Positions 1 through 64,000 of a stretch of 64,000 bases of DNA are shown here, one piece after another. The notes under the pieces are model-generated. The model saw nothing but the letters and a program-made list of their open reading frames with translations, was not told the origin of the DNA and ran no database searches. Numbering within the stretch: the stretch's first letter is position 1; each line of letters begins with the position of its first letter. The translations under genes were made by a program, and so were the position numbers. The stretch lies in NCBI GenBank assembly GCA_016180575.1, contig JACPAY010000001.1, positions 64,857 to 128,856 of the forward strand, in the 5' to 3' direction. This stretch comes from Candidatus Omnitrophota bacterium (lineage in GTDB: Bacteria; Omnitrophota; Gorgyraeia; Aquiviventales; Aquiviventaceae).

Positions 1-456
1 GGAAGGAAACAGAAACAGATACGCGCCGAGCACCGCGGCGATCGCGCCGCTCGCCCCCACCATCGGCATCGAGGAGTGGGGCGTCATGAGCAGCTGGACG
101 ACGGCGGCGGCGACCCCCCCGCCGAGATAGAGGAGGAGGAACCGGGGATGGCCGAGCCGATCCTCCACGTTGTCGGCGAAGATCCACAGGTAGAGCATGT
201 TCGAGCCGAGGTGCAAGAGCCCCCCGTGGAGGAACTGGGAGGTGAGCAGCGTCAGGAACAGGCGGGGCCAGTCCAGGAAGTCGCTGGGGCTGGCCACCAT
301 CCAGTGCGCGGGCACGACCCCGAACCGATAGAGGAATGCCTCGGCGGCGGCTCCCTGCGCGAGCTCCAGGAGGAAGGCGGCGACGTTCGCCGCGAGCAGG
401 AACCGCGTCACCCAGGCGACGCGGCGGGAGGGGATGTTGTCACGGATGGGGATCAT
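1..456 (-). CDS. rhomboid family intramembrane serine protease (3' end beyond window edge)
   Basis: Own minus-strand translation from ATG at 456. It reads MIPIRDNIPSRRVAWVTRFLLAANVAAFLLE...FLHGGLLHLGSNMLYLWIFADNVEDRLG...MVGASGAIAAVLGAYL. The H..N and GASG rhomboid motifs are present. It is absent from the ORF track because the stop lies off-window. It overlaps the lpxI stop by 17 nt. Confidence 0.75.
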   Translation of the reverse strand, partial: MIPIRDNIPSRRVAWVTRFLLAANVAAFLLELAQGAAAEAFLYRFGVVPAHWMVASPSDFLDWPRLFLTLLTSQFLHGGLLHLGSNMLYLWIFADNVEDRLGHPRFLLLYLGGGVAAAVVQLLMTPHSSMPMVGASGAIAAVLGAYLFLFPS

Positions 457-1288
457 CGCTGGACACCCCAACGAGGCAGATCCCCGCATCACCGGCGGAG
501 GCGATCAGCGCCTCGCGCTCCAGGAGGATCGTGGTACCCGCCTCGACCGCCAGGCAGGAGACGCCGGCCTCCTTGAGCGTGGCGAGCGTGTCGGGGCCGA
601 TGACCGGCAGGTCGAAGCGCCGGTCCTGGCGGGGGGCGGCCGCCTTCACGACGACGAGCCCATCGCCTGCCAGCGCGTGCGCCCGCCGGATGGCGGCGTC
701 GGTGCCCTCCAGCGCCTCCACCGCCACCACCACGCGGTCTTTCACGACCACCGTCTGCCCGACGTCAAGCGCGGCGAGGGCGCGCGCGGCGCGCAACCCC
801 ACGGCGATGTCTTCCTGTTGGGCCGCCGTCGGCCCCGCGGAGGTCAAGGGACCTTCGGGACAGAGGGCGGCGCGGAGGAACGTGGAGGAATCGAGCAGGG
901 TGATGCCGGCGTGGGCCAGCCGCTGGCCGACCGCGCCCAGCAGCGCCCCGGCTGAGAAGTCGGGGGCCTGTCGCAGCACCTCGCGGAGGTCCGCGTCGAA
1001 GGCCGCGGGCTTGCCGAGGAGCACCGCCTTGGTCACCTTGCCGGCCATGATCGCCTCGCGCACGCCGTGCGCCTTGAGGCGCTCGAGGAGCCGCGCGAGC
1101 TGGCCGACCGGGAGCTCCTCATAGGCATCGACCTCCCCGGCGAGGGCGGGGTCCGCCCACCCCTGGATGCCGACGGCGATGACGCGCCGGCCCTGGCGCT
1201 TCGCCTCCCGGGCGACATGGAACGGAAATGACCCCGCCCCGGCAATCAGTCCAAGCACCCGTCCGGTATCTGATACCTTTTTAGACAT
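440..1288 (-). CDS. lpxI: UDP-2,3-diacylglucosamine pyrophosphatase LpxI (DUF1009)
   Basis: 282-aa ORF with an LGLIAGAGSFP N-terminus and an RRFDLPVIGPDT region typical of LpxI. It lies directly downstream of lpxA. ATG 1288 sits in the loop of repeat A1, so GTG at 1258 (MLGLIAG...) is an alternative start. Confidence 0.8.
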   Translation of the reverse strand: MSKKVSDTGRVLGLIAGAGSFPFHVAREAKRQGRRVIAVGIQGWADPALAGEVDAYEELPVGQLARLLERLKAHGVREAIMAGKVTKAVLLGKPAAFDADLREVLRQAPDFSAGALLGAVGQRLAHAGITLLDSSTFLRAALCPEGPLTSAGPTAAQQEDIAVGLRAARALAALDVGQTVVVKDRVVVAVEALEGTDAAIRRAHALAGDGLVVVKAAAPRQDRRFDLPVIGPDTLATLKEAGVSCLAVEAGTTILLEREALIASAGDAGICLVGVSSDDPHP

Positions 1289-1310
1289 CGGAAATGGTAT
1301 CAGATACCGG
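1263..1310. repeat. Family A palindromic pair, copy A1
   Basis: CCGGTATCTGATACC (1263-1277), an 18-nt spacer, then GGTATCAGATACCGG (1296-1310). Perfect 15-bp inverted repeat at the lpxA/lpxI junction. Confidence 0.9.
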
Positions 1311-2145
1311 GAGTGTGCACGCTGCGGGCTACGCCGCGTTTTGACGCCCGGATGAAGGCGAGCAGGTGCGCAAGTTCGGGACAGCGGTCGGCGTCCCGAT
1401 CGACCTGCGCGAGCGCGTGGCTCATGGAGAGCTTGGAATGGAAGAGCGTCCGGAAGGCGCGATGGAGGCGCCGCTTGACCTCAGGCGACACCCCGGCCCG
1501 CCGCAGCCCCTCGTTGTTGAGCCCGAAGACGGCGGCGGGATAGCCGACGCAGGTCGCATAGGGCGGGATGTCCTGCACGACGCGCGAGCAGCCGCCGATG
1601 ATGGACAGGGTGCCCACGCGCACGAACTGGTGCACGCCGACGAGGCCGCCGATGACGGCCCGGTCCTCCACCGTGATGTGGCCGGCCAGGGCCGCGCTGT
1701 TGGCGATGACCACATGGTCGCCCACCACGCAGTCATGGGCCACGTGGGCGTAGGCCATGAGGAGGCAGTCCGAGCCGATGACCGTCTTGCCCCCGCCGCC
1801 CGCGGTCCCGACGTTGATGGTCACGTACTCCCGGATCTTGTTCCGGTCGCCGATGAGGAGGAGGCTGGCTTCCCCCTGGTACTTGAGGTCCTGCGGGATG
1901 CTCCCGATCACCGCCCCGGTGAACAGCTCGCAGTCCGCGCCGATCGTCGTGCGGCCCTCCACCACGCAGTGCGCCCCGAGGATGGTCCGCGGCCCAATGG
2001 CCACCTGCGCGCCGACCACCGTGTAGGGCCCCACCGACACCCCGTCGCCGAGCTTCGCCTCGGGATGCACGATGGCCGTCGGGTGGATCGCCGGGGGAGC
2101 GTCCGCCGGGGCCGGCTGGGCCCGCCGCGCCGTCATGGGGCTCAT
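1300..2145 (-). CDS. lpxA: acyl-ACP--UDP-N-acetylglucosamine O-acyltransferase
   Basis: 281 aa from ATG 2145, with an ATGA overlap on the upstream stop. Hexapeptide-repeat beta-helix (IHPTAIVHPEAKLGDGVSVGPYTVVG...) plus a helical C-terminus. The track ORF 1300..2616 is an upstream over-extension. The stop codon lies inside an arm of repeat A1. Confidence 0.92.
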   Translation of the reverse strand: MSPMTARRAQPAPADAPPAIHPTAIVHPEAKLGDGVSVGPYTVVGAQVAIGPRTILGAHCVVEGRTTIGADCELFTGAVIGSIPQDLKYQGEASLLLIGDRNKIREYVTINVGTAGGGGKTVIGSDCLLMAYAHVAHDCVVGDHVVIANSAALAGHITVEDRAVIGGLVGVHQFVRVGTLSIIGGCSRVVQDIPPYATCVGYPAAVFGLNNEGLRRAGVSPEVKRRLHRAFRTLFHSKLSMSHALAQVDRDADRCPELAHLLAFIRASKRGVARSVHTPGI

Positions 2146-3461
2146 TCCACCAGCGCGAACATCAGCTCCGCCTCGCAGACGAGCTTGCCGTCCACGAGCG
2201 CCCGGGACGACACCGCCCCGGTGCGCGAGCGCAGCTTGCCCAGCGTCGCCTCGAGGACCAGGACGTCGCCGGGGACCACGGGCTTCCGGAACTTGACCTT
2301 GTCCACCGCCATGAAGTACGCGAGCTTCCCGCGGTGCTCCCGCGTGTTCAGCATGATGATCCCCGCCAGCTGCGCCATCGCCTCCACGATGAGGACACCC
2401 GGCATGACCGGCCGGCCCGGGAAATGGCCCCGGAAGAAGTAGTCGTTGATGGTCACGCACTTGAGCCCCACCGCCCGCGTTTCGGTCAGCTCGGTCACCC
2501 GGTCCACCAGGAGGAACGGGTAGCGGTGCGGAAGGATCTTCTCGATCTGCGTGATGTCGAGCTGCGGCCCCACCATGACCTCGGACGTCGCGGACTGGAG
2601 GGCGCCGAGCTTCCACTGCTCCAGCGCCTGGTCGAGCTTCTTGAGCAGCTTCACGTTCAGCGGATGCCCGCTCTTCACCGCGATGACATGGGCCTGGAGC
2701 CGCATCCCGAGCAGGTAGAGGTCGCCCAGGAGGTCCAGCACCTTGTGGCGCGCGAACTCATCCTCGAACCGCAGGGTGTTGTCCAGCACGCCCGCCTCGC
2801 CGAGGACCAGCGTGTTCTCGGCGCTCGCCCCCTTGCCGAGGCCGGCCGCCCGGAGCGTCTCCGCCTCCTCCTTGAGGCAGAAGGTCCGGGCGGGCGCGAT
2901 GGCCTCTTCGAACGAGGCGGCGCCGTTCTGGACGTACGAGACGAACTGGGACTTGAGGAGCGGGTGCGGGTAGCTGAGCAGGTACGAGATCCGCAGCGTG
3001 CGATCGGGGAAGACGACGATGGAGGAGTCCCCCTCCTGGACGAAGACCGGCTCGCGCAGCGCGAAGTACCGGCGGGGGGCGGGCTGCTCGACGGTCCCCG
3101 CCGCCGTGAGCTGCTGCACGAACTGGACGGCGGAGCCGTCCAGGCCGGGCAGCTCGACGTTCGTCACCTCGACGTAGGCGTTGTCGATGCCCGTGCCCCA
3201 GAGCGAGGCCATGAAGTGCTCGACCGTCTGGACCTCCACCCCGTCCTTGGAGAGCGTGGTGCGCCGCACGCTCTTCTCGACGTCCACGATCTTGGTGGAT
3301 TTCACGGGGATCGCGGGCCGATGCGGCAGGTCGGTCCGGACGAACACGATCCCGGTGTCCGGCGGGGCGGGCAGGACCCGGAGGGAGACCGGCAGGCCGG
3401 TGTGGATGCCGAGGCCCTTGATGGACACGTCGCGGGCGACGGTCCGCTGGGATTCGCTCAT
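2142..3461 (-). CDS. lpxC/fabZ: bifunctional UDP-3-O-acyl-GlcNAc deacetylase / 3-hydroxyacyl-ACP dehydratase (LpxC-FabZ fusion)
   Basis: 439 aa. N-terminal LpxC motifs (GLGIHTG, HFMASLWG, FARHKVLDLLGDLYLLG) are fused to a C-terminal FabZ hot-dog domain (LPHRYPFLLVDRV, FFRGHFPGRPVMPGVL). Confidence 0.93.
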   Translation of the reverse strand: MSESQRTVARDVSIKGLGIHTGLPVSLRVLPAPPDTGIVFVRTDLPHRPAIPVKSTKIVDVEKSVRRTTLSKDGVEVQTVEHFMASLWGTGIDNAYVEVTNVELPGLDGSAVQFVQQLTAAGTVEQPAPRRYFALREPVFVQEGDSSIVVFPDRTLRISYLLSYPHPLLKSQFVSYVQNGAASFEEAIAPARTFCLKEEAETLRAAGLGKGASAENTLVLGEAGVLDNTLRFEDEFARHKVLDLLGDLYLLGMRLQAHVIAVKSGHPLNVKLLKKLDQALEQWKLGALQSATSEVMVGPQLDITQIEKILPHRYPFLLVDRVTELTETRAVGLKCVTINDYFFRGHFPGRPVMPGVLIVEAMAQLAGIIMLNTREHRGKLAYFMAVDKVKFRKPVVPGDVLVLEATLGKLRSRTGAVSSRALVDGKLVCEAELMFALVE

Positions 3462-3465
3462 GAGC

Positions 3466-4014
3466 TCAGGGGGCCCCTTTCGCGCGGCCGTTCAGCGCCG
3501 CGAGAACCTCGTCGGTGACATCGTAGGCGTCCTGGCCGTAGACCATGGCCTGCCCGTCCAGGATGAGCGAGAACCCGTTGGCCTTGGCGTAGTCCTGCAG
3601 CACCCGCTGGATCTCCTCCAGCAGCCCCTTGGCCACCCCGTCGCGCTCATGGCGCAGGTCCCGCGCCGTGTTGGTGCGGAAGCGCTGCAGCTCGTCCGCC
3701 CGCTCCTCGATCTCCCGGGCCTTGGACTCGCGGGCCTCCGCGCTCAGCAGCTCCAGGCTCTGGCGCATCTTCCGGAGCTCCTCCACGCGGCCCTTGAGCT
3801 CCGCCTCCTTCTGCTTGCCCTTCTTCTCCAGCGCGGCGTCGGAGGCCTGCGTCTTCGCATAGCCGTCGAACACCTTGGCCATGTTCACATAGCCGATCTT
3901 CAGCTCCTCCGCCCTCGCCGTGGGACAGGGGACAGGGGACAGGGGACACGCTGCGAGGATCATGAGGATGAGGATGACGCCGTGGGACCACCCGCGCAAG
4001 ACCGCCTGTCTCAT
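3466..4014 (-). CDS. skp: OmpH/Skp-like periplasmic chaperone
   Basis: 182 aa from ATG 4014. Hydrophobic signal peptide followed by a Lys/Glu/Arg-rich coiled coil. bamA-skp-lpx synteny supports the call. The track ORF 3466..4521 is over-extended. Confidence 0.75.
   Translation of the reverse strand: MRQAVLRGWSHGVILILMILAACPLSPVPCPTARAEELKIGYVNMAKVFDGYAKTQASDAALEKKGKQKEAELKGRVEELRKMRQSLELLSAEARESKAREIEERADELQRFRTNTARDLRHERDGVAKGLLEEIQRVLQDYAKANGFSLILDGQAMVYGQDAYDVTDEVLAALNGRAKGAP
3922..3948. repeat. tandem heptamer GGGGACA x about 4 inside the skp signal-peptide coding region
   Basis: gGGACA GGGGACA GGGGACA GGGGACA on the + strand. It encodes ..CPLSPVPCP.. on the minus strand. Confidence 0.9.
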
Positions 4015-4033
4015 GTCTCCTGTCTCCTGTCTC
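4006..4033. repeat. Family C heptamer array (CTGTCTC x4) at the bamA-skp junction
   Basis: CTGTCTC ATGTCTC CTGTCTC CTGTCTC, which is (GAGACAG)n in gene sense. It contains the bamA stop, GGAG SD-like motifs and the skp ATG. Confidence 0.9.
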
Positions 4034-6344
4034 AGAAACTCCGGCTGATGTTGAAGTGCACCTGCAGCTCGCGTTCCTCGCCGGGATCCAGGTCGCTGAC
4101 GGGCACCCCCAGATCGAGCCGCAGCGGCCCGATGGGCGTGTTCACGCGCACCCCCGCCCCCGCGCCCGCCTTGAACGACTCGCCGAACTCCTTGACGCGC
4201 CGCCAGACGTTGCCGACGTCCAGGAAGACCGATCCCCGGAGGATCGGCCGGCCGCGCTCGTCTTTCAGCAGCGTCACGACCTCCTCCAGCGTCCCCACGA
4301 GCAGCGCCTCGCCGCCGATGGGGTCGTTGGACGCCGGGTCGCGCGGTCCCACGCGCCGCTCCTCGAAGCCCCGGATGGTGCCGGAGCCGCCGCCGAAGAA
4401 CCGCTCGAAGATGGGGACCTCCGACGTGCCCGAATAGGCGTCGACGATCCCGGCGCGGAGGCGGGACTCGAACACCAGGCGGTCCCAGTGGGGGAGGTAG
4501 TGGCTCCCCCCCGCCTGCCACCGGTAGAAGTCCTTGTCGGCCCCGAAGAGCCCGCCCGCCAGATCGGCCGAGCTGAACAGGAACAGGCCGCGGGTCGGGT
4601 CAAAACGGTTGTCCCGATGGTCCCAGGAGATCCCGAGGCCCGCGACGCTGATGGTGTTGCGCCCCTGCTCGGCCTTCAGGTCAGCCGAGGCCTCGGTCAC
4701 CACGTCGGAGATCTCGGTGCGGTAGAGCTGGTAGCTGAGGCTCCCCAGCAGGCCGTCGATGAACTCCCGGCCAAGCCGCAGCCCCGCCCCGCGCTGCTCC
4801 TCCTCGAACGCGAGGCCCAGGTTGCGGCTGCGCAACCGGGTGCGGTTGTACGCGTCGATGCCGAGCGACACCGGGTGGCCGAAGATCCACGGCTCGGTGA
4901 ACGACACGTCGAAGAACCGCCGGACGGTGCCGACCTCCACCCGGAAGCGGAGGTCCTGCCCCGCGCCCGTGAATGTCGGGAAGTTCCGCCAGTCGAAGTT
5001 GCGCTGCTCGAGCTCCACGAGGCCGACGAGGCGATCCACCGAGGAGAACCCGCCGCCGAAGCTGAAGCTGCCGGTCTTGGCCTCCTTGACCTTGACGACC
5101 AGATCCTCGCGGTCGGGCGTCTCGGTCGGCTCCGTCTCCACGCTGACCTCTTCGAAGTACCCCAGGTTGTAGAGCCGGTCGATGGACTTGCGGATCGCAG
5201 CACCGTCGAACCGCTCGCCGGGATAGGCCCGGAGCTCCCGGCGCACGACGACGTCCTTGGTCCGCAGGTTGCCCCGGACCTCGACGCGGTTGATGGACAC
5301 GAGCTCATTCTCGGCGATGCGGTAGGTCAGGTTCACGCGCTTCGTCGCGTCGTCCAGCTGCGGCTCCGGGACGACCTCCGCGTGGATGTAGCCCCGGTCG
5401 CCGTAGTATTGCTTGATGCCCCGCAGGTCCTCCTGCAGCGCCTCCTGGCTGTACACCGCCCCCGGCTTGAGCGTGATGGCCTGCCGGATCTCGCGCTCCG
5501 GAAAGAGCACGGTGCCGGTCAGCGCCACCTGGCCGACCCGATGCTGCAGCCCCTCCGTGATCTTCAGATGGACATAGAGCCCGCGCCCGGCGGCGTCCCG
5601 GTAGACCTCCTGGGTGGCGGCGACGTCCTGGTAGCCGTGCTTCCGGTAGAAGGCCCGCACCCGCTCGAGGTCCTCCTCGAGCACCTGCTCGTTGTAGACC
5701 CCGGAGCGGAACCAGCGCCGGCGCTTCGTCTTGAGCAGCTTCCGGATCCGTCGGTCCGGGAAGGCCTGGTTGCCCTCCACCAGGACGCCGGCGATCCGCA
5801 TGCGGGTCCCCTCCTCGACCAGCAGATAGATGGTCGCCGTGTTGGCTACCTCATCGAGCTGGACGCGCGAGGCGATCTCGCTCTGCGAAAACCCCTTGCG
5901 CGCGTACTCCGCCTTCAGCTGATCGATCCCCTCCTTGACCCTCCGGGGGTCGTACAGCTCGCCCGGACCGACGCCGAACAGCTCAAGGAGCTTGGGCTTG
6001 CCCAGCGCCCGGTTGCCCTCCACCTCGACGGCTGACACCGTCGGCTTCTCGGTGACGACGAACACGAGGCGCAGCCCCTCGGGCGTCTGCTCGACATCGG
6101 CCCGGACGTCGGTGAAGTAGCCGAGCGCGAAGAGGCGCCGGATGTCTTCGCTGACGATCGCGTTCTGATAGGGCGAGCCCGGCTTCGTCCGGACGCGCGC
6201 CAGGACGGTTTCCTTGGCGACCGTCTTCGCGCCGCGGAGCTCCACCGCGACGACCGTTTCGCCCTCCTGGGCGAAGCTGGGGGACGCCGCGAGGCCCATG
6301 CCGCAGAGGAGCAGGGCCAGGCAGCTGCCAGCGGAGCGGCTCAT
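4032..6344 (-). CDS. bamA: outer membrane protein assembly factor BamA
   Basis: 770 aa. Signal peptide (..ASPSFAQEG), POTRA-like N-terminal repeats and a C-terminal beta-barrel ending ..HFNISRSF. Confidence 0.93.
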   Translation of the reverse strand: MSRSAGSCLALLLCGMGLAASPSFAQEGETVVAVELRGAKTVAKETVLARVRTKPGSPYQNAIVSEDIRRLFALGYFTDVRADVEQTPEGLRLVFVVTEKPTVSAVEVEGNRALGKPKLLELFGVGPGELYDPRRVKEGIDQLKAEYARKGFSQSEIASRVQLDEVANTATIYLLVEEGTRMRIAGVLVEGNQAFPDRRIRKLLKTKRRRWFRSGVYNEQVLEEDLERVRAFYRKHGYQDVAATQEVYRDAAGRGLYVHLKITEGLQHRVGQVALTGTVLFPEREIRQAITLKPGAVYSQEALQEDLRGIKQYYGDRGYIHAEVVPEPQLDDATKRVNLTYRIAENELVSINRVEVRGNLRTKDVVVRRELRAYPGERFDGAAIRKSIDRLYNLGYFEEVSVETEPTETPDREDLVVKVKEAKTGSFSFGGGFSSVDRLVGLVELEQRNFDWRNFPTFTGAGQDLRFRVEVGTVRRFFDVSFTEPWIFGHPVSLGIDAYNRTRLRSRNLGLAFEEEQRGAGLRLGREFIDGLLGSLSYQLYRTEISDVVTEASADLKAEQGRNTISVAGLGISWDHRDNRFDPTRGLFLFSSADLAGGLFGADKDFYRWQAGGSHYLPHWDRLVFESRLRAGIVDAYSGTSEVPIFERFFGGGSGTIRGFEERRVGPRDPASNDPIGGEALLVGTLEEVVTLLKDERGRPILRGSVFLDVGNVWRRVKEFGESFKAGAGAGVRVNTPIGPLRLDLGVPVSDLDPGEERELQVHFNISRSF

Positions 6345-7681
6345 TCCCGAGCTGGCGACTCGAAACGCGTATATTCCTTGATGAACGTCAGCTTGACGGT
6401 GTCGGTCGGGCCGTTCCGCTGTTTGGCGATGATCACCTCGGCGGTGCCTCGATTCTCATCGGTCGGGTTGTAGTACTCTTCCCGGAACAGCATCAGCACG
6501 ACATCGGCATCCTGCTCGATGGCCCCGGACTCGCGCAGGTCCGAGAGGCGCGGGCGCCGCAGCTCCTTCTCAGGCGCCCTCGAGAGCTGGCTCACCACCA
6601 TGACGGGAATGCCCAGCTGCCGCGCCAGCGCCTTCAGCCCGCGGGAAATGACCGAAATTTCCTGCTGCCGGTTCTCCGTGAGGGTGGTGGCATCCATCAG
6701 CTGCATGTAGTCAACAATCACCAGCCCGATGTCATGCCGCCGCTTCAGCCGGCGCGCTTTGGCGCGCAGCTCGAGCACCGTCAGGCCCGGGGTGTCATCG
6801 ATGAAGATGGGCGCTTCCGACAGCTTGCCCGCCGCCTTGGTCAGGTTTGGCCAGTCCGCGTTCGACAGCATGCCGGAGCGGACGTTGTGCGCGTTGATCC
6901 GGGCATGCGAGCACAGCATCCGCTGGACCAGGCTCTCCTTCGACATCTCCAGGCTGAAGATCGCCACGGGCTTCTGCTGGACGAGCGCGACGTGCTCCGC
7001 GACGCAGAGGGCAAACGAGCTCTTCCCCATGGCCGGCCGGCCGGCCACCACGATGAAATCAGACGGCTGCAGGCCGGCCAGGTGCTGATCCAGGTCGATG
7101 AACCCGGTGGGGAGGCCGGTGATCATCCCCTTGCGCTGATAGAGGGTGTCGATCATCTCGATGGAGCTCTTGATGATGTCCTTCATCGAGACCGCGTCGC
7201 GCTTGATCTTGCTCGAGGCGATGTCGAAGATCGCCGTCTCGGCTTCGTCGAGCAGGAGATCCGGCTCCTTCGAGCCCTGGTAGGCGTGATCGCCGATCTG
7301 ATCCGACGCCTGGATCAGCCGGCGCAGGATGTGTTTCTCTTTCACGATGTTGCAGTGGTGCTTCACGTTGGCGGGGGTGGCGACGGTCGAGAGCAGCGCC
7401 AGATAGCTCGGCCCCCCCACCTCGTCGAGGCTGCTCTGCTTTTTCAACGCCTCCGTGAGCGTGAGCAGGTCCACCGGAACGTCTTTCTTGTACAGCTCAA
7501 GGATCGCCCGGAAGATTTTCCGATGGGCGGGTTTGTAGAAGGTCTCCTCTTCGAGGATTTCAGCGGCCTGGGTCACGGCGTCTTCCGACAGCAGCATAGC
7601 GCCTAAGACCGCCTGCTCGACCTCGGGGCTGCTTGGGGGGGTGACGCGAAGATCGGCCGTCGTCAATTCATGCTCAGGCAT
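6341..7681 (-). CDS. dnaB: replicative DNA helicase DnaB
   Basis: 446 aa. N-terminal domain (EVEQAVLGAMLL), Walker A GRPAMGKSSF, IVDYMQLM and the ..VVSQLSR motif. Confidence 0.95.
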   Translation of the reverse strand: MPEHELTTADLRVTPPSSPEVEQAVLGAMLLSEDAVTQAAEILEEETFYKPAHRKIFRAILELYKKDVPVDLLTLTEALKKQSSLDEVGGPSYLALLSTVATPANVKHHCNIVKEKHILRRLIQASDQIGDHAYQGSKEPDLLLDEAETAIFDIASSKIKRDAVSMKDIIKSSIEMIDTLYQRKGMITGLPTGFIDLDQHLAGLQPSDFIVVAGRPAMGKSSFALCVAEHVALVQQKPVAIFSLEMSKESLVQRMLCSHARINAHNVRSGMLSNADWPNLTKAAGKLSEAPIFIDDTPGLTVLELRAKARRLKRRHDIGLVIVDYMQLMDATTLTENRQQEISVISRGLKALARQLGIPVMVVSQLSRAPEKELRRPRLSDLRESGAIEQDADVVLMLFREEYYNPTDENRGTAEVIIAKQRNGPTDTVKLTFIKEYTRFESPARE

Positions 7682-7684
7682 CGG

Positions 7685-8128
7685 CTAGGCCTTGACGACC
7701 CACAGCTTGAGGGTCGCTGCCACGTTCGGATGCAGGCGGACCGGAACCTCGAACACGCCCAGCGCCTTGATGGGCGTCTCGAGCCGGATCGCGCCCTTGT
7801 CCACCGGAAGCCCTTCCCGCCCCAGCGCCTCCGCCACATCGTGGGCCGTGATGGAGCCGAAGGGCTGTTCGTTCTCGCCGAGGGTGAGCTTCAGCGTCAG
7901 CGACAGGCCTTCGAGCCGGCGCTTGAGCGTCTCCGCCTCCGCCTGGACGCGCCCGGCCTGCTTGAGGCGCCGCTGGCTTGCGGCCTCGACCGCCTTCAAT
8001 TGCTGGGGGCTCGCCGGCACCGCCAGCCCGCCGGGGAGCAGGTAGTTGCGGGCGAACCCCGGCTTGACGCGCACCACGTCCCCCTCGGCGCCCAGCTTCT
8101 CAATGGCCTTCAGCAGGATGACGTCCAT
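7685..8128 (-). CDS. rplI: 50S ribosomal protein L9
   Basis: 147 aa from ATG 8128: MDVILLKAIEKLGAEGDVVRVKPGFARNYLLP. The longer track ORF is over-extended. Confidence 0.93.
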   Translation of the reverse strand: MDVILLKAIEKLGAEGDVVRVKPGFARNYLLPGGLAVPASPQQLKAVEAASQRRLKQAGRVQAEAETLKRRLEGLSLTLKLTLGENEQPFGSITAHDVAEALGREGLPVDKGAIRLETPIKALGVFEVPVRLHPNVAATLKLWVVKA

Positions 8129-8139
8129 GCGAGCCACTC

Positions 8140-8367
8140 CTAGACCGACACGTAGGGCAACAGCGCCATGAACCGCGCCCGCTTGATGGCGCGGGTGAGC
8201 AGGCGCTGGTGTCTTGCGCAGGTGCCGGTCAGCCGCGAGGGGATGATCTTCCCCCGGTCCGTGACGTAGCGCCCGATCCGCTCCAGGTCCTTGTAATCGA
8301 TGTGCTCGACCTTCTCCGTGCAAAACCGGCAGGGCCGCTTGACGAACGTGCGCCGGACAAATGCCAT
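8140..8367 (-). CDS. rpsR: 30S ribosomal protein S18
   Basis: 75 aa with CRFC...IDYKD...[26 protein letters not shown]. Confidence 0.95.
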
Positions 8368-8375
8368 GGGTCTCC

Positions 8376-8855
8376 TCAGAACGGGACGTCCGCCTCGGCG
8401 TCCCCTTCTGTTGTCGCCGCCTCCGCTTCAGGTTCCTCGGGCCGGGCCGGTTCCGCTTCTTCGCGGGGCCGGCCGGGACCGCCTGGTCCGCCGGGACCGC
8501 CTGCCTGCGCCGCGCCGGACGCGGCAGGCAGGCCCAGGAACTGCACGCGATCCGCCCGCACCTCCATGGTGGACCGGGTCTTCCCCTCGGCCTCCCAGCT
8601 CCGGTAGATCAGCCGGCCTTCCACGAAGACCGAGCGGCCCTTCTTCAGATACTGGTTACAGGTCTCGGCCTGCCGGCCCCACGCGACGACGGTGAGGAAG
8701 CAGGTCTCCTCTTTGCGCTGGCCGGCCTGGTCCTTGAAGGTCGAGTTGACCGCCAGGCGCAGGTTCACCACGGCGGCGCCGCTTGGGGTGTAGCGGAGCT
8801 CCGGATCTTTGGTGAGGTTGCCGATGAGCAGCACGCGATTGAGGCTCGCCATCAC
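8376..8855 (-). CDS. ssb: single-stranded DNA-binding protein
   Basis: 159 aa. OB fold ([21 protein letters not shown]), a Gly/Pro linker and an acidic tail ending DVPF. Confidence 0.93.
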
Positions 8856-9223
8856 CGCCTCCTGACCGGCGGAGGCACCGACCCGATCTTCGCGAGCGCC
8901 GGCGCGGACGGCTCGGCGTCCGGCGCCGGGCCGTCCACCTCGTCCGCGCTCAGGATCATGAAGCGCACCACCGCATCGTTGAGCCGGAAGAGGCGGTCCA
9001 GCTCTCCGACCTGCGCCGTCGGCGCCTGGAACCGCAGCAGGAAGTAGTGGCCCTCGGTCTGCCGGGCGATGCGGAACGCCAGCCGGCGGCGGCCCATGTG
9101 CTGGTTGCTCTCCACGCTGCCGCCCACTTTCTTGATGGGCTCCTCGAGGCCGGTGGACTGGCGACTCATCTCCTGCTCCGTCCCGGCCGCTTTCACGATG
9201 ATCAATGCCTCATACGCCTTCAT
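8852..9223 (-). CDS. rpsF: 30S ribosomal protein S6
   Basis: 123 aa from ATG 9223, with an ATGA overlap on the pth stop: MKAYEALIIVKA...GRRRLAFRI....GHYFLLRF. Confidence 0.93.
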   Translation of the reverse strand: MKAYEALIIVKAAGTEQEMSRQSTGLEEPIKKVGGSVESNQHMGRRRLAFRIARQTEGHYFLLRFQAPTAQVGELDRLFRLNDAVVRFMILSADEVDGPAPDAEPSAPALAKIGSVPPPVRRR

Positions 9224-9801
9224 GTCTCCTGCGCCTTGTTGTACCGGTTCATCGCCGCCGCAATGCCCTCCGCGACCCACGCCTCGCAGGCGTCCACGGC
9301 CTGCGCCACCATCTGCCCCATGCGCGGGCGCTCGTCGCTGCGGAACGGGGAGAGCACGAAATCGGTCAGGTCGCTCGGCATGTCCGGCGCGCCCACCCCG
9401 AGCCGCAGCCGCGGAACCTGCTCCGTGCCCAGCGCCTCCAGGCACGAGACGAGGCCGTGGTGCCCGCCCGGGCCGCCCTCGGCGCGCAGCCGCAGCGCGC
9501 CCAGCGGCAGGTTGACGTCATCGCACACGATCAGCAGATCCTGCGGCGCCGCCTCCACCGTCCTCAGCGCCTCCCCGGACTCGTTCATCATGGTCAGCGG
9601 CATCAGCAGCCTGACGGTCCGGCCGGCCTCTTCGTAGTCGCCGAAGACGCCCGCGGAGCGCCCCCCGCGCGGGCTGACCGCCCGGTGCGTGAGCTGGACC
9701 CCGTGGCGGTCCGCCAGCGCCTGAATCACCGCGAACCCGATGTTGTGCCGCGTGCCCTGATAGGTCTGCCCCGGATTGCCTAAGCCGATGATGACCTTCA
9801 C
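9220..9801 (-). CDS. pth: peptidyl-tRNA hydrolase
   Basis: 193 aa with MKVIIGLGNPG..Y..TRHNIGF and GGHHGL motifs. Confidence 0.95.
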   Translation of the reverse strand: MKVIIGLGNPGQTYQGTRHNIGFAVIQALADRHGVQLTHRAVSPRGGRSAGVFGDYEEAGRTVRLLMPLTMMNESGEALRTVEAAPQDLLIVCDDVNLPLGALRLRAEGGPGGHHGLVSCLEALGTEQVPRLRLGVGAPDMPSDLTDFVLSPFRSDERPRMGQMVAQAVDACEAWVAEGIAAAMNRYNKAQET

Positions 9802-9815
9802 CCCAGCGGATCCGC

Positions 9816-10610
9816 TTATCCCTTCCCCTCTTTCTTGGGCTCGGACTTCTTGGCCTCGGCGGGCTTCTCGCCCTTGGCGGCCGCCTCGCCTTCCGCCTCG
9901 CCGGCCTCCTCTTTCTTCTCCCGGATGACCTCAGGCTCGGTGACGGGCGCGGCCTCCTCGGCGGCCGGCACCTCGACCTTCGGCGTCTGGACCGAGGCGA
10001 TGGCGCCTTCCGGGTCGCTCGTGATCCGGGCGCCCTTCGGCGCGGCCAGGTCGCGGACGTGGATCGTGTCGCCGATCTTCATGGCGCTGACGTCATGCGC
10101 AACACCCGTGGGGAGGTCGGCGGGCAGACACTCCACCTCCACCTCGCGCAGGAACTGCTCGAGGACGCCGCCGTCCTGCTTCACCCCTGCCGGCTCACCC
10201 TTCAGGATGAGCGGGACCTTCACCTTCAGCCGCTCGGTCAGCACGATGGCATGGAAATCGACATGCACGACATGGCCGTCCACCGGGTCGTGCTGGACCG
10301 CCTGCACGAGCGCCGGCTTCTCCCAGGCCTTGCCACCTGCCTGCGCCGCGCCCTTTGTCGCAGCGGAAGGCGCGGCAGGCAGGTCCTCCAGACGGAGGGT
10401 GACCAGCGCGTGCTCGCCCGCCTTGGCGCGCAGAAACTTCACGAGCTCCCGCTGGCTCACCTCAACACTCATCGGCTCCATGTCCCGGCCGTAGATGACG
10501 CCGGGGACCAGCCCCCCGTGGCGCAGCCGCCTCACCGGGCGCTTGCCCGCCGTCGTCCGGCGCTTCACGGTCAGCTGCTGCTGGTGGGTCGTGCGTGCGG
10601 ATGTTGCCAT
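9816..10610 (-). CDS. rplY: 50S ribosomal protein L25/general stress protein Ctc (long form)
   Basis: 264 aa. Contains RR.G.VPGVIYG and an acidic/Lys-rich C-terminal extension. It sits in the ctc-pth synteny. Confidence 0.9.
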   Translation of the reverse strand: MATSARTTHQQQLTVKRRTTAGKRPVRRLRHGGLVPGVIYGRDMEPMSVEVSQRELVKFLRAKAGEHALVTLRLEDLPAAPSAATKGAAQAGGKAWEKPALVQAVQHDPVDGHVVHVDFHAIVLTERLKVKVPLILKGEPAGVKQDGGVLEQFLREVEVECLPADLPTGVAHDVSAMKIGDTIHVRDLAAPKGARITSDPEGAIASVQTPKVEVPAAEEAAPVTEPEVIREKKEEAGEAEGEAAAKGEKPAEAKKSEPKKEGKG

Positions 10611-10623
10611 GCGGCCCTCGAAG

Positions 10624-11598
10624 TTAACTCGGCATCCCGTCGAACAACACGCTGATGGAGAGCTCGTAGTGGATCCGGCGGATCGCCTCGCTCAGGAGGG
10701 GCGCCACCGACAGGACCGTGATTTTGTCCTGCCGTTTCGAGCGGGCAAGCGGGACCGTGTTCGTCACGATGAGCTCCTTCAGGCCGGAGCCCGCGATGCG
10801 CTGCCGGGCCGGCCCGGAGAGGATGGGGTGCGTCACGCAGGCGTAGACCGCCGTGGCCCCGGCCCGGTCCAGGGCATTGGCCGCCTCGATGAGCGAGCTG
10901 CCCGTCGCGATCAGGTCATCAACGAGGAGCACGGTCTTGCCCTTCACGTCGCCCAGGATGTGCATGACCTCCGTGGCCTCCGGCGTGTTGCGCCGCTTGT
11001 CCACGACCGCCAGGCCCGCCCGCAGCCGCTTCGCGTAGGCGCGCGCCAGCTTGATCCCGCCGACGTCCGGCGACACGACGACGATCGGGCGGAGCCGCTT
11101 GCGCCGGATGTACTGCTCGAAGACCGTGATGGCATAGAGGTGATCGAGCGGGATGTCGAAGAAGCCCTGGATCTGGCCCGCGTGCAGGTCCATCGTCAGG
11201 ACCCGGTCCGCGCCGGCCGTCGTGATGAGGTTGGCCACGAGCTTGGCCGTGATGGGCACCCGGGGTTGGTCCTTGCGGTCCTGCCGCGCGTAGCCGTAGT
11301 AGGGGACGACGGCGGTGACGCGGCGGGCCGAGGCGCGCCGCACCGCGTCGAGCATGATGAGCAGCTCCATGAGATTATCATTGGTCGGCGGGCAGGTCGG
11401 CTGGACGATGAACACGTCCTTGCCGCGAACGTTCTCGTTGATCTTGACGCGGATCTCCCCCTCGCTGAACCGCCCGACGAACGAATCCGCGAGCGGCACC
11501 CTCAGCTCCCGGCAGATCGCCTTCGCGAGCTCCGGATTGGCGTTGCCGCTCAGGATGGCCAGCTCCGCGGAGAGCCGGTAGCGCTTCGGGGGGGCCAT
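10624..11598 (-). CDS. prs: ribose-phosphate pyrophosphokinase
   Basis: 324 aa with VVPYYGYARQDRK, DLHAGQIQGFF and the PRPP loop LVDDLIATGSS. Confidence 0.95.
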   Translation of the reverse strand: MAPPKRYRLSAELAILSGNANPELAKAICRELRVPLADSFVGRFSEGEIRVKINENVRGKDVFIVQPTCPPTNDNLMELLIMLDAVRRASARRVTAVVPYYGYARQDRKDQPRVPITAKLVANLITTAGADRVLTMDLHAGQIQGFFDIPLDHLYAITVFEQYIRRKRLRPIVVVSPDVGGIKLARAYAKRLRAGLAVVDKRRNTPEATEVMHILGDVKGKTVLLVDDLIATGSSLIEAANALDRAGATAVYACVTHPILSGPARQRIAGSGLKELIVTNTVPLARSKRQDKITVLSVAPLLSEAIRRIHYELSISVLFDGMPS

Positions 11599-11601
11599 GG
11601 G

Positions 11602-13149
11602 TTACCGCCTGGTCCTCCGCGCGCGGGGCCGCGTCGCCCGCCGCGGGGCGGCCTTCGCGCGGACCGGGCGTCCCTCGACTCGCTTCGCTCGCTCGGGACG
11701 GTGCCGAGCGGCTGGCGCGCGGCGGCGGGCCCCCGCGCCAGCGCGCTTCGCGGCCCTCTTGACCTTCCGGATGGCTCGCCCCGCCGTCGGCGGGGCGGGC
11801 TTGGCCTTCGCCTGACCGTCCTTCCGGCGCGCGGGCGACGCGCGCTCCGCCTTCAGCGGCGGCTTCGCCCCTGCCGCCGGCTCGCGGTGGTCCGTCGGGC
11901 GCGCGGCCAGCGGGCGGGCCGGCACCCCGGCCACCACGCCCTTTGGCGGCACATCGTGCGCCTTGGTGACGACGCAGCCGGCCCCGGTCACCGCCCCGGC
12001 GCCGATCTTGACCGGCGCGACGAGGACCGAATCGGAGCCGATGAAGGCGCCTTTGCCGATGTGGGTCTGGTGCTTGTCCTTGCCGTCGTAGTTCGCGGTG
12101 ACGGTGCCGGCGCCGATGTTGACGTCATCCTCGATGACCGCGTCGCCCAGATAGCTGAAGTGGTTGATGCGCGTGCGGGCGCCGACCTTCGTCCGGACCA
12201 GCTCCGCGAAGTTGCCGACCCGCACCGCCTCGCCCAGCGCGACCCCGGTGCGCAGCCGGGCGAAGGGCCCGATCTCGCACCGCTTGCCGATGGACACCCC
12301 CGTCTGGATCGCCGTATAGGGGTGGATGACGGTGTCGGCCCCGATGCTCACGCCGTAGTCGATGGAGGTGGTGGCAGGATCCTCGATGGTGACGCCGTTG
12401 TGGAGGTGCATCTCGATGATCCGCTGGCGGATGACCCCGATCGCCCGGGCCAGCTCCGAGCGCGAGTTGATCCCGAGCGCCTCGGCGATCTCCTCGACGC
12501 GCGCCGCCTGGATCTTGGTCCCCTCCTGCCGGGCCAGGTGCGAGACGATGTCGGTGAGATAGAGCTCGTGCTTGGCGGCGCTCGGCTTCACCGTCGCCAG
12601 CGCGGCCAGCAGCGCCGGGGCGCTGCAGACGAGCGGCCCGACGTTGATCTCGCGGAGCGCCCGCTGGGCGGCGTTGGCCTCCGCCTCCTCCACGATGCCG
12701 CTGATGAGGCCGCTCTCGTTGCGGAGGATGCGGCCGTAGCCGGTCGGGTCGGCCAGGTGCGCGGTCAGGAGGCTGCAGGTGGCGCCCGTCTTGAAGTGCG
12801 TCTCGATGAGCCGCTGGACCGTCGTGCGGCGCAGCAGCGGGGTGTCGGCGTAGAGGACCAGGACCGCCCCGGACCCGCTCAGCAGCTTCTTCGCTGCGGC
12901 GACCGCGTCCCCCGTGCCGAGCCGCTTGCCCTGGACGACGACGCGCGCCTCGTGGGGGAGCTGGGCCTTCACGTCCTCGGCGCCGTGGCCCAGCACGACG
13001 ATGGGCTGCTTGACCCCGGACAATGCCGCCAGGTCCAGGGCGTACGCGATCATCGGCCGGCCGCAGATCCCGTGCAGCACCTTCGGCCGGTCCGACTTCA
13101 TCCGCGTGCCTTCCCCGGCCGCCAAGATGACCGCCTGCAGGTTTCTCAT
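11602..13149 (-). CDS. glmU: bifunctional GlcNAc-1-P uridyltransferase / GlcN-1-P acetyltransferase GlmU with ~60-aa extra basic C-terminal tail
   Basis: 515 aa. AVILAAGEGTRMKS N-terminus and a hexapeptide-repeat C-domain. This is followed by a Lys/Arg/Ala/Pro-rich tail (..KAKPAPPTAGRAIRKVKRAAKRAG..RRATRPRARRTRR) running up to 3 nt before prs. Confidence 0.93.
   Translation of the reverse strand: MRNLQAVILAAGEGTRMKSDRPKVLHGICGRPMIAYALDLAALSGVKQPIVVLGHGAEDVKAQLPHEARVVVQGKRLGTGDAVAAAKKLLSGSGAVLVLYADTPLLRRTTVQRLIETHFKTGATCSLLTAHLADPTGYGRILRNESGLISGIVEEAEANAAQRALREINVGPLVCSAPALLAALATVKPSAAKHELYLTDIVSHLARQEGTKIQAARVEEIAEALGINSRSELARAIGVIRQRIIEMHLHNGVTIEDPATTSIDYGVSIGADTVIHPYTAIQTGVSIGKRCEIGPFARLRTGVALGEAVRVGNFAELVRTKVGARTRINHFSYLGDAVIEDDVNIGAGTVTANYDGKDKHQTHIGKGAFIGSDSVLVAPVKIGAGAVTGAGCVVTKAHDVPPKGVVAGVPARPLAARPTDHREPAAGAKPPLKAERASPARRKDGQAKAKPAPPTAGRAIRKVKRAAKRAGAGARRRAPAARHRPERAKRVEGRPVRAKAAPRRATRPRARRTRR
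11670..11699. repeat. Family D-related unit inside the glmU tail coding region
   Basis: GTCCCTCGACTCGCTTCGCTCGCTCGGGAC shares the CCCTCGAC...CTCGGGAC ends with the msrA element. Confidence 0.5.
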
Positions 13150-13196
13150 CGTCTGCTCATCCTCGTTGTTCTGTCCGATTCCTCGCTCACGGAGCG

Positions 13197-13267
13197 CTGG
13201 GGAGCCAGGACTCGAACCTGGACGTGGAGCTTCAAAGGCTCCTGTGCTGCCGTTACACTACTCCCCA
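13197..13267 (-). tRNA. tRNA-Gln (anticodon UUG)
   Basis: Hand-folded cloverleaf: UGGGGAG/CUCCCCA acceptor stem (U1-A72, as in Gln tRNAs), GUGU/GCAC D stem, GGAGC-CUUUGAA-GCUCC anticodon arm and CCAGG-UUCGAGU-CCUGG T arm. The discriminator is G and CCA is not encoded. Ends are good to about 1-2 nt. Confidence 0.9.
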
Positions 13268-14161
13268 TCGCACAGACACCTTCGAAGCCGGCTCACCGCG
13301 CCAGGTCTGCACCACCTCGACGCGCCAGGGATGCCGGCGCAGCGACCCGGCGACGGCCTCCGCCTGGGCCGCGTCGCGGCAGAGGCCGAAGACCGCGGGC
13401 CCGCTGCCGGAGACAGAAACCCCCTCACAGCCAAGACGGCTCAGAGAAGACTGGATGGTCGCAATGACAGGGCAACGCCGGATCGCTATAGGTTGAAGAT
13501 CGTTCCGTAATCCCTTAGCGAGCTCGCCGAGCGAGCCGTTGCGTAAGGCGTGCGTCACCATGCTAATCGAGGAGGGGGGGGCTGTCAAGCTGATTTCCAG
13601 CGCCGCCTCCTGATCCCAGGCCGCGAAGATATCCTTCGTGGTCAGGCGATCCGGCGGCACCGCCAGGACATGGGCCAGCGGCCGCACGCCCGCCAGGGGC
13701 TCGCATCGCTCCCCCCGGCCCCGCCCGATCGCAAACGGGGCCTCGCCAAGAAAGAAGGCGACGTCGGACCCCACGCCCGCGCCAAGCTCGGCGAGCCTGC
13801 CGGGGGGCCATCGGAGATCCCAGAGCGCGTTGAGGCCGAGGAGCGCTGCGGCCGCGTCGGAGGAGCCGCCCCCCAGTCCGGCTGCGATGGGGATGCGTTT
13901 GGCAAGATGGATGCGGGCCCCGCGCGTCAGGCCGCTGGCCTGCTGCAGCGCCCTCGCCGCGCGCAGGACGAGGTTGTCCTCGCCGCAGGAAAGCGCCGGC
14001 TCCGTGCAGGTGAGCGCCAGCTCCCCGTGCGGCTCGAAGGCCAGCTCATCACACAGGTCGATCCGCTCGAAGAGCGTTTCGATCTCGTGGTAGCCGTCAG
14101 CTCGTCGCCCGACCACGCGGAGCGACAGGTTCAGTTTGGCAGGTGCGGACAGGCGTATCAT
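13253..14161 (-). CDS. ispE: 4-diphosphocytidyl-2-C-methyl-D-erythritol kinase
   Basis: 302 aa with PAKLNL.L.V and the GHMP kinase loop PIAAGLGGGSSDAAA. The last 15 nt overlap the 5' end of tRNA-Gln. Confidence 0.9.
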   Translation of the reverse strand: MIRLSAPAKLNLSLRVVGRRADGYHEIETLFERIDLCDELAFEPHGELALTCTEPALSCGEDNLVLRAARALQQASGLTRGARIHLAKRIPIAAGLGGGSSDAAAALLGLNALWDLRWPPGRLAELGAGVGSDVAFFLGEAPFAIGRGRGERCEPLAGVRPLAHVLAVPPDRLTTKDIFAAWDQEAALEISLTAPPSSISMVTHALRNGSLGELAKGLRNDLQPIAIRRCPVIATIQSSLSRLGCEGVSVSGSGPAVFGLCRDAAQAEAVAGSLRRHPWRVEVVQTWRGEPASKVSVRWGVV

Positions 14162-14165
14162 TTAG

Positions 14166-14211
14166 AAGTACCGGGTACTTTTCCCGCTTTGCGAAGTACC
14201 CGGTACTTTTT
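14166..14211. repeat. Family B hairpin repeat, copy B1
   Basis: AAGTACCGGGTACTTTTCCCGCTTTGCGAAGTACCCGGTACTTTTT. It fills the whole transketolase-ispE intergenic gap. Confidence 0.9.
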
Positions 14212-15160
14212 AACCGAGCGCGCTTTGCTTGAGGCGGAGGACGTCCTTGGCGGCCTTGACGAGGTCCTCCGGCATGAGGTGGAACGCCTTCAGGAGCTCG
14301 GCGGGATCGCCGGAGGTGCCGAACCGGTCGAGCACGCCCACGAAGCGCATCGGGACCGGATGCGCCTGGACGAGCAGCTCGGCAACCGCGCCGCCGAGCC
14401 CCCCGAGGACGGTGTGCTCTTCGGCCGTGACGACGGCGCCGGTCTCCTTGGCGGCGGCGAGGAGGGTCGCCTGGTCGAGCGGCTTGATGGTGTGCAGGTT
14501 GATGACGCGCGCCTCGATCCCCTCCTTGGCCAGCTGCTCGGCCGCCTGGAGGGCGTGCGCGACCATGACCCCGCAGGCGACAATGGCCAGGTCGTCGCCG
14601 GGCCGCATCACGACCGCCTCGCCGATCCGGTAGGGATCGGCCTCCTTGGTGATCGCCGGCACCGGCGCCCGCCCGAGGCGCAGGAAGACCGGGCCGGAAT
14701 GGTCCGCGCTGGCGAGCGTCGCCTTCTTGGCCTCCACGGCGTCGCAGGGCACGATCACGGTCATGTGCGGCAGCGTGCGCATGTGCGCCAGCTCCTCCAG
14801 CGCCTCGGCCGTGGCGCCGTCGGCGCCGACCGACAAGCCGCCGTGCGAGCCGACGATCTTGACGTTCAGCTTCTGGTAGCAGACCGCCATCCGGAGCTGC
14901 TCCAGCGCCTTGCCGGTCACGAACTGCGAGAAGGAGCACGCGAAGGGGACCTTGCCCATCAGCGCCAGGCCCGCGGCCGTGCCGATCATGTCCTGCTCGG
15001 CGATGCCGACGGAGAAGAACCGGTCCGGGTACTCCTTCTTGAACCAGATGGCCCGCGCCGAATCCTCCAGGTCGCCGGAGAGCGCCACGACATGCGGATG
15101 CGTCTTCCCCAGCGCCAGCAGCCCTTCCCCGAACCCGTCCCGCGTCGGTTTGCCGGCCAT
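14210..15160 (-). CDS. transketolase, C-terminal (pyrimidine-binding) subunit
   Basis: 316 aa with FFSVGIAEQDMIGTAAGLA and GSHGGLSVGADGATAEALEE. It pairs with the upstream N-terminal subunit. Confidence 0.9.
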   Translation of the reverse strand: MAGKPTRDGFGEGLLALGKTHPHVVALSGDLEDSARAIWFKKEYPDRFFSVGIAEQDMIGTAAGLALMGKVPFACSFSQFVTGKALEQLRMAVCYQKLNVKIVGSHGGLSVGADGATAEALEELAHMRTLPHMTVIVPCDAVEAKKATLASADHSGPVFLRLGRAPVPAITKEADPYRIGEAVVMRPGDDLAIVACGVMVAHALQAAEQLAKEGIEARVINLHTIKPLDQATLLAAAKETGAVVTAEEHTVLGGLGGAVAELLVQAHPVPMRFVGVLDRFGTSGDPAELLKAFHLMPEDLVKAAKDVLRLKQSALG

Positions 15161-16005
15161 CAGCGCTTGCCCGCCTCAAGCTCCGCCAGCGCCCGCTCCA
15201 GCTCCTCGGGCTTGGGGGCGACGCCGTGCCAGGCGGGGTTCAGCTCCATGAAGGAGACCCCCCTGCCCTTCACCGTCCGCGCCACGACCACCTGCGGCTT
15301 GCCCTTCACCGTCTCCGCCTCGTCGTACGCCTTGACGACTTGCGCGATGTCGTGGCCGTCGATCTCGATCGCGTGCCAGCCGAACGAGCGCCACTTGTCC
15401 GCGAGCGGCTCGATGTCCTTGATCAGCTTCACCGGCCCGTTCTGCTGGACCTGGTTGGCATCGATGATGGCGCAGACCGCCTCGAGATGGTGGTGGTGGG
15501 CGGTCATCGCCGCCTCCCACACCTGCCCCTCCTGGATCTCGCCGTCGCCCATCAGGCAGAAGATGCGGCGGCTGCGGCCGTCCATCCGGTCCGCCAGCGC
15601 GACCCCGTTGGCCATCGAGAGGCCCTGGCCGAGCGAGCCGGCGGCGATCTCCACGCCGGGCACCGATCCCCGCTCCGGGTGGCCCTGCAGCCGCGTGGGG
15701 TAGCGGCGCAGCGTCATCAGCTCCTCCTGCGGAAAGTAGCCCTGGGCGGCCAGGACGGCGTAGAGCGCCGGGCAGCCGTGGCCCTTGGAGAGGAAGAAGA
15801 GGTCGCGGTCCGGCCAGTCCGGACGCTTTGGGTCATGGCGGAGCGTGTACCAGTACAGGCCGATGAGCAGCTCCACCATGGAGAGCGAGCCGCCAGGATG
15901 GCCGCTGCCGGCCTTGGCGATCATCCGGAGGATGGTCTTGCGCAGCTCGACGGCGAGCCGCCGGAGCGCCTGGAGGTCGGGCTCGCGCCGCGCGCGCGCG
16001 GTCAT
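15160..16005 (-). CDS. transketolase, N-terminal (TPP-binding) subunit
   Basis: 281 aa with GSGHPGGSLS, FLSKGHGCPALY and GDGEIQEGQVWEA. Confidence 0.9.
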   Translation of the reverse strand: MTARARREPDLQALRRLAVELRKTILRMIAKAGSGHPGGSLSMVELLIGLYWYTLRHDPKRPDWPDRDLFFLSKGHGCPALYAVLAAQGYFPQEELMTLRRYPTRLQGHPERGSVPGVEIAAGSLGQGLSMANGVALADRMDGRSRRIFCLMGDGEIQEGQVWEAAMTAHHHHLEAVCAIIDANQVQQNGPVKLIKDIEPLADKWRSFGWHAIEIDGHDIAQVVKAYDEAETVKGKPQVVVARTVKGRGVSFMELNPAWHGVAPKPEELERALAELEAGKR

Positions 16006-17483
16006 GGCGTCGCCACCGCCTCGGTCGCCGTCACGCGCTCAAGCTTCCGCTGAATGGCCTCGCTGGGCGAAAGCGTCAGCGCCCGCTCCCAGCTCCGCCG
16101 GGCCCGCTCCAAGTCGCGCCGCATGAAGTAGGCCTCGCCCAGGTGGTCGAAGATGACCGGGTCGGTGTCCAGGACCCCGGCGGCCCGCTCAAGGTACCGG
16201 ATGGCCTCCTCCAGCTCGCCCATCTTGAAGTACACCCACCCGAGGCTGTCCAGGTAGGCGCCGTTCTCCGGGTCCAGCTCGAGCGCCCGCTCGATCAGCG
16301 CGCGCGCCTCCGCGAGGTTCTCCCCCGCCTCCGCATCGAGATAGCCGAGGTAGTTCATCGCATCCGGGTGGTTCGGGTCCAGCTCGAGCGTCCGGCGCAG
16401 GCTCGCGCGCGCCTCCGGGCGGCGTCCCAGCTGATCCAGCTGCGCCGCCAGGTAGAAGTGCGCCTGGGCGTAATCCTCCTTCCGCGCGATCGCCCGCTCA
16501 AACGCCCGCATCGCTTCCTCCGCCTGCTTCGCTTCCCGGTAGACGAGGCCCAGCGCGAGATACAGCTCCGGCGGGTCGTCCAGCTCCTCGAGCTTCTTCG
16601 CCAGGAACCGCTCCGCCTCGTCGTACCGATACTGGGCTAGCCACCCGCGCACGAGCCCCATGATCGCCTCCAGGTCGCGCGGCGAGAGGTCGAGGATCCC
16701 CTGGTAGTGCGCGGCCGCCTCGGCGTACCGCTTGCCGTTCAGGAAGGCGCGCGCGGCGTGGTGGCGCAGCCGCGGGTTGAGCGGATCCAGCTCGATCGCC
16801 GCCTCATAGTGCGCCGCGGCCTCGTCGAACCGCCCGCTCAGCTCGTAGGTCAGGCCGAGGGCGACGCGGACATCCAGGGAGTCCGGCGCCAGCTCATAGG
16901 CGCGCGAGAGCTCGGCCAGCGCCTCCTCGAACCGGTTCATCCGGCCGTACAGCACCCCCAGGTTGAAGTGGAGCTGGCTCGACGGCCCCGTCTCCTGGAT
17001 CAGCGCCTCGTACAGGGCGGACGCCTTCGGCAGGTTGCCCTGGAGGACGTACAGGTCCGCGAGGGTGCTCATGATGAACTGGTCGCCCGGCGCGAGCGCG
17101 AGCAGCCGCTCATACGCCGCCACCGCCTCGTCGAGTTCCCCCTGCGAGGCGTGGAGCATCGCGACCCATCGCAGCGCGTCGGGATGGTCGGGGCGCAGGG
17201 CCAGCGCCCGCTTGAACGACTGCAGCGCCAGGTCCATCCGGCCCAGCTTCAGGTAGGCCGCCCCGACGCGCACGTGCAGCAGCGCGGACTGGTGGTCGTG
17301 CTCCAGCGCCTCCTGGTAGGCGTCGAGCGCTTCTGGCAATTTTGAGGAGCGCTCCAGCATCAGCCCGCGCAGGTAGGCGCCGTAGGCGATGCGGCTGGCG
17401 TGCCGGCCGGAGGCGGACGAGGTGGCGCAGCCGCTTGCGGAGGCGCCCAGCACCACTGAGAGGACGAGCGTTTTGGCGTTCAG
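16002..17483 (-). CDS. TPR-repeat lipoprotein (start uncertain)
   Basis: Many TPR units (..AYLKLGRMDLALQSFKRALALRPDHPDA..). The N-terminus NAKTLVLSVVLGASASGC has a lipobox. There is no in-frame ATG/GTG/TTG between the hisG stop and the signal peptide. The best candidate start is CTG at 17483. The 691-aa track ORF is over-extended. Confidence 0.8.
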   Translation of the reverse strand: MNAKTLVLSVVLGASASGCATSSASGRHASRIAYGAYLRGLMLERSSKLPEALDAYQEALEHDHQSALLHVRVGAAYLKLGRMDLALQSFKRALALRPDHPDALRWVAMLHASQGELDEAVAAYERLLALAPGDQFIMSTLADLYVLQGNLPKASALYEALIQETGPSSQLHFNLGVLYGRMNRFEEALAELSRAYELAPDSLDVRVALGLTYELSGRFDEAAAHYEAAIELDPLNPRLRHHAARAFLNGKRYAEAAAHYQGILDLSPRDLEAIMGLVRGWLAQYRYDEAERFLAKKLEELDDPPELYLALGLVYREAKQAEEAMRAFERAIARKEDYAQAHFYLAAQLDQLGRRPEARASLRRTLELDPNHPDAMNYLGYLDAEAGENLAEARALIERALELDPENGAYLDSLGWVYFKMGELEEAIRYLERAAGVLDTDPVIFDHLGEAYFMRRDLERARRSWERALTLSPSEAIQRKLERVTATEAVATP

Positions 17484-18406
17484 GCAATGACCTTGTTGAG
17501 CGGGTATTCGATGATGTCTTGGGCGCCGGCTTCTTTCAATTTGGGGAGGAGCGCCTTGACCTGCCGCTCGTCGATGACCGTTTCCACCGCCCACCACGGG
17601 TCGCGGTCGTCCTTGGACCAGAGCTTGGAAATGGTCGGCCGCTTCATGGCCGGGAGCGCCGCCATGACCTGCTGGAGCCGCCGCTCGGGCACGTTCAGCT
17701 TCAGGCCAACCTTGCCGTCCGCCTCCACCGCGCCGAGGAGCAGCGTCTTCAGGCTCTCGATCTTGCGCCGCTTCCAGGGGTCGGCCAGCGCCTGCGCGTT
17801 GGCGATGAGCTGGGTCGTGGACTCGCAGACCGTCTCGAGGATGCGCAGCCCGTTGGCGGTGAGCGTCTGGCCGGTCTCGGTCAGCTCCACGATGGCGTCC
17901 ACGAGGCCGGCGTGGACCTTCCCCTCGGTCGCGCCCCAGGAGAACTCGACGTCCGCGCGGACGCCGTGCTTGGCCAGGTAGGCCTTCGTGACGCTGACGA
18001 GCTCCGTCGCGATGCGCTTGCCCTGGAGGTCCTTCAGGCCGCGGACGGCGCCCTCGACCGGCGCCGCCAGCACCCACCGGACCGGGGTGCGGGTCCGCTT
18101 CGCGTAGACGAGCTCGGCGATGCGCTCGACCTTCGAGCCGCTCTCCAGGATCCAGTCGTTGCCGGTGATGCCGCAGTCCAGGACGCCCTGCTCGACGTAC
18201 CGCGACATCTCCTGGGCGCGCAGCAGCATGGGCGACAGCTCCGGGTCGTCCACCGACGGCCGGTAGGAGCGCTCGCTGATGAGCACCTTGAAGCCGGCCC
18301 GCTCGAAGAGCCGGACCGTCGCCTCCTGCAGGCTGCCTTTCGGCAGGCCCAGCGTGAGGCGCGGCTCGCCGGTAGTCCGTGCGCGAGTTGCGGCTTTGGC
18401 CGTCAT
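17480..18406 (-). CDS. hisG: ATP phosphoribosyltransferase (long form)
   Basis: 308 aa from ATG 18406: RLTLGLPKGSLQE.T..LF..AG, plus a C-terminal regulatory domain. The 520-aa track ORF is over-extended. Confidence 0.92.
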   Translation of the reverse strand: MTAKAATRARTTGEPRLTLGLPKGSLQEATVRLFERAGFKVLISERSYRPSVDDPELSPMLLRAQEMSRYVEQGVLDCGITGNDWILESGSKVERIAELVYAKRTRTPVRWVLAAPVEGAVRGLKDLQGKRIATELVSVTKAYLAKHGVRADVEFSWGATEGKVHAGLVDAIVELTETGQTLTANGLRILETVCESTTQLIANAQALADPWKRRKIESLKTLLLGAVEADGKVGLKLNVPERRLQQVMAALPAMKRPTISKLWSKDDRDPWWAVETVIDERQVKALLPKLKEAGAQDIIEYPLNKVIA

Positions 18407-18460
18407 GCTGAATCCGAAGGGTGTGTGCGGTGCGTGAGCGACGACGTGTGGAGCGGCTCG

Positions 18461-18489
18461 ATTGTACCGGAGCCCCGTGCTGGTGTCAA
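18461..18489 (-). promoter_or_regulatory. sigma70-type promoter of the hisG operon
   Basis: Minus-strand TTGACA (18489-18484), a 17-nt spacer, then TACAAT (18466-18461), about 55 nt upstream of the hisG ATG. Confidence 0.6.
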
Positions 18490-18502
18490 CCCGATGCCGC
18501 CC

Positions 18503-18535
18503 TTGTCCCCTGCGCGGGGGAAGCGTAGAATAGCC
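18503..18535 (+). promoter_or_regulatory. leaderless-type promoter cassette P1 (ppiD-like gene)
   Basis: TTGTCC-N17-TAGAAT with ATG 11 nt after the -10 and no SD. It shares TTGTC-N5-CGCGGGGG-N5-TAGAMTAGCC with 35763-35795. Confidence 0.55.
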
Positions 18536-18542
18536 GGACCCG

Positions 18543-20132
18543 ATGTTCAAGCGGTTGATTGTTTCGCACCGGATGCGCCGGCGCGTCAGCTGGCTCATCG
18601 CGGCCATCCTCATCCTGCCCTTCATCTTCTTCTTCCACGCCACCGGCCGAGCGCCGTCCCGCGGTCCGGGCGGGACGGCCGGGATCGTCTTCGGCAAGCC
18701 CATCGACTGGGACACGTTCCAGGACGAGCGGCGCTCGGTCCAGCGCCAGTTCGAAGAGCAGTTTGCCGCCCAGTTCGACGCGCTGGGCGAGCTGCTGCAG
18801 CCGATGATCACCGGGGCCGCCTGGGACCGCCTCATCGTGCTCGAAGAAGCCCGCCGGAGGCGGCTGCAGGTGGATGACGCGGAGGTGGCGGCATCCATCC
18901 GGCAGTTGCCCGAGCTCCAGGAGGAGGGCCGGTTCCATCCTGAGCGGTACCATCGGCTCCTGCAGCTTTCCGGGACCACCCCGCAGGCGTTCGAATCACG
19001 GATCCGCCGGGGCCTGCTCATCGAGAAGCTCGTCAGCTCCATCCGGAACGCGGTGACGGTCAGCGACGAGGAGGTGCGCGCCGCCTACCGCAAGGCGCGC
19101 GAGGCTCGCACCGCGTCGCTCGTCCTCTTCGATCCCGCCGCGGCCGCCGAGGAGGCCGCCGCAGCGCTCACCGAGGAGGAGCTGCGCGCCGCCTACGGCG
19201 CCCAGCTTGACACGCTGCGGGTCCCCGAGCAGCTGCGCCTCGAGTACGCCGGGCTCACGCGCGAGGAGATGAGCGCCTCGCTCCAGCTCACCGACGAGGA
19301 CATCCGCGGATTCTACGACACCCACCCGGACCAGTTTGCCCGGAGCGACGGGACGCTGAAGCCCTATGAGGAGGTCCGGGAGGAGGCCCGCCGGCAGCTC
19401 CTGGAGGAGCGGGCGCGCCAGCGGCTGGCCACGCTTGCCGTGGACCTGGAGGAGGACCTCAAGGTCCCGCTCCGGTTCGAAGAGATCATCGCGGCGCGAG
19501 GGCTCTCGCGGCACGCGGCCGGCCCGTTTCCCGCCGGGGCGTCCCACGCGGCCGGCGTGCCGGACCCGGCGATCCTCCAGGCAACCGAGGGGCTGGCCGA
19601 GGGCCGGGTGAGCGGCGTGATTGACACGGGCAGCGCCGTGTATCTTGCCCGGATCACGCAGCGCCTCCCGCCCCGCCTGCCGCCGTTCGAGGAGGCGCGC
19701 GGCGAGGTGCGCTCGACGCTGATCAGGGAGCGCGCGCGGGCCAAGGTCCGGGCGGATGCCGAGGCGTTCCGGAACCGAGTGGCGAATGAGCCGAGGCTCC
19801 GCTTTGAAGAAGCGGCCCTGGCGGCGGGCATCGCCCCCATGCCGGTGGAGGTGCGCCGGGGCCAGCCCTTCGACCCCATCGGCTACCAGGAAGCGCTCAA
19901 CGAGGCGGCCTTCGCGGTCCCGCTGGGCGGCCTCACCGAGGTGTTCGACACCCCGCGCGGGTTCGCCCTCCTCCGGCCGGAAACGCACCTGCCAGCGGAT
20001 GAGTCCCTGTTCGCCGAGGAGGCCCAGACCTTCCGGCCGCAGGTGGAAACCGAACGGCGCAACGCCCGCTTGGCGGAGTGGCTGGAGGAGGTCCGGGCCC
20101 GCGCGAAGCTGCGCAGCTTCGTGGAGGACTAG
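18543..20132 (+). CDS. PpiD/SurA-N-like periplasmic chaperone (peptidyl-prolyl isomerase-like)
   Basis: 529 aa. N-terminal membrane anchor (VSWLIAAILILPFIFFF), a SurA-N-like helical region and a parvulin-like region near the C-terminus. The assignment rests on general architecture only. Confidence 0.6.
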   Translation: MFKRLIVSHRMRRRVSWLIAAILILPFIFFFHATGRAPSRGPGGTAGIVFGKPIDWDTFQDERRSVQRQFEEQFAAQFDALGELLQPMITGAAWDRLIVLEEARRRRLQVDDAEVAASIRQLPELQEEGRFHPERYHRLLQLSGTTPQAFESRIRRGLLIEKLVSSIRNAVTVSDEEVRAAYRKAREARTASLVLFDPAAAAEEAAAALTEEELRAAYGAQLDTLRVPEQLRLEYAGLTREEMSASLQLTDEDIRGFYDTHPDQFARSDGTLKPYEEVREEARRQLLEERARQRLATLAVDLEEDLKVPLRFEEIIAARGLSRHAAGPFPAGASHAAGVPDPAILQATEGLAEGRVSGVIDTGSAVYLARITQRLPPRLPPFEEARGEVRSTLIRERARAKVRADAEAFRNRVANEPRLRFEEAALAAGIAPMPVEVRRGQPFDPIGYQEALNEAAFAVPLGGLTEVFDTPRGFALLRPETHLPADESLFAEEAQTFRPQVETERRNARLAEWLEEVRARAKLRSFVED

Positions 20133-20479
20133 AGCGCGGCCGACCAGGTGTGGTCGGAGAAGTCGAACGGCTTGGTGACGTAGCCGGCCGCCCCGAGGAA
20201 GTACGCCTCGCGGCGCAGCTCATCCCGGTCGAGGGCCGTCACCATGATGATCCGCGCCGTCGGGTGGAGCGCCCTGACGCGCTTGAGGAGCTCAAGCCCG
20301 GAGAGGCCGGGCAACAGGATGTCGAGCAGGATGACGTCCGGCGAGGTACCGGCTTGGAGCCGCTCCAGCGCCTCCTCCGCGCTGAAGGCCGACGCGACCG
20401 CGAAGCCCTTGGCGCTGAAGAACTGCTCGAGGCAGTCGCAGATATCGCGCTCGTCCTCCACGATGAGCATCTGCCGCAT
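20129..20479 (-). CDS. single-domain response regulator (CheY-like receiver)
   Basis: 116 aa: MLIVEDE..., LLDILLPGLSGLELL, IIMVTA and GYVTKPF. Confidence 0.85.
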   Translation of the reverse strand: MRQMLIVEDERDICDCLEQFFSAKGFAVASAFSAEEALERLQAGTSPDVILLDILLPGLSGLELLKRVRALHPTARIIMVTALDRDELRREAYFLGAAGYVTKPFDFSDHTWSAAL

Positions 20480-20492
20480 CCGCTACTCCTCC

Positions 20493-20531
20493 CCGGTATC
20501 AGATACCAAAGCGAGTTTGGTATCTGATACC
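20493..20531. repeat. Family A palindromic pair, copy A2
   Basis: CCGGTATCAGATACCAAA-gcgag-TTTGGTATCTGATACC. 16-bp stem and 5-nt loop, immediately upstream of the SD of the CheY-like gene. Confidence 0.9.
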
Positions 20532-20695
20532 AAAATGGGCTGCTGAAGCCTTCGCTTCGGCAGCCCACCCTTCCGGTGCGACGCACCGGACGCGCGGCTT
20601 TGCGTCCCCCGCTCACGCGGGGTTTGCCTTTCTCGGCGTCCGCGTTGTCTGGTTATAGTCTGCCTGATGCCGGGCGGGATTGGCAAGGGGCGGGG

Positions 20696-21157
20696 CTACT
20701 TTGCCTTGAGGGCGAGGAGCTCCTTGAGCTCCCGCATGAACTGCTCGACGTCCTTGAACTCCCGGTAGACCGACGCGAACCGCACGTAGGCGACGGGGTC
20801 GAGCGCGTGGAGCTTGCGCATCACGCGCTCGCCGATCTCGCGCGACGGCACCTCCCGCTCGAACTGCTGGGAGAGCTCCCGCTCCAGGTCGTCCACCAGC
20901 CGCTCCAGGTCGTCCATGCTCACCGGGCGCTTCTCGCACGCCTTGACGAGCCCGGCCAGCAGCTTGTGCCGGTCGAACGGCTCGCGGCGGCCGTCCTTCT
21001 TGATGACCATGAGCGGCTGCTCCTCCACGTGCTCGTAGGTCGTGAACCGCTTGCCGCACTTCAGGCACTCGCGCCGCCGGCGGACGGAGGCGCCGTCGCC
21101 GCTGCCGCGCGAGTCCACGACCTTGTCCTCCTGGTGGCCGCAGAAGGGGCACTTCAT
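20696..21157 (-). CDS. nrdR: transcriptional repressor NrdR
   Basis: 153 aa: MKCPFCGH...VVDSR......[15 protein letters not shown] zinc ribbon plus an ATP-cone. Confidence 0.93.
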
Positions 21158-22407
21158 GGCGCCCGCAGCTCCGGATAGAGCGGGAACCGGTCCGCCAGCG
21201 CCGCGACCTTGCGCGCCACGTCGGACGGGGCGGCCGGGTCGCCGCGGCGCGTGAGCGTTTCGTCGATGAGCTCGGCGACGGTGCGCATCTCCGCTTCCCG
21301 CATCCCCCGGGTGGTGAGCGCTGGGCTGCCGAGGCGGATTCCACTGGCCTTGCCGGGGGGGAGCGGGTCGAAGGGGATGGCGTTCTTGTTGACGGTGATG
21401 CGGGCCTGCCCGAGGAGCTCCTGCGCTTCCTTCCCGGTGAGCCCCTTCGGCGTCAGGTCCACGAGCAGGAGGTGGTTATCGGTGCCGCCGGAGACGATGC
21501 GGTAGCCGCGCTCGGCAAGCGCCGCCGCCAGCGCCCGCGCGTTGGCCACGACCTGCCGCTGGTAGGCCCGGAACGCGGGCGCCGCCGCTTCCTTGAAGCA
21601 GACCGCCTTCGCGGCGATGACGTGCATGAGCGGCCCGCCCTGGTTGCCGGGGAAGTTCGCCGAGTCGATCGCTTTCGCGTGGGTGCTCCGGCAGAGGATG
21701 AACCCGCCGCGCGGCCCGCGCAGCGTCTTGTGCGTCGTGGAAGTCACAAACTCGGCGTGGGGAACCGGATTGGGGTAGACGCCGGCGGCCACGAGCCCCG
21801 CGAAGTGGGCCATGTCGACGAGCAGGAGCGCCCCGACCGCGTCGGCGATCTTGCGGAAGCGCGGGAAGTCCAGCGTCCGCGGGTGGGCGGAGTAGCCCGC
21901 GAGGATGAGCTTCGGCTTGTGCTCCCGGGCCAGCGCCTCCACCGCATCGTAGTCGATCTGCTCGGTGTCCCGGCTGACGCCGTACGGCACGATGGTGAAG
22001 AACCGGCCGGAGAAGTTCTTCGGGTGGCCGTGCGAGAGATGGCCGCCGTGCGCCAGGCTCATCGCGAGGATGGTGTCGCCCGGCTGGAGCGTGGCGTAGA
22101 AGACGGTGATGTTGGCCTGGGTGCCGGAGTGCGGCTGGACGTTTGCGTGCTCCGCGCCGAAGAGTGATTTGACCCGCTCGATGGCCAGGCGCTCCGCCAC
22201 GTCGACGAACTCGCAGCCGCCGTACCACCGCGCGCCGGGGTAGCCCTCGGCGTACTTGTTGGTCAGGATGGAGCCTTGCGCCTCCAGGACGGCCAGGCTC
22301 GTGAAGTTCTCCGACGCGATCAGCTCCAGGTGCTCGCGCTGGCGCTGCAGCTCGCGCTGGATCGCGTCCGCGATCTCAGGATCCACTGCCCGCAGATGTG
22401 ACATCAT
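21154..22407 (-). CDS. glyA: serine hydroxymethyltransferase
   Basis: 417 aa with [21 protein letters not shown] and [14 protein letters not shown]. Confidence 0.96.
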
Positions 22408-22964
22408 GCACCACCTTTCAAAGTACCGGGTACTTTTCCCGCTTTGGGAAGTACGCGGTACTTTTTCTCGAGGGCGGCGATCTGCTTCACGCGGCGCTCA
22501 TGCCGCCCGCCCGACTCGAAGGGGGTCGCGAGCCACACCTCCGTGATGCGCCTGGCCCGCGCCTCGCTCAGCTTCTCCGCCCCCAGCACGAGGATGTTCG
22601 CGTCGTTGTGGCTGCGGCTGCGCTCCGCATCGAAGGGATCATGGCAGACCGCCGCGCGGATGCCCGGCACCTTGTTCGCCGCGATGGCGATCCCGATCCC
22701 GGACTTGCACAGCAGGATGCCCCGGTCGAACGCCCCCTGCGCCACCGCCGCGGCGACCCGGCCGCCGATCGCCGGATAGTCGCACGGCGCCGCGGAATGG
22801 GTGCCCAGGTCCGCCACCTCCAGCCCCCTCGCCCTCAGCAGCGCCACCAGCTTCGCCTTGAGCTGGAAGCCGCCGTGGTCCGCGCCGACCGCGACCCGAA
22901 CAGGTCCGGTATCAGATACCTTCGAGTGTCTGGATATCTTCTTTTGGTATCTGATACCGGTCAT
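22404..22964 (-). CDS. rpiB: ribose-5-phosphate isomerase B with repeat-encoded N- and C-terminal extensions
   Basis: 186 aa. The core is [13 protein letters not shown]...[20 protein letters not shown]...[13 protein letters not shown]. The only in-frame start is ATG 22964 (ATGA overlap), so repeat A3 is translated as [21 protein letters not shown]. The 3' end reads through repeat B2. Confidence 0.9.
22420..22466. repeat. Family B hairpin repeat, copy B2 (inside the rpiB 3' coding end)
   Basis: AAAGTACCGGGTACTTTTCCCGCTTTGGGAAGTACGCGGTACTTTTT. It is read through as ..[20 protein letters not shown]. Confidence 0.9.
22906..22960. repeat. Family A palindromic pair, copy A3 (translated as the rpiB N-terminus)
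   Basis: CCGGTATCAGATACC (22906-22920), a 25-nt spacer, then GGTATCTGATACCGG (22946-22960). Confidence 0.9.
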
Positions 22965-23437
22965 TGGACGCCGAGCGACTTCGCCACGCGCTCGACCGCC
23001 TCGCGGATCTCCGCAAAGCAGACCTCGTACACCTCGAGCGGCTTGCCGATGGGGTCCGGGATGCCCGCGGGGCCCGCCACCTCGCCCGGCCCGCGGCCGA
23101 AGGGTTTCAAGAGGTGCACCTTCCCGGCGGCGGCCGGCTCGCGCCGGATGACCTCCTCGGCCTGAAACGGCTCCATGACGAACACGAGGTCCGCCGCCCG
23201 GATCATGTCGGGGGTGAGGACCCTCGCCCGGTGGCCCGAGCAATCCACGCCGGCCTCCAGCAGCACGCGCTGCGTCTCCCGGGTCGCGCCCATCCCATCG
23301 ATGGCGAAGACGCCCGCGGATTCGACCTGGACCGCCTCCCTGCCGGCTCGCTGGAGCCGCTGCGTCAGCAGCCCTTCCGCCATGACGCTGCGGCAGCTGT
23401 TGCCGGTGCAGACAAAGAGAATCCGCTTCACATTCAT
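22961..23437 (-). CDS. low-molecular-weight protein phosphatase (YwlE-like; Tyr/Arg phosphatase family)
   Basis: 158 aa from ATG 23437. Contains RILFVCTGNSCRS (the CX5R P-loop) and DPIG near the C-terminus. It occupies the ywlE position in tsaC-ywlE-rpiB-glyA synteny. Confidence 0.85.
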   Translation of the reverse strand: MNVKRILFVCTGNSCRSVMAEGLLTQRLQRAGREAVQVESAGVFAIDGMGATRETQRVLLEAGVDCSGHRARVLTPDMIRAADLVFVMEPFQAEEVIRREPAAAGKVHLLKPFGRGPGEVAGPAGIPDPIGKPLEVYEVCFAEIREAVERVAKSLGVQ

Positions 23438-23442
23438 CAGCT

Positions 23443-23491
23443 GAGACAGGAGACAAGAGACGGGAGACAGGTGGGGGCTGTCTCCTGTCTC
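23443..23491. repeat. Family C heptamer palindrome at the tsaC/ywlE-like junction
   Basis: GAGACAG GAGACAA GAGACGG GAGACAG gtggggg CTGTCTC CTGTCTC. The tsaC stop lies in the last unit. Confidence 0.9.
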
Positions 23492-24113
23492 ATGTTGTTC
23501 CGATGATTGCCATGATGGCGTCTTTTGGGATCGCCCCTGCCCGGCGGATCTCGACGCGCCCGTCGCGCACCTCCACGACGGTCGATTCGCGCCCCAGGCG
23601 GGTCGGCCCGCCGTCGAGGATGCAGTCGATCGAGCCGTCCAGGGCGGCGAGCACCTCGCTCGCATCCGTCGGCGGCGGCGAGCCCGACCGGTTGGCGCTG
23701 GGGGCCACGACGGGGACCCCGCACGCCTGGAGAAACACCCGCGCGATGGGGTGGTCCGGCAGCCGGAAGCCGACGGTCTTGCCGTCCGCTCCCGGCATCA
23801 CGATGGTCAGGGGGCCTGGCCAGAACCGTTTCATGAGCGTCGCGGCCAGCGGCGGCACCGAGGCCACGAAGGGGCCCACCTGATCGGGCGCATGGATGTG
23901 CAGCGAATACGGTTTGTCGGGCGGCCGCCCCTTGACCCGGTCCAGCCGCTCGATGGCCGCGGGATTGGCGGCATCGGCCCCGAGGCCGTAGACCGTCTCG
24001 GTCGGGAACGCCACCAGCCCGCCGCCGCGCAGGATCTTCGCGGCCTCCGCGATCAGCGCCGGATCCGGCGCATCACCCGCCACCCCGAAGATCCGCGGCG
24101 TGCTAGAAGTCAT
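23490..24113 (-). CDS. tsaC: L-threonylcarbamoyladenylate synthase (TsaC/YrdC/Sua5 family)
   Basis: 207 aa from ATG 24113 with VAFPTETVYGLGADA, KGRP..KP and SANRSG. The 266-aa track ORF is over-extended. Confidence 0.9.
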   Translation of the reverse strand: MTSSTPRIFGVAGDAPDPALIAEAAKILRGGGLVAFPTETVYGLGADAANPAAIERLDRVKGRPPDKPYSLHIHAPDQVGPFVASVPPLAATLMKRFWPGPLTIVMPGADGKTVGFRLPDHPIARVFLQACGVPVVAPSANRSGSPPPTDASEVLAALDGSIDCILDGGPTRLGRESTVVEVRDGRVEIRRAGAIPKDAIMAIIGTT

Positions 24114-24310
24114 CCCAACACCTCTCGGGGCGGGTCCTGCCGCCTCCGGCACCCCGCCGTCCGTCCTCGTCCCGCCGATGGCGGGACTGCGGCCGGCGGC
24201 AGGGGCCCCCCTCGCCGGGGGCGGCCCCCCTCTGGCTCGCTGACGCTCGCCATCTCCCCCGTCTTGCGGGGGAGTCACCTCCAGCGTCACCCGCCAGAGG
24301 GGTGTTGGGA
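24113..24310 (-). promoter_or_regulatory. structured tsaC 5' leader with SD/AUG-sequestering long-range helix
   Basis: In the RNA sense, UCCCAACACCCCUCU (24310-24296) can pair with AGAGGUGUUGGGA (24125-24113). The second strand contains the SD GAGAGG and the A of the AUG. The helix encloses hairpins CUCCCCCG-caaga-CGGGGGAG and the E2 element. Confidence 0.4.
24132..24205. repeat. Family E long imperfect hairpin, copy E2
   Basis: GGGTCCTGCCGC (24132-43) and CCGTCCTCGTCCCGCCGATGGCGGGACTGCGG (24161-92) are exact reverse complements of 60034-60045 and 59987-60018. Confidence 0.8.
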
Positions 24311-24323
24311 TGGCTCCTGATCA

Positions 24324-24821
24324 TCAGCGCGGCAGCCGCCGGTCGGCCTTCCGGTTGCTCGCGGTCAGCTGGCGCTTGTGGGCCGCCAGCGCGCGCGCGA
24401 GGCGCGCGTCGCGGAGCGCCAGGCACTGGACCGCGAGGATGGCGGCGTTGGCGGCATTGTCGATTCCCACCGTCGCCACCGGGACGCCCTTGGGCATCTG
24501 GACCGTTGACAGGAGGCTGTCGAACCCCTTGAGGCTCTTGGTATTGATGGGCACGCCGATGACCGGCAGGGTCGTGTGGGCCGCCACGACGCCGGCCAGA
24601 TGGGCCGCCCCGCCCGCCCCCGCGATGACAATCTTCAGGCCCCGCGCCGCCGCGGCGCTGGCATAGCGGCGCACGAGCTCAGGGCTGCGGTGCGCCGACA
24701 AGACGCGCGCCTCGCACGGCACGCCGAAGCCCTGGAGCGTCTTCACCGCCTGCTCCATCACCGGCCAATCCGAATCGGACCCCATCAGGATGCCCACCAC
24801 CGGTCGCGGCGTCATCGGCAC
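24324..24821 (-). CDS. purE: N5-carboxyaminoimidazole ribonucleotide mutase
   Basis: 165 aa with [16 protein letters not shown] and [20 protein letters not shown]. Confidence 0.95.
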
Positions 24822-24825
24822 CTCG

Positions 24826-26112
24826 TCAATGGCTCGAGACGGGTTTCTTCAGGGCGCGGAACCCGATGTCCTTCCGGTACGCCATCCCCTCGAAACGGAT
24901 CGCCCCGATCGCGTCGTAGGCGCGCCTCAGCGCCCTCTCCAGGTCCGGACCCGTGGCGACGACGTTCAGCACGCGCCCGCCCCAGCTGAGGAACCGCTCC
25001 TTGTCTTTCTTCGTCCCGGCGTGGAACACGAGCAGGCCGGGAGGCTGCTTGTCCTGGCCCAACCCCTGGATCTCCTTGCCGATCGGGAAGTCGCCTGGGT
25101 AGCCGCCCGACGCCAGCACCACGCACGCGCAGCTGCCCGGCGCCCAGCGGCACTGCGCCGTCGAGAGCCTGCCCTCGACCGCGTCGTCGAGGATGGGCAC
25201 GAGGTCGCTCGACAGGAGGGGCAGGATCGCCTGGAGCTCCGGATCGCCGAAGCGGACGTTGTACTCCAGGACCTTCGGGCCGTCGCCCGTCAGCATCAGC
25301 CCCGCGAAGAGGACGCCCTTGAAGGTGAGCCCCTCGGCCGCCATCGCCCGCAGCGTCGGCGTGATGATCTGGTCCATGACCTGCGCGGCCAGCGCCGCAT
25401 CGACGACGGGCGCCGGCGCGTAGGCGCCCATCCCGCCGGTGTTCGGCCCCTTGTCGCCGTCGAGGAGCCGCTTGTGGTCCTGCGCCGGCAGGAGCGGCAG
25501 CGCCGTGACGCCGTCGGTCACGACGATGATCGAGGCCTCCTCGCCGACGAGCCGCTCCTCCACCACGATGCGCTCCCCCGCCTGCTTGAAGATGCGGTCC
25601 TCCATGAGGAGGTCGACCGCGCCGAGCGCCTCGCTGAGCGTGCTGGCGACGATGGTGCCCTTCCCGCCGCAGAGGCCGTCCGCCTTCACCACGATCGGCG
25701 CGCCGAGCTGCCGGACGTAGGCGCGCGCCGCCTGGGGATCGTCGAAGACGGCGAACTGCCCGGTCGGGATGTGGTACTTCTTCATGAGGTTCTTGGCGAA
25801 CGCCTTGCTGGACTCCAGGCGCGCCGCCGCCTTCGTCGGGCCGAAGATCCGCAAGCCCCGCTTCTCGAAGAGGTCCACGATGCCCTTCGCCAGCGTCATC
25901 TCGGGCCCGACCACCGTGAGGTCGATGTCCTTGTTCTCGGCGAACTCCGCCAGCCCCTCGATGTCCTCCGCCCCCAGGTCGACGAGCTCGGCGAGCTCGC
26001 CGATGCCCCCGTTGCCCGGGGCGCAGAAGAGCTTGGTCACCTCGGGCGATTGAGCCAGCTTCCAGATCAGCGCGTGTTCCCGTCCACCAGACCCCACAAC
26101 TAATACTCGCAT
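24826..26112 (-). CDS. purD: phosphoribosylamine--glycine ligase
   Basis: 428 aa from ATG 26112: [21 protein letters not shown]-grasp fold. Confidence 0.95.
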
Positions 26113-26113
26113 C

Positions 26114-26686
26114 TCACTTCTCCCCCTGAACAGTCGATGTCGGCGGCGTAAAATAAAACGCAACTCCAATCAGCACAAGAAACACCACGAGTGAGGGCAA
26201 TTCAGATGCCGTGCCACCGCGAAGATGTTGTAACATCGCCATGGCATCCTGAATGGCGGTGGGATATCCTCGCACAATTCCAACCACCACCGCGCCGAAC
26301 GCCCAGCCAGCAGCACGTATGAACAAGGGCCATGAAATGAGTGATGAGGTCGTCATGCTCCACCAATATTGGCCGCCGCCCAGTGGCAACAGTTTGATCG
26401 CAAGAAGCGATGACGCCAACGTGAGATACCCACCAACAAGCCAGCAGGCCACTCGTCCAAATGCCCTTCTTTGCATCTGGAGTCTTGAGATGAGCCAGGC
26501 CGGCACGAGGGCCAACAATGCGCTACAAATAGACGCCAACGCAAAAATGGGTGCAAGGTCAGATGCGGCCAGACCTTCAAGGAATCCGAGCCCTGGGCGC
26601 CTCCACACATAAGTGACCCAGTATCCCAAGGCAGGAGCCGGAGAAACTACGAACCAAACCACGACCCATCTCCATCGTCCCCGCAT
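26114..26686 (-). CDS. hypothetical polytopic membrane protein (about 5 TM), low-G+C orphan inside the pur operon
   Basis: 190-aa ORF filling the purM-purD gap exactly. Five hydrophobic segments and no motif I recognise. Hand-counted G+C is 52-57% in four 60-nt lines, against 67% in flanking lines. Confidence 0.5.
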   Translation of the reverse strand: MRGRWRWVVVWFVVSPAPALGYWVTYVWRRPGLGFLEGLAASDLAPIFALASICSALLALVPAWLISRLQMQRRAFGRVACWLVGGYLTLASSLLAIKLLPLGGGQYWWSMTTSSLISWPLFIRAAGWAFGAVVVGIVRGYPTAIQDAMAMLQHLRGGTASELPSLVVFLVLIGVAFYFTPPTSTVQGEK

Positions 26687-26701
26687 CTCGTTAAATCTGC
26701 C

Positions 26702-27691
26702 TCAAATTCGGGATGCCTGTCGTTCAATCGTTCCTATGATCCAGGCGGGCACGCCTGCCCGCTGCAAGAGGCGGATGAGCCGCGCCGCCTGAGGGGCGCG
26801 GCAGACCAGCGCCATCCCGATGCCCATGTTGAAGGTGCGCTCCATCTCCTCGTCGCTGATGCGGCCGGCGCGCTGGATCGTCCGGAAGATCTCCGGCACC
26901 GGCCAGCTGCCCGGTGTGACGCGCACCTGCAGCCCCGGACGCTGCGCCACCAGGCTCGGCAGCCGGCGCGCGAGCCCGCCGCCGGTCACGTGCGCGAGCG
27001 CAAGGAGCCGCACCGACCGCAGCGCCCCCAGCACGGGCCGGACGTAGATGCGCGTCGGCACAAGCAGCCGGCGCGCGAGCCGCCGCAGCTGGGCCGCCGT
27101 GAAGGCGCGGCGCACCAGCGAGAAGCCGTTCGCGTGCACCCCGGCGGAGGCCAGGCCCACCACCGAATCTCCGGCGCGGACGCTGCGTCCGTCGATGAGC
27201 CGCGCGCGCTCCACCACCCCGACGCAGAACCCGGCGACGTCGTAGTCGCCGCGGCGGTAGGCGCCGGGCATCTCGGCGGTCTCCCCGCCCAGCAGCGTGC
27301 AGCCGCTCTCGCGGCAGCCGCGCGCGATCCCGCGCAGCAGCTCGCTCATCAGCCGCGCCTGGAGCCGGCCCACCGCGAGGTAGTCGAGGAAGAAGAGGGG
27401 CTCCGCCCCGTAGACGAGGACGTCGTTCACGTTCATCGCCACGAGGTCCACCCCGATGCCCTCGTGGCGCCCGGCGAGCTGGGCGACCTTCAGCTTCGTG
27501 CCGACCCCGTCGGCCGAGGCCACGAGCACCGGATCGCGCAGCCCGCCCGGCAGCCGCATGAGGCCGGCGAACTGCCCGCGGTCCGCCAGCACCTCCGGGC
27601 GGCGCGTCGTCCGGATGAGCGGGCGCATGCGCGAGAGCCAGGCGTCCGCCCCCTCGACATCGACCCCGGATGCACGATAGGTGGTCGCCAC
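26702..27691 (-). CDS. purM: phosphoribosylformylglycinamidine cyclo-ligase
   Basis: Starts at GTG 27691, 1 nt after the purF stop: (M)ATTYRASGVDVEG... Also DGVGTKLK and GGETAEMPG. The track ORF is over-extended. Confidence 0.93.
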   Translation of the reverse strand: MATTYRASGVDVEGADAWLSRMRPLIRTTRRPEVLADRGQFAGLMRLPGGLRDPVLVASADGVGTKLKVAQLAGRHEGIGVDLVAMNVNDVLVYGAEPLFFLDYLAVGRLQARLMSELLRGIARGCRESGCTLLGGETAEMPGAYRRGDYDVAGFCVGVVERARLIDGRSVRAGDSVVGLASAGVHANGFSLVRRAFTAAQLRRLARRLLVPTRIYVRPVLGALRSVRLLALAHVTGGGLARRLPSLVAQRPGLQVRVTPGSWPVPEIFRTIQRAGRISDEEMERTFNMGIGMALVCRAPQAARLIRLLQRAGVPAWIIGTIERQASRI

Positions 27692-27692
27692 G

Positions 27693-29108
27693 TCAGCAGC
27701 GGCCCTGGCCCGCGTGCTTCTCCAGCGCGAACTTGTCGCCCTCCCCGCCGAAGGGGATCGGGTAGGTGCCGCTCCAGCAGGCGGTGCAGTAGTCGGCGGG
27801 CCGCCCGACCGCCTTGAGCATCCCGTCCAGCGAGAGGTAGCCGAGGCTCTCCACACCGATGAAGGTGCGGATCTCATCGAGCGAGAGCCGGTTGGCGATC
27901 AGCTCCCGCTTGCTCGGGAAGTCGATGCCATAGAAGCAGGCGTGCTTCGTCGGCGGACAGCTCACCCGCATGTGGATCGCCTTCGCGCCGGCCTCGCGCA
28001 GGCTCTTCACGCGGGCGCGGGTCGTGTTCCCGCGCACGATGGAGTCATCGACGATGACGAGCCGCTTGCCCTTGATGATCTCCCTGATCGGGTTGAACTT
28101 GACGCGGATCTTCAGGTCGCGGATCTCCTGCGCCGGCTGGATGAACGTCCGTCCGACGTAGTGGTTGCGGATCATCCCGAGCGCGAAGGGGATCTTCGAT
28201 TCCAGGCTGTAGCCGAGCGCCGCGAAGTTGCCCGAGTCCGGGATGGGCATGACGAGGTCCGCCTCCACCGGGTGCTCGCGGGCGAGCTGACGGCCCAGCT
28301 TGACCCGCACCGCCTGGACGCTCTCGCCGAAAATGTGCGAATCGGGCCGGGCGAAGTAGACGTGCTCGAAGAGGCAGTGGGAGCGGCCCGTCGGCTGGTC
28401 CTTGAAGGGGCGCAGCGAGCGCAGGCCCCCGGCGCCGATGCACACGGCCTCGCCGGGCTCCACCTCCCGCACGAACTTCGCGCCGATGATGTCGAGCGCG
28501 CACGTCTCCGAGGCCAGCACGTGCGTCTTGTTGAGCCGGCCGAGCACGAGCGGCCGAAACCCGTTCGGGTCCCGGACGCCGACGAGCTCGCGCTCCGTCA
28601 GGAAGAGGAGCGTGAAGGCCCCCTTCAGCAGCCGGAGGCACTCCACCAGGTCGTCCTGGAACTCCTTGTTCGTCGCGCGCGCCAGCAGGTGCAGGATGAT
28701 CTCGCTGTCCACCGTCGTCTGGAAGATGGAGCCGTTGGCCTCCAGCTGCTGCCGCAGCTCGTAGGCGTTGACGAGGTTGCCGTTGTGCGCCACGGCGATC
28801 GAGCCCTTCGCGTAGGTGACGACGAGCGGCTGCGAGTTCTTCAGGGTGCTGGAGCCGGTCGTGGAGTAGCGGGTATGCCCGATGGCCGTCCGGCCCGGGA
28901 GCCCGTGCAGCGTCTGCTCATGGAACACCTCGGAGACGAGGCCCATGCCCTTGTGGGTGTGCATCGCCTTCCCGTCATAGGTGACGATGCCGGCGGCCTC
29001 TTCGCCCCGGTGCTGGAGCGAGTAGAGCCCAAGGTACGTCAGGCGCGCCGCGTCCCGGTGGCCGTAGATCCCGAAGAGCCCGCAGGAGTGCTTGACCGCT
29101 TCGTCCAT
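27693..29108 (-). CDS. purF: amidophosphoribosyltransferase
   Basis: 471 aa from ATG 29108, with an ATGA overlap on the purL stop. Propeptide then CGLFGIYG, plus the PRTase loop VIVDDSIVRGNT. Confidence 0.95.
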   Translation of the reverse strand: MDEAVKHSCGLFGIYGHRDAARLTYLGLYSLQHRGEEAAGIVTYDGKAMHTHKGMGLVSEVFHEQTLHGLPGRTAIGHTRYSTTGSSTLKNSQPLVVTYAKGSIAVAHNGNLVNAYELRQQLEANGSIFQTTVDSEIILHLLARATNKEFQDDLVECLRLLKGAFTLLFLTERELVGVRDPNGFRPLVLGRLNKTHVLASETCALDIIGAKFVREVEPGEAVCIGAGGLRSLRPFKDQPTGRSHCLFEHVYFARPDSHIFGESVQAVRVKLGRQLAREHPVEADLVMPIPDSGNFAALGYSLESKIPFALGMIRNHYVGRTFIQPAQEIRDLKIRVKFNPIREIIKGKRLVIVDDSIVRGNTTRARVKSLREAGAKAIHMRVSCPPTKHACFYGIDFPSKRELIANRLSLDEIRTFIGVESLGYLSLDGMLKAVGRPADYCTACWSGTYPIPFGGEGDKFALEKHAGQGRC

Positions 29109-31429
29109 CAGCGCCGCAGCCCCCACGCGCGCGGAAGCCCGGTCCGCCAGGCCTCGCTCAGCTCGTCGACCGGCACATCGATCCATGAGTCGAGGCGCAG
29201 ATGCGCGCCGCCCACCCGGCCCAGGACCGCCATCGGCACGTTGTGGCGCGCGGCCAGGTGCTCGACCCGCTCCACGTGGTACCGCGCGCAGCTGGCGACG
29301 ATGCGGCCCGCCGACTCGCCGAAGAGCAGCGCATCGGTCCGTATTCGCTGACGGCTGCCCGCCCCGGCCCTCGTGATGGGCGGGCCGGGGAAGGCTGACG
29401 GCTGAAGGCTGACCACGGCGCCGAGGAGCCGCGCGGGCTCCATGATGCAGCATTCGGCCAGCGCGACCGCCAGCCCCCCTTCGGAGCAGTCGTGCGCCGA
29501 CTTAAGCCACCCCTGGGAGGCCAGCGCCAGCATCAGCTGCTGCAGCGCCGACTCGCCCGCCAGGTCAACCCGCGGGGGTTTGCCCGCCTTGCGCTTGTGG
29601 ATCATGGCCAGGTACTCGCTGCCGCCCAACTCCTCCCGCGTCTCGCCGAGGAGGATGACGGCGTCGCCCTCATCCTTAAAGTTCGCCGTAATCGGTCCTG
29701 GGACAGGAGACGGGGGACGTGAGACATGTCTCCTGTCTCTTGTCTCCTGTCTCGGTTCAATCAGGCCGATCATGCCGATCACCGGCGTCGGATCGATCGC
29801 GCCCCGCGGCCCCTCGTTGTAGAAACTCACGTTGCCGCCGGTCACGGGCGTCTTGAACGCCCGGCAGGCGTCACTGATCCCGCGGACGCACGCCTTGAAC
29901 TGCCACATGACCGCCGGGTCCTGCGGGCTGCCGAAGTTGAGGCAGTCGGTGACGGCGAGCGGCCGCGCCCCGACGCAGACCAGGTTGCGCGCCGCCTCGG
30001 CCACCGCCGCCTTGCCGCCCTCGTAGGGGTCGAGGAAACAGAAGCGGCCGTTGCCGTCGGTGGTCGCCGCCAGCCACGTGCCGAGCGCCCTGAGCCGCAG
30101 GACGGCGGCATCCGCCCGTCCGGGGAGGACCGCGGTGTTCGTCTGGACCATGTGGTCGTACTGCTCGAAGACGGCGGATTTATCCGCGATCGTCGGCGAA
30201 CCCAGCAGCGTCAGGAGCACGGCGCCGTAATCCTTCGGCAGCGGCAGCCGAGCCAGCAGCAGCCGCTGCGCCCGGGCGAGCCCCGCCGGGCGCCGGACCG
30301 GCCGGCGGTACACCGGCGCCTCGTCGGTGAGCGCCGAGGCCGGGATCTCCGCCGCGACGGCAGAGCCGTCCCGCACCCGCATCAGGCCGTCGCGCGTCAC
30401 CCGCCCGATCTCCACCGCGTTGAGCCCCCATTTGGCGAAGAGCCGCTTGACCCGCTCCTCGCGGCCGCGCTTCGCGATGAGCAGCATGCGCTCCTGCGAC
30501 TCGGAGAGCATCACCTCATACGGGGTCATCCCCTCCGCGCGGCGCGGCACGCGCGCGACATCGATCTCGATCCCCACGCCCCCGCGCGCGGCGGTCTCTG
30601 AGGTCGAGCAGGTCAGGCCGGCCGCGCCCATGTCCTGGATGCCGACGACGTCGCCGGTCGCCAGCGCCTCGAGCGTCGCCTCGATCAGACATTTCTCGGT
30701 GAACGGGTCGCCGATCTGGACCGCCGGCCGGTCCGCATCGCCGTCGGCCAGCTCGCGCGAGGCGAACGAGGCGCCGCCCAGGCCGTCGCGGCCCGTCGAG
30801 GAGCCGACGTACAGGACCGGGTTGCCGACCCCGCCGGCCGCCGCGCGCGCGATCCGCCGCGCCGGCACCAGGCCGATGCACATCACGTTGACGAGCGGGT
30901 TGTCCCGGTAGGCCGGGTCGAAGGCGATCTCGCCGCCCACCGTCGGGACGCCAACCGCGTTCCCGTAGTCGCTGATCCCTTTCACCACGCCCTCCAGGAG
31001 AAACCGGCTGCGGGGCTCCTCCAGCGGACCGAAGCGCAGAGAGTCCAAGAGCGCGATGGGCCTGGCCCCCATGGTGAAGATGTCGCGGATGATGCCGCCC
31101 ACCCCGGTCGCGGCCCCCTGCACCGGCTCCACCGCGGAGGGGTGGTTGTGGCTCTCGCATTTGAACACGACCGCCCAGCCCCCGCCGATGTCCACCACGC
31201 CGGCGTTCTCCTTCCCGGCCGGCACGAGGATGCGCGGGCCCTTCGTCGGGAACGTCTTGAGGTACGGCCGGGAGCTGCCGTAGCTGCAATGCTCCGAATA
31301 CATGACGCCGAAGATCCCGACCTCCGTCAGCGTCGGCTGGCGGCCCAGCGTCTTGACGATGTGCCGGTACGTCTCGTCCGTGAGGTTGTGCGACTTCGCG
31401 ACCCGCTTCAGCAGCTGCGCGTCAGGCAT
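29108..31429 (-). CDS. purL: phosphoribosylformylglycinamidine synthase subunit PurL (FGAM synthase II)
   Basis: 773 aa with SEHCSY, GGIIRDI and the duplicated PurM-like domains. It contains an in-frame insertion encoded by repeat C3. Confidence 0.95.
29700..29755. repeat. Family C heptamer palindrome inserted in frame in purL
   Basis: GGGACAG GAGACGG GGGACGT GAGACAT | GTCTCCT GTCTCTT GTCTCCT GTCTCGG. It is translated as ..[20 protein letters not shown].. Confidence 0.9.
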
Positions 31430-32111
31430 GGGCGTAGGCCTCGAGCATCGACTCGAAGATGAGCCGCCCGTCGGAGGAGCCCAGGGCCGCCTCGGCGGCC
31501 CGCTCCGGGTGCGGCATCATCCCGAGCACGTTGCCCCGCTCGTTGGCGAGGCCCGCGATGGCGTCGACCGACCCGTTCGGGTTGGCCGCGTCGGCGACGC
31601 GGCCGTCCTCCTTGCAATAGCGGAAGACGACCTGGCCCTGGACCGCCTTGAGCGTCTTCGTGTCGGCCGCATAGCGGCCCTCGTTGTGGGCGATGGGCAG
31701 GCGGATGGTCTGGCCGGCCTCAAACCGGTTCGTGAACGGGGTGTCGGTCCGCTCCACCCGCAGCGTCACGAACCGGCAGATGAACCGCAGGCCCGTGTTG
31801 CGCAGCATCGCGCCCGGGAGCAGGCCCGCCTCGAGCAGGATCTGAAAGCCGTTGCAGATGCCGAGGACGAGGCCGCCCTCCCTCGCGAAGCGGGCCACCG
31901 ACCGCATGATGGGCGAGAAGCGGGCGATCGCCCCGGTCCGGAGGTAGTCGCCGTAGCTGAACCCGCCGGGCAGGACGACCGCGTCGGCGCCCTTCAGCGA
32001 CGTCTCCTGGTGCCAAAGCGGCACCGCGCGCTGCCCGATGACATCGTTGAGGACGTCGAGGCAGTCCTGGTCGCAGTTGGACCCCGGGAAGACGACCACG
32101 CCGAACTTCAT
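31422..32111 (-). CDS. purQ: phosphoribosylformylglycinamidine synthase, glutaminase subunit PurQ
   Basis: 229 aa from ATG 32111: [21 protein letters not shown] and HPER. Confidence 0.93.
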
Positions 32112-32350
32112 GAGCCGAGCTCGATGCGGTAGGTCTCGACGACCGGATTGGCGAGCAGTGTCTTGCACATCCGCTCCACATCCTTCCGGGTCGCGCCGGC
32201 GGAGCCGTGGTTGAGCTCAAGCTCCAGGTACTTGCCGACGCGCACGTCGTGGACTCCCTTGAATCCCAGCGACTCCAGCGCCTGCTTGATCGTCTTCCCC
32301 TGGGCGTCGAGCAGGCCCGGTTTGAGCGTAATCGTCACACGAACTTTCAT
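32108..32350 (-). CDS. purS: phosphoribosylformylglycinamidine synthase subunit PurS
   Basis: 80 aa from ATG 32350: [26 protein letters not shown]. Confidence 0.9.
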
Positions 32351-32465
32351 GAGAGCTCTTGGCAGCGGGTCCTGCCGCGCCGCCACCCCACCGGCTGTCC
32401 TCGGCCTCCTGGCCTGCGGGCAGGCGGCGGGGGCCCCGGCTCCGCGTCACCCGCTGCCCAGCGCG

Positions 32466-33197
32466 TCATGTGTTACCCAGCACGCGGCGCAGCACTTCTT
32501 GATAGGCCTCCTCGACGCTGCCCAGGTCCCGGCGGAAGCGGTCCTTGTCCAGCTTCCGGCGGGTGCCCTGCTCCCACAGCCGCATCGTGTCCGGCGAGAT
32601 CTCATCGCCGAGCACGAGGTGCGTCGTCGGCTTCCCGTCCGGACCGATGACGCGCCCGAACTCCAGCTTGAAGTCCACCAGGTCGATCTGCCGCTCCCGG
32701 AAAAATGCTTTGAGCGCGTCGTTGATCTTGAACGACTCCGCGCGGATGTGCGCGAGCTCCTCCGCCGTCGCCCAGCCCATCGCCAGGATGTGGTCGTCGT
32801 TGATGAGCGGATCGCCCAGCGCGTCGCTCTTGTAGTGCCACTCGAACACCGGGCTCTTGAGCGCGACCCCCTCCTCGATGCCGAGGAGCTTGGCCATGCC
32901 GCCGGCGGTGATGTTGCGGATCGTCACCTCAAGCGGAACGATCTCGAGCCGCTTGACGAGCATCGAGCGCTCGTCGAGCTGCTTGACGAAATGGGTCGGC
33001 ACGCCCTGGCGCTCGAGGTACGCGAAGAGGGCGCTGGAGACGCGGTTGTTCACGATCCCCTTGTCGACGATGGTGCCGCGCTTCTGGGCGTTGAACGCGG
33101 TCGCGTCGTCCTTGAAGTACTGGGTCACGAGCGCCGGGTCGTCCGTCGCGTAGAGGATCTTGGCCTTCCCCTCATAGAGCTTGTCACCGCGGCTCAT
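32466..33197 (-). CDS. purC: phosphoribosylaminoimidazole-succinocarboxamide synthase
   Basis: 243 aa with LYEGKAK.LY and ...DKDRFRRDLG. Confidence 0.95.
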   Translation of the reverse strand: MSRGDKLYEGKAKILYATDDPALVTQYFKDDATAFNAQKRGTIVDKGIVNNRVSSALFAYLERQGVPTHFVKQLDERSMLVKRLEIVPLEVTIRNITAGGMAKLLGIEEGVALKSPVFEWHYKSDALGDPLINDDHILAMGWATAEELAHIRAESFKINDALKAFFRERQIDLVDFKLEFGRVIGPDGKPTTHLVLGDEISPDTMRLWEQGTRRKLDKDRFRRDLGSVEEAYQEVLRRVLGNT

Positions 33198-33618
33198 TGC
33201 TCGGCTCCTGTGGCGGCGTCGGTGCCTGGGGGACGGTGGCCGGCTTCAAGGTGTAGGCCCACGTCCGCTCATCGCGGATGGGAAACGGCAGCAGCTCCAT
33301 CGCCAGATCGAGCGGGATCCAGAAATAGACCGGGGCGCGCAGCTCCTTGCGGTCGTCCAGCCGCTCGTAGCCGTCCTTCCGCAGCAGCACCCGGTGCCAG
33401 CCGTACCACGTGAAGTCGTACGTGACCGGGCTCTCCCCCTTGAACTGGTCGTTGACGTACACGAGCGCCCCGGGCGGCTCGGTCCGAATGGTGAGCGAGC
33501 GCCGGATGCAGCCGGTCAGCGCAAGGCAGAGCGCGAGCAGTGTGGCCGCGATAGTCCCGGGTCCGGTTCCCTGTTTCCTAGAGTTGTCCGATGGGAAAGA
33601 GGGAACCGGACTCCTCAT
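33184..33618 (-). CDS. PEGA-domain lipoprotein
   Basis: 144 aa from ATG 33618, with an ATGA overlap on the purB stop. Lipobox LALTGC followed by a PEGA-like IRTEPPGALVYVNDQFKGESP. Confidence 0.65.
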   Translation of the reverse strand: MRSPVPSFPSDNSRKQGTGPGTIAATLLALCLALTGCIRRSLTIRTEPPGALVYVNDQFKGESPVTYDFTWYGWHRVLLRKDGYERLDDRKELRAPVYFWIPLDLAMELLPFPIRDERTWAYTLKPATVPQAPTPPQEPSNEPR

Positions 33619-34910
33619 TTGAGGCCCACCCGCTTGAAAATCCGGTCCACATGCTTCAGGTGCGGCGCGGGGCTGAGGCAGCGCCGCACCGCCGCCGGCG
33701 TGAGGCGGGCGCGGACGGCCGGATCGCGCAGCAGGACGTCCCCGAACTCCCCGCCGTTGCGCCACGCCGACAGCGCGGCGCGCTGCACGAGCGTGTAGGC
33801 CCGGGTGCGGGTCAGGCCCCGCCGCATCAGCGCCAGCAGCACCTGGCCGGAGTAGGTCACCCCGCGCGTGCTCTCCAGGTTGGCGCGCATCCGGTCCGGA
33901 TGGACGATGAGCCCGCGCACCACCTCCGTCATCGTCCGCAGCATGTAGTCCAGGGTGATGGCCGCGTCGGGCAGGATGACGCGCTCGACCGAGGAGTGGC
34001 TGATGTCCCGCTCATGCCAGAGCGCGATGTTCTCCATGGCGGCCACGGCGTAGCCGCGCAGGAGCCGGCTCAGGCCGGCGACCCGCTCGCAGACGACGGG
34101 GTTCCTCTTGTGCGGCATCGCGGAGGAGCCCTTCTGGCCCCGCCCGAACGGCTCCTCGACCTCGCGCACCTCGGTGCGCGCCAGGTGCCGCAGCTCCGTC
34201 GCCAGCTGCTCCAGGCTGCCGCCGATGAGCGCCAGCGTCGAAACGTAGGCGGCGTGCAGGTCGCGCTGGAGGATCTGCGTCGAGATCGGCGCCGGGGCGA
34301 GGCCGAGCCGGCGGCACACCTGGCGCTCCACGGCCGGGTCCACGTTGGCGAACGTCCCGACGGCGCCCGACACCTTCCCGACGCTCACGGCGCGGCGCTC
34401 GCGCGAGAGGCGCTCGAGGTGCCGGGCGAACTGGTCGTAGAACATCGCGAGCTTCAGGCCGAAGGTGGTCGGCTCGGCGTGCACGCCGTGGGTGCGGCCG
34501 ATCATGAGCGTACGCTTGTGCCGGCGGGCCTTGGCCGCGAGCGCCCGGAGCAGCCCGCGGAGGTCCTGCAGGAGCAGGTCCGTCGCCTCGCGCAGCAGGA
34601 CGGCGAGCGAGGTATCGAGGATATCGCTTGAGGTGAGGCCGAAGTGGAGATAGCGGCCGTCAGGGCCGACGCGCGATTCGAGCGTCTCGATGAACGCGAT
34701 GACGTCGTGGCGCGTGCGGGCTTCCCGCTGCTGGATGGCGGCGGCGTCGACGCGGGCCTTGCGGCGGATCGCCTGGACCGCCCGCCGGGGCACAAGGCCC
34801 GCTGCGGCCTGCGCCTCCAGCACCTGCAACTCCACCTCCAGCATGACCTGGAGCCGGTGTGTTTCGCTCCAGACAGCGCCCATCGCCGGAAGGGTGTAGC
34901 GGGGGATCAT
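33615..34910 (-). CDS. purB: adenylosuccinate lyase
   Basis: 431 aa from ATG 34910: [16 protein letters not shown], plus the [10 protein letters not shown] signature. The upstream part of the track ORF is repeat A4 read-through. Confidence 0.95.
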
Positions 34911-34920
34911 CGCCAGCCTC

Positions 34921-34961
34921 CCGGTATCAGATACCAATCGGAAAATGGTATCTGATACCGG
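34921..34961. repeat. Family A palindromic pair, copy A4
   Basis: CCGGTATCAGATACC-aatcggaaaat-GGTATCTGATACCGG in the purB 5' leader, abutting the SD GGGAGG. Confidence 0.9.
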
Positions 34962-35081
34962 AACTTCAGGTTGCGACAAGGCATCCCACCCCTCTGGCGG
35001 GGCAGGCGGTTGGCGAACGTGCTCTTGAAGGATGGCTGGTCAAGCGCGTGGCGCACGGGCGTGCCTTCCGTAGCGGTGTTC

Positions 35082-35110
35082 ATTGTAACACAGGGGGGAA
35101 CGCTCCGCAA
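35082..35110 (-). promoter_or_regulatory. sigma70-type promoter of the pur operon (extended -10)
   Basis: Minus-strand TTGCGG-N17-TACAAT, preceded by TGT (TGn extended -10). It lies about 170 nt upstream of the purB ATG. Confidence 0.55.
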
Positions 35111-35132
35111 GCATCCGGCCAGTTCGTGCGCG

Positions 35133-35750
35133 CTAGCGGGCCGCCCGCTTGATCAGGTAGCCGGAGGGGGTGACGTACACTTCCTGCACGACGCCGGGCT
35201 CGACATAGGCGTAGGCGGAGGAGCCGTAGACCGCCTCGACGAACGGCAGATGCGGATCCGCCCAGTAGAGCGCTTCCCAGAACCGATCTGCTTCCGGCTC
35301 AATCGGATACACGGTTGGGGGGCGGGCGCGCTGCTTGGCAATCTGCGAAAACTGCCCCCCGATCCGCATCGGCTTGTGATAGCTCTTCACGCCCAGCGCG
35401 GCGAGCCAGGGATGCCACTTCACGATGCCGCCGCTGACGGCCCACTGGTCCCCCTCCAGCTGGACCGTCCGGGCGAGCGCCTCCCCGGAAGCGGGGGCGT
35501 AGCGCAGCTCGAACGCCGCCGGCGAACGCCGGACCGTGGTCACCCGCGCGATGAGCGTTTCGCCGGCGAAGGCATGGAAGAGTTGCAGGAGGATCAGGAG
35601 GCTGCCGAGGAGCGTCCCGAGGGCGGCGAACACCGCCGCGGCCAGGAGGCGCTTGAGGGTGCGCACCGGCCCGGGGCGCCGGATCGCGCTCACCACCTCG
35701 AGCAGGACCAGGACCCAGACGACCGCCGTGGCGACGGCGAGCAGCGTCAT
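35133..35750 (-). CDS. hypothetical membrane-anchored protein (2 N-terminal TM + soluble domain)
   Basis: 205-aa ORF with two hydrophobic helices followed by a Trp/Tyr-rich domain. No family recognised. Confidence 0.5.
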   Translation of the reverse strand: MTLLAVATAVVWVLVLLEVVSAIRRPGPVRTLKRLLAAAVFAALGTLLGSLLILLQLFHAFAGETLIARVTTVRRSPAAFELRYAPASGEALARTVQLEGDQWAVSGGIVKWHPWLAALGVKSYHKPMRIGGQFSQIAKQRARPPTVYPIEPEADRFWEALYWADPHLPFVEAVYGSSAYAYVEPGVVQEVYVTPSGYLIKRAAR

Positions 35751-35762
35751 GCGGAGTGGCTC

Positions 35763-35795
35763 TTGTCGGTGTCGCGGGGGTGTGCTAGACTAGCC
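35763..35795 (+). promoter_or_regulatory. leaderless-type promoter cassette P2 (sigma-r4-like gene)
   Basis: TTGTCG-N17-TAGACT with ATG 9 nt after the -10 and no SD. It carries the same conserved blocks as P1. Confidence 0.55.
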
Positions 35796-35800
35796 CCGCC

Positions 35801-36604
35801 ATGATTGATCTTGAGCTTGAGCTGCTCAACGACCAGGACCACCGGCTCGTCCACGTCCAGGAGGAGCCGGCGCTGGAGATCGCGCTGCCCCAGGTGTTCG
35901 TCCAGCCGGAGCTCGCCGCGCTGCAGCGGGGCCGGCTGCCGAACGTGGAAGCGGCGGTCGCCCAGATCTTCCGGCGCTGCCGCGCCAATCCGGAGGCCCC
36001 CCTGGGGCCGGAGTACCAGGAGCTGGTCACGGAGTTCCAGCCGCTCTTCACCTGGACGATCGCCTGCTGGGACTACCTGCTCTCGACGGAAGGGTGCCGG
36101 TTCCTGCCCCGCCACGGCGAGCTCCGCGCCGGGGCGCGCGGCGACTACCGGGCGGTGACGGACAAAGACTACTCGCGCATGGTCCACGCCATCTTCCGGC
36201 AGTGCGTCTTGGAATTCGCCCAGCAGCCCGAGGCCCTGTCGCTCGGCCAGTGGCTGCGGGAGCGGCTCTGGCCCCGCATCCTGGAAGCCTACCGCCGGCT
36301 GGAGAACCCGCCGGACCCCCGCCAGCGCATCCTCACCCCCTACAGCTACCTGCGGTGCGTGCCGTATCAGTTCCTGAACGATTTCCACCATGAGCTCGTC
36401 TACTCCACCGCCAAGCGGCTGCCGCCCCCCGAGTGGGCGGCCATCGACGCGTATTTCCTCCACTTCTACACCGAGCCCGCCTCGGCCGACGCCATGGGCT
36501 GCTCCGTCGAGGAGCTGCTCGCCCGCCTGCGCCAGGGACTGCGCACCCTCCTCCTCAACGACCGGCTGGTCTACTGCCTCCTGCGCCAGATCGAACGCTA
36601 TTAG
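35801..36604 (+). CDS. hypothetical protein with C-terminal sigma-70 region-4-like helix-turn-helix
   Basis: 267-aa ORF. The C-terminus LPPPEWAAIDAYFLHFYTEPASADAMGCSVEELLARLRQGLRTLL resembles sigma region 4.2. I could not recognise a region 2. It is driven by a leaderless-type promoter. Confidence 0.45.
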   Translation: MIDLELELLNDQDHRLVHVQEEPALEIALPQVFVQPELAALQRGRLPNVEAAVAQIFRRCRANPEAPLGPEYQELVTEFQPLFTWTIACWDYLLSTEGCRFLPRHGELRAGARGDYRAVTDKDYSRMVHAIFRQCVLEFAQQPEALSLGQWLRERLWPRILEAYRRLENPPDPRQRILTPYSYLRCVPYQFLNDFHHELVYSTAKRLPPPEWAAIDAYFLHFYTEPASADAMGCSVEELLARLRQGLRTLLLNDRLVYCLLRQIERY

Positions 36605-36658
36605 ATTAGCGCGGCCTTTATTGTACCGTAGCGGTGCCGCGCCGTCGGAAAATAGTGC

Positions 36659-36687
36659 TGGACGCTGACGGCGAAAAACCCTATACT
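36659..36687 (+). promoter_or_regulatory. candidate promoter of the desaturase gene
   Basis: TGGACG-N17-TATACT in a low-G+C intergenic patch. An imperfect inverted repeat CTATAC..GCGC..GTATAG overlaps the -10. Confidence 0.4.
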
Positions 36688-36736
36688 ATAGCGCAATAGT
36701 AGTGTATAGAAGGAACGCGCCGGCCAGGAGGTGTGG

Positions 36737-37642
36737 ATGGACTCAGTCGCAACGGGTGGCATGGTGCTGGCAGCACCGCGGACAAAATGGGAGATCGCGG
36801 CCGGCATCGCCATCGTGCATGCCGGTGCCATGCTGGCGCCCTTCACGTTCACCTGGAGCGCCTTCTGGGTGTTCTTCGTCCTCCAGTTCCTCACCGGCCT
36901 GCTCGGCGTCACGCTCTGCTTCCACCGGCTCCTCGCGCACCGCAGCTTCCAGGTCCCCAAGTGGCTCGAGTACGCCCTGACCGTCTGCGGCTCGCTGGCG
37001 CTCCAGGGCGGGCCCATCAAGTGGGTCGCCACCCACCGGGTGCATCACGCGTTCTCCGACCGCCCGCAGGACCCCCACAGCCCCACCCGCGGCTTCTGGT
37101 GGGCGCACATGCTGTGGCTCTTCGCCTACGATGAGGTGATCGACCATCCGACCAAGTACCACCGCTACGCGCCGGAGCTGGCCCGCGACCCGGTCCACCG
37201 GTTCATCGAGAAGACGTTCGTCTGGCACACCATCCTGTTGGGCGTCGTCCTGTTCGCGGTGGGCGGGCTGCCGTGGCTCGTGTGGGGGTTGTTCTTCCGC
37301 ACCGCCTTCGTCTACCACGCCACGTGGCTCGTGAACTCCGCCGCCCACCTCTGGGGCTACCAGAGCTACAACACGAATGAGGGCTCCCGGAACAACTGGT
37401 GGGTCGCCTTGCTCTCGTACGGCGAGGGCTGGCACAACAACCACCACGCCTACCTCCATTCAGCCGCGCATGGGCTGCGCTGGTGGGAGGTCGACATCAC
37501 CTACCTCACGATCCGCGCGCTGGCCTGGCTGAAGCTGGCCACCCGCATCCGGATGCCGCAGGGCAATCCGGCCAAGCTGCCCGCCATCAAGCCGATTTCG
37601 GTGCGGCCGCTCCGGCTGCCGATCCCGACCCTCTCGGTCTAA
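36737..37642 (+). CDS. acyl-CoA/acyl-lipid delta-9-type fatty acid desaturase
   Basis: His boxes HRLLAH, HRVHH and HNNHH. SD CCAGGAGG lies 6 nt before ATG 36737. The track starts at GTG 36731. Confidence 0.9.
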   Translation: MDSVATGGMVLAAPRTKWEIAAGIAIVHAGAMLAPFTFTWSAFWVFFVLQFLTGLLGVTLCFHRLLAHRSFQVPKWLEYALTVCGSLALQGGPIKWVATHRVHHAFSDRPQDPHSPTRGFWWAHMLWLFAYDEVIDHPTKYHRYAPELARDPVHRFIEKTFVWHTILLGVVLFAVGGLPWLVWGLFFRTAFVYHATWLVNSAAHLWGYQSYNTNEGSRNNWWVALLSYGEGWHNNHHAYLHSAAHGLRWWEVDITYLTIRALAWLKLATRIRMPQGNPAKLPAIKPISVRPLRLPIPTLSV

Positions 37643-37650
37643 CAAAAAAG

Positions 37651-37700
37651 AAAAAGGTACCGGGTACTTTTCCCGCTTTGGGAAGTACCCGGTACTTTTT
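37651..37700. terminator. Family B hairpin repeat, copy B3, acting as a bidirectional intrinsic terminator
   Basis: AAAAAGGTACCGGGTACTTTTCCCGCTTTGGGAAGTACCCGGTACTTTTT lies between the convergent desaturase (stop 37642) and the oxidase IV-like gene (stop 37702). The stem of about 18 bp is flanked by an A-run on one side and a T-run on the other. Confidence 0.75.
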
Positions 37701-37701
37701 G

Positions 37702-37980
37702 TTACAGCCGGATGAGGAAGCTGGAGAAGACGACGCCGAGGGCGAGGGCGATCAGCCCGAAGGGGGCGAGCGCGACGAACGCGAGGAGCCGCCGGTCGCC
37801 CTTGAGGTGCATGTAGAAGAGCGCGACCAGCGCGGCCTTGATGGAGGAGAGCGCCACGACGATGCCCACGATGCCCGCGCGCGGCAGGCGCAGGAGCGGC
37901 CATTCCGACAGGACCACCCCCAGCAGCATGAGCCCTGCCAGCCATCCCCAGATAATCAGATAGAGCCTCGTCCCAGCCAT
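37702..37980 (-). CDS. heme-copper oxidase subunit IV-like small membrane protein (CyoD/QoxD-type)
   Basis: 92 aa with 3 TM. ..AALVALFYMHLK.. resembles prokaryotic COX4 proteins. It directly follows the subunit III-like gene. Confidence 0.7.
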   Translation of the reverse strand: MAGTRLYLIIWGWLAGLMLLGVVLSEWPLLRLPRAGIVGIVVALSSIKAALVALFYMHLKGDRRLLAFVALAPFGLIALALGVVFSSFLIRL

Positions 37981-37983
37981 CGC

Positions 37984-38577
37984 CTAGAAGAGGTAGAGCA
38001 TCGGGAACAGGAAGATCCAGACGATGTCCACGAAGTGCCAGTAGAGACCGGCGTACTCCAGCCGGTGCCCGCGGGCGGCCCACGCCGATTGGGAACGGGC
38101 ATAGGCGAGCACCCAGAGATTGAAGACAATCCCGCCGAGCACGTGCAGCGCGTGGAAGCCGGTCAGGACGAAGTAGCACGACCAGAAGATGTTGGTGCTC
38201 GGAACGATGTGGTGGGAGAACTTCGCGGCGTACTCGAACCCCTTGATGATGAGGAAGCAGGAACCCAGCCCGGCTGTCGCCAGCAGCCAGCCGCGCGTCA
38301 TCCCCAGCGCCCCCCGCCCGGAGGCGGCCAGCGCCAGGACGATGGTCGTGCTGCTGCAGATGAGGATGAGCGTGTTGGCCGTCCCGATCCCCACGTTCAG
38401 GTGCCCCTCGGAGCCCGGCCAGGCGGGGTTCCCCATCCGCAGCACGATGTAGGCGCCGATGAGGCCGGTGAAGAACATCACCTCCGAGGCGAGGAACACC
38501 CACATCCCCAGCTTGCCGCTGGGGATGTGGGTGGCGGTCTCAACCGCGGGATGACCCGCCGTCGCGGTGGTGCTCAT
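37984..38577 (-). CDS. heme-copper oxidase subunit III family protein (CyoC/QoxC/NorE-like)
   Basis: 197 aa with 5 TM: GMWVFLASEVMFF.GL, FHALHV.GG and WHFVD.VW.FLF. No subunit I or II gene is present in the window. Confidence 0.85.
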   Translation of the reverse strand: MSTTATAGHPAVETATHIPSGKLGMWVFLASEVMFFTGLIGAYIVLRMGNPAWPGSEGHLNVGIGTANTLILICSSTTIVLALAASGRGALGMTRGWLLATAGLGSCFLIIKGFEYAAKFSHHIVPSTNIFWSCYFVLTGFHALHVLGGIVFNLWVLAYARSQSAWAARGHRLEYAGLYWHFVDIVWIFLFPMLYLF

Positions 38578-38583
38578 CCACTC

Positions 38584-39105
38584 CTAGAACGCGACTGGCT
38601 TGCCGTCCGCGTCCTGCACGTCCACGCCGCCGTCCGCGCGCGTCCGGGCGACGAACAGCGTGCGGCCGGTGTCGTCGGACCCGACGGTGACCCCGTCGCG
38701 CCGCGACAGCCGCAGGCTGCCGGCCGGCTGGCCGTCGCGGAATTGCTCGACGAGCAGCTCGGGCGCCTCGTATGCCGACGGCGTATAGGTCAGCACGGCC
38801 TCCGCCTCGCCGCGGACGATGCGCTTGGTGGCGGGGTGGTTTACCCCTGCGGTCGTCGGCGGATCAACGGGGTTGTTGCCGGTCCAGAACTCCATGGAGT
38901 TGAACACGACCGCGTCGCCCAGCACCGCGACGCCGTAGATGGGCAGCCACGCGAGGATGAGGAACATGAACTCCCGTTCCCACTTGGCGCCGACCTGCTC
39001 GTTCCACCGGTAGAGCCGCCGGGTGAGGTTGAACGGCCCGAAACACCCGCTCGTCAACAGCCCCAGCGCGACCAGCACGATCCCCGTACGCAGCGCTCGA
39101 TGCAT
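38584..39105 (-). CDS. DUF3332-like lipoprotein
   Basis: 173 aa from ATG 39105, preceded by SD GGGAGGGG. Lipobox LLTSGC then FNLTRRLYRWNEQVG.KWEREFMFLILAWLPIYGVAVLGDAVVFNSMEFWTG.NP. Confidence 0.65.
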   Translation of the reverse strand: MHRALRTGIVLVALGLLTSGCFGPFNLTRRLYRWNEQVGAKWEREFMFLILAWLPIYGVAVLGDAVVFNSMEFWTGNNPVDPPTTAGVNHPATKRIVRGEAEAVLTYTPSAYEAPELLVEQFRDGQPAGSLRLSRRDGVTVGSDDTGRTLFVARTRADGGVDVQDADGKPVAF

Positions 39106-39156
39106 CTGGCCCCTCCCTGTTGTCACGCGCCCCACGTGACCGTAGCGTAACACACG

Positions 39157-39948
39157 TCATTCCCCTTCGCAACCGATGATGAGGCCGCGCGCGGCCCAAC
39201 CGGCGAACCAGTCGGCCACCGGAGGGGCGTCACCCGCCTGCGCCGCCAGCTCCCCGCACACGGCGCCGAGCGGGCGGCCGGCCAGCAGCCCTTCCAGCAC
39301 CGCGTGCTGGCGCTCGTCCACGAGCTCGCAGCGGACCTCCAATCCCTGGCGGAAGACGAGGACGCGCTGGGGGCGGCTGATCAGGTCAATGTCAACCGCC
39401 GGGCGGGGTTGGGTGCGCGCGGCCCAGATGTCGAGGATGGGCCAGGCCGATGCCACGAGCCCGATCGAGGGCTGGAAGACGACCCGCGCGCGGTCCCACG
39501 CCTCAAGCGGCAGCTGGGCGAACCGCCGGGGGTCGATCGGAGGGGCCTCAAAGGCGTGGAACGCCTCGCGGACGGCCCACTCCAGGCGCGCGAGGTCCGG
39601 CAGGAACGGCAGCGTCGAGGTCAGCGGCCAGTCGGCGAGGAACGCGGCCAGGTGGCGGCCGGCCAGGCTGAGGTTGTAGTGCTGCGACGGGTAGCGGTCG
39701 GCGTAGCCGCGGCTCATCTCCGTGAAGGCGCGCTCACCCGCGACATGGCGGATGGCCTCGTACGCCTCGGCGAGCGATTGGCGGATGCGCGCGACGTAGC
39801 CCCCGGCGTACACGGCGAGCCGCTCGGCGCCGGGCGTGCCCCGCTGGGGGTTGAGGAGGTCCGATGGAACGCCGGGGGGCGAATCGCCGCCGGGACGGAG
39901 CCGGGACTTGACCCACCGCTGGACCTCGGCCAGTGGCGGTCCGCTCAT
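39157..39948 (-). CDS. bufC: DUF2063 family protein (BufC/MbnC-like partner of the MNIO enzyme)
   Basis: 263 aa from ATG 39948. Contains ..LAVYAGGYVARIRQSLAEAYEAIRHV.GE.AF. and LARLEWAVREAF. It sits immediately downstream of the DUF692 gene. Confidence 0.75.
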   Translation of the reverse strand: MSGPPLAEVQRWVKSRLRPGGDSPPGVPSDLLNPQRGTPGAERLAVYAGGYVARIRQSLAEAYEAIRHVAGERAFTEMSRGYADRYPSQHYNLSLAGRHLAAFLADWPLTSTLPFLPDLARLEWAVREAFHAFEAPPIDPRRFAQLPLEAWDRARVVFQPSIGLVASAWPILDIWAARTQPRPAVDIDLISRPQRVLVFRQGLEVRCELVDERQHAVLEGLLAGRPLGAVCGELAAQAGDAPPVADWFAGWAARGLIIGCEGE

Positions 39949-39959
39949 CGCGCGGGGGC

Positions 39960-40871
39960 TCACGGCCGCGCCGGCGTTTCGGCGGGCTGGCCGCCGAGGA
40001 CCTGGACGTAGATGGCGCGGGCCCGGTCGGCTTCCTCCGCGAGCCGCGCAAAGGGCGGGATGTCCTCGTCCCATTCGATCAGCGTGGTCACCGGCCCCCA
40101 GCGGGTGAGCGCCTCCCGGTAGAGCGCCCACACCTCGTCGATGACGGGGCGGCTGTGCGTGTCGAAGAGGTACCCGCCCATGTCGGTGTGCCCGGCGAGG
40201 TGGAACTGGCCGACCAGCTCGCCCGGGATGCCGCGGAGGTACTCGAGGGGGTCGAACTGGTGGTTGTAGGCGTTGACGTACACGTTGTTCAGGTCAAGCA
40301 GGATGCCGCAGCCGGAGCGCTCGGCGACGGCGGCGAGGAACTCCCATTCCGGCATCGTCGAGTGCCGGTAGGTCACGTAGGCGGAGACGTTCTCCAGCAG
40401 GATCCGGCGCCCGAGCCGCTCCTGCACCTCGCCCACCCGGCCGGCGACGTGCCGGACCGCTTCCTCGGTGAACGGCAGCGGCAGCAGGTCGTGGAGCTGC
40501 TCCCCCTCCACGCCGGTCCAGCAGAGATGGTCGGAGACGATGGCCGGGTCGATGCGGTCCGCGAGCGCCTTGAGGCGCTCAAGGTAGCGGGGATCGAGCG
40601 GGTCGGAGGAGCCGATCGAAAGCGAGACGCCGTGGAGCGCGACAGGATAGCGGCGGCGCACCGCTTCCAGGATGCGCAGCGGCCGGCCCCCGGAGTCCAT
40701 GAAGTTCTCCGAGATCGCCTCGAACCAATCCATGCGCGGCCAGTCGCGGGTGATGAGGTCGTAGTGCTCGCTGCGCAGCCCCACGCCGCAGCCCAGCGAC
40801 GGCCACCTGGAAAAATGGGACCGGGTGTATTTTTCTATGGTCCTCTGATTGAAAAATATACCCGGTCCCAT
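39960..40871 (-). CDS. bufB: DUF692 / MNIO family (multinuclear non-heme iron oxidative) RiPP-modifying enzyme
   Basis: 303 aa with GVGLRSEHY, FEAISENF, VALHGVSLSIGS, SDHLCW and a TIM-barrel-like pattern. The only in-frame ATG (40871) lies inside repeat B'. CTG after an AGGTGG SD is an alternative start. Confidence 0.85.
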   Translation of the reverse strand: MGPGIFFNQRTIEKYTRSHFSRWPSLGCGVGLRSEHYDLITRDWPRMDWFEAISENFMDSGGRPLRILEAVRRRYPVALHGVSLSIGSSDPLDPRYLERLKALADRIDPAIVSDHLCWTGVEGEQLHDLLPLPFTEEAVRHVAGRVGEVQERLGRRILLENVSAYVTYRHSTMPEWEFLAAVAERSGCGILLDLNNVYVNAYNHQFDPLEYLRGIPGELVGQFHLAGHTDMGGYLFDTHSRPVIDEVWALYREALTRWGPVTTLIEWDEDIPPFARLAEEADRARAIYVQVLGGQPAETPARP

Positions 40872-40905
40872 TTTTCGGTCCCGTTTTTTCCCGGTCCCGC
40901 GGTCC
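40810..40905. repeat. Family B' repeat array between bufA and bufB
   Basis: GAAAAATGGGACCGGGTGTATTTTTC (40810-40835), a 15-nt spacer, then GAAAAATATACCCGGTCCCATTTTTC (40851-40876). The inverted repeat matches at 25/26. It is followed by degenerate GGTCCC(G)TTTTT units up to 40905. Confidence 0.85.
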
Positions 40906-41202
40906 TTACGCGGCGGGCTCGGCCGCTTCCGGCTCTTCGGTCAGGCGGCCGCCCTCGATCCGCAGGCAGTCGTCCTTGTCCAGCTCAATGTAGCTCTGCC
41001 CCTTGCAGGCGTTCTGCCCGGCGCAGGAGTGGCCCTTGCCGCCACAGTCGCCGGTCCCCTGGCACTTGTTGACGCCGTAGCAGTGGACGGTCTCGCCGGC
41101 CTCTTCCGCGGCCTGCGCCTGCTGCCCCAACGAAACCCCTGCTGCCGCCAGCAATCCGGCGACCGACGCCGCCAACAGCGCCCGTTGCGTCTTGCCCTCC
41201 AT
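40906..41202 (-). CDS. bufA: DUF2282-type secreted Cys-rich RiPP precursor (bufferin-like)
   Basis: 98 aa from ATG 41202, preceded by SD GGAGGAGG. Sec signal MEGKTQRALLAASVAGLLAAAGVSLGQQAQA. The core is HCYGVNKCQGTGDCGGKGHSCAGQNACKG...DDC, with 6 Cys. Confidence 0.8.
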   Translation of the reverse strand: MEGKTQRALLAASVAGLLAAAGVSLGQQAQAAEEAGETVHCYGVNKCQGTGDCGGKGHSCAGQNACKGQSYIELDKDDCLRIEGGRLTEEPEAAEPAA

Positions 41203-41237
41203 CCCGTACCCTCCTCCGGTTGATGTGCACCCGCCCC

Positions 41238-41822
41238 TCATTTCACAATCCCTTCGATCTCGAGCGTGATCTCCACCTCGTCCCCCACCAGCAGCTGGCC
41301 GGTCTCCACCACCTCGTTCCAGGTGAGCCCGAACTCCTTCCGGTTGATCGTGACCGTCGCGGTGAAGCCGGAGCGCTGGTTGCCCCAAGGGTCCTTGCCT
41401 TCCCCATGGACGGCCAGATCCAGCACGACGGGCTGCTCGATCCCGTGGATCGTCAGGAGCCCGTGCAGCTTCGCGCCGGCCTCCGTCGCATCGGTCACCT
41501 GGGTGCTGGTGAACGTGATGGTGGGGAACCGCGCCACGTCGAAGAAGTCCTTGGAGCGCAGGTGGGTGTCGCGCTTCTCCACGCGCGTGTCGATGCTGGC
41601 GGCCTGGATGACCGCCTGCGTCTTCCAGTGGTCCGGCTGGCCGGGCACGTACTCGAACGTCCCTTCGAACTCGTTGAAGGTCCCTCGGACGTAGGAGAAG
41701 AGGTGGCGGATCTTGAAGGTGACGGTGGAGTGGTCCTGGTCAATCGTGTAGGCGGTCGCCCAGACCGGCGGCGCGACGAGCAGCGTCCCCAGGACAGCCG
41801 CAATCCCTATGTGCTGACGCAT
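41238..41822 (-). CDS. YceI family periplasmic polyisoprenoid-binding protein
   Basis: 194 aa. Signal peptide, then Y.ID..HS.V.F.I.H...S.V.G.F and ..L.GDLT(I)HG.. Confidence 0.88.
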   Translation of the reverse strand: MRQHIGIAAVLGTLLVAPPVWATAYTIDQDHSTVTFKIRHLFSYVRGTFNEFEGTFEYVPGQPDHWKTQAVIQAASIDTRVEKRDTHLRSKDFFDVARFPTITFTSTQVTDATEAGAKLHGLLTIHGIEQPVVLDLAVHGEGKDPWGNQRSGFTATVTINRKEFGLTWNEVVETGQLLVGDEVEITLEIEGIVK

Positions 41823-41850
41823 GAGATGACCTCCCTAGGCAGGAAACCTT

Positions 41851-41879
41851 ATCTTGATGCCACGGCCCGGCGTTGTCAA
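41851..41879 (-). promoter_or_regulatory. candidate promoter of the yceI-buf operon
   Basis: Minus-strand TTGACA (overlapping the arsC stop), N17, then CAAGAT. The -10 is weak. Confidence 0.3.
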
Positions 41880-42274
41880 GCCCCGGTCCGGCGGCTCATC
41901 AACGCCCGGACGGATGCGCCGAGCTGATCCCGCACCCGGCGGGCCTCCTCGAGCGGCATCGCGACAGGGTCCGGCACCTCCCAGTCGATCCGCTGCCGGG
42001 CCGGCACCGCCGGGCAGGCATCGCCGCAGCCCATCGTGACCACATAGTCCCAGGTCCGCCTCGGGATGTCCGCCAGCCCCTTCGAGCGGTGGCCGGAGAG
42101 ATCGAGGCCCAGCTCGGCCACGAGCTGCGCCGCGATCGGGTGGATCTGGCCGCTCGGACGCGAGCCCGCGCTCCAGATGTCCCATCCTGCTCGGCCAAGC
42201 GACTTGGCCATCGCCTCCGCCATCTGGGAGCGGCAGGAGTTGGCCACGCAGACGAACAGGATGCTTGGCATCAC
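41876..42274 (-). CDS. arsC: arsenate reductase ArsC (low-MW phosphatase fold)
   Basis: 132 aa with ILFVCVANSCRSQMAEA and TMGCGDACP. Confidence 0.75.
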   Translation of the reverse strand: MMPSILFVCVANSCRSQMAEAMAKSLGRAGWDIWSAGSRPSGQIHPIAAQLVAELGLDLSGHRSKGLADIPRRTWDYVVTMGCGDACPAVPARQRIDWEVPDPVAMPLEEARRVRDQLGASVRALMSRRTGA

Positions 42275-42810
42275 TCGCTGGTCATCGGCTCCGTGAGCAC
42301 GATCACGCCGCAGCCGATGCGGCCGCCGGCGTTGCCGGTCGGCTGGCTGAAATCGTCCGCCCGCTCATGCACGACGATCGACCGGCCGCCGACGCTGAAC
42401 GGGCCGCTGCCGAGGATGACGCCGGGCAGGGTGACCGTCAACGAGCCCGACCCGTCCTTCCCGACGTCGATGTTGCCCATGTCTCCCGGGTGCGCGCTCG
42501 TCACCCCGTCCTTCGGCACGAACCCGTGCGGGGTCTTCTCGGGGTTGAAGTGCCCTCCCGCGGCCTCGCCTCCCCGCGCGCAGTCGCCATACTGGTGGAT
42601 GTGCACCGCGTGCTGCCCGGGCGGGGCGCCGGCGAGCTGCACGGTCACCGCCACGCCATCCGGCGTGTCCTGCAGGGTGACGGTCCCGAGCACGCCGGGC
42701 TCCTTCGTTGACCCGATGACCGCCAGGCCATTCTCCGCCCATGCCGCCGCGGCGCCGATCCCCATCGCCATCGCCGCCATCCCCGCCGCCCACATCGATC
42801 CCGGTTTCAT
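42271..42810 (-). CDS. sodC: periplasmic Cu/Zn superoxide dismutase
   Basis: 179 aa from ATG 42810, with SD GAGGAGGG and an ATGA overlap. Contains HAVHIHQYGDC, GGHFNP, HPGDMGN and VVHE..DD. Confidence 0.9.
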   Translation of the reverse strand: MKPGSMWAAGMAAMAMGIGAAAAWAENGLAVIGSTKEPGVLGTVTLQDTPDGVAVTVQLAGAPPGQHAVHIHQYGDCARGGEAAGGHFNPEKTPHGFVPKDGVTSAHPGDMGNIDVGKDGSGSLTVTLPGVILGSGPFSVGGRSIVVHERADDFSQPTGNAGGRIGCGVIVLTEPMTSE

Positions 42811-43469
42811 CGAGCCCTCCTCATTGTTGATGACGACCGCCTCTTCCACGCCGCTTGCCAGAGCAGGAGTCCCATGATGGCCAGGAGCGCCAGCATCAGC
42901 TTCCACGCCTTCGCGAGATCGGTCAGCGAGTAGCCCAGGTACACGAACGCGATGCTCCAGGGGATGATGCCAAGCAGCGTCGCGAACGCGAAGGGGGCGA
43001 AGCGCACCCGGGAAAACCCCAGCCCGTAGTTCTGGACGTCGAACGGCAGATTGGGGATGAACCGGATCAACAGCACCGCCTTGAAGCTGTTGCGGCCCAC
43101 GCGCTCGTCCAGGGACGCCACCCGGCCCTTCAGCAGCGCCGCGACGGCCTCGCGTCCGAGCAGCCTCGCGACGACGAACTGCCCGCAGGCCCGGATCGTC
43201 GCGCCCGTCAGGGCCGCGAGCGTGCCCCAGAGCGGGCCGAACGCCAAGCCGCCGGTGATCGTCATCACGCTCGCCGGCAGCGGGATGAGCGGCTGGCCGT
43301 AGGCCAGGAGATAGATCGCGGGGGACCAGACGCCGAAGGACAGCACGAAGCCCCGCACCCTCTCGGGCGTGAGCGCGGCCACGTTCAGCCCCATGGCCGC
43401 GAGCGCCCAGCCGATGCCCACGATGAGCAGGAGCAGCGCCGCGAGCTTTGCCCAGGCGGAACCGGTCAT
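42807..43469 (-). CDS. TVP38/TMEM64 (DedA-like, SNARE-associated) membrane protein
   Basis: 220 aa from ATG 43469. Multi-TM, with LIPLPASVMTITGGLAFG and RFIPNLPFDVQNY. Confidence 0.75.
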   Translation of the reverse strand: MTGSAWAKLAALLLLIVGIGWALAAMGLNVAALTPERVRGFVLSFGVWSPAIYLLAYGQPLIPLPASVMTITGGLAFGPLWGTLAALTGATIRACGQFVVARLLGREAVAALLKGRVASLDERVGRNSFKAVLLIRFIPNLPFDVQNYGLGFSRVRFAPFAFATLLGIIPWSIAFVYLGYSLTDLAKAWKLMLALLAIMGLLLWQAAWKRRSSSTMRRAR

Positions 43470-43485
43470 GGGGCCCTTCGGCAGC

Positions 43486-45597
43486 TCAGCGGCCAAGCGC
43501 ATCGAGGAGGCGCGCGAGCTCGGCGCGGTCGGTGACCGGGAGCTGGCAGACGTAGCGCTCACAGACATAGGCGGTCGCATGGCCCTCCAGGGGACGCTGG
43601 GTTTTGATGAAGGGGATGAGCGCTTCGACCGCGGCGGAGGTCCCGTTGGCCGGCTGCAGCGCCAGGACCGCCCGCGGGAGGAAGCGCGAGTGGACCGCGC
43701 GGAGCATCGCGCGGGTCGCGGCATCTGCCGGCGTCCCGGCGATCACGATCTCCTGCGAGGGGCCCAGCCAAAAATCTGCGGCGATGAGGAACTGCGGAAA
43801 GGCGGTGGGCGATTGATCCGCCAGGCCGGAGAAGGCCTGAAGCTGCCGCTCCGCGCGGCCCTGGAGGTCGCGGTCCATCGTCAGGATCCCAAGGCGGACG
43901 AGGTTCAGCGCGGCGACCGAGTTCCCTGAGGGGAGCGCCCCGTCGTAGAGCTCCTTCGTCTTGGCGATCAACCGCTCGTTGCGGTCTCCGCTGAAGAAGA
44001 AGCCGCCGCCCGACTCATCCCAGAAGCCGCGGACCGTCTCGGCCGTCAGGCGCCTGGCCTCCGACAGCCACCGCGCGTCGAACGTCGCCTCATAGAGGTC
44101 CGTCAGGCCCCACGCGAGGAAGGCGTAGTCGTCCAGGAACGCGGGGATCGAGGCCTCTCCGTCCCGGTAGCGGTGGAGCAGCGTGCCCTGAGCGGAGTCG
44201 AAGGGCCGGCCCTCGCGCTGCAGCCGGTCCAGGATGAACGCGGCCGCGGCCTGCGCGGCGTCGGCGTAGCGCGGCTCATCCAGGACGCGCGAGCCGTAGG
44301 CGAGGGCGCCGATCATCAGGCCATTCCAGTCGGTGAGGATCTTGTCATCGAGATGCGGCCGCCTGCGCCGGCCCCGGGCGGCGAGCAGCGCATCGCGCGC
44401 CGCCGACAGCCGCCTGCGGAGGTCCTCCGGCGGGAGTCCTTCGCGCCGGGCGAAGGCGTCGAGCGGCTCCTGGATCGACAGGATGGTCGTCCCATGCTCG
44501 AAGTTCCCCGACGGCGTCACCCCGTAGAAGCGGCTGACCAGCGCCGCCTCCTCGGAACCGAGGACCCCCTCGATCTCCTGCGGCGTCCAGACGTAGAACT
44601 CGCCCTCCTTCCCCACCTCGCCTGCATCCTCGGCGGAGCGGAAGGCGCCGTGCGGGTCGCGCAGATCGCGCAGCACATAGTCGAAGATGTCCCGGGCCGC
44701 CTCGGCGTATTGCGGCTTGCCGGTGGCCTGGTGCGCTTCCAGGTAGGTCCGGGCCAGCAGCGCCTGGTCATAAAGCATCTTCTCGAAATGCGGCACGAGC
44801 CACCGCTCATCGGTCGAATAGCGGTGGAACCCGCCGCCCAGGTGGTCGTGGAGGCCGCCGCGGGCCATCGCATCCAGCGTGGTCTCGACCATCTCCAGCG
44901 TCTTCGGGTCCCTGCCCCGGGACCAGGCCCGCAGGAGGAACGAGAGGCTATGGCTCCGGGGGAACTTCGGGGCCGGGCCGAATCCGCCGTGGGCGGGATC
45001 GTACTGCGCGGCGAACTGGCTCGCCGCGCGCTCAAGAATAGCCAGCGTCAGCGGCGCCGACTGGCCGGCGGCCGCGCTCGCTTGGATCGCCTGCGTCAGC
45101 GACCGGCTGGAGGCCAGGAGCTCCCCGCGCCGCGTCCGCCAGGCCTCGCTGATGGACCGCAGCAGGGTCTTCAATCCGGGACGGCCCCACCGGTCCTCCG
45201 GCGGGAAATAGGTGCCGCCGTAGAACGGCTGGCCCTCGTGGGTGAGGAAGACGGTCATGGGCCAGCCGCCGCTGCCCGTCATCGCCTGGACGGCCGTCAT
45301 GTAGATGCCGTCGAGGTCCGGCCGCTCTTCGCGGTCGACCTTGATGGGAACGACGGTCTCATTGAGGAGCTTGGCGATCTCGGGATCGTCGAACGACTCC
45401 TGCTCCATGACGTGGCACCAGTAGCAGGTGGAGTAGCCGACGGAGAGCATCACCGGCTTGTCCTCCCGCTTCGCCTTGGCGAAGGCCTCCTCGCCCCAGG
45501 GGTGCCAGTCCACCGGGTTATACGCGTGCTGGAGGAGGTAGGGGCTCTTCTCGTGGATGAGGCGGTTCGGGCTGCGGCCCTTTGCGTCAACCGACAT
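43486..45597 (-). CDS. thioredoxin-domain protein (YyaL/DUF255, SSP411-like)
   Basis: 703 aa with [18 protein letters not shown]...[16 protein letters not shown], followed by an (alpha/alpha)6-like C-terminal domain. Confidence 0.88.
44185..44205. repeat. Family D single unit inside the yyaL-like gene
   Basis: GCCCTGAGCGGAGTCGAAGGG matches 16 of 20 bases of the msrA unit CCCCGAGCGAAGTCGAGGGG. It is translated as ..RPFDSAQG.. Confidence 0.6.
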
Positions 45598-45611
45598 GGG
45601 ACCCGACTACT

Positions 45612-46562
45612 CTAGCGCGCGGCGTGCTCCGCAAGCCAGCGCTCGCAGTCCATGGCGGCCATGCAGCCGCTGCCGGCGGCGGTCACCGCCTGCCGGTACC
45701 GCTTATCCTGCACGTCGCCGCAGGCGAAGACGCCGGGCACCGAGGTGACGGTGCTGCCCGGCTGGGTGATGAGGTAGCCGTGGTCGTCCATGTCCAGCTG
45801 GCCCTTGAAGAGCGAGGTGTTGGGGTCGAAGCCGATCGCGTAGAAGAGCCCTCCGCAGGCCAGCTCCCGCGCAGCGCCCGTCTTCACGTGCTTGAGCCTC
45901 ACGGCGGACACCGCCTCCTCGCCCAGGACGTCCTCCACGACCGTGTCCCAGATGACCTCGATCTTCGGGTGCTTCAGCACCCGCTCCTGCATGATCTTCG
46001 AGGCGCGCAGGGCAGCGCGGCGGTGCACCAGGTAGACTTTCGAGGCGAACTTCGTCAGGAAGGTGGATTCCTCCGCGGCGGAGTCGCCGCCGCCGACCAC
46101 CACCAGCGCCTTGCCGCGGAAGATCGGCAGCGCCCCGTCGCAGACAGCGCAGGCCGACATCCCGTTGTTCCAGAGCGTCTTCTCCCCCGGCAGGTTGAGC
46201 CGCCGCGCGGTCGCCCCGGTCGCGATGATGAGCGTCTGGGCGGCCACCTCGCGCTGGGAGGAGGCCACGACGAACGGCCGCTTCGAGAGATCTGCCCGCG
46301 TGACGTCCTCGGTGAAGATGCGCGTCTCAAAGCGCAGCGACTGCTTGCGGAAGGCCTGCATCAACTCGGGGCCCTGGATCCCCTCCGGGAAGCCCGGGTA
46401 GTTTTCCACCTCGGTGGTGGTCATGAGCTGGCCCCCTGGGATGCCGCCGGCCGAATACCCCTCGAACAGGATCGGCTTCAGGTTGGCCCTGGCGGTGTAG
46501 ATCGCGGCGGTGTGGCCGGCCGGCCCTGAGCCGATGATGACGACCTGTTCCGGAGTGGCCAT
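45612..46562 (-). CDS. trxB: thioredoxin-disulfide reductase
   Basis: 316 aa with [12 protein letters not shown], the redox CAVCDG motif and GGGDSA.EE. Confidence 0.95.
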
Positions 46563-46575
46563 GGGTGGTCCCGAC

Positions 46576-47106
46576 TCAGTACTGGATGAGGGAAATGATC
46601 GGGTGGGGTGCCAGCCGTTCGCGGCCGTTGAGCGCGGTCAATTCGATGAGGAACGCCAGCTCCACGATGCGCCCGCCGCACTGCTCGATGAGCTGGATGG
46701 TCGCCCCCATCGTCCCGCCGGTGGCCAGGAGGTCGTCCACGAGCAGCACGCTGGCGCCCTTGGCGAGGCCGTCCTGGTGGATCTCCAGCGTATCCCGGCC
46801 ATACTCGAGGGTGTAGCTCGCCTGGTAGGTCTTGTGGGGCAGCTTCCCTTTCTTGCGCACCGGGATGACGCCGACGCCCAGCTCGTAGGCGAGCGCCGAG
46901 CCGACGATCAGCCCGCGGGACTCGATGGCGACGACCGCGTCCGGCCGCTTGCCCTGATGGCGGGAGGCCAGCATGCGGATGGCTTGGCGGAAGGCCGGGC
47001 CGTGCTGGAGGAGGGGCGTGATGTCGCGGAACAGGATCCCCTTCTTCGGGAAATCGGGGATGTCGCGGATGTAGTCGGTGAGGGTGAGCTGGGTGTCCGG
47101 TTTCAT
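46576..47106 (-). CDS. apt: adenine phosphoribosyltransferase
   Basis: 176 aa from ATG 47106 (ATGA overlap) with [18 protein letters not shown] and [13 protein letters not shown]. Confidence 0.93.
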
Positions 47107-47912
47107 GCGCCGCTCAGCGTCCACCAGACGACCAGGGCCAGCGCCAGCCGGTACCAGCCAAACGGCGCCAGGCCCCGCTGCGTCAGGTATTGGATGAACC
47201 CGCGGATCGCCAGGGCCGCGACCCCCGCCGCCCCCAGGAACCCGCTCGCCAGCGAGAGGATCCCGGACTCCTGCAGCAGCGCCTGGCCGCCCAGGGACGC
47301 ATCGAAGAGCGTCGCCGCCCCGAGGGTCGGCAGCGCCAGGAGGAAGCTGTACTCGGCCGCCACGGTCGCCGGGAAGCCGAGCAGCAGCCCGGCGACAATG
47401 GTCGCCATCGCCCGCGAGGTGCCGGGCCACAGCGCCAGGCACTGCGCCAACCCGATGAGGAGCGCATCGCGGGGGGTCATCGATTCGATCCCGCGCGCCG
47501 GGCCCTTGGCCCGGCGGCTCCACTGATCCACCCCCAGCATCAGCACCCCGCCCGCCGCGAGGGCGGCCGCCACCGGCCCGATGGTGAAGAGGTGCGCCTT
47601 GATCAGCCGGTGCAAAGCCACCCCGATGACGGCCGCCGGGAGGAAGCTCAGGATCAGATTCCAGAACAGCCGGCGGCCCGCGGCGTCGCGGCCCAGGAGC
47701 CCGCGCCACATCGCGGCCAGATCGTCACGGTAGAGCGCCGCGACCGCCCCCAGGGCGCCGGCCTGGATGACCACCTCGAAGGTCTTGACGGCATCTCCCG
47801 AGAGCCCCAGGAGATGCGTGACCAGGATGAGGTGGCCGGTCGAGGAGATCGGCAGGAATTCCGTGAACCCCTCCACGACCCCTAAGAGGAACGCGTGGAG
47901 CGGGTCCATCAC
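47103..47912 (-). CDS. uppP: undecaprenyl-diphosphate phosphatase
   Basis: 269 aa with G..EFLPISSTGHL and PGTSR motifs. Eight TM-like segments. Confidence 0.92.
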   Translation of the reverse strand: MMDPLHAFLLGVVEGFTEFLPISSTGHLILVTHLLGLSGDAVKTFEVVIQAGALGAVAALYRDDLAAMWRGLLGRDAAGRRLFWNLILSFLPAAVIGVALHRLIKAHLFTIGPVAAALAAGGVLMLGVDQWSRRAKGPARGIESMTPRDALLIGLAQCLALWPGTSRAMATIVAGLLLGFPATVAAEYSFLLALPTLGAATLFDASLGGQALLQESGILSLASGFLGAAGVAALAIRGFIQYLTQRGLAPFGWYRLALALVVWWTLSGA

Positions 47913-47967
47913 CTGGGGGAACTAGTGACGAAACGGCTGGTCGAGCGGGTCGGAAACGCGCGGCGCG

Positions 47968-48150
47968 TCAGCGGCCGGGACCTGTCCCTTTCCGCTTGGA
48001 GAAACAATCCCTGCAGTAGACCGGGCGGTCTCCGCTGGGCTTAAAGGGGACCTCGCATTCCTGTCCGCAATCCGCACAGGTGGCCTTGTGCATCTCGCGA
48101 GGTCGTCCCCCAAAACCACCACCACCACCTGGACCTCCACCGAACGGCAT
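47968..48150 (-). CDS. small CxxC-x17-CxxC zinc-ribbon protein with Gly-rich N-terminus
   Basis: 60 aa from ATG 48150, with SD GGAGGGG 6 nt upstream: CADCGQECEVPFKPSGDRPVYCRDCF. A strong promoter lies about 120 nt upstream. Confidence 0.75.
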   Translation of the reverse strand: MPFGGGPGGGGGFGGRPREMHKATCADCGQECEVPFKPSGDRPVYCRDCFSKRKGTGPGR

Positions 48151-48267
48151 CCGTGCCCCTCCACTCACCGGTCCGGCATCCGGACGCCGCGTGAGCGCCC
48201 GTGCCCTGACCCGGTTCTGCCCGTCTGCGCGGCGCCGGCCCATGCGCGGCGGCCGCCAGACCCCGAC

Positions 48268-48295
48268 ATTATACCCTCCCGCCTCCCCCTGTCAC
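48268..48295 (-). promoter_or_regulatory. strong sigma70-type promoter upstream of the zinc-ribbon gene
   Basis: Minus-strand GTGACA-N16-TATAAT, with a perfect -10. Confidence 0.6.
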
Positions 48296-48308
48296 TAAAA
48301 AAGAAATG

Positions 48309-50363
48309 TCACCTGGGGAACGCTTCCCGCAGGCCGCCGTCCACCGTGAGGATGCAGCCGGTCGTCTTGGCCGAGCGCCCCGAGACGAAGAAGCCGACCG
48401 CCTCCGCCACGTCCTCGGGCAGGATGCGCGCCTGCAAGAGGTTGCGCCGCTGGTAGTAGGCTGCAAGCCGCCCGGGCCGGATGCGGTACGTCTTCGCGCG
48501 GGACCGCCCGATGGCCTGCCAGAGCCCCGAGCCGTCGAAGACGCCGTCCGGGTTGACCACGTTCACGCGGATCCCGAACTCGCCGTTCTCGATGGCCAGC
48601 ACGCGCGCGAGCTGGACCTGCGCCGCCTTGGCCGCGCTGTAGGCTCCGAACTCCTTGCCGGGCGCCAGGACGTTCTTGGAGGCGATGAAGACGAGCGAGC
48701 CCCCCATCCCCTGGGCGCGCAGGAGGCGGACCGCCGCCCGGCCGACCAGGAAGTGGCCGGTCGCGTTCACGCTGAGGCTGCGCTCCCAGTCCGCCAGGCG
48801 CAGCCGCTCCACCCCGGCCACGTGGGCGATCCCGGCGTTGGAGACGAGGAAATCGAGCCCGCCGAAGGCCCGCAGCAGCGCATCGAACGCCCGCTCGACG
48901 CTCCGTTCGTCCGTCACGTCCATCGCCAGCCCAAGCGCCCGGGCTCGTCCGGCGCGCCGGTTGAGCTCCTCGGCCAGCATTTCGACCCGGCCGCGGTCAA
49001 GATCCGTCACGGCAACGCAGGCGCCGCGGTCAATGAGCTGCCGGGCGATCGCCCGGCCGATCCCGCCGGCGGCTCCGGTGACGAGGCCGATGGCGCGCGA
49101 CAGCTCCTCCTCCGGAGGCGCCAGCGTGAGCTTGTAGAGCTCAAGCGGCCAGTACTCCACCCCGAACGCCTCGCGCGCCGAGACCGAGGTGTACTGCCCG
49201 ATCGCGGCGGCGTTGCGCATGACCGCCATCGCGTGGCGGTAGAGCTGCGCGACCATGCCGGTCTCCGTGGCGTCCTTGCCCGACGTCAGCATCCCCACGC
49301 CGGGAATCAGGATGACCCGCGGGAAGGGCTGCGGCTGTATCGTGGCGGAGCGGCGGAAGCGGCGGACGTACCGCTCATGGTCGGCGGCGTACCGCTCAAG
49401 CTGCCGGATGACCGCCGCGGCGGGCACGGCGTCAGCCGGCCGCGCGCCGAGGCGCACCACAAGCGGCAGCCGCTTGGTCCGGAGCATGTGGTCCGGGGTG
49501 GCGGGGCCGGTGCGCGCGAGCGTCGGCATGCGGCGGGCGTTGACAAAGGCGAGCACGTCCGGGGCGTCGGTGAGCGTGAGGCAAACCTTCCGCGCCCGGC
49601 TGAGGCTGCGCCGGATGGCCGGCGCCCACCGCCGCAGCGCCGCCGTCCGCGCATCGGCCGGCAGGCTCGCGTGCGCGGCCGGGGACCAGGATCGGCGGCG
49701 GTGGCGCTGCGCGATGAAGCGCTCGGCGCGCGTCACAAGGCTGAGCGTGCGCTCGTAGCTGGTGCGGCCGTCCGGCCCCCAGGTGATGAGGCCGTGGTGC
49801 TCCAGCACCGCGCCGTGCGCGTCCGGCTGGCGCTGGTAGGCCGCCGCCACCCGGCGGGAGAGCGCAAACCCGGGCTGCAGGTACGGGATCCACAGGAGCT
49901 GCGGGCCGAGCACGCGCCGGATGAGCCGCTCGCCCCCGCGCGTGTTGGCCAGCGAGAGGATGGCGTCCGCATGCGTGTGGTCCACGGCCGCTTCGGGGAT
50001 GAAGGCGTGCAGCAGCGTCTCAATGGAGGGGCGCGGCGCCTTGGGATCGAGGAGGCACCGCTCGAGGAACGCGACCATCGCCTCATCAGTCATCGCCCGG
50101 CGCGAGCTCAGCGGGCGCAGCGCCGCCATCGGCAGGGGTGAAAAGTGGCGCGCCTCGCAGGTCTTCAGGTCGGCGCCGCTCCCCTTCACCCAGAGGACGT
50201 CCTGGGCCCGCCCGAGGAGATCCCGCTGCCGGCACTTGAGCGAGGTGTTGCCGCCGCCGAACAGCCCAAGGCTCTCCTCGCTCCCCAGCAGGCGCGAGCG
50301 GTAGACGAGCGATTCCAGCGGGCTCATCCGCCGGACCAGATTGGGTTGCCAGCAGCTACGCAT
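48309..50363 (-). CDS. bifunctional class II aldolase / short-chain dehydrogenase (RhaEW/YuxG-like)
   Basis: 684 aa with LVYRSRLLG......FGGGNTS..., AVDHTHAD and a C-terminal SDR (VTGAAGGIGRA...YSAAKAA). The start could also be ATG 50327. Confidence 0.85.
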   Translation of the reverse strand: MRSCWQPNLVRRMSPLESLVYRSRLLGSEESLGLFGGGNTSLKCRQRDLLGRAQDVLWVKGSGADLKTCEARHFSPLPMAALRPLSSRRAMTDEAMVAFLERCLLDPKAPRPSIETLLHAFIPEAAVDHTHADAILSLANTRGGERLIRRVLGPQLLWIPYLQPGFALSRRVAAAYQRQPDAHGAVLEHHGLITWGPDGRTSYERTLSLVTRAERFIAQRHRRRSWSPAAHASLPADARTAALRRWAPAIRRSLSRARKVCLTLTDAPDVLAFVNARRMPTLARTGPATPDHMLRTKRLPLVVRLGARPADAVPAAAVIRQLERYAADHERYVRRFRRSATIQPQPFPRVILIPGVGMLTSGKDATETGMVAQLYRHAMAVMRNAAAIGQYTSVSAREAFGVEYWPLELYKLTLAPPEEELSRAIGLVTGAAGGIGRAIARQLIDRGACVAVTDLDRGRVEMLAEELNRRAGRARALGLAMDVTDERSVERAFDALLRAFGGLDFLVSNAGIAHVAGVERLRLADWERSLSVNATGHFLVGRAAVRLLRAQGMGGSLVFIASKNVLAPGKEFGAYSAAKAAQVQLARVLAIENGEFGIRVNVVNPDGVFDGSGLWQAIGRSRAKTYRIRPGRLAAYYQRRNLLQARILPEDVAEAVGFFVSGRSAKTTGCILTVDGGLREAFPR

Positions 50364-51420
50364 GCATCAGCTCGGCGATCGCCCGCAGCTCCGCGCGGAT
50401 CACGCCCCGTTCGGTCACAAGGCCCGTGAGATACTCCGCCGGCGTCACGTCGAAGGCCCAGTTGCGCACGCGCGAGCCGTCAGGCGAGATGCGAATCCGG
50501 GCGGGCCGCCCCTCCGCGGTGAGGCCCTCGGTCCAGACCACCTCGTCATCCGCGCGCTGCTCGATCGGGATCTCATCGCCGGACGGGCAGCCGAGGTCGA
50601 TGGTGCTGGTGGGCGCGGCGACGTAGAAGGGGATGCGATGCGTCCGGGCCAGCACGGCGAGCTGGTAGGTGCCGATCTTGTTGGCGACATCCCCATTGGC
50701 CGCGATCCGGTCCGCGCCGACGAGGACGAGGTTCACCAGCCCCTGGCGCATCGCTGAGCCGGCGGCCGTGTCCGGGATCAGCGTGCAGGGCACGCCTTCC
50801 TGCGCCAGCTCCCAGGCGGTGAGCCTGGCCCCCTGGGCCCGCGGCCGCGTTTCCGTCGCGAAGACGCTGACCGCCTTCCCGTCCCGATGGGCCCGGTAGA
50901 TGGGGGCGAGCGCTGTCCCCCAGTCGGCGAAGGCGAGCCATCCGGCGTTGCAATGGGTCAGGACCGAGGCGGGCGAGGGCAGCAGGGGCTGGCCGATTTC
51001 CCCGATGCGCTCCCCGGCGCGCGCGTCCTCATCGGCGAGCGCCTGCGCCGCCTCGCCGGCGCGCGCGCGCTTCGCCGCAGGCGCGGCCGGGCCGGCCACG
51101 ACCGCCTCAATCCGCTCGATGGCGTAGAAGAGGTTCCGGGCGGTGGGGCGGGTGGCGCGCAGCGCTGAGGCGGCCCGCGCAAGCGCAGCGTCCACGGCGC
51201 CGTCCGGCGCCGCGAGGGCCGCCTGGGCCATCCCGAACCCGGCCGCCACCCCGATGGCCCCCGCGCCGCGGACCGCCATGTCGCGGATCGCCTCGGCGGT
51301 CTCCTGATAGGTCCGGAGCGAGAGAATCTCGAAGGCGAAGGGCAGCCGCCGCTGGTCGATCAGCCTGACGGTGCTCCCCTCCAGCCAGACAGTCCGATAG
51401 TGCGTGCCGTTGACTCGCAT
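50356..51420 (-). CDS. mtnA: S-methyl-5-thioribose-1-phosphate isomerase
   Basis: 354 aa with L.LIDQR.LP, RGAGAIGVAA, THCNAG.LA and VGADRIA.NGD.ANKIGTY. Confidence 0.92.
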   Translation of the reverse strand: MRVNGTHYRTVWLEGSTVRLIDQRRLPFAFEILSLRTYQETAEAIRDMAVRGAGAIGVAAGFGMAQAALAAPDGAVDAALARAASALRATRPTARNLFYAIERIEAVVAGPAAPAAKRARAGEAAQALADEDARAGERIGEIGQPLLPSPASVLTHCNAGWLAFADWGTALAPIYRAHRDGKAVSVFATETRPRAQGARLTAWELAQEGVPCTLIPDTAAGSAMRQGLVNLVLVGADRIAANGDVANKIGTYQLAVLARTHRIPFYVAAPTSTIDLGCPSGDEIPIEQRADDEVVWTEGLTAEGRPARIRISPDGSRVRNWAFDVTPAEYLTGLVTERGVIRAELRAIAELMHA

Positions 51421-51426
51421 GAAGTC

Positions 51427-51491
51427 CCGGTATCAGATACCAACCCCCGATTGGTATCAGATACCGACTTCTACTTGGTATCTGATACCGG
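51427..51491. repeat. Family A, three-unit copy A5
   Basis: Units at 51427-51441 (centre A), 51453-51465 (centre A) and 51477-51491 (centre T), between the PNP gene and mtnA. Confidence 0.9.
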
Positions 51492-52301
51492 AAGCTTGGC
51501 GATTACGCCTTGCAGGAGCGCGGTGAGCTTGGGTTCGGTGGCGGCGGCGACCCGAAGCAGCTCTTCCACGGACGCCGGCTTGAGCTCTTCAGGGATGCAG
51601 GCGTCGGAGACGACCGTCACCGCCAGCACCCGCAGCCCGCCGTGGCGGGCGGCGAGCACCTCCGGCACCATGGACATCCCGATGACGTCGGCGCCGATCT
51701 GCCGGAGGAACCGGTACTCCGCCTTCGTCTCCAGGTTCGGGCCGGCCACCGCGACGTAGACGCCGGGGCGCAGCGGAATCCCCTCCGCCTTGGCCACCTC
51801 CATCGCGAGCCGCCGCAGGGCGGGGTCGTAGGGCTCCGACATATCCGGGAAGCGCGGGCCGAGCGTCTCGTCGTTGGGGCCGATCAGGGGGTTGGCGCCC
51901 ATGAGGTTGATGTGGTCCTCGACCAGGACGAGTGAGCCGGGCGGCATCCGGCGGTTCATGCTCCCGACGATGCTGGTGAGGATGAGCGTCTTCGCCCCCA
52001 GGGCGTGCACCAGGCGGACCGGATAGGTCACCTGGGCCATCGTGTAGCCTTCGTAGAAGTGGAAGCGCCCGGCAAGGACCGCCAGCCGCTGGGCTCCGAG
52101 CGTGCCCAGCACCAGTTTGCCTTCGTGGCCCGGCGCGGTCGCCTGCGGCAGGTGCGGCAGCGCGGCGTAGTCGAGCTCCGCTTCCACGCGGAGCGCTTTC
52201 GTCAGGCCGCCCAGGCCGGAACCCACGATGAGGCCGATGTCGGGGCGGAAGGCGCTGCGCCCGCGGATCGCCTGGAGCGTTTCATCCAGCTGCTGCCGCA
52301 T
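51471..52301 (-). CDS. purine/5'-deoxy-nucleoside phosphorylase (PunA-type PNP family)
   Basis: 276 aa with GLIVGSGLG, GRFHFYEGY, GPNLET.AE and GMSMVPEV. The last codons (..LPVSDTK) and the stop lie inside repeat A5. Confidence 0.88.
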   Translation of the reverse strand: MRQQLDETLQAIRGRSAFRPDIGLIVGSGLGGLTKALRVEAELDYAALPHLPQATAPGHEGKLVLGTLGAQRLAVLAGRFHFYEGYTMAQVTYPVRLVHALGAKTLILTSIVGSMNRRMPPGSLVLVEDHINLMGANPLIGPNDETLGPRFPDMSEPYDPALRRLAMEVAKAEGIPLRPGVYVAVAGPNLETKAEYRFLRQIGADVIGMSMVPEVLAARHGGLRVLAVTVVSDACIPEELKPASVEELLRVAAATEPKLTALLQGVIAKLPVSDTK

Positions 52302-52928
52302 CTAATACTTCACCGAGCAGCCGTACGGTTTCGTCTGTGGGACGGAAACCGGCTTGCCCGCTAACGCCTCATCGAGCGCTTGCTGGAGGTAGTTGGTCGC
52401 CTCGGGGATGTCGTCGGGATCCACGGACGGCCGGTCGTCGATCGCGCCCGCGTAGAGCAGCCGGCCCTCCGGGCTGATGAGGAAGAGGTGCGGCGTGGCC
52501 TTCGCCCCATAGCGCCGCCCCACCGTCCCGTCCGGGTCAAGCAGCAGCGCCGTCTGCCGCGCGCCCAGCTCGCGGATGACCGCGTTGGCCTCCTCGGCGG
52601 TCAGGTAGCCCTGCTTCCCGGGCGCGGAGGAATCGAGGGTCAGCCACACGACCTCCCGCCCGGTCGCCGCGGCCTGCAGGCGCTGCATGTTGCCGCTGTC
52701 ATAGTGCTTGCGCACGAAGGGGCACTCGGGATTGAACCACTCAAGCACCACGAACCACCCCTTGAACTCCCCCAGCGACCGCGCAGCACCGGTGGAATCG
52801 GCCAGCGCGAAGTCCGGCGCCGGCTCGCCCACGACCGCTTCGGCGCCCGCCGCCGGCGGCCCTCCTGCCGTCGCGGCGGCGAGCCAGAGGAGCCACGCGA
52901 AGGTCCGACGCATCCCAAACCCGCTCAT
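52302..52928 (-). CDS. periplasmic thioredoxin-fold redoxin family protein
   Basis: 208 aa. Signal peptide, then APDFAL.D..G....L.EFKG..VVLEWFNPECPFV.KHY. Confidence 0.7.
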   Translation of the reverse strand: MSGFGMRRTFAWLLWLAAATAGGPPAAGAEAVVGEPAPDFALADSTGAARSLGEFKGWFVVLEWFNPECPFVRKHYDSGNMQRLQAAATGREVVWLTLDSSAPGKQGYLTAEEANAVIRELGARQTALLLDPDGTVGRRYGAKATPHLFLISPEGRLLYAGAIDDRPSVDPDDIPEATNYLQQALDEALAGKPVSVPQTKPYGCSVKY

Positions 52929-53926
52929 CCTCCGCTCGCCGGCAGCCTGATGATGAACCGGCTGCCCTGCCCGATCCGGCTCTCGGCCCAGATGCGGCCT
53001 TGATGCAGCTCCACGATGTCCCGGGCGATGGGCAGCCCCAGGCCCGAACCCTCTTCCGCCCCGTGCCCGACCCGCTCGAACTTGTCGAAGATCCGCTCAA
53101 GGTCCTGCGCGGCAATGCCCGGCCCGGTGTCCTCCACCTCGACCTGGAACGTCCCGCTGTCCTGCAGCAGCCGCACCCGCAGGCCGCCCTTGTCGGTGAA
53201 CTTCACCGCGTTGGCGAAGAGGTTCACGAACACCTGCTGGAGCCGATCCCGGTCGCCGGTCACCCGGGCCGGGGCCTGCGGCAGCTCCATCGTCAGGGTG
53301 AGGCCCCGCTCCTTCAGCAGCCCGCTGAACAGCTGCCCCACCGCCCGCAGCGTGTCCTGGAGCACGAGGTCCTGTTTCTGCATCGGCATCTTGCCGGCCT
53401 CGATCCGCGACAGGTCCAGGAGGTCGCCGACGAGCCGCGTCAGTCGGTTGACCTCCTTTTGGCACATCCGCACCGGTTCGCTCTGGTCCGGGCTCACGGG
53501 GCCGTACAGCCCGTCGGCCAGGTTGTCCAGCGCGCCCTTGAAGATGGCGAGGGGCGAGCGGAACTCGTGCGAGACGTTGCTGACGAACGCCGCCTGCTGC
53601 TCGTTCAGCCGCGCCAGCTTGACATTCGCCGCGACGAGCTGCCGGATGATGTCCCGGATGAGCTGCTGGCCGGCGAACAGCCCGATGAGCGCGATGACCA
53701 GGGCGAGCAGGAAGTAGACCCCGTTCATCCCCTCCAGGATCGAGATGGAGAAGAACCGCACCGTGATGAGATAGAAGCAGGTCAGGAGCGGGATGATGCT
53801 CATGAGGCTGAAGGCGACGTTGAACCGGGACATCAGGCCGCTCACTGGGGGGAGCTCTTGCTGGGACGTCGTACCGGGCAGCGCGGGATCCGGCTGGCGG
53901 CTCGGGGCCTTCGCCTGATCAGCCAT
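52925..53926 (-). CDS. membrane sensor histidine kinase
   Basis: 333 aa from ATG 53926. Two TM, the HisKA H-box SHEFRSPL, an N-box and G-boxes (DTGPGI, GSGLGL). Confidence 0.85.
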   Translation of the reverse strand: MADQAKAPSRQPDPALPGTTSQQELPPVSGLMSRFNVAFSLMSIIPLLTCFYLITVRFFSISILEGMNGVYFLLALVIALIGLFAGQQLIRDIIRQLVAANVKLARLNEQQAAFVSNVSHEFRSPLAIFKGALDNLADGLYGPVSPDQSEPVRMCQKEVNRLTRLVGDLLDLSRIEAGKMPMQKQDLVLQDTLRAVGQLFSGLLKERGLTLTMELPQAPARVTGDRDRLQQVFVNLFANAVKFTDKGGLRVRLLQDSGTFQVEVEDTGPGIAAQDLERIFDKFERVGHGAEEGSGLGLPIARDIVELHQGRIWAESRIGQGSRFIIRLPASGG

Positions 53927-54495
53927 GCGGGCGCCCCGCGTCGACCGCGCGCGCGACGTGCGAGGCGAGCAGCGCGGCGACCTGCCCGAGATCGAACGGC
54001 CACACGTACTCGATGGCGACCTGCGGGTGGGCGCGGCGCAGCGCCTCAAGCGCCTGCGGGATGTCCCGCTCGGCATGGACCCCGCCGGGCGTCAGCATCG
54101 AGGGGATGACCAGCACGCGGGTCGCCCCGTCCCGGACGACCCCCTCGACCGCCTCGGCGATCGACGGCCGGCAGAACTCGTTGTAGCCCACGGCGAGCCG
54201 GTCGGTGGGAAGCAGCGGCCGCAGTGTTTCCGCCAGCCGCTCGAGCCCGGTCCGGTACGGGTCGTTGCCGGGATGGCGCGGCCAGTTGCGGATGGAGGCA
54301 TCCAGCTCCGCCGCCCGCTCCTCCGCGCGATGGGGCGCGCTCCCGTTGGGTGGGACGGCCGCCTGGCGCCACTCGAGACTCATGAGCTCGCCCACGAGCT
54401 GCGGCGGGCAGTCGGTGGCCGGGGCGCCGTGGCCGATCAGGACGACGGCCAGTTGTCAGGACGACGGCCAGTTGAGCACGTGCTGGGGAGGACAT
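53919..54495 (-). pseudogene. cbiX: CbiX/SirB-type sirohydrochlorin chelatase, frameshifted by a 19-bp tandem duplication
   Basis: ATG 54495 opens MSSPARAQLAVVL. A perfect duplication of TCAGGACGACGGCCAGTTG (54437-54455 and 54456-54474) then shifts the frame and creates an in-frame TGA. Deleting one copy restores MSSPARAQLAVVLIGHGAPATDCPPQLVGELMSLEWRQ..., continuous with ORF 53919..54395. Confidence 0.7.
54437..54474. repeat. perfect 19-bp tandem duplication
   Basis: TCAGGACGACGGCCAGTTG occurs twice, head to tail. Confidence 0.95.
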
Positions 54496-54513
54496 GACTC
54501 GCGGCCTATTGTA

Positions 54514-54999
54514 TCACGCCGGTCCTACGGGCGGGGTTCCCTTTTTCCGATAGGTGCCCATGAGTTGCGCCTCGGCCAGGAGGTGCCCCCTCATGGCTGC
54601 TTCGACCTGCGGCTTGGTGGCGCCGGGGGGCACGTCGAGCACGGCATCGAGCGCGTACAGCTTGAAGAAGTACCGATGGGTGCCGCTGGGCGGGCAGGGG
54701 CCGCCGTAGCCGACGCGGCCGAAATCGGTCGTTCCCTGGCGCGCGCCATCGGGCCGCTCCTCGTCGGGAGGAAACGCCTGAGGCAGCGCCCGCGCCGATG
54801 GCGGCAGGTTGTAGAGCACCCAGTGGACCCACGTCTTGCCCGGCGCATCCGGGTCATCGGCGATGAGCGCCAGGCTGTTCGTGCCCGGGGGCGGCTCGGT
54901 CCATGCCAGCGGAGGGGAGATGTCCTTCCCTTCGCAGGTGTAGACGGACGGGATGTGTCCGCCGTCCGTGAACGCCGAGCTGGTCATGGTAAGGGTCAT
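54514..54999 (-). CDS. YbhB/YbcL family Raf-kinase-inhibitor-like (PEBP) protein
   Basis: 161 aa from ATG 54999 with DDPDAP......HWV.YN.P and GY.GPCPP.G.H.Y.F.LYALD. Confidence 0.85.
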   Translation of the reverse strand: MTLTMTSSAFTDGGHIPSVYTCEGKDISPPLAWTEPPPGTNSLALIADDPDAPGKTWVHWVLYNLPPSARALPQAFPPDEERPDGARQGTTDFGRVGYGGPCPPSGTHRYFFKLYALDAVLDVPPGATKPQVEAAMRGHLLAEAQLMGTYRKKGTPPVGPA

Positions 55000-55010
55000 G
55001 GCGCCCTCCG

Positions 55011-55460
55011 CTATGAGGGCAGGGTGTAGTGCGGACGCTCCGCCGGCCGCGAAAAGACGCGCGCCACGGTGTAGCGCCCCGCCCCGATCAGGATGAGGCT
55101 GACGAACACGATGCCGTCTTCGATGGCGTGCGAGGCCACCTGGATGCCGTCGCCCTTCGCCAGGTGCATGGCGGCCGCGACCGCCATCGTCGCCGCCATG
55201 AAGCCGGCGGCGGGCCGGACGAGCAGCCCCGTCATCAGGCACAGCCCGCCGACGCATTCCGAGACCGCGGCGAGGAACCCCCACGCGGCGGGCGCGGCGT
55301 GGATCCCGAAGCTGCCCATCGCCGAGCCGACCGCGCTCCAGCGCTCAGGGCCGCCGAGCAGCTTCGGCCCGCCATGCACCACGGCGAACATGAACCCAAG
55401 CCCAAGACGCAGCACGAGGAGGCCAAGGTCCCTGCGGCCTTCAACGGCATCCGGATCCAT
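55011..55460 (-). CDS. DoxX family membrane protein
   Basis: 149 aa from ATG 55460, with SD AAGGAGG 5 nt upstream. Contains LLVLRLGLG..F..HG..KL. and four TM. Confidence 0.8.
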   Translation of the reverse strand: MDPDAVEGRRDLGLLVLRLGLGFMFAVVHGGPKLLGGPERWSAVGSAMGSFGIHAAPAAWGFLAAVSECVGGLCLMTGLLVRPAAGFMAATMAVAAAMHLAKGDGIQVASHAIEDGIVFVSLILIGAGRYTVARVFSRPAERPHYTLPS

Positions 55461-55482
55461 CCGCCCTCCTTGGGAAAACCTC

Positions 55483-55544
55483 ATTCTACGCCACTCCCGG
55501 GGACACTTCCATTTTTCGCCAGCAACTGGCCGATAGCGAAAAAT
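55483..55544 (-). promoter_or_regulatory. candidate doxX promoter plus upstream 9-bp inverted repeat
   Basis: Minus-strand TGGAAG-N17-TAGAAT, with the -10 at 55488-55483. The inverted repeat ATTTTTCGC (55511-19) / GCGAAAAAT (55536-44) sits just upstream of the -35. Confidence 0.4.
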
Positions 55545-55615
55545 AGAAGCGTCCCCGCATTGAAGTGTGGCGATCCTGCTACAATCTGACCCGCCAACTG
55601 TCTTCTTATTTCACA

Positions 55616-55672
55616 TAACTTATTGTATAACAATGAGTTACATTTGACAAATTGTCAACAGCATGGTAGGCT
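55616..55672 (+). promoter_or_regulatory. AT-rich control region: promoter TTGACA-N17-TAGGCT with two palindromic operators
   Basis: A perfect 15-bp palindrome TTGACAAATTGTCAA (55644-58) overlaps the -35 and the spacer. A near-palindrome AACTTATTGT-ATA-ACAATGAGTT (55617-39) matches at 9/10. Bases 55621-55660 are 25% G+C by hand count. Confidence 0.55.
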
Positions 55673-55688
55673 TTGGGGTGTGAGGTCG

Positions 55689-56444
55689 ATGTCAGCCTTA
55701 CCTGACGGTCCATCGCAACAGGCGGTGTCACAGCGTCAGGTCATGGTGATCGACGAAGACCCGGAGCGGCGCCATCGCTGGTGCACCGTCCTCGTCCGCC
55801 ATGCCCTGTCGGTGCACGGCGTCTGCCCCGCCGAGGCGGCGGCGGCGGCCCGCCAATGGCCCGGCCTCATCCTGATCAGCGATGGGGCCCCGGCGGGGGA
55901 CGGCTGGCGGCTGGCGGGCGAGCTGCGCGCGGCCAATGAGCGAGTCCCCATCCTCTTGCTAGGCGCCACGCCCCGCGGGCCCGCCGAAGCCCTCCCCACG
56001 GTGCAGGCGGCCCTGCCGCTTGACGCCTCAGATGACGCCGTGCTGCAGGAAGTGGAGCGGTGGGTCAAGGGCGTCCCGCAGTCCGTCGAGATCCTGCTGG
56101 TCGATGACGAGCCGAAATGGCGGACGATCCTGCAGAACTACCTGGAGCTCAAGGGATTCGCGGTGCTCACGGCGGGCTCGGGGGAAGAGGCGCTGGCGCA
56201 GCTGGAGCGCGCCAAGCCGCAGGCGTGTCTGCTCGATGTCAAGATGCCTGGCCTGGATGGCTTGGCGACGCTGCAGCGGTTGCGCGTCTCGCACCCGACC
56301 CTCCCCGTCATCTTCCTCACCCAGGTGGACGAGGAGCAGACCGCCGAGGAGGCCAAGGTGCTGGGGGCGCACGATTATCTCGTCAAGCCGTTCATCAGCT
56401 TCGAGCAGCTGGAAGTACTCCTGCGCGCGAAGCTCGGCCGATGA
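55689..56444 (+). CDS. tandem-receiver response regulator (degenerate REC + canonical REC, no output domain)
   Basis: 251 aa from ATG 55689, preceded by SD GTGAGG. REC1 lacks the conserved Lys. REC2 has LLVDDE, LLDVKMPGLDG, FLTQ and YLVKPF. Confidence 0.8.
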   Translation: MSALPDGPSQQAVSQRQVMVIDEDPERRHRWCTVLVRHALSVHGVCPAEAAAAARQWPGLILISDGAPAGDGWRLAGELRAANERVPILLLGATPRGPAEALPTVQAALPLDASDDAVLQEVERWVKGVPQSVEILLVDDEPKWRTILQNYLELKGFAVLTAGSGEEALAQLERAKPQACLLDVKMPGLDGLATLQRLRVSHPTLPVIFLTQVDEEQTAEEAKVLGAHDYLVKPFISFEQLEVLLRAKLGR

Positions 56445-56467
56445 CGGGCGGGTGCGGTGGGTGACGA

Positions 56468-57028
56468 TCAGTACGAGATGCCGAGCTTCTTGAGCCAGCG
56501 GATGAGGCAGTACCGGCTGACGCCGAGCAGCTCGGCGGCTTTGACCTGGTTCCAGCCGGTCCGCCGGAGGGCGGCGAGGATGAGCTTGCGGTAGAGCTGG
56601 TCCCGCCCCTCGCGGAGGGAGAGGCTGGTGAGCGTGACGGGGATCTGCTCCTGCTGCTGCAGGGCCCGGCCGACCGCGTCCAGCAGCGCCTCATGGCTGA
56701 ACGGCTTGGTGATCATGTCGAAGGCGCCCAGCGCATGGTAGTAGCCGGCGGTGGCCTCGTCGCAGTAGGCGGAGACGAGGACGACAGGCAGCTCCGGGCA
56801 GGCCTTCTTCATGAGCGGCAGCAGGTCGCTCCCCTCAAGCCCCGGCATGCGGATGTCGAGCAGCGCGACCTCAAAGGCGCTGGACTTCAGGAGCGGCATG
56901 ACCTGGGTGCTGTCCGGGCAGGTCGTCACGGTAAAGCCGCGGCGCGTGAGCAGCCCCTCATACACGGTGAGGAGCTTCTCATCGTCATCGATGACCAGGA
57001 TGCGGTGTCCCGCCGCGCGCTCAGCCAT
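56468..57028 (-). CDS. response regulator, receiver + Fis-type HTH (no AAA+ domain)
   Basis: 186 aa from ATG 57028 with ILVIDDD, LLDIRMPGLEG, VSAY and ITKPF. The C-terminus is AAELLGVSRYCLIRWLKKLGI. Confidence 0.8.
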   Translation of the reverse strand: MAERAAGHRILVIDDDEKLLTVYEGLLTRRGFTVTTCPDSTQVMPLLKSSAFEVALLDIRMPGLEGSDLLPLMKKACPELPVVLVSAYCDEATAGYYHALGAFDMITKPFSHEALLDAVGRALQQQEQIPVTLTSLSLREGRDQLYRKLILAALRRTGWNQVKAAELLGVSRYCLIRWLKKLGISY

Positions 57029-57153
57029 AGCTGAACTATACCATAGGTGTTGCGCGCTCGACAAATCTGCGGGCGCTATCGCACAGGATGTGGCGCCCCC
57101 GCACAGGCGGATGCGCCCGCGCGGCGGCGCGCGCGGATTTTTCCGGCGCCGGC

Positions 57154-57191
57154 TTGGAGAACCCCGGGCCGTCAGGTAGACTTAAAAGATG
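57154..57191 (+). promoter_or_regulatory. promoter giving a truly leaderless mRNA for the orphan ATPase
   Basis: TTGGAG-N17-TAGACT. The A of ATG 57189 is the 7th nt after the -10 hexamer. No SD is present. Confidence 0.5.
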
Positions 57192-58628
57192 GCGATGGAA
57201 CAAGAACGACGGCTGTCCATGCAGTTCAACCGGGAGCATCGCGGCGACGCCCCGAACCCCGGCGGCGTCCAGCCGTCCGCCTTCCGCGGCGCGCCGTGGC
57301 TGGAGCTGACCGATGCGCTGCTGGAGCGCCTGCGCGGCCGCATGAGCCTCATCCAGCCGCGCGGCGAGCGCCGCGAGATGGTCGCGGAGGCCCTGGAGCG
57401 CGTCTTCCAGGACACGAACGGGAAGTTCCGCGCCCTGGCGGCCCCGGCCGAGCGCGAGGCGTTCATCGAGGCCTTCCTCTCATACGGCATCATCGAGGAC
57501 CTGCTCGACGACCCCGCCGTCGAGGACATCATCATCAACGCCACCAACCCGATCTTCGTCCACCGGGTGGATGACGGTCTCGTGAAAACCGACCGGCGGT
57601 TCGCGCACGCGGCGGAGCTGGCGGTCTTCGTCAAGAAGCTCATCGTCTTTGCCGGCCGGTTCGAGGTGGATTCGATCAACGACGTGGAGCTCTACGAGCT
57701 CCGGGGGCGCGTCAACATCATCCACTCGCCCTTCGGGCCCCAGATCACCATCGCGCGGGGGAAGACCCAGCCCTTCACGATCCTGCAGCTCATCGACACC
57801 GGCATGCTGACCGATGGGCTGGCCGCCCAGCTGTGGATGTACGTCGAGGGGCTGCGCGTCCGTCCGGCGAACGTGCTCATCGCCGGCGGGCCGGGGACGG
57901 GCAAGACGACGCTGCTCAACGCCCTCCTCAGCTTCATCCCCTGGAAGGACCGGCTGGTCATCATCGAGGACACCCTGGAGCTCAACACGACGTTCATGGA
58001 GAACTGCGCGCGCCTCGAGAGCTGCCGCCGCCTGAAGACGCCGGACCTCGTCAAGAACAGCCTGCGGATGCGGCCGGAGCGCATCCTCGTGGGCGAGGTG
58101 CGGGGCGTCGAGGCCCGGGACCTCATGACGACGGTGAACCTCGGCAAGTACTGCATGGGCACGCTGCACGCCTCCTCGGCCCGCGAGACCATCCTGCGCC
58201 TCCAGAATGAGCCGATGAACGTCCCGCCGGTGCTGGTCAGCCTGGTGGATGCCTTCATCATCCTGCGGAAGCTCAACACGGAAGGCAAGATCCGCCGGGT
58301 GGTCAGCGAGCTGGTGGAGACCTCGGGGATGGAGCAGCAGACGGTGCTCCTCTCGACGGTGTGGAGCTATAACCACGCGGAGGAGAAGGTGGTGGAGGGC
58401 CTGCCCAGCAGCACCTACCGCGACCGCCTCGCCACCGAATCGGGACGGACCGCGCCGCAGGTCATGGAGGAAACGGCGCGGCGGGCCGAGATCCTGCGGC
58501 GCATGCGCGAGTCCGGCCGATTCCCGGACATCGCCGCGGTCACGCAGTTCTGCCAGCTCTACGGCGACCAGCCGGACGAGGCGCTGCGCCAGCTCGGCAT
58601 CTCCCCGAAGCCGCACAGCCGCCGGTAA
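57189..58628 (+). CDS. type II/IV secretion-family ATPase (CpaF/TadA/FlaI-like), orphan
   Basis: 479 aa with Walker A GGPGTGKTT, the Asp box IIEDT.EL, Walker B RILVGEVRG and the His box GTLHA. No platform, pilin or secretin genes are nearby. Confidence 0.85.
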   Translation: MAMEQERRLSMQFNREHRGDAPNPGGVQPSAFRGAPWLELTDALLERLRGRMSLIQPRGERREMVAEALERVFQDTNGKFRALAAPAEREAFIEAFLSYGIIEDLLDDPAVEDIIINATNPIFVHRVDDGLVKTDRRFAHAAELAVFVKKLIVFAGRFEVDSINDVELYELRGRVNIIHSPFGPQITIARGKTQPFTILQLIDTGMLTDGLAAQLWMYVEGLRVRPANVLIAGGPGTGKTTLLNALLSFIPWKDRLVIIEDTLELNTTFMENCARLESCRRLKTPDLVKNSLRMRPERILVGEVRGVEARDLMTTVNLGKYCMGTLHASSARETILRLQNEPMNVPPVLVSLVDAFIILRKLNTEGKIRRVVSELVETSGMEQQTVLLSTVWSYNHAEEKVVEGLPSSTYRDRLATESGRTAPQVMEETARRAEILRRMRESGRFPDIAAVTQFCQLYGDQPDEALRQLGISPKPHSRR

Positions 58629-58640
58629 TCCTCCCTTCCT

Positions 58641-59600
58641 TCAACGCGACGCCTCCGGTTGGACCTCGAGCGTCATCCGCTCTGTGCCCCGAACGATCGT
58701 CACGGTCGTCCGCGCCCCGACCTCGCCCTCGGTCAGCAACCGGTGCAGGGCGTCCACCCCATCCACCGGCTCCTCGCCGTACGCAAGGAGCAGATCGCCC
58801 TCCCGCAGCCCCGCGCGACGGGCGGGGCTCTCGGGTTCCACAGCGACCACGAGGAGCGCCCCTGTGGCCGGCCAATGATAGAACCGCCTCAGACGCGGGT
58901 GGAGCGGCACCGTCTGTCCGGCCAGGCCGAGGTAGGCGCGGGTGACCTTCCCGTCCCGCAGCAGCCGCTCCGCGACGAACTTCGCCGTGTTGATGGGGAT
59001 GGCGAAGCAGAGCCCCTGGGCGGGGAGGATGGCGGCGGTGTTGACGCCGATCACCTCGCCGGCGGAGGTCACCAGCGGCCCGCCGGAGTTGCCCGGGTTC
59101 AGCGCGGCATCGGTCTGGAGGACGTTCTCGATGAGCCGGCCCGAGGCCGCCCGCAGCGTGCGCCCCACAGCGCTCACCACGCCGGCGCTGACGCTGCACT
59201 GAAAGCCGTACGGGTTGCCGATGGCAATGACCAGCTGGCCCGCGCGCACCGCCTCGGAGTCGCCCAGGGGAGCGGTCGGCACCAGGCCGGGCGCGTCGAT
59301 CTTGAGCAGCGCCAGATCCGTCTCCGGGTCATCGCCGATGAGGCGCGCCTCGAACCGATTGCCGTCCGGCAGGATCGCGCCCAACGCGTCGGCGCCGTGG
59401 ACGACATGGCTGTTCGTCAGCAGGAAGCCGTCCGAGGTGAACAGGAAGCCGGAGCCGCTGCCGCGCGGCGGACGCATCGCTTCGATGTTCACCACCGCCG
59501 GGCTGACCTTGTCCGCGGCGCCGATGACCGCCTGCGAATAGGCGTCCAGCGCCTCGGCGTCGCCGACGGGTCCCGCGCGAGGCGTCAGATTCCTGTCCAT
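58641..59600 (-). CDS. S1C (HtrA/DegP-like) trypsin-fold serine protease with C-terminal PDZ
   Basis: 319 aa. Catalytic triad contexts TNSHVV, DLALLK and GNSGGPL, then a PDZ-like region (..PESPARRAGLREGDLL..). No obvious signal peptide. Confidence 0.85.
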   Translation of the reverse strand: MDRNLTPRAGPVGDAEALDAYSQAVIGAADKVSPAVVNIEAMRPPRGSGSGFLFTSDGFLLTNSHVVHGADALGAILPDGNRFEARLIGDDPETDLALLKIDAPGLVPTAPLGDSEAVRAGQLVIAIGNPYGFQCSVSAGVVSAVGRTLRAASGRLIENVLQTDAALNPGNSGGPLVTSAGEVIGVNTAAILPAQGLCFAIPINTAKFVAERLLRDGKVTRAYLGLAGQTVPLHPRLRRFYHWPATGALLVVAVEPESPARRAGLREGDLLLAYGEEPVDGVDALHRLLTEGEVGARTTVTIVRGTERMTLEVQPEASR

Positions 59601-59914
59601 CAGTTCAGCTCCCAGGGGTCCCGGCAGAGGACCGCTCTCGACTCAAACAGCTCGCCGAGCACCTGCACCGCCCGGTCGGCATCCGGCCCGTTGGCCGTCA
59701 GGACCAGCGGGGTGTCGCGGACGGCGCCCAGGCGCAGGACGCCGAGGATCGACTTGGCATCCACGCGCTCCGCGCCTGAGACGAAATGAATCGCCGAATG
59801 AAACTGCTTGGCCATCGTGACGATGACCGACGCCACCCGCAGGTGCACCCCCTGCCGGCACGGCACCGTGACGCTGCGGCTGACCGTCTGTTGAAGCTGC
59901 GTCGTAGTGCTCAT
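59600..59914 (-). CDS. ptsH: HPr family phosphocarrier protein
   Basis: 104 aa with a GVHLRVAS (His15-like) context and an AKSILGVLRLG (Ser46-like) context. Confidence 0.8.
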   Translation of the reverse strand: MSTTTQLQQTVSRSVTVPCRQGVHLRVASVIVTMAKQFHSAIHFVSGAERVDAKSILGVLRLGAVRDTPLVLTANGPDADRAVQVLGELFESRAVLCRDPWELN

Positions 59915-59949
59915 AGTGTCTGCTCCTGATCAGTCACGGGGTGAAGGAT

Positions 59950-60054
59950 GCATGTGCCGGGTGACGCGGAGCGAATCCCACCCCGCCCGCAGTCCCGCCA
60001 TCGGCGGGACGAGGACGGGCGTGGGATCGCGTAGCGGCAGGACCCGGCACATGC
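59950..60054. repeat. Family E long imperfect hairpin, copy E1
   Basis: 13-bp closing stem GCATGTGCCGGGT/ACCCGGCACATGC and an apical hairpin GTCCCGCC-atc-GGCGGGAC. It shares 32-nt and 12-nt identical blocks with E2, in inverted orientation. Confidence 0.8.
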
Positions 60055-60064
60055 CCCCCTCATC

Positions 60065-60412
60065 CTACTTCTGACCCTCTTGCCACAGGCGCTGCAACCG
60101 CTCGCGTAGCTGCGCCTTGGCATCGGCCTGCGCCAGCATCGACCGCCACTGGACCCCCATCGCCTCGATGACGGCATCGGCCGCCTTCTCCATCTTGGCG
60201 CCCCACGCCTTCTGGATCTTGGCCTTGAGCAGATCCACCTGCACGTCCTTCATCGCCTGGAAGAAGGAGCAGGTCCACATCCCGGCCGCGCAGTCGACCG
60301 GGTCGCCGCTGCAGCCTGACGTCCCGCAGGGGCAGCCCCCGCGGGTCTCGGAACCGCACGGCTCCGCGCTGCGCGGCGTCTCACACGCTGATGTGCTGCA
60401 CTCACCTGACAT
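60065..60412 (-). CDS. hypothetical Cys-rich protein (8 Cys in first 48 aa + helical C-terminal domain)
   Basis: 115 aa from ATG 60412, preceded by SD AAGGAGA: MSGECSTSACETPRSAEPCGSETRGGCPCGTSGCSGDPVDCAAGMWTC, then an amphipathic Lys/Ala/Gln-rich region. No family recognised. Confidence 0.5.
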   Translation of the reverse strand: MSGECSTSACETPRSAEPCGSETRGGCPCGTSGCSGDPVDCAAGMWTCSFFQAMKDVQVDLLKAKIQKAWGAKMEKAADAVIEAMGVQWRSMLAQADAKAQLRERLQRLWQEGQK

Positions 60413-60505
60413 GTCGCTTGTCTCCTTGTTGTGGTCTTCGATGCCACCCAACACCCTGCCGTCTACGCCGCGATGACCTCTTCCATCCGCCTCACCCCCT
60501 CTCGC

Positions 60506-60535
60506 ATTTTAAACCAACTAGTTGGTATATATCTA
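60506..60535 (-). promoter_or_regulatory. operator T2 and candidate internal promoter upstream of the Cys-rich gene
   Basis: Perfect 14-bp palindrome ACCAACTAGTTGGT (60513-60526), lying between a TAGATA-like -35 and a TAAAAT -10 on the minus strand. Confidence 0.5.
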
Positions 60536-60549
60536 GGCCAAAAAAGAGG

Positions 60550-61152
60550 CTACTGGCCGAAGAGCATCTTGAGGTACGCCTTGAAGTGCTTCAGGTTCGC
60601 CGCGGCCGCCTTCATGTCCCGCGTCGCCTTCCCCAGGATCAGCGACCCCTCCAAGATCGCCAGGAGGTGGTTGGCCAGCTCGCGCGGCTCGAAGGCGGTC
60701 TTCGGGGGGTGCTGCGCTTTGGCGCGCGCCAGCTCCTCGGCGAACTGGCTCGCCCACCCCTCAAACCCCTCCGCGCAGGCCTCGCGGATCGAGGGGTTGA
60801 CGTCGCACAGCTCCTGCGCGAAGGAGCCCAGCAGGCAGCCTTTCGTCGACGGGTCCTCGACCATCCGCGCCGCGCTGTCCACGTAGGCATACACCCGTTT
60901 CAGCGGATCGCGCTCCTGGCCGTAGAATCCCCGGTGGAGCGCTTCCCCCTGCGCGCAGAACCGCTTCAGCAGCTCCCGGCCCAGGTGGTCCTTGCTCTCG
61001 AAATAGTGGAAGAAGCTTCCTTTCGTGAGCCGGGCCGCCTCGCAGATGGCTTCCACGGTCGTCGCCGCGTAGCCCTTGGCCAGCATCAGCCGCTCGGCGG
61101 CGTCGAGCAGCCGGTCCCGTGTCGGCGAATCAGCTGTGGCGGTTCGCATCAT
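60550..61152 (-). CDS. TetR/AcrR family transcriptional regulator
   Basis: 200 aa. N-terminal HTH TRDRLLDAAERLMLAKGYAATTVEAICEAARLTKGSFFHYF. Confidence 0.85.
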   Translation of the reverse strand: MMRTATADSPTRDRLLDAAERLMLAKGYAATTVEAICEAARLTKGSFFHYFESKDHLGRELLKRFCAQGEALHRGFYGQERDPLKRVYAYVDSAARMVEDPSTKGCLLGSFAQELCDVNPSIREACAEGFEGWASQFAEELARAKAQHPPKTAFEPRELANHLLAILEGSLILGKATRDMKAAAANLKHFKAYLKMLFGQ

Positions 61153-61158
61153 GAAGAT

Positions 61159-61205
61159 ACCTACCAGTTGGTATGATAATACAGGGCCGGGTGCCTCCCT
61201 GTCAA
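61159..61205 (-). promoter_or_regulatory. tetR promoter with operator T1
   Basis: Minus-strand TTGACA-N18-TATTAT followed by ACCAACTGGTAGGT (61172-61159). That sequence matches the T2 palindrome at 12/14. Confidence 0.6.
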
Positions 61206-61242
61206 GCCCCTGCCAGGAAAATTCCCGGGTGCGTCCTGGTGC

Positions 61243-61449
61243 CTAGTGGCAGGTCCCCCCGCAGCAGGAGCCGCCCTCATCCTTGATGGCCGCCCGGATC
61301 TTGGCCTGGAGCGCCGGCGTCAGCTGCACGCCGGTGTGGCAGCCCTTGGCATGCTCCGCGGCCTTCCGGAGGATCTCCGCCTCGTCCTGCCCATGCGCCT
61401 CAAAATCGCAGTCCACGCCGACATCCCGGCACTTCAGCACTTTGCCCAT
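61243..61449 (-). CDS. DUF1059 small metal-binding protein with Cys-rich C-terminal tail
   Basis: 68 aa: MGKVLKCRDVGVDCDFEA.G.DE.E....A.EHAK..H, ending in the tail GGSCCGGTCH. Confidence 0.75.
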   Translation of the reverse strand: MGKVLKCRDVGVDCDFEAHGQDEAEILRKAAEHAKGCHTGVQLTPALQAKIRAAIKDEGGSCCGGTCH

Positions 61450-62123
61450 TCCCGCGCCCTCCCCTGTTGTAGATCGCAGAACCAGAAGCCGTCCCGGTGC
61501 ACCACCTCGCCCTTCACGATCTCGATGGGCCGGCGGAAGATCGGCCCCTCGTAGACAAACGTGTGGAACTCGCCGTTCTCTCCGCAGGGATCGGCGCTCG
61601 GCGGCAGATCCGCGAGCAGCCGGTCATCGAACTCGCGGCCGCAGAACGACGGGTCGAGCTGTTTGGGGTCCACGCAGACGAGGATCGCCCGGAAGCCCGA
61701 TGCGATGAACGCCTCCGCGAGCCGGCGGGTCTCCTGCCCCCAGAGCGGGAAGAGCCCCGCCATGTCGAGCTGCGCCAATTGCCGCTCCCGGTAGCGCCGG
61801 ATGTCCTGGAGGAAGAGGTCTCCGAAGATGACGCGCGACACCCCGCGCGCCTGATAGCGTTGGAGCAGCCGCCCCATCGCCTCCTCGTAACTGGCGTTCG
61901 AGGCTTGGATGGGGATGCGGACCTGCTCGAGCGGCAGGCCGATCGCCTCGGCCTGCTCGACGAGCAGCGCGCAGCGGACCCCGTGCATGCTGATGCGCTC
62001 GTAGCCGTCGGTGACCGTCGTGACGAGCGCCTCGATCCGCAGCGCCGGGTCGCGCAGCGCAGCCTGGAGGGCGAGCGAGCTGTCCTTGCCTCCGCTCCAG
62101 CACATCAGCACGGGCTCAGGCAT
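61434..62123 (-). CDS. PP-loop ATP pyrophosphatase, Dph6/MJ0570-related
   Basis: 229 aa from ATG 62123 with the CWSGGKDS PP-loop, FGDLFL.DIR.YRE and GE.GEFHTFV. Confidence 0.75.
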   Translation of the reverse strand: MPEPVLMCWSGGKDSSLALQAALRDPALRIEALVTTVTDGYERISMHGVRCALLVEQAEAIGLPLEQVRIPIQASNASYEEAMGRLLQRYQARGVSRVIFGDLFLQDIRRYRERQLAQLDMAGLFPLWGQETRRLAEAFIASGFRAILVCVDPKQLDPSFCGREFDDRLLADLPPSADPCGENGEFHTFVYEGPIFRRPIEIVKGEVVHRDGFWFCDLQQGRAREWAKC

Positions 62124-62128
62124 GCGGC

Positions 62129-62401
62129 TCACCGCTCCCCATACACGACCCGCCACCACGCCACGGCGCTCAGCAGCATGAGCAGGAGGCCGAGGACCTT
62201 GGTGGTGCGGAGCTCCCGCCGCTCATCGATGGGGCTCACGCGCCAGTTGAACCGGCTCATGAGCCGCTGGTAGAGTGTGATGGACCGTTCCGGCATCGCG
62301 GCGCTGAAGACCCCGAAGAAGAAGATCCCACACGCGAGCACCGGCAGGACGGCCCAGCCGACATTCGCGAGGGTCTCGATCGTGTCCACCGGGTCGCGCA
62401 T
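62129..62401 (-). CDS. hypothetical small membrane protein (2 TM)
   Basis: 90-aa ORF with two hydrophobic segments, packed tightly between msrA and the PP-loop gene. Confidence 0.45.
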   Translation of the reverse strand: MRDPVDTIETLANVGWAVLPVLACGIFFFGVFSAAMPERSITLYQRLMSRFNWRVSPIDERRELRTTKVLGLLLMLLSAVAWWRVVYGER

Positions 62402-62405
62402 CTGC

Positions 62406-62993
62406 TCAGTCGTGCGGCGGCTCGCCCCAGGTCCGCTGCAGGTAGCCTTCCCGGCCCGAGCCGGCGCGGTAGAGCTTGTAGCGCAGCGGGTTTTTCTTAT
62501 GGTAGTCCTGGTGGTAGTCCTCGGCTGGGTAGAAGGGGCCGGCGGGCTTGACCTCGGTCACGATCGGCTGGTCGAACTTGCCCGAACCACTCAACCGCGC
62601 CTTCGACGCCTCGGCCAGCCGCCGCTGCTCCTCCGTATGGTAGAAGATGGCGGTCCGGTACTGCGAGCCCTTATCCGCGAACTGCCCGTCCGCCTGCGTC
62701 GGGTCGATGTTGCGCCAGAAGGTCTCGAGCAGCTCCTCGTAGCTGACCCGAGACGGGTCGTACGTGATCCGGACCGCCTCCACGTGGCCGGTGGCTCCGG
62801 ACGATACCTCCTCATAGGTCGGCCGGCCGGCGCCGCCGTCCCTCGACGAGGCTCGGGACGGCGCCCCGAGCGAAGTCGAGGGGCCGCCGGTGTAGCCCGC
62901 CGCGACCTCCGCCACGCCGTCCAATTTCTCGAAGGGCGGCTCCATGCACCAGAAGCAGCCGCCCGCAAACGTCGCCTGTTGAAGCTCCGGCAT
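62406..62993 (-). CDS. msrA: peptide-methionine (S)-S-oxide reductase MsrA with 20-aa in-frame insertion
   Basis: 195 aa from ATG 62993 with GGCFWCMEPPF, GYTGG and PTYEEV.SG.TGH.EAV...YDP. Extra residues PSTSLGAPSRASSRDGGAGR are inserted between GYTGG and PTYEEV. Confidence 0.9.
   Translation of the reverse strand: MPELQQATFAGGCFWCMEPPFEKLDGVAEVAAGYTGGPSTSLGAPSRASSRDGGAGRPTYEEVSSGATGHVEAVRITYDPSRVSYEELLETFWRNIDPTQADGQFADKGSQYRTAIFYHTEEQRRLAEASKARLSGSGKFDQPIVTEVKPAGPFYPAEDYHQDYHKKNPLRYKLYRAGSGREGYLQRTWGEPPHD
62823..62882. repeat. Family D palindromic element inserted in frame in msrA
   Basis: CCGTCCCTCGACGAGGCTCGGGACGG..CCCCGAGCGAAGTCGAGGGG, with nested inverted repeats CCCTCGAC/GTCGAGGG and CTCGGG/CCCGAG. 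Confidence 0.8.
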
Positions 62994-63020
62994 CGTGGCC
63001 TCGTGTTGACCAGCCCCCAC

Positions 63021-63026
63021 CATTAT
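63021..63026 (-). promoter_or_regulatory. candidate -10 element of the msrA operon
   Basis: Perfect minus-strand TATAAT 28 nt upstream of the msrA ATG. There is no convincing -35. The MITE-like element begins 35 nt further upstream. Confidence 0.3.
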
Positions 63027-63060
63027 AAGCCACGCGGCGGCGGCCTTCGCGACTGTGTTA

Positions 63061-63352
63061 AGAGCTCCTAACGAAATACCCCGCGGCCGCGACGGGCCGA
63101 GGCGCGAGGCCCGCAAGGCGCGAGGAGCGTAGCGTACCAGCCCTGGCGGTACGCGAGCGACGAGCAACGCCGCGGGCCGACGCGGATCGGCCCGTCCCCT
63201 GCGTCTGACGACAGGGTTGCGGCGGCAGGGCCCGTAGCCAGCGTTGCTCCTCCTCGACGTATCGCTTCCTGCTGATACGCCTTCGTCGTCGCGCCTTGGC
63301 CACGGGCCCTGGCGCACGCAACGCGGCTCGCGCGGTATTTCGTTAGGAGCTC
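63061..63352. mobile_element. MITE-like non-autonomous element (292 bp, 19-bp perfect terminal inverted repeats, TAA flanks)
   Basis: GAGCTCCTAACGAAATACC at 63061-63079 and its exact reverse complement at 63334-63352. The match is 24/25 when extended. TAA lies on both flanks (63058-60 and 63353-55). The interior is G+C-rich, partly self-complementary and has no credible ORF. Confidence 0.55.
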
Positions 63353-64000
63353 TAAGACGGGGGCGCATCAGGGGCTTCGCGCGATGCCAGCGCCGGCAAG
63401 ACGAACAACGCCGCCACGGGAACCAGGAGCGTGCCGAGCACGATCGAGAGCCCGAACCGCTGGGTCGGCGGAAAGGCCGACAACCCGAAGACGCCGAAGC
63501 CGGCGCACACGACGACCGTCGCCGTGGTGATCGGCCTCCACATCCGGTTCCGCGCTTCGACCCAGGCCTCCCACCTGATCGGCCCAGGGCCGGAGACCCG
63601 CCGCCCGATGTTCATCAAATGCAGGAGCGAATCAATCCCCATTCCCACCGCCAGATTCGCCGCGGGAGCCGAGATGACATCAAAGGGCATCCGCAGGTAG
63701 CCGATGAGCCCGAGCATCCACAGCGGAATGAGCGCCACGCTGCCCACGACGGCCGCGGCGATCCTCCACGAGCGCGTCCAGCCCCACACGAGCCCGAAAA
63801 ACGCGACCCCCAGGCTCAGGAGTCCCCACAGCAGGCTGGAGACCACCAGCCGGGAGAGCTTGCCCTGCAGCACGTAGACCCCGCCCACCAGGTGCGGCGC
63901 AAACCCCGCCGTCTGCACGACGTCCTTCAGGCGCGCCACCGTGGCGAGGCGCGACCCCACCCGGCCGGCCTCCCGCATGAGGAGCAGGAACAGCCCCTGC
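63352..64000 (-). CDS. RND/MMPL-superfamily transporter, C-terminal fragment (5' part beyond window edge)
   Basis: Open frame to the window end. Multi-TM C-terminal bundle (..NLAVGMGIDSLLHLMN.., ..VVCAGFGVFGLSAFPPTQRFGLSIVLGTLL..). The stop TAG abuts the MITE-like element. Confidence 0.65.
   Translation of the reverse strand, partial: QGLFLLLMREAGRVGSRLATVARLKDVVQTAGFAPHLVGGVYVLQGKLSRLVVSSLLWGLLSLGVAFFGLVWGWTRSWRIAAAVVGSVALIPLWMLGLIGYLRMPFDVISAPAANLAVGMGIDSLLHLMNIGRRVSGPGPIRWEAWVEARNRMWRPITTATVVVCAGFGVFGLSAFPPTQRFGLSIVLGTLLVPVAALFVLPALASREAPDAPPS

Follow-up and report, generated by a model that had tools for sequence, protein, structure and literature searches.

RiPP pathways keep their precursor in excess by a read-through terminator principle (bioRxiv 10.1101/338681), and in microcin C a terminator, mccA-mccB, is located between the precursor and enzyme genes (PMC6495379). 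Stem-loops also set the stoichiometry of operons through selective stabilisation (PMC4423207, PMC8219983). Among other extragenic palindromes, the REPs of E. coli measure 14-40 nt, and RepRanger uses a T-rich tail to tell terminators from REPs (PMC12306157). The buf operon, which is copper-related (PMC11626156), is considered here in a 64-kb stretch of DNA from a Candidatus Omnitrophota bacterium, referred to below as the window. The gap between the bufferin precursor gene bufA and bufB is occupied there by a long hairpin, for which a first-pass annotation had proposed a role as an attenuator belonging to the operon and as a mask over the start of bufB. The hairpin is a feature of an ordinary kind, of which it makes a tidy example.

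Layout and class of the bufA-bufB hairpin

In gene sense, which corresponds to the minus strand, the locus comprises the following features:

40906..41202, minus strand: bufA, encoding a bufferin precursor of BufA1/DUF2282 type of 98 aa with 6 Cys (translation; the identical product matches Pfam PF10048 BufA1)
40908-40906, minus strand: stop codon TAA of bufA (sequence)
40905-40899, minus strand: degenerate partial unit GGACCGC, immediately 3' of the bufA TAA (sequence)
40898-40883, minus strand: direct unit 1, GGGACCGGGAAAAAAC, which copies part of the 5' arm and can also pair with the 3' arm (repeat search)
40882-40870, minus strand: direct unit 2, GGGACCGAAAAAT (repeat search, 13-nt spacing, 92%)
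40876-40851, minus strand: hairpin 5' arm, GAAAAATGGGACCGGGTATATTTTTC, containing ATG 40871-40869 (sequence, fold, repeat search)
40850-40836, minus strand: hairpin loop, AATCAGAGGACCATA, 15 nt, not conserved (sequence)
40835-40810, minus strand: hairpin 3' arm, GAAAAATACACCCGGTCCCATTTTTC, ending in T5 at 40815-40811 (sequence, fold, repeat search)
40794..40808, minus strand: AGGTGG (40808-40803), 6 nt and an in-frame CTG (40796-40794), a candidate non-canonical start of bufB
39960..40871, minus strand: bufB (MNIO/DUF692), in the gene call that begins at ATG 40871 (ORF listing; PF05114)

The 26-bp hairpin of the first-pass annotation is confirmed, with arms 40876-40851 and 40835-40810 pairing at 25 of 26 positions around a 15-nt loop and a T5 end. 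The inverted repeat has 29-nt arms with 93% complementarity in a repeat search, which also gave direct spacings of 13 and 16 nt. Its base lies 30 nt 3' of the bufA TAA, and 100 nt separate this stop from the BufB block WPSLGCGVGLR (W = 40805). Direct unit 2 overlaps the base of the 5' arm by its last 7 nt, among which are the A and the T of ATG 40871. Folding of positions 40790-40915 as RNA gave an MFE of -62.2 kcal/mol (z = -6.7), equalled by 0 of 200 shuffles. In a hairpin census, this structure was the longest of the window, with 25 matched pairs versus 18 for the runner-up. The motif GGGACCG occurs 19 times in the window when both strands are considered, 4 of these within these 90 nt of the bufA-bufB gap.

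The hairpin displays a stable, G+C-containing stem-loop, a 3' U-rich tract and a location just past a stop codon, as do intrinsic terminators. The tract 3' of the stem reads CCC-AUUUUU-CC, with AUUGUU at its place in the related Candidatus Omnitrophota MAG nzgw327 (GCA_023247155.1; bufA-bufB locus L087), and the T-run also serves as the base of an extended stem in which it pairs with the 5' A-run. In size, however, the structure departs from standard terminator models, in which the stem measures about 5-14 bp and the loop 3-8 nt, against 26 bp and 15 nt here. A simple terminator scan of the window did not list it, only because the scan permits loops of 8 nt or less. Its location, past the precursor gene and ahead of the first modification-enzyme gene, is that of a RiPP attenuator. 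An Rfam scan of positions 38000-43000 (E <= 1) returned chance sub-threshold miRNA-like matches only, at 20 bits versus gathering scores of 55-87. No match to the element was obtained by blastn against plasmid and phage collections, and a literature search on its core sequences gave nothing relevant.

The element is extragenic, palindromic and present in multiple copies with a common consensus, in the manner of REP sequences, but it is not short and not devoid of a T-rich tail, extending over 67 nt with a T5 tail. Its arms begin with GGGAC and carry no GTAG or CGTC tag. Because A- and T-runs flank it, the element classifies as terminator-like, and not as a REP, by the T-rich-tail criterion (PMC12306157). 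A MITE with target-site duplication was also considered and rejected, since no direct repeat is present at both ends, the GGGACCG half-units being one-sided.

A family of palindromes at gene ends

The design of the element consists of A5T, a GGGACCGGGT core, AT5 and the loop, followed by the reverse complement. Since the A5T...AT5 flanks are symmetric, the same hairpin with its U-run forms from either strand, a layout known from bidirectional intrinsic terminators (A-tract, stem-loop, T-tract). A strict pattern derived from the bufA-bufB arms, ACCGGGTNNATTNTT...AANAATNNACCCGGT, was scanned in one genome per species and matched at 16 loci, including 5 in the single MAG nzgw327 (1 in the bufA-bufB gap and 4 elsewhere); the window holds 1 strict copy. 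About 12 of the 16 strict copies lie 20 nt or less from a stop codon, and 5 of the 16 are located between convergent genes. The similarity between copies extends beyond the searched pattern, with AAAAAT-GGG on the 5' side of the core and CCC-ATTTT on its 3' side. The family consensus, AAAAATGGG, carries an ATG at all loci and on both strands, so that no explanation specific to bufB is needed for the ATG found in the arm.

The direct GGGACCG-A5 units reported as a repeat array in the first-pass annotation are real, two and a half of them being present upstream of the hairpin. They do not look like a designed array, and half-units comparable to those of the window are a trait of the family, which also flank copies L094, L095 and L104. 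An extra upstream GGGACCG...AAAAAT half-unit, like that of the window, accompanies 3 of the other nzgw327 copies.

A covariance model (R1) built from ten copies matched the bufA-bufB hairpin itself (40808-40878, 79 bits), the bufA-bufB hairpins of loci L012 and L007, and 5 further relatives in the window:

33561..33611 (model match 33550-33622), unstranded: terminator-like palindrome of the same superfamily, 4 nt past the ADSL stop (39 bits, E = 7e-9)
37652..37700 (model match 37647-37706), unstranded: family B palindrome (GTACCGGGTAC) between convergent desaturase and cox4 genes (31 bits)
14161..14213, unstranded: family B copy, filling the 48-nt gap between two co-directional minus-strand genes (24 bits)
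55498..55557, unstranded: GGGGAC...ATTTTTCGC palindrome, resembling the bufA-bufB hairpin of L012 (25 bits)
22417-22468: covariance-model relative (model R1)

The stops flanking the palindrome at 37652..37700 are found at 37642 (+) and 37702 (-). Several families of long palindromes were evident in the hairpin census of the window, among them the CCGGTATCAGATACC type at 5 sites and the GTACCGGGTAC type (family B) at 3 near-identical sites.

The bufA-bufB gap in relatives and the start of bufB

A total of 63 distinct bufA-bufB spacers was assembled from 80 metagenome loci and relatives, and 60 of these were long enough to fold. Strong structure (z <= -2.5 versus shuffles) was detected in 29 of the 60 foldable spacers, including 11 of 23 at BufB identities of at least 80%, 16 of 25 below 70%, and most of those from the distant operons (61-66% identity). 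The stem-loops of the structured spacers are unrelated in sequence, and several hairpins, whether orthologous or analogous, have no U-run, including those of L007 and L010 and many GC-rich examples. A motif, GCGC(A/G/C)(A/G)(C/T)AGG, is common to 13 hairpin-free spacers, mostly shortly 5' of the bufB ATG, with a strong hairpin in 0 of the 13. A stem-loop after bufA is widespread in bufA1-type operons, and no mention of it was found in the bufferin papers searched. It is not required for the operon, since about half of the bufA-bufB spacers lack a hairpin.

The same hairpin is present in the bufA-bufB gaps of nzgw327 and of a locus from Hainich groundwater (L088; BufB identity 93%). The BufB of nzgw327 (P0001) is the closest diverged one, 90% identical when the whole ORF is compared and 93% identical within the conserved core. 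By its distribution, the hairpin has evidently resided in this gap since before the split of the window, nzgw327 and Hainich lineages. An identical-protein look-up for BufA was uninformative, as it retrieved the same strain only, with spacers 100% identical. The identical locus is contained in the Logan runs SRR12113383/84, SRR12113401 and SRR12113431-33, from groundwater or aquifer samples. Covariation was analysed over the basal 15 pairs of 6 orthologous bufA-bufB hairpins (window, nzgw327, L088, L007, L012 and L010): 93% of cells pair, and both sides changed in 7 of the 15 pairs, one side only in 0. In nzgw327, all four A5T/AT5 tracts read AACAAT/ATTGTT, which indicates compensated changes. 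The interior of the hairpin matches that of nzgw327 at 23 of 33 positions as reverse complement and at 16 of 33 in direct alignment. This suggests that the interior, loop included, was flipped between the arms relative to nzgw327.

Turnover of such hairpins is visible in the syntenic ADSL/PEGA gap, where the hairpin of the window differs from that of nzgw327 with flanks unchanged. The nzgw327 gap keeps the 5' arm of the window-type hairpin, followed by an 11-nt duplication of the flank and by a hairpin of the strict family. As turnover there left a partial 5' arm behind, the GGGACCG-A5 units upstream of the bufA-bufB hairpin probably represent partial duplicates of the 5' arm of the same origin.

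The proposal that the hairpin is a device of the RiPP operon can be retained in that a stem-loop recurs after bufA (in the 29 of 60 spacers) and that the orthologous hairpins covary. It fails with respect to specificity, the hairpin being one member of a dispersed palindrome family found at unrelated gene ends.

ATG 40871 is, as previously claimed, the sole in-frame ATG, GTG or TTG from the preceding in-frame stop to the conserved WPSLGCGVGLR; AUA 40859, AUA 40838, CUG 40796 and GUG 40784 (within GVGLR) are the other in-frame candidates. Initiation at this ATG does yield 22 residues ahead of the conserved part, which begins at WPSLGCGVGLR and not at GVGLR as had been assumed. The leader is not conserved as protein, with 11 of 22 residues identical to nzgw327 against 93% in the rest of BufB, and its conserved residues (MGPG, YTRSH) are those encoded by the stem core. 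The equal length of the 22-codon leader in the window and nzgw327 was rejected as a sign of coding constraint, as the interior appears to have flipped as a unit and the residues are only 50% identical.

In 120 homologues, the usual N-terminus of BufB is M-x-x-R-x-WP-x-LGCGVGLR, and a Met is found 11 residues before GVGLR in 44 of the 120. In loci L088, L012, L007 and L010, the hairpin is followed by a separate ATG located five codons before WP. At this site L088 reads TTCC-TAACGATGAGTGAGCGGCGG-TGG, the window TTCC-AGG-TGG and nzgw327 TTCC-AAG-TGG. The comparison thereby identifies a deletion of about 17 nt, shared and derived in the window and nzgw327, by which the native bufB ATG and the M-x-x-R-x region were removed. 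The notion that the hairpin masks the bufB start by design was abandoned on these grounds: the four loci have their own ATG outside the stem, and the window and nzgw327 lost theirs through the deletion. Since the ancestral ATG lay outside the stem, masking would be a by-product of the deletion.

The bufB gene is under purifying selection (dN/dS 0.17 at dS 0.22 versus nzgw327), and must therefore still be translated. In L088 and in the independent locus L105, too, the ATG of the arm is in frame with no intervening stop, so it may be usable as a start. The alternative CTG start of the first-pass annotation survives as a sequence element, AGGTGG-6 nt-CTG, with a reasonable SD in the window, but this SD reads AAGTGG in nzgw327. 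In a rough initiation model, bufA has a strong SD (GGAGGAGGG, duplex -12.6 kcal/mol) and needs about 10 kcal/mol for unfolding, with similar values for yceI, whereas the candidate bufB starts of the window have SD duplexes of -4 to -6 kcal/mol and unfolding costs of 21-30 kcal/mol. CTG 40796 has an anti-SD duplex of -5.9 kcal/mol, and ATG 40871 a weak SD of -4 kcal/mol and an unfolding cost of about 30 kcal/mol; both are poor, and these values do not discriminate between them. The bufB starts of close relatives are likewise poor, with costs of 16-39 kcal/mol and SD duplexes of +1.2 to -8.9 kcal/mol.

Possible roles and comparison with known systems

On balance, the gap holds one copy of a dispersed terminator-like palindrome, which more likely than not serves as a leaky terminator and/or 3' stabiliser and leaves bufA mRNA in excess, and the odd start of bufB arose from the deletion. 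From its form and position, the hairpin would function on the buf transcript as a leaky intrinsic terminator and/or as a 3' stabilising stem-loop. Only partial termination would be compatible with expression of bufBC, since the hairpin lies between co-directional genes of one operon. The bufA mRNA, with its strong SD and open initiation region, would be expected to outnumber the bufBC mRNA, with its weak and structured initiation region. Loss of about 17 nt 3' of the hairpin took the native bufB ATG and the sequence just upstream, leaving the ATG of the arm as the sole one, and bufB would be translated at a low level, either from this ATG, adding 22 non-conserved residues as a leader, or from the CTG that follows AGGTGG. 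Several observations run against such a role. The stem (26 bp) and loop (15 nt) far exceed those of textbook intrinsic terminators, no U-run follows several of the orthologous or analogous hairpins, and about half of the spacers are without a hairpin. The covariation is strictly Watson-Crick, with no one-sided (G-U) intermediates, which fits maintenance of a palindrome at the DNA level equally well.

Such maintenance is central to the view of the element as a selfish or neutral REP/MITE-like DNA palindrome, which would spread or homogenise in permissive gaps, have no selected role in buf, and be kept palindromic as one arm templates the other, through template switching or gene conversion. Near-identical copies at multiple unrelated loci, the different hairpin and leftover 5' arm between identical flanks in the ADSL/PEGA gap of the sister genome, the apparent flip of the interior between the window and nzgw327, covariation that is purely Watson-Crick with 0 one-sided changes, and a family-A-type palindrome in the bufA-bufB gap of L009 are all in its favour. 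We nevertheless regard it as rather unlikely, because lineages separated by dS of 0.2-0.3 have retained the hairpin at this site, distant operons repeatedly show unrelated stem-loops 3' of bufA, neither target-site duplication nor transposase was seen, and the close link of the copies to stop codons and to the ends of convergent genes argues for use as an RNA 3'-end signal. Alternatively, the hairpin could be a translational gate, in which ATG 40871 is the true start and is sequestered. Synthesis of BufB would then require an open stem, brought about for example by co-transcriptional loading of ribosomes, by re-initiation following bufA, or by temperature or another signal. No other canonical start exists in frame, ATG 40871 is retained in the bufB frame of nzgw327 and lies in an open frame in L088 and the independent L105, bufB is under purifying selection, and unfolding costs about 30 kcal/mol. 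Yet the ancestral ATG of L088, L012, L007 and L010 is separate and outside the stem, the 22 encoded residues are not conserved (11 of 22) and the SD of ATG 40871 is weak (-4 kcal/mol), and a gate is accordingly considered improbable.

Processing by an RNase III-type enzyme would leave a protective 3' half-stem on the bufA mRNA and place the 5' end of the bufB mRNA in the 3' arm, with translation from AGGTGG-N6-CTG. RNase III requires roughly 20 bp of duplex, a length exceeded by the 26-bp stem (25 paired), and AGGTGG, 6-7 nt and an in-frame CTG follow directly 3' of the stem. A start at the CTG would yield MGCGVGLR; the natural N-terminus MLGCGVGLR, found in 8 of the 120 homologues, has one residue more. 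CTG starts are however very rare and inefficient in bacteria, AGGTGG is replaced by AAGTGG in nzgw327, and many family members have shorter stems; such cleavage seems quite unlikely here, even though selective processing and stabilisation at stem-loops is known in other operons (PMC4423207). A DNA operator, with GGGACC(G/C)GGT half-sites bound by a dimeric regulator such as a metal sensor controlling the buf genes, would agree with the quasi-palindromic character of each arm around ACC(G/C)GGT, with the cluster of several direct copies and with the copper-related operon (PMC11626156). The arms nevertheless match each other exactly as reverse complements, non-palindromic positions included, which is indicative of hairpin or cruciform symmetry, and the genes flanking the copies have no evident functional coherence. 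This reading was rejected on position and is barely credible, as the copies lie at the 3' ends of genes and between convergent genes and not in promoter regions.

It is more speculative, and on present evidence doubtful, that A5T-GGGACCGGGT palindromes constitute a mobile or self-homogenising "terminator cassette" across PVC-group bacteria that repeatedly donated start (and stop) codons via AAAAATGGG, the ATG of the arm being the real start of bufB here and, independently, in L105. If so, production of BufB would be confined to read-through transcripts that had acquired a ribosome before their 3' arm was transcribed. This would amount to an obligatory kinetic coupling of escape from termination with translation, and to a very low ratio of enzyme to precursor.

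Returning to the leaky terminator or stabiliser, a stem-loop after bufA may set the ratio of precursor to enzyme, and should either be retained or taken out on purpose in constructs for heterologous expression. The 303-aa gene model of BufB, like similar "MGPG..." N-termini in related MAGs, probably reflects the extension of gene calls into terminator-like palindromes, and start sites beside such palindromes need care. The several families of terminator-like palindromes of Omnitrophota, with concerted change of both arms, may represent a resource on the spread of terminators and REPs in an uncultured phylum. Current understanding is not overturned by these findings.

With REP and BIME sequences, the element shares its extragenic, palindromic and multi-copy character, a common consensus, its presence in short gaps past stops inside and between operons, and the concerted evolution of both arms. 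It differs from REPs by its A- and T-runs, on which RepRanger would assign it to Rho-independent terminators (PMC12306157), by its length of about 67 nt and by the lack of a GTAG or CGTC tag. The symmetric A5T...AT5 flanks and the frequent location of family copies between convergent genes are reminiscent of bidirectional intrinsic terminators, but the bufA-bufB copy lies between co-directional genes of an operon, and has extra inner A/T tracts and a long loop. In its short core (ACCGGGT/ACCCGGT), arranged as inverted pairs at gene ends, the family also bears a resemblance, and a resemblance only, to the DUS of Neisseria and USS of Haemophilus, inverted pairs of which reportedly double as terminators (Kingsford et al. 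2007, cited in PMC12306157). The closest parallel may be sought in RiPP read-through hairpins such as mccA-mccB. As in these, a stable stem-loop with a U-run directly follows the stop of the precursor gene and precedes the first enzyme gene, the ribosome-binding site of bufA is far better than that of bufB, and a stem-loop occupies the same position across many bufferin operons. The idea of an attenuator is a reasonable one, and gains comparative support from the sequences of these operons. Unlike hairpins of the mccA-mccB type, the bufA-bufB hairpin belongs to a genome-wide repeat family and is much longer, with its stem of 26 bp and loop of 15 nt.

The buf operon and its bufA-bufB spacers

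The genes run in the order yceI, bufA (bufferin precursor), bufB (MNIO/DUF692 enzyme), bufC (HvfC_N) and DUF3332, followed by cox3 and cox4 (window 38584-39156 to 41834), and upstream lie Cu/Zn-SOD-like, LMW-phosphatase/ArsC-like and thioredoxin-domain genes. The sister Omnitrophota MAG nzgw327 (GCA_023247155.1) has the same gene order, except that it lacks DUF3332.

An independent lineage, L105, whose BufB (P0114) shows 74% identity, features a different hairpin, GGGGACGGTTCTCTTTTCC...GGAAAAGAGAACCGTCCCC (1493-1590). Its arm holds an in-frame ATG; no ATG was found downstream of this hairpin, and a GTG lies immediately 5' of LGCGVGLR. A motif, GCGC(A/G/C)(A/G)(C/T)AGG, is common to 13 of 63 distinct bufA-bufB spacers (L008, L013, L020, L024, L028, L030, L035, L036, L039, L045, L048, L050 and L073), in most of them 0-14 nt upstream of ATG or GTG. 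None of these 13 carries a strong hairpin, so that hairpin and motif appear to define two mutually exclusive spacer types. The motif may act as a ribosome-binding site or have another role.

Further palindrome families within the window

The hairpin census of the window revealed a second family of palindromic repeats, CCGGTATCAGATACC...GGTATCTGATACCGG, located in short intergenic gaps; a palindrome akin to it, CCGGTGTCTGACACC, fills the bufA-bufB gap of the relative L009. Inverted repeats of the GAGACAGGAGACA type make up a further family.

Palindromic repeats in the window
1263-1310, CCGGTATCAGATACC...GGTATCTGATACCGG, short intergenic gap
20495-20531, CCGGTATCAGATACC...GGTATCTGATACCGG, short intergenic gap
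22902-22964, CCGGTATCAGATACC...GGTATCTGATACCGG, short intergenic gap
34919-34963, CCGGTATCAGATACC...GGTATCTGATACCGG, short intergenic gap
51425-51493, CCGGTATCAGATACC...GGTATCTGATACCGG, short intergenic gap
14161-14213, AAAGTACCGGGTACTTTTCCCGCTTTGGGAAGTACCCGGTACTTT
22420-22464, AAAGTACCGGGTACTTTTCCCGCTTTGGGAAGTACCCGGTACTTT
37652-37700, AAAGTACCGGGTACTTTTCCCGCTTTGGGAAGTACCCGGTACTTT
23453-23495, GAGACAGGAGACA-type inverted repeat
29698-29755, GAGACAGGAGACA-type inverted repeat

The three AAAGTACCGGGTACTTTTCCCGCTTTGGGAAGTACCCGGTACTTT copies are nearly identical even in their loops; one lies between convergent genes, and a second spans a 48-nt gap exactly, its edges lying at the adjacent stop and start codons. 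Three different palindromes occur within a single stretch (approx. 22408-23489), in which a crude gene filter found no convincing high-GC3 ORF.

Hairpin turnover and copies in other MAGs

At the syntenic gap following the ADSL stop (ADSL/PEGA gap; window 33480-33700, nzgw327 locus L087 16730-16960), the flanks are identical and the hairpins different. In nzgw327, the window-type 5' arm is retained, ATAGTCCCGGG is duplicated, and a hairpin of the strict family (16 loci matching the bufA-bufB arm pattern) has been added. This is direct evidence for hairpin turnover via duplication or conversion.

Arms of the type AAAAATGGGACCGGGTCCATTTTTC, near-identical to the Omnitrophota consensus, recur several times in the 'Planctomycetales'-labelled MAG CAZKXY (L091 3295-3364 and 4350-4419; L102 7586-7655), and a Hadza-gut Clostridia MAG of 27-30% G+C contains four GGACCGGGTACATTTTT palindromes (L090, L092, L093, L096) where convergent genes end. 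These copies may be due to shared descent, transfer, convergence or mis-binning.

ORFs adjoining family copies have one terminus within the palindrome: some begin there (MGPGPFF..., MDPVP...), others finish there (...TMGP*, ...GPGTFFSIL*).

ORFs starting or ending within a palindrome
L091 3302-4354
L102 5711-7648
L100/L087, PEGA gene
L096 3098-4192
L104 3295-4140

The repeats thus systematically distort predicted gene ends in these MAGs.

Follow-up and report, generated by a model that had tools for sequence, protein, structure and literature searches.

The window, by which we mean the whole 64,000-nucleotide stretch of Candidatus Omnitrophota DNA analysed here, has a G+C content of 69% and carries genes for MsrA, for a YyaL-like thioredoxin-domain protein and for GlmU, each of which holds a short palindromic repeat at the coordinates given in Table 1. 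The MsrA protein matches MsrA sequences of the PDB with an E-value of 3e-37 and is 100% identical to P0001, an annotated MsrA from a Candidatus Omnitrophica MAG; the YyaL-like protein is likewise 100% identical to one from a 'Candidatus Omnitrophica bacterium' MAG. In MsrA, 20 residues (PSTSLGAPSRASSRDGGAGR) separate GYTGG from PTYEEV. The same gap measures 4 residues in E. coli, in all PDB MsrAs and in 19 of 19 close homologues, the closest of which are 83-87% identical over aligned positions, leaving 16 extra residues here. The surplus of 20 over 4 reported in the initial annotation was thus borne out at the protein level, and the DNA agrees with it: in the syntenic orthologues L003, L004 and L005, whose aligned DNA is 87% identical to the window gene, a single clean gap of 48 nt stands opposite the insertion. 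All three carry the same downstream 90-residue ORF as the window, and two of the three also carry the diphthamide-synthase-like gene. The orthologue alignment that the initial annotation had proposed therefore upholds the insertion and refutes an ancestral origin of the residues.

Two Logan assemblies from different runs (L001, L002) contain the filled msrA with 588 of 588 bases identical, and this agreement between independent assemblies shows that the insert is no assembly artefact. A covariance model scan of 80 further msrA loci found no unit of the repeat. The dimer contains no stop codon in the msrA frame and the net gain is a multiple of three, so msrA stays open. Taken together, these observations establish that the msrA insertion is real, lineage-specific and in frame. 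A closer empty allele was sought in JGI metagenomes, where the best relative was 64% identical and did not help to fix the insertion boundaries; a long match in L208 proved to be an extended alignment with no insertion. Directly upstream of msrA, at 63061-63353, lies a separate element of 293 bp, bounded by terminal inverted repeats of 25 nt (96% complementary), which is also present in Logan contig L002. Compared with the L005 orthologue, MsrA seems to have lost the start of its signal-peptide coding region to this element, the remnant ...AAAWLIMVG... being what is left. With the dimer, msrA thus carries two independent insertions.

Table 1. Coordinates of the msrA gene, of the repeat units and of the direct repeats flanking the msrA element, in positions of the window. 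CM R1 denotes the covariance model described in the text.
Feature	Position	Strand	Evidence and remarks
msrA CDS	62406..62993	-	ORF list; 195 aa, start MPELQQ; insertion host
Hairpin unit 1, msrA dimer	62835..62862	+	GCCGTCCC-TCGACGAGGCTC-GGGACGGC; CM R1 40.1 bits, E 8.4e-9
Hairpin unit 2, msrA dimer, inverted	62860..62887	-	CM R1 35.9 bits, E 1.3e-7
Direct repeat GCCGCCG, copy 1 (gene strand CGGCGGC), flanking msrA element	62832..62838	+
Direct repeat GCCGCCG, copy 2, flanking msrA element	62883..62889	+	copies 51 nt apart
Single unit, yyaL-like thioredoxin-domain gene	44182..44209	-	CM R1 33.0 bits, E 8.4e-7; orthologue protein and DNA alignments
Expanded-loop unit, basic C-terminal glmU tail (gene on -)	11667..11702	+	CM R1 22.4 bits, E 7.7e-4

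To place the extra residues in the protein we modelled MsrA with AlphaFold from a 20-sequence alignment (mean pLDDT 89, pTM 0.85). The insert, residues ~38-57, is modelled as coil between a strand at 27-35 and a helix at 60-64, with a mean pLDDT of 48 for residues 41-50 and 68 for residues 51-60. The fold of MsrA is predicted to be intact and the 16-residue insert to form a disordered loop, presumably projecting from the surface. In an alignment with the E. coli enzyme, the insert has the Tyr of GYTGG on one side and the Glu of PTYEEV on the other; we take these two residues to be the counterparts of the substrate-binding Tyr82 and Glu94 of E. coli MsrA.

On the - strand the msrA insert reads CCCTCGAC-TTC-GCTCGGG-GCGCCGT-CCCGAGC-CTC-GTCGAGGG. 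Its fold is more stable than that of dinucleotide shuffles (z = -2.9 as DNA and -3.2 as RNA), and only 1-2 of 200 shuffles fold better. The nested palindrome described in the initial annotation is therefore genuine, although the insert is better drawn as two adjacent hairpin units with conserved loops. In unit 1 a perfect 9-bp stem is formed by 62834-62842 and 62855-62863, and a central CGGCG segment is common to units 1 and 2. The stem of unit 1, GCCGTCCC/GGGACGGC, recurs identically in a copy that apparently lies between genes in L028, a locus from MAG nzgw327 (GCA_023247155), which is also the MAG holding the closest YyaL orthologue.

The initial annotation had relied on the similarity of one 20-nt arm of the palindrome to the site in the thioredoxin-domain gene. 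This similarity is not significant alone: in a within-window local alignment of the 61-nt element, the best score was 33 and the median under a third-order Markov null was ~33. The alignment of YyaL orthologues drew attention to P0175, whose DNA holds three units of the form CCY-TCGAC-N2-3-GCTC-RGG, including a head-to-head dimer that by eye closely resembles the msrA insert over ~45 nt. We wrote the pattern TCGACNNNGCTCRGGN{4,10}CCYGAGCN{2,3}GTCGA to match the msrA and P0175 dimers and scanned GTDB representative genomes with it. At least 120 stretches matched, as compared with ~0.2 expected by chance (an estimate from ~23 specified bases). The pattern gave no match in 100 shuffles of the window.

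An externally trained covariance model decided the matter. The model, R1, was built from 86 units, all of them from other genomes and none from the window, and was run with filters off. It returned four units in the window, with E-values from 8e-9 to 8e-4, the next match having E = 0.26. Two of these units lie in msrA, one in the yyaL-like gene and one in the glmU tail, which are the same three loci that had been picked out by the first reading of the sequence. R1 also detects units in related Omnitrophota loci. As a specificity control we searched unrelated neighbourhoods of msrA in other bacteria, 221 kb in total, where no unit was found at E<=0.01. With Rfam 15, nothing relevant matched in the window under gathering thresholds, nor at E<=1 in 8 element-bearing loci. 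The proposal of a repeat family able to colonise ORFs in frame is supported by the significance of all three named sites under R1. We conclude that the msrA insert is, very probably, an inserted copy of a dispersed family of small, non-autonomous, REP/REPIN-like palindromic repeats.

The basic unit of this family spans ~24-28 nt. Its stem of 6-7 bp is variable yet complementary (xyz-CCY ... RGG-z'y'x') and its loop of 11-12 nt, TCGAC-N2-3-GCTC, is conserved. The usual mobile form is a head-to-head dimer of ~45-51 nt. When 126 dimers were lined up, conservation was confined to TCGAC-NNN-GCTC, its complement GAGC-NN(N)-GTCGA and the neighbouring CCY and RGG; beyond these parts, 3-4 bases differ among copies but stay complementary within each unit. 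Over 86 distinct units, 93% of the cells of the 7-bp stem are paired, as against 73% in column shuffles (none of 500 reached the observed value) and 26-49% with the partners slid, and changes on both sides are seen in 5 of the 7 stem pairs; in this test three of the seven pairs are partly fixed by the search pattern and the four outer pairs are free. The oriented consensus dimer is TCGyCCY-TCGACnnnGCTC-RGGrCGA-CCCT-GAGCyyGTCGA-AGGGTCG, ~48 nt in length, and a position profile of 70 oriented dimers showed nothing conserved beyond it.

This arrangement has two consequences for base pairing. Given that the central segment is both the 3' arm of hairpin 1 and the 5' arm of hairpin 2, it can pair with either flank. 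Over the whole family the complementarity between flank and centre is 85-87%, compared with 42-44% when centres are shuffled. The two loops of a dimer are also mutually complementary, so the same DNA can be read as one long nested palindrome. By inspection, the consensus holds a stop codon, TGA, in only one frame of one strand and only if the unit reads CCCTGAGC. In the msrA copy the TGA-determining position is G in both units, and there is no stop in any frame.

The unit in the yyaL-like gene adds 24 nt, which encode PFDSAQGT between GR and LLHRY. The initial annotation had noted here a recurrence of the msrA arm, with 16 of 20 bases matching and RPFDSAQG as an apparent 8-residue insertion. 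The recurrence and the size of the insertion hold, the latter in both protein and DNA alignments of YyaL orthologues, with the match corrected to 17 of 20 bases at 44186-44205 and the inserted peptide to PFDSAQGT. This peptide is found in the 2-3 closest YyaL orthologues and is absent from most others, and at precisely its position P0175, a distant orthologue of 63% identity, is longer by 35 residues. From the DNA of five alleles we assembled a series for the site. P0124 is empty (GGGCGG/CTC, gain 0), the window and P0122 have one unit (+24 nt), P0132 has two units, the second of them long-looped (+54 nt), and P0175 has the P0132 arrangement with a nested dimer added (+105 nt). Since the 3' end of the window allele (CACG) is that of the P0132 insert, the single unit may be what a deletion left of a dimer. 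The yyaL copy, a lineage-specific insertion like that in msrA, is an older relic of the msrA repeat family at a multi-allele site. Filled and empty alleles are interleaved among orthologues of 63-81% identity; either the repeat has inserted here more than once, or inserts have been lost precisely. The orthologues P0133 and P0135 have another insertion, of ~20 to 40 Pro/Ala/Ser-rich residues (AASPAAGGT...), just upstream of the repeat-bearing loop. To judge from the sequences, this loop of YyaL seems to tolerate insertions of several kinds.

In the glmU tail, the related expanded unit placed at 11670-11699 by the initial annotation was recovered by R1 within slightly wider limits (Table 1), and this copy is a degenerate unit of the msrA repeat family. 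Its loop is enlarged by ~10 nt, and it is missing from the two nearest orthologues, L130 and L131, where the low-complexity tail aligns ambiguously with a net difference of +9 nt. The fold of the glmU site is no more stable than that of shuffles (z = +0.8), the hairpin signal having been lost because of the loop expansion. GlmU proteins of Omnitrophica commonly have a Lys/Arg-rich C-terminal tail of 50-70 residues, usually ending in RR, and its conservation across the group indicates that the tail is probably translated. Other short GC palindromes, such as GCTGGCGCG...CGCGCCAGC, were seen by eye at the 3' end of glmU (11605-11810).

The window holds further palindromic and dispersed sequences. 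AT-richer palindromes based on GGTATCAGATACC occur at 1255-1318, 20491-20532, 22906-22933, 34919-34960 and 51425-51503, often as inverted pairs and apparently between ORFs. A second palindromic family, AAAGTACCCGGTACTTTT, is found at 14161-14211, 22416-22466, 37650-37700 and 40810-40876 with copies 88-92% identical, and a third repeat family, with TGTCTCC/GAGACAG motifs in both orientations, at 4002-4035, 23441-23474 and 29702-29753. One 39-nt sequence with the hairpin GTCCCGCC-GAT-GGCGGGAC is present at 24158-24196 and, inverted and 95% complementary, 36 kb away at 59983-60021. The Rfam scan of the window also identified a c-di-GMP-I riboswitch (20556-20638, - strand, 58 bits) and a tRNA gene (13197-13267, - strand).

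We then considered where else the repeat occurs. By a hand count of record titles, using the labels that the records give, the stretches among the at least 120 matches listed comprise 74 from Acidobacteriota (mostly Vicinamibacterales), 11 from Leucothrix/Thiotrichaceae (Gammaproteobacteria), 9 from Omnitrophota, L028 being one, 6 from MAGs labelled Bifidobacterium or Bifidobacteriaceae, 4 from Opitutia/Verrucomicrobiae, 3 from Aquificaceae, 3 from Kerfeldbacteria/Parcubacteria (candidate phyla radiation), 2 each from Nitrospirota, Acidimicrobiia and Planctomycetes, and 1 each from Chloroflexi, a cyanobacterium, Spirochaetaceae and Porphyromonadaceae. Several genomes have 4-10 matches each among the sampled loci. 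The source genome is not among the at least 120 matches listed; its 64-kb window has 3 sites. Viral contigs gave only 4 matches, which does not point to a phage vector. An Omnitrophota contig, L102, has an array of at least 8 units within 1.6 kb (1088-2694), including a 51-nt dimer nested in another unit.

Gene calls for 97 dimers in high-GC loci, made with a GC3-based heuristic and hence approximate, placed 49 between genes, 22 inside a likely gene, 5 at gene ends and 21 at <=180 nt from the 5' limit of an ORF, where the assignment is ambiguous. The repeat family suggested by the initial annotation does exist, but it is not specific to the source genome: it spans many phyla, and about half of its copies are intergenic. 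Intergenic examples include the yebC-ruvC and ruvA-ruvB junctions of L098. Among the coding examples, as judged from Pfam matches, the element lies in frame inside the Phage_integrase domain (tyrosine recombinase) of a XerC-like protein in L025, splits an OHCU_decarbox domain in frame into two matched stretches in L099, and sits between UvrD_C and PD-(D/E)XK domains in L016. Its translations vary with frame and orientation (STSLG.., FD.AQG.., LD.ARD.., ..PELVEG), which argues that the element itself is without coding constraint.

The borders of the insertions offer clues to how the repeat might move. The direct repeats that flank the msrA element (Table 1) are complementary to its centre, CGGCG at 62859-62863 (CGCCG on the gene strand), and CGGCGG pre-exists in the empty msrA sites of the orthologues, where it is present twice. 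The 51-nt spacing of these repeats differs from the net gain of 48 nt, and one extra 3-nt change must be assumed. P0175 is longer than P0132 by exactly 51 nt. The empty allele has a single CGAGCG; the filled one has two, and these flank a 45-nt dimer with the centre CGCTCG, their reverse complement. In L102 a 51-nt dimer lies inside another unit right after GTCGA, ends in GTCGA and has the centre TCGAC. Direct repeats of 5-7 nt, 51 nt apart, are thus seen in 3 cases; they were already at the empty site in 2 and are complementary to the centre in 3 of 3. As judged from these alignments, the flank is target-derived where an empty site exists for comparison (msrA and P0175), and the element centre matches the flank.

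These data allow a mechanism to be proposed. The dimer entered msrA between the GYTGG and PTYEEV codons. The element probably inserts beside a target of 5-7 nt that has the sequence of its terminal segment and is complementary to its centre. Bases inside the element would then pair with its end as well as with the target, following the logic of single-strand hairpin transposition. Precise excision, as in IS200/IS605, would also explain the patchy yyaL alleles. By analogy with those systems, a guide-like targeting mechanism for the repeat is conceivable, and we put it forward tentatively, as somewhat less than an even chance. A counterpoint is that copying of whole units with their flanks, combined with selection for hairpins, could mimic the complementarity of flank and centre. 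A crude regular-expression scan of ~1 Mb of loci, a weak test confined to those loci, found no HUH...Y-x-NP or RAYT-like motif. The two element-flanked pairs that we checked enclose ordinary genes (a sugar-kinase-like gene; ruvC/ruvA) and no transposase.

Alternative explanations were weighed against an inserted copy of a mobile repeat. The extra MsrA residues could in principle be ancestral, form an adaptive loop or reflect faulty assembly. The intact ORF is all that speaks for this; against it stand the 4 residues in 19 of 19 close homologues and all PDB MsrAs, the absence of the 48 nt from three syntenic orthologues, the 80 further msrA loci without a unit and the agreement of two independent assemblies, and we count it as refuted, with practically no probability left. 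Scarcely more probable, and likewise counted as refuted, is a one-off local event (template switching, slippage or repair filler) by which msrA acquired a chance palindrome unrelated to the other two sites. The within-window similarity to those sites, which did not rise above the local-alignment null, would fit such an event, but both msrA units have E-values of 1e-7 to 1e-8 under a model built from other genomes, a near-identical dimer is present in the yyaL gene of another genome, and at least 120 pattern matches occur elsewhere.

Two further explanations accept a family of repeats and differ on what it is. If a conventional DDE transposase, making a 6-bp target duplication, had moved the repeat as a miniature inverted-repeat element, its hairpins and the complementarity of centre and flank would be secondary. 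The 5-7 nt direct repeats that flank it in 3 cases agree with this, as does the single copy at the empty site in 2 of them. Against it, a random duplication would not yield a flank complementary to the centre in 3 of 3 cases and at 85-87% family-wide. Terminal inverted repeats distinct from the hairpins are lacking, and no transposase was seen in the motif scan of ~1 Mb of loci. We judge this explanation improbable. Marginally less probable again is that the repeat serves the cell as a structured RNA or DNA module (a terminator, an mRNA stabiliser or a protein-binding site), whose loop reflects a conserved partner and whose coding copies are tolerated. In its favour, the 12-nt loop and CCY/RGG are kept in genomes labelled as at least 10 phyla while the stems covary, and in high-GC loci about half of the copies are intergenic, as at the L098 junctions. 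Such cross-phylum conservation of a loop is unusual for REPs, and it is a counterpoint to a REP identity that could point to a cellular function. Set against this are the lack of an Rfam match, the intragenic copies in both orientations and several reading frames, and the nested self-insertions, a typical trait of mobile DNA. The repeat could have a cellular role and be mobile as well.

We accordingly retain the reading of the msrA insert as a copy of a dispersed REP/REPIN-like repeat. A much bolder extension, which we consider rather doubtful, is that the repeat represents an undescribed, cross-phylum class of miniature single-strand transposon, in which the central 5-7 nt would guide target choice, the mover would be an enzyme not yet linked to the repeat, and stop-free units would, time and again, reshape the surface loops of housekeeping proteins across many uncultivated lineages. 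If the centre does guide target choice, the repeat would amount to a natural, minimal, programmable single-strand insertion system. In practical terms, its units generate spurious peptide motifs (STSLG..., PFDSAQG..., PELVEG...), inflate the apparent novelty of proteins and put loops near active sites, and annotation pipelines and structure predictors should recognise them.

In-frame palindromic insertion is textbook knowledge for Rickettsia and is known for some REPs; it is now seen for a different and very widespread repeat. No name for this repeat was found in the literature searched, which is no proof that it is undescribed. The peptides FDKLRAN, PELVEGR and SLSKHE are presumably translations of this kind of repeat, and a search of the literature for those translated motifs gave nothing relevant; a search on REPs in Acidobacteria and Omnitrophica gave nothing specific to the repeat. 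The Rickettsia palindromic elements, as Ogata and colleagues reportedly described in 2000, insert in frame and give the protein extra peptide segments at its surface without destroying it. RPE-1 is ~100-150 bp long and restricted to Rickettsia. In-frame insertion into protein-coding genes, a behaviour of RPEs to which PMC3733652 also refers, is all that the present repeat has in common with them. There is no relation in sequence, the unit of 24-28 nt and the dimer of ~50 nt differ in length, and the hosts are free-living high-GC bacteria, here from Omnitrophica, so that the repeat does not belong to the RPE family.

Miniature inverted-repeat elements offer a second comparison. The QMITEs of Coxiella and the Correia elements of Neisseria are larger than this repeat. 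They are likewise small non-autonomous repeats that can extend or interrupt ORFs (PMC5896051, PMC10969869). MITEs have terminal inverted repeats and fixed target duplications, whereas the present element consists of two hairpins and lacks separate terminal repeats. Flanking direct repeats of 5-7 nt are present, complementary to the centre, and no parent insertion sequence was seen.

The REP, BIME and REPIN repeats are closer. REPs and REPINs are mobilised by RAYT tyrosine transposases. Like the present repeat they are short, GC-rich, imperfect palindromes, mostly intergenic in the case of REPs, and form head-to-head doublets that fold into a larger hairpin. The inverted doublets with mutually complementary loops seen here form the longer hairpin of a REPIN, and 49 of the 97 dimers classified by our heuristic are intergenic, in keeping with the predominantly extragenic position of REPs. 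Some REPs sit in frame inside genes, where dimers encode 20-30 residues, and in-frame insertions of GTAG/CGTC REPs are described for Opitutus, Thauera and others (PMC3733652; on REPs and REPINs see also PMC3116915). The REPs described to date have loops of 2-5 nt and an unpaired GTAG or CGTC tag (PMC3733652). The present repeat differs in that its loop is long (11-12 nt) and conserved while its stem is variable, and in that no conserved tag lies outside the stem: in 70 oriented dimers no unpaired GTAG or CGTC end tag was found, CGTC appearing only within some stems. Because some stems begin with CGTC we considered membership of the CGTC-tagged REPs and rejected it, that family having stems of 8-9 bp, loops of 4-5 nt and an unpaired tag. 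Further differences are that the centre is complementary to both flanks, that one core sequence is shared across genomes labelled as many phyla and is not confined to a single lineage, and that no RAYT was found by motif in the ~1 Mb of loci scanned, a weak test.

The proposed movement most resembles that of IS200/IS605 elements. These elements (IS608, ISDra2) transpose by 'peel and paste', with insertion next to a specific short sequence and precise excision. Barabas and colleagues in 2008 and Guynet and colleagues in 2009 are said to have shown that internal guide bases at their subterminal hairpins pair with the target and cleavage sites, and internal guide-base pairing has also been proposed for REP-RAYT. 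The present repeat differs in that a single central segment would pair with both flanks, and no TnpA or other enzyme is linked to it. Its centre-to-flank complementarity and the mixture of empty and filled yyaL alleles, both read from DNA sequence, fit the IS200/IS605 scheme.
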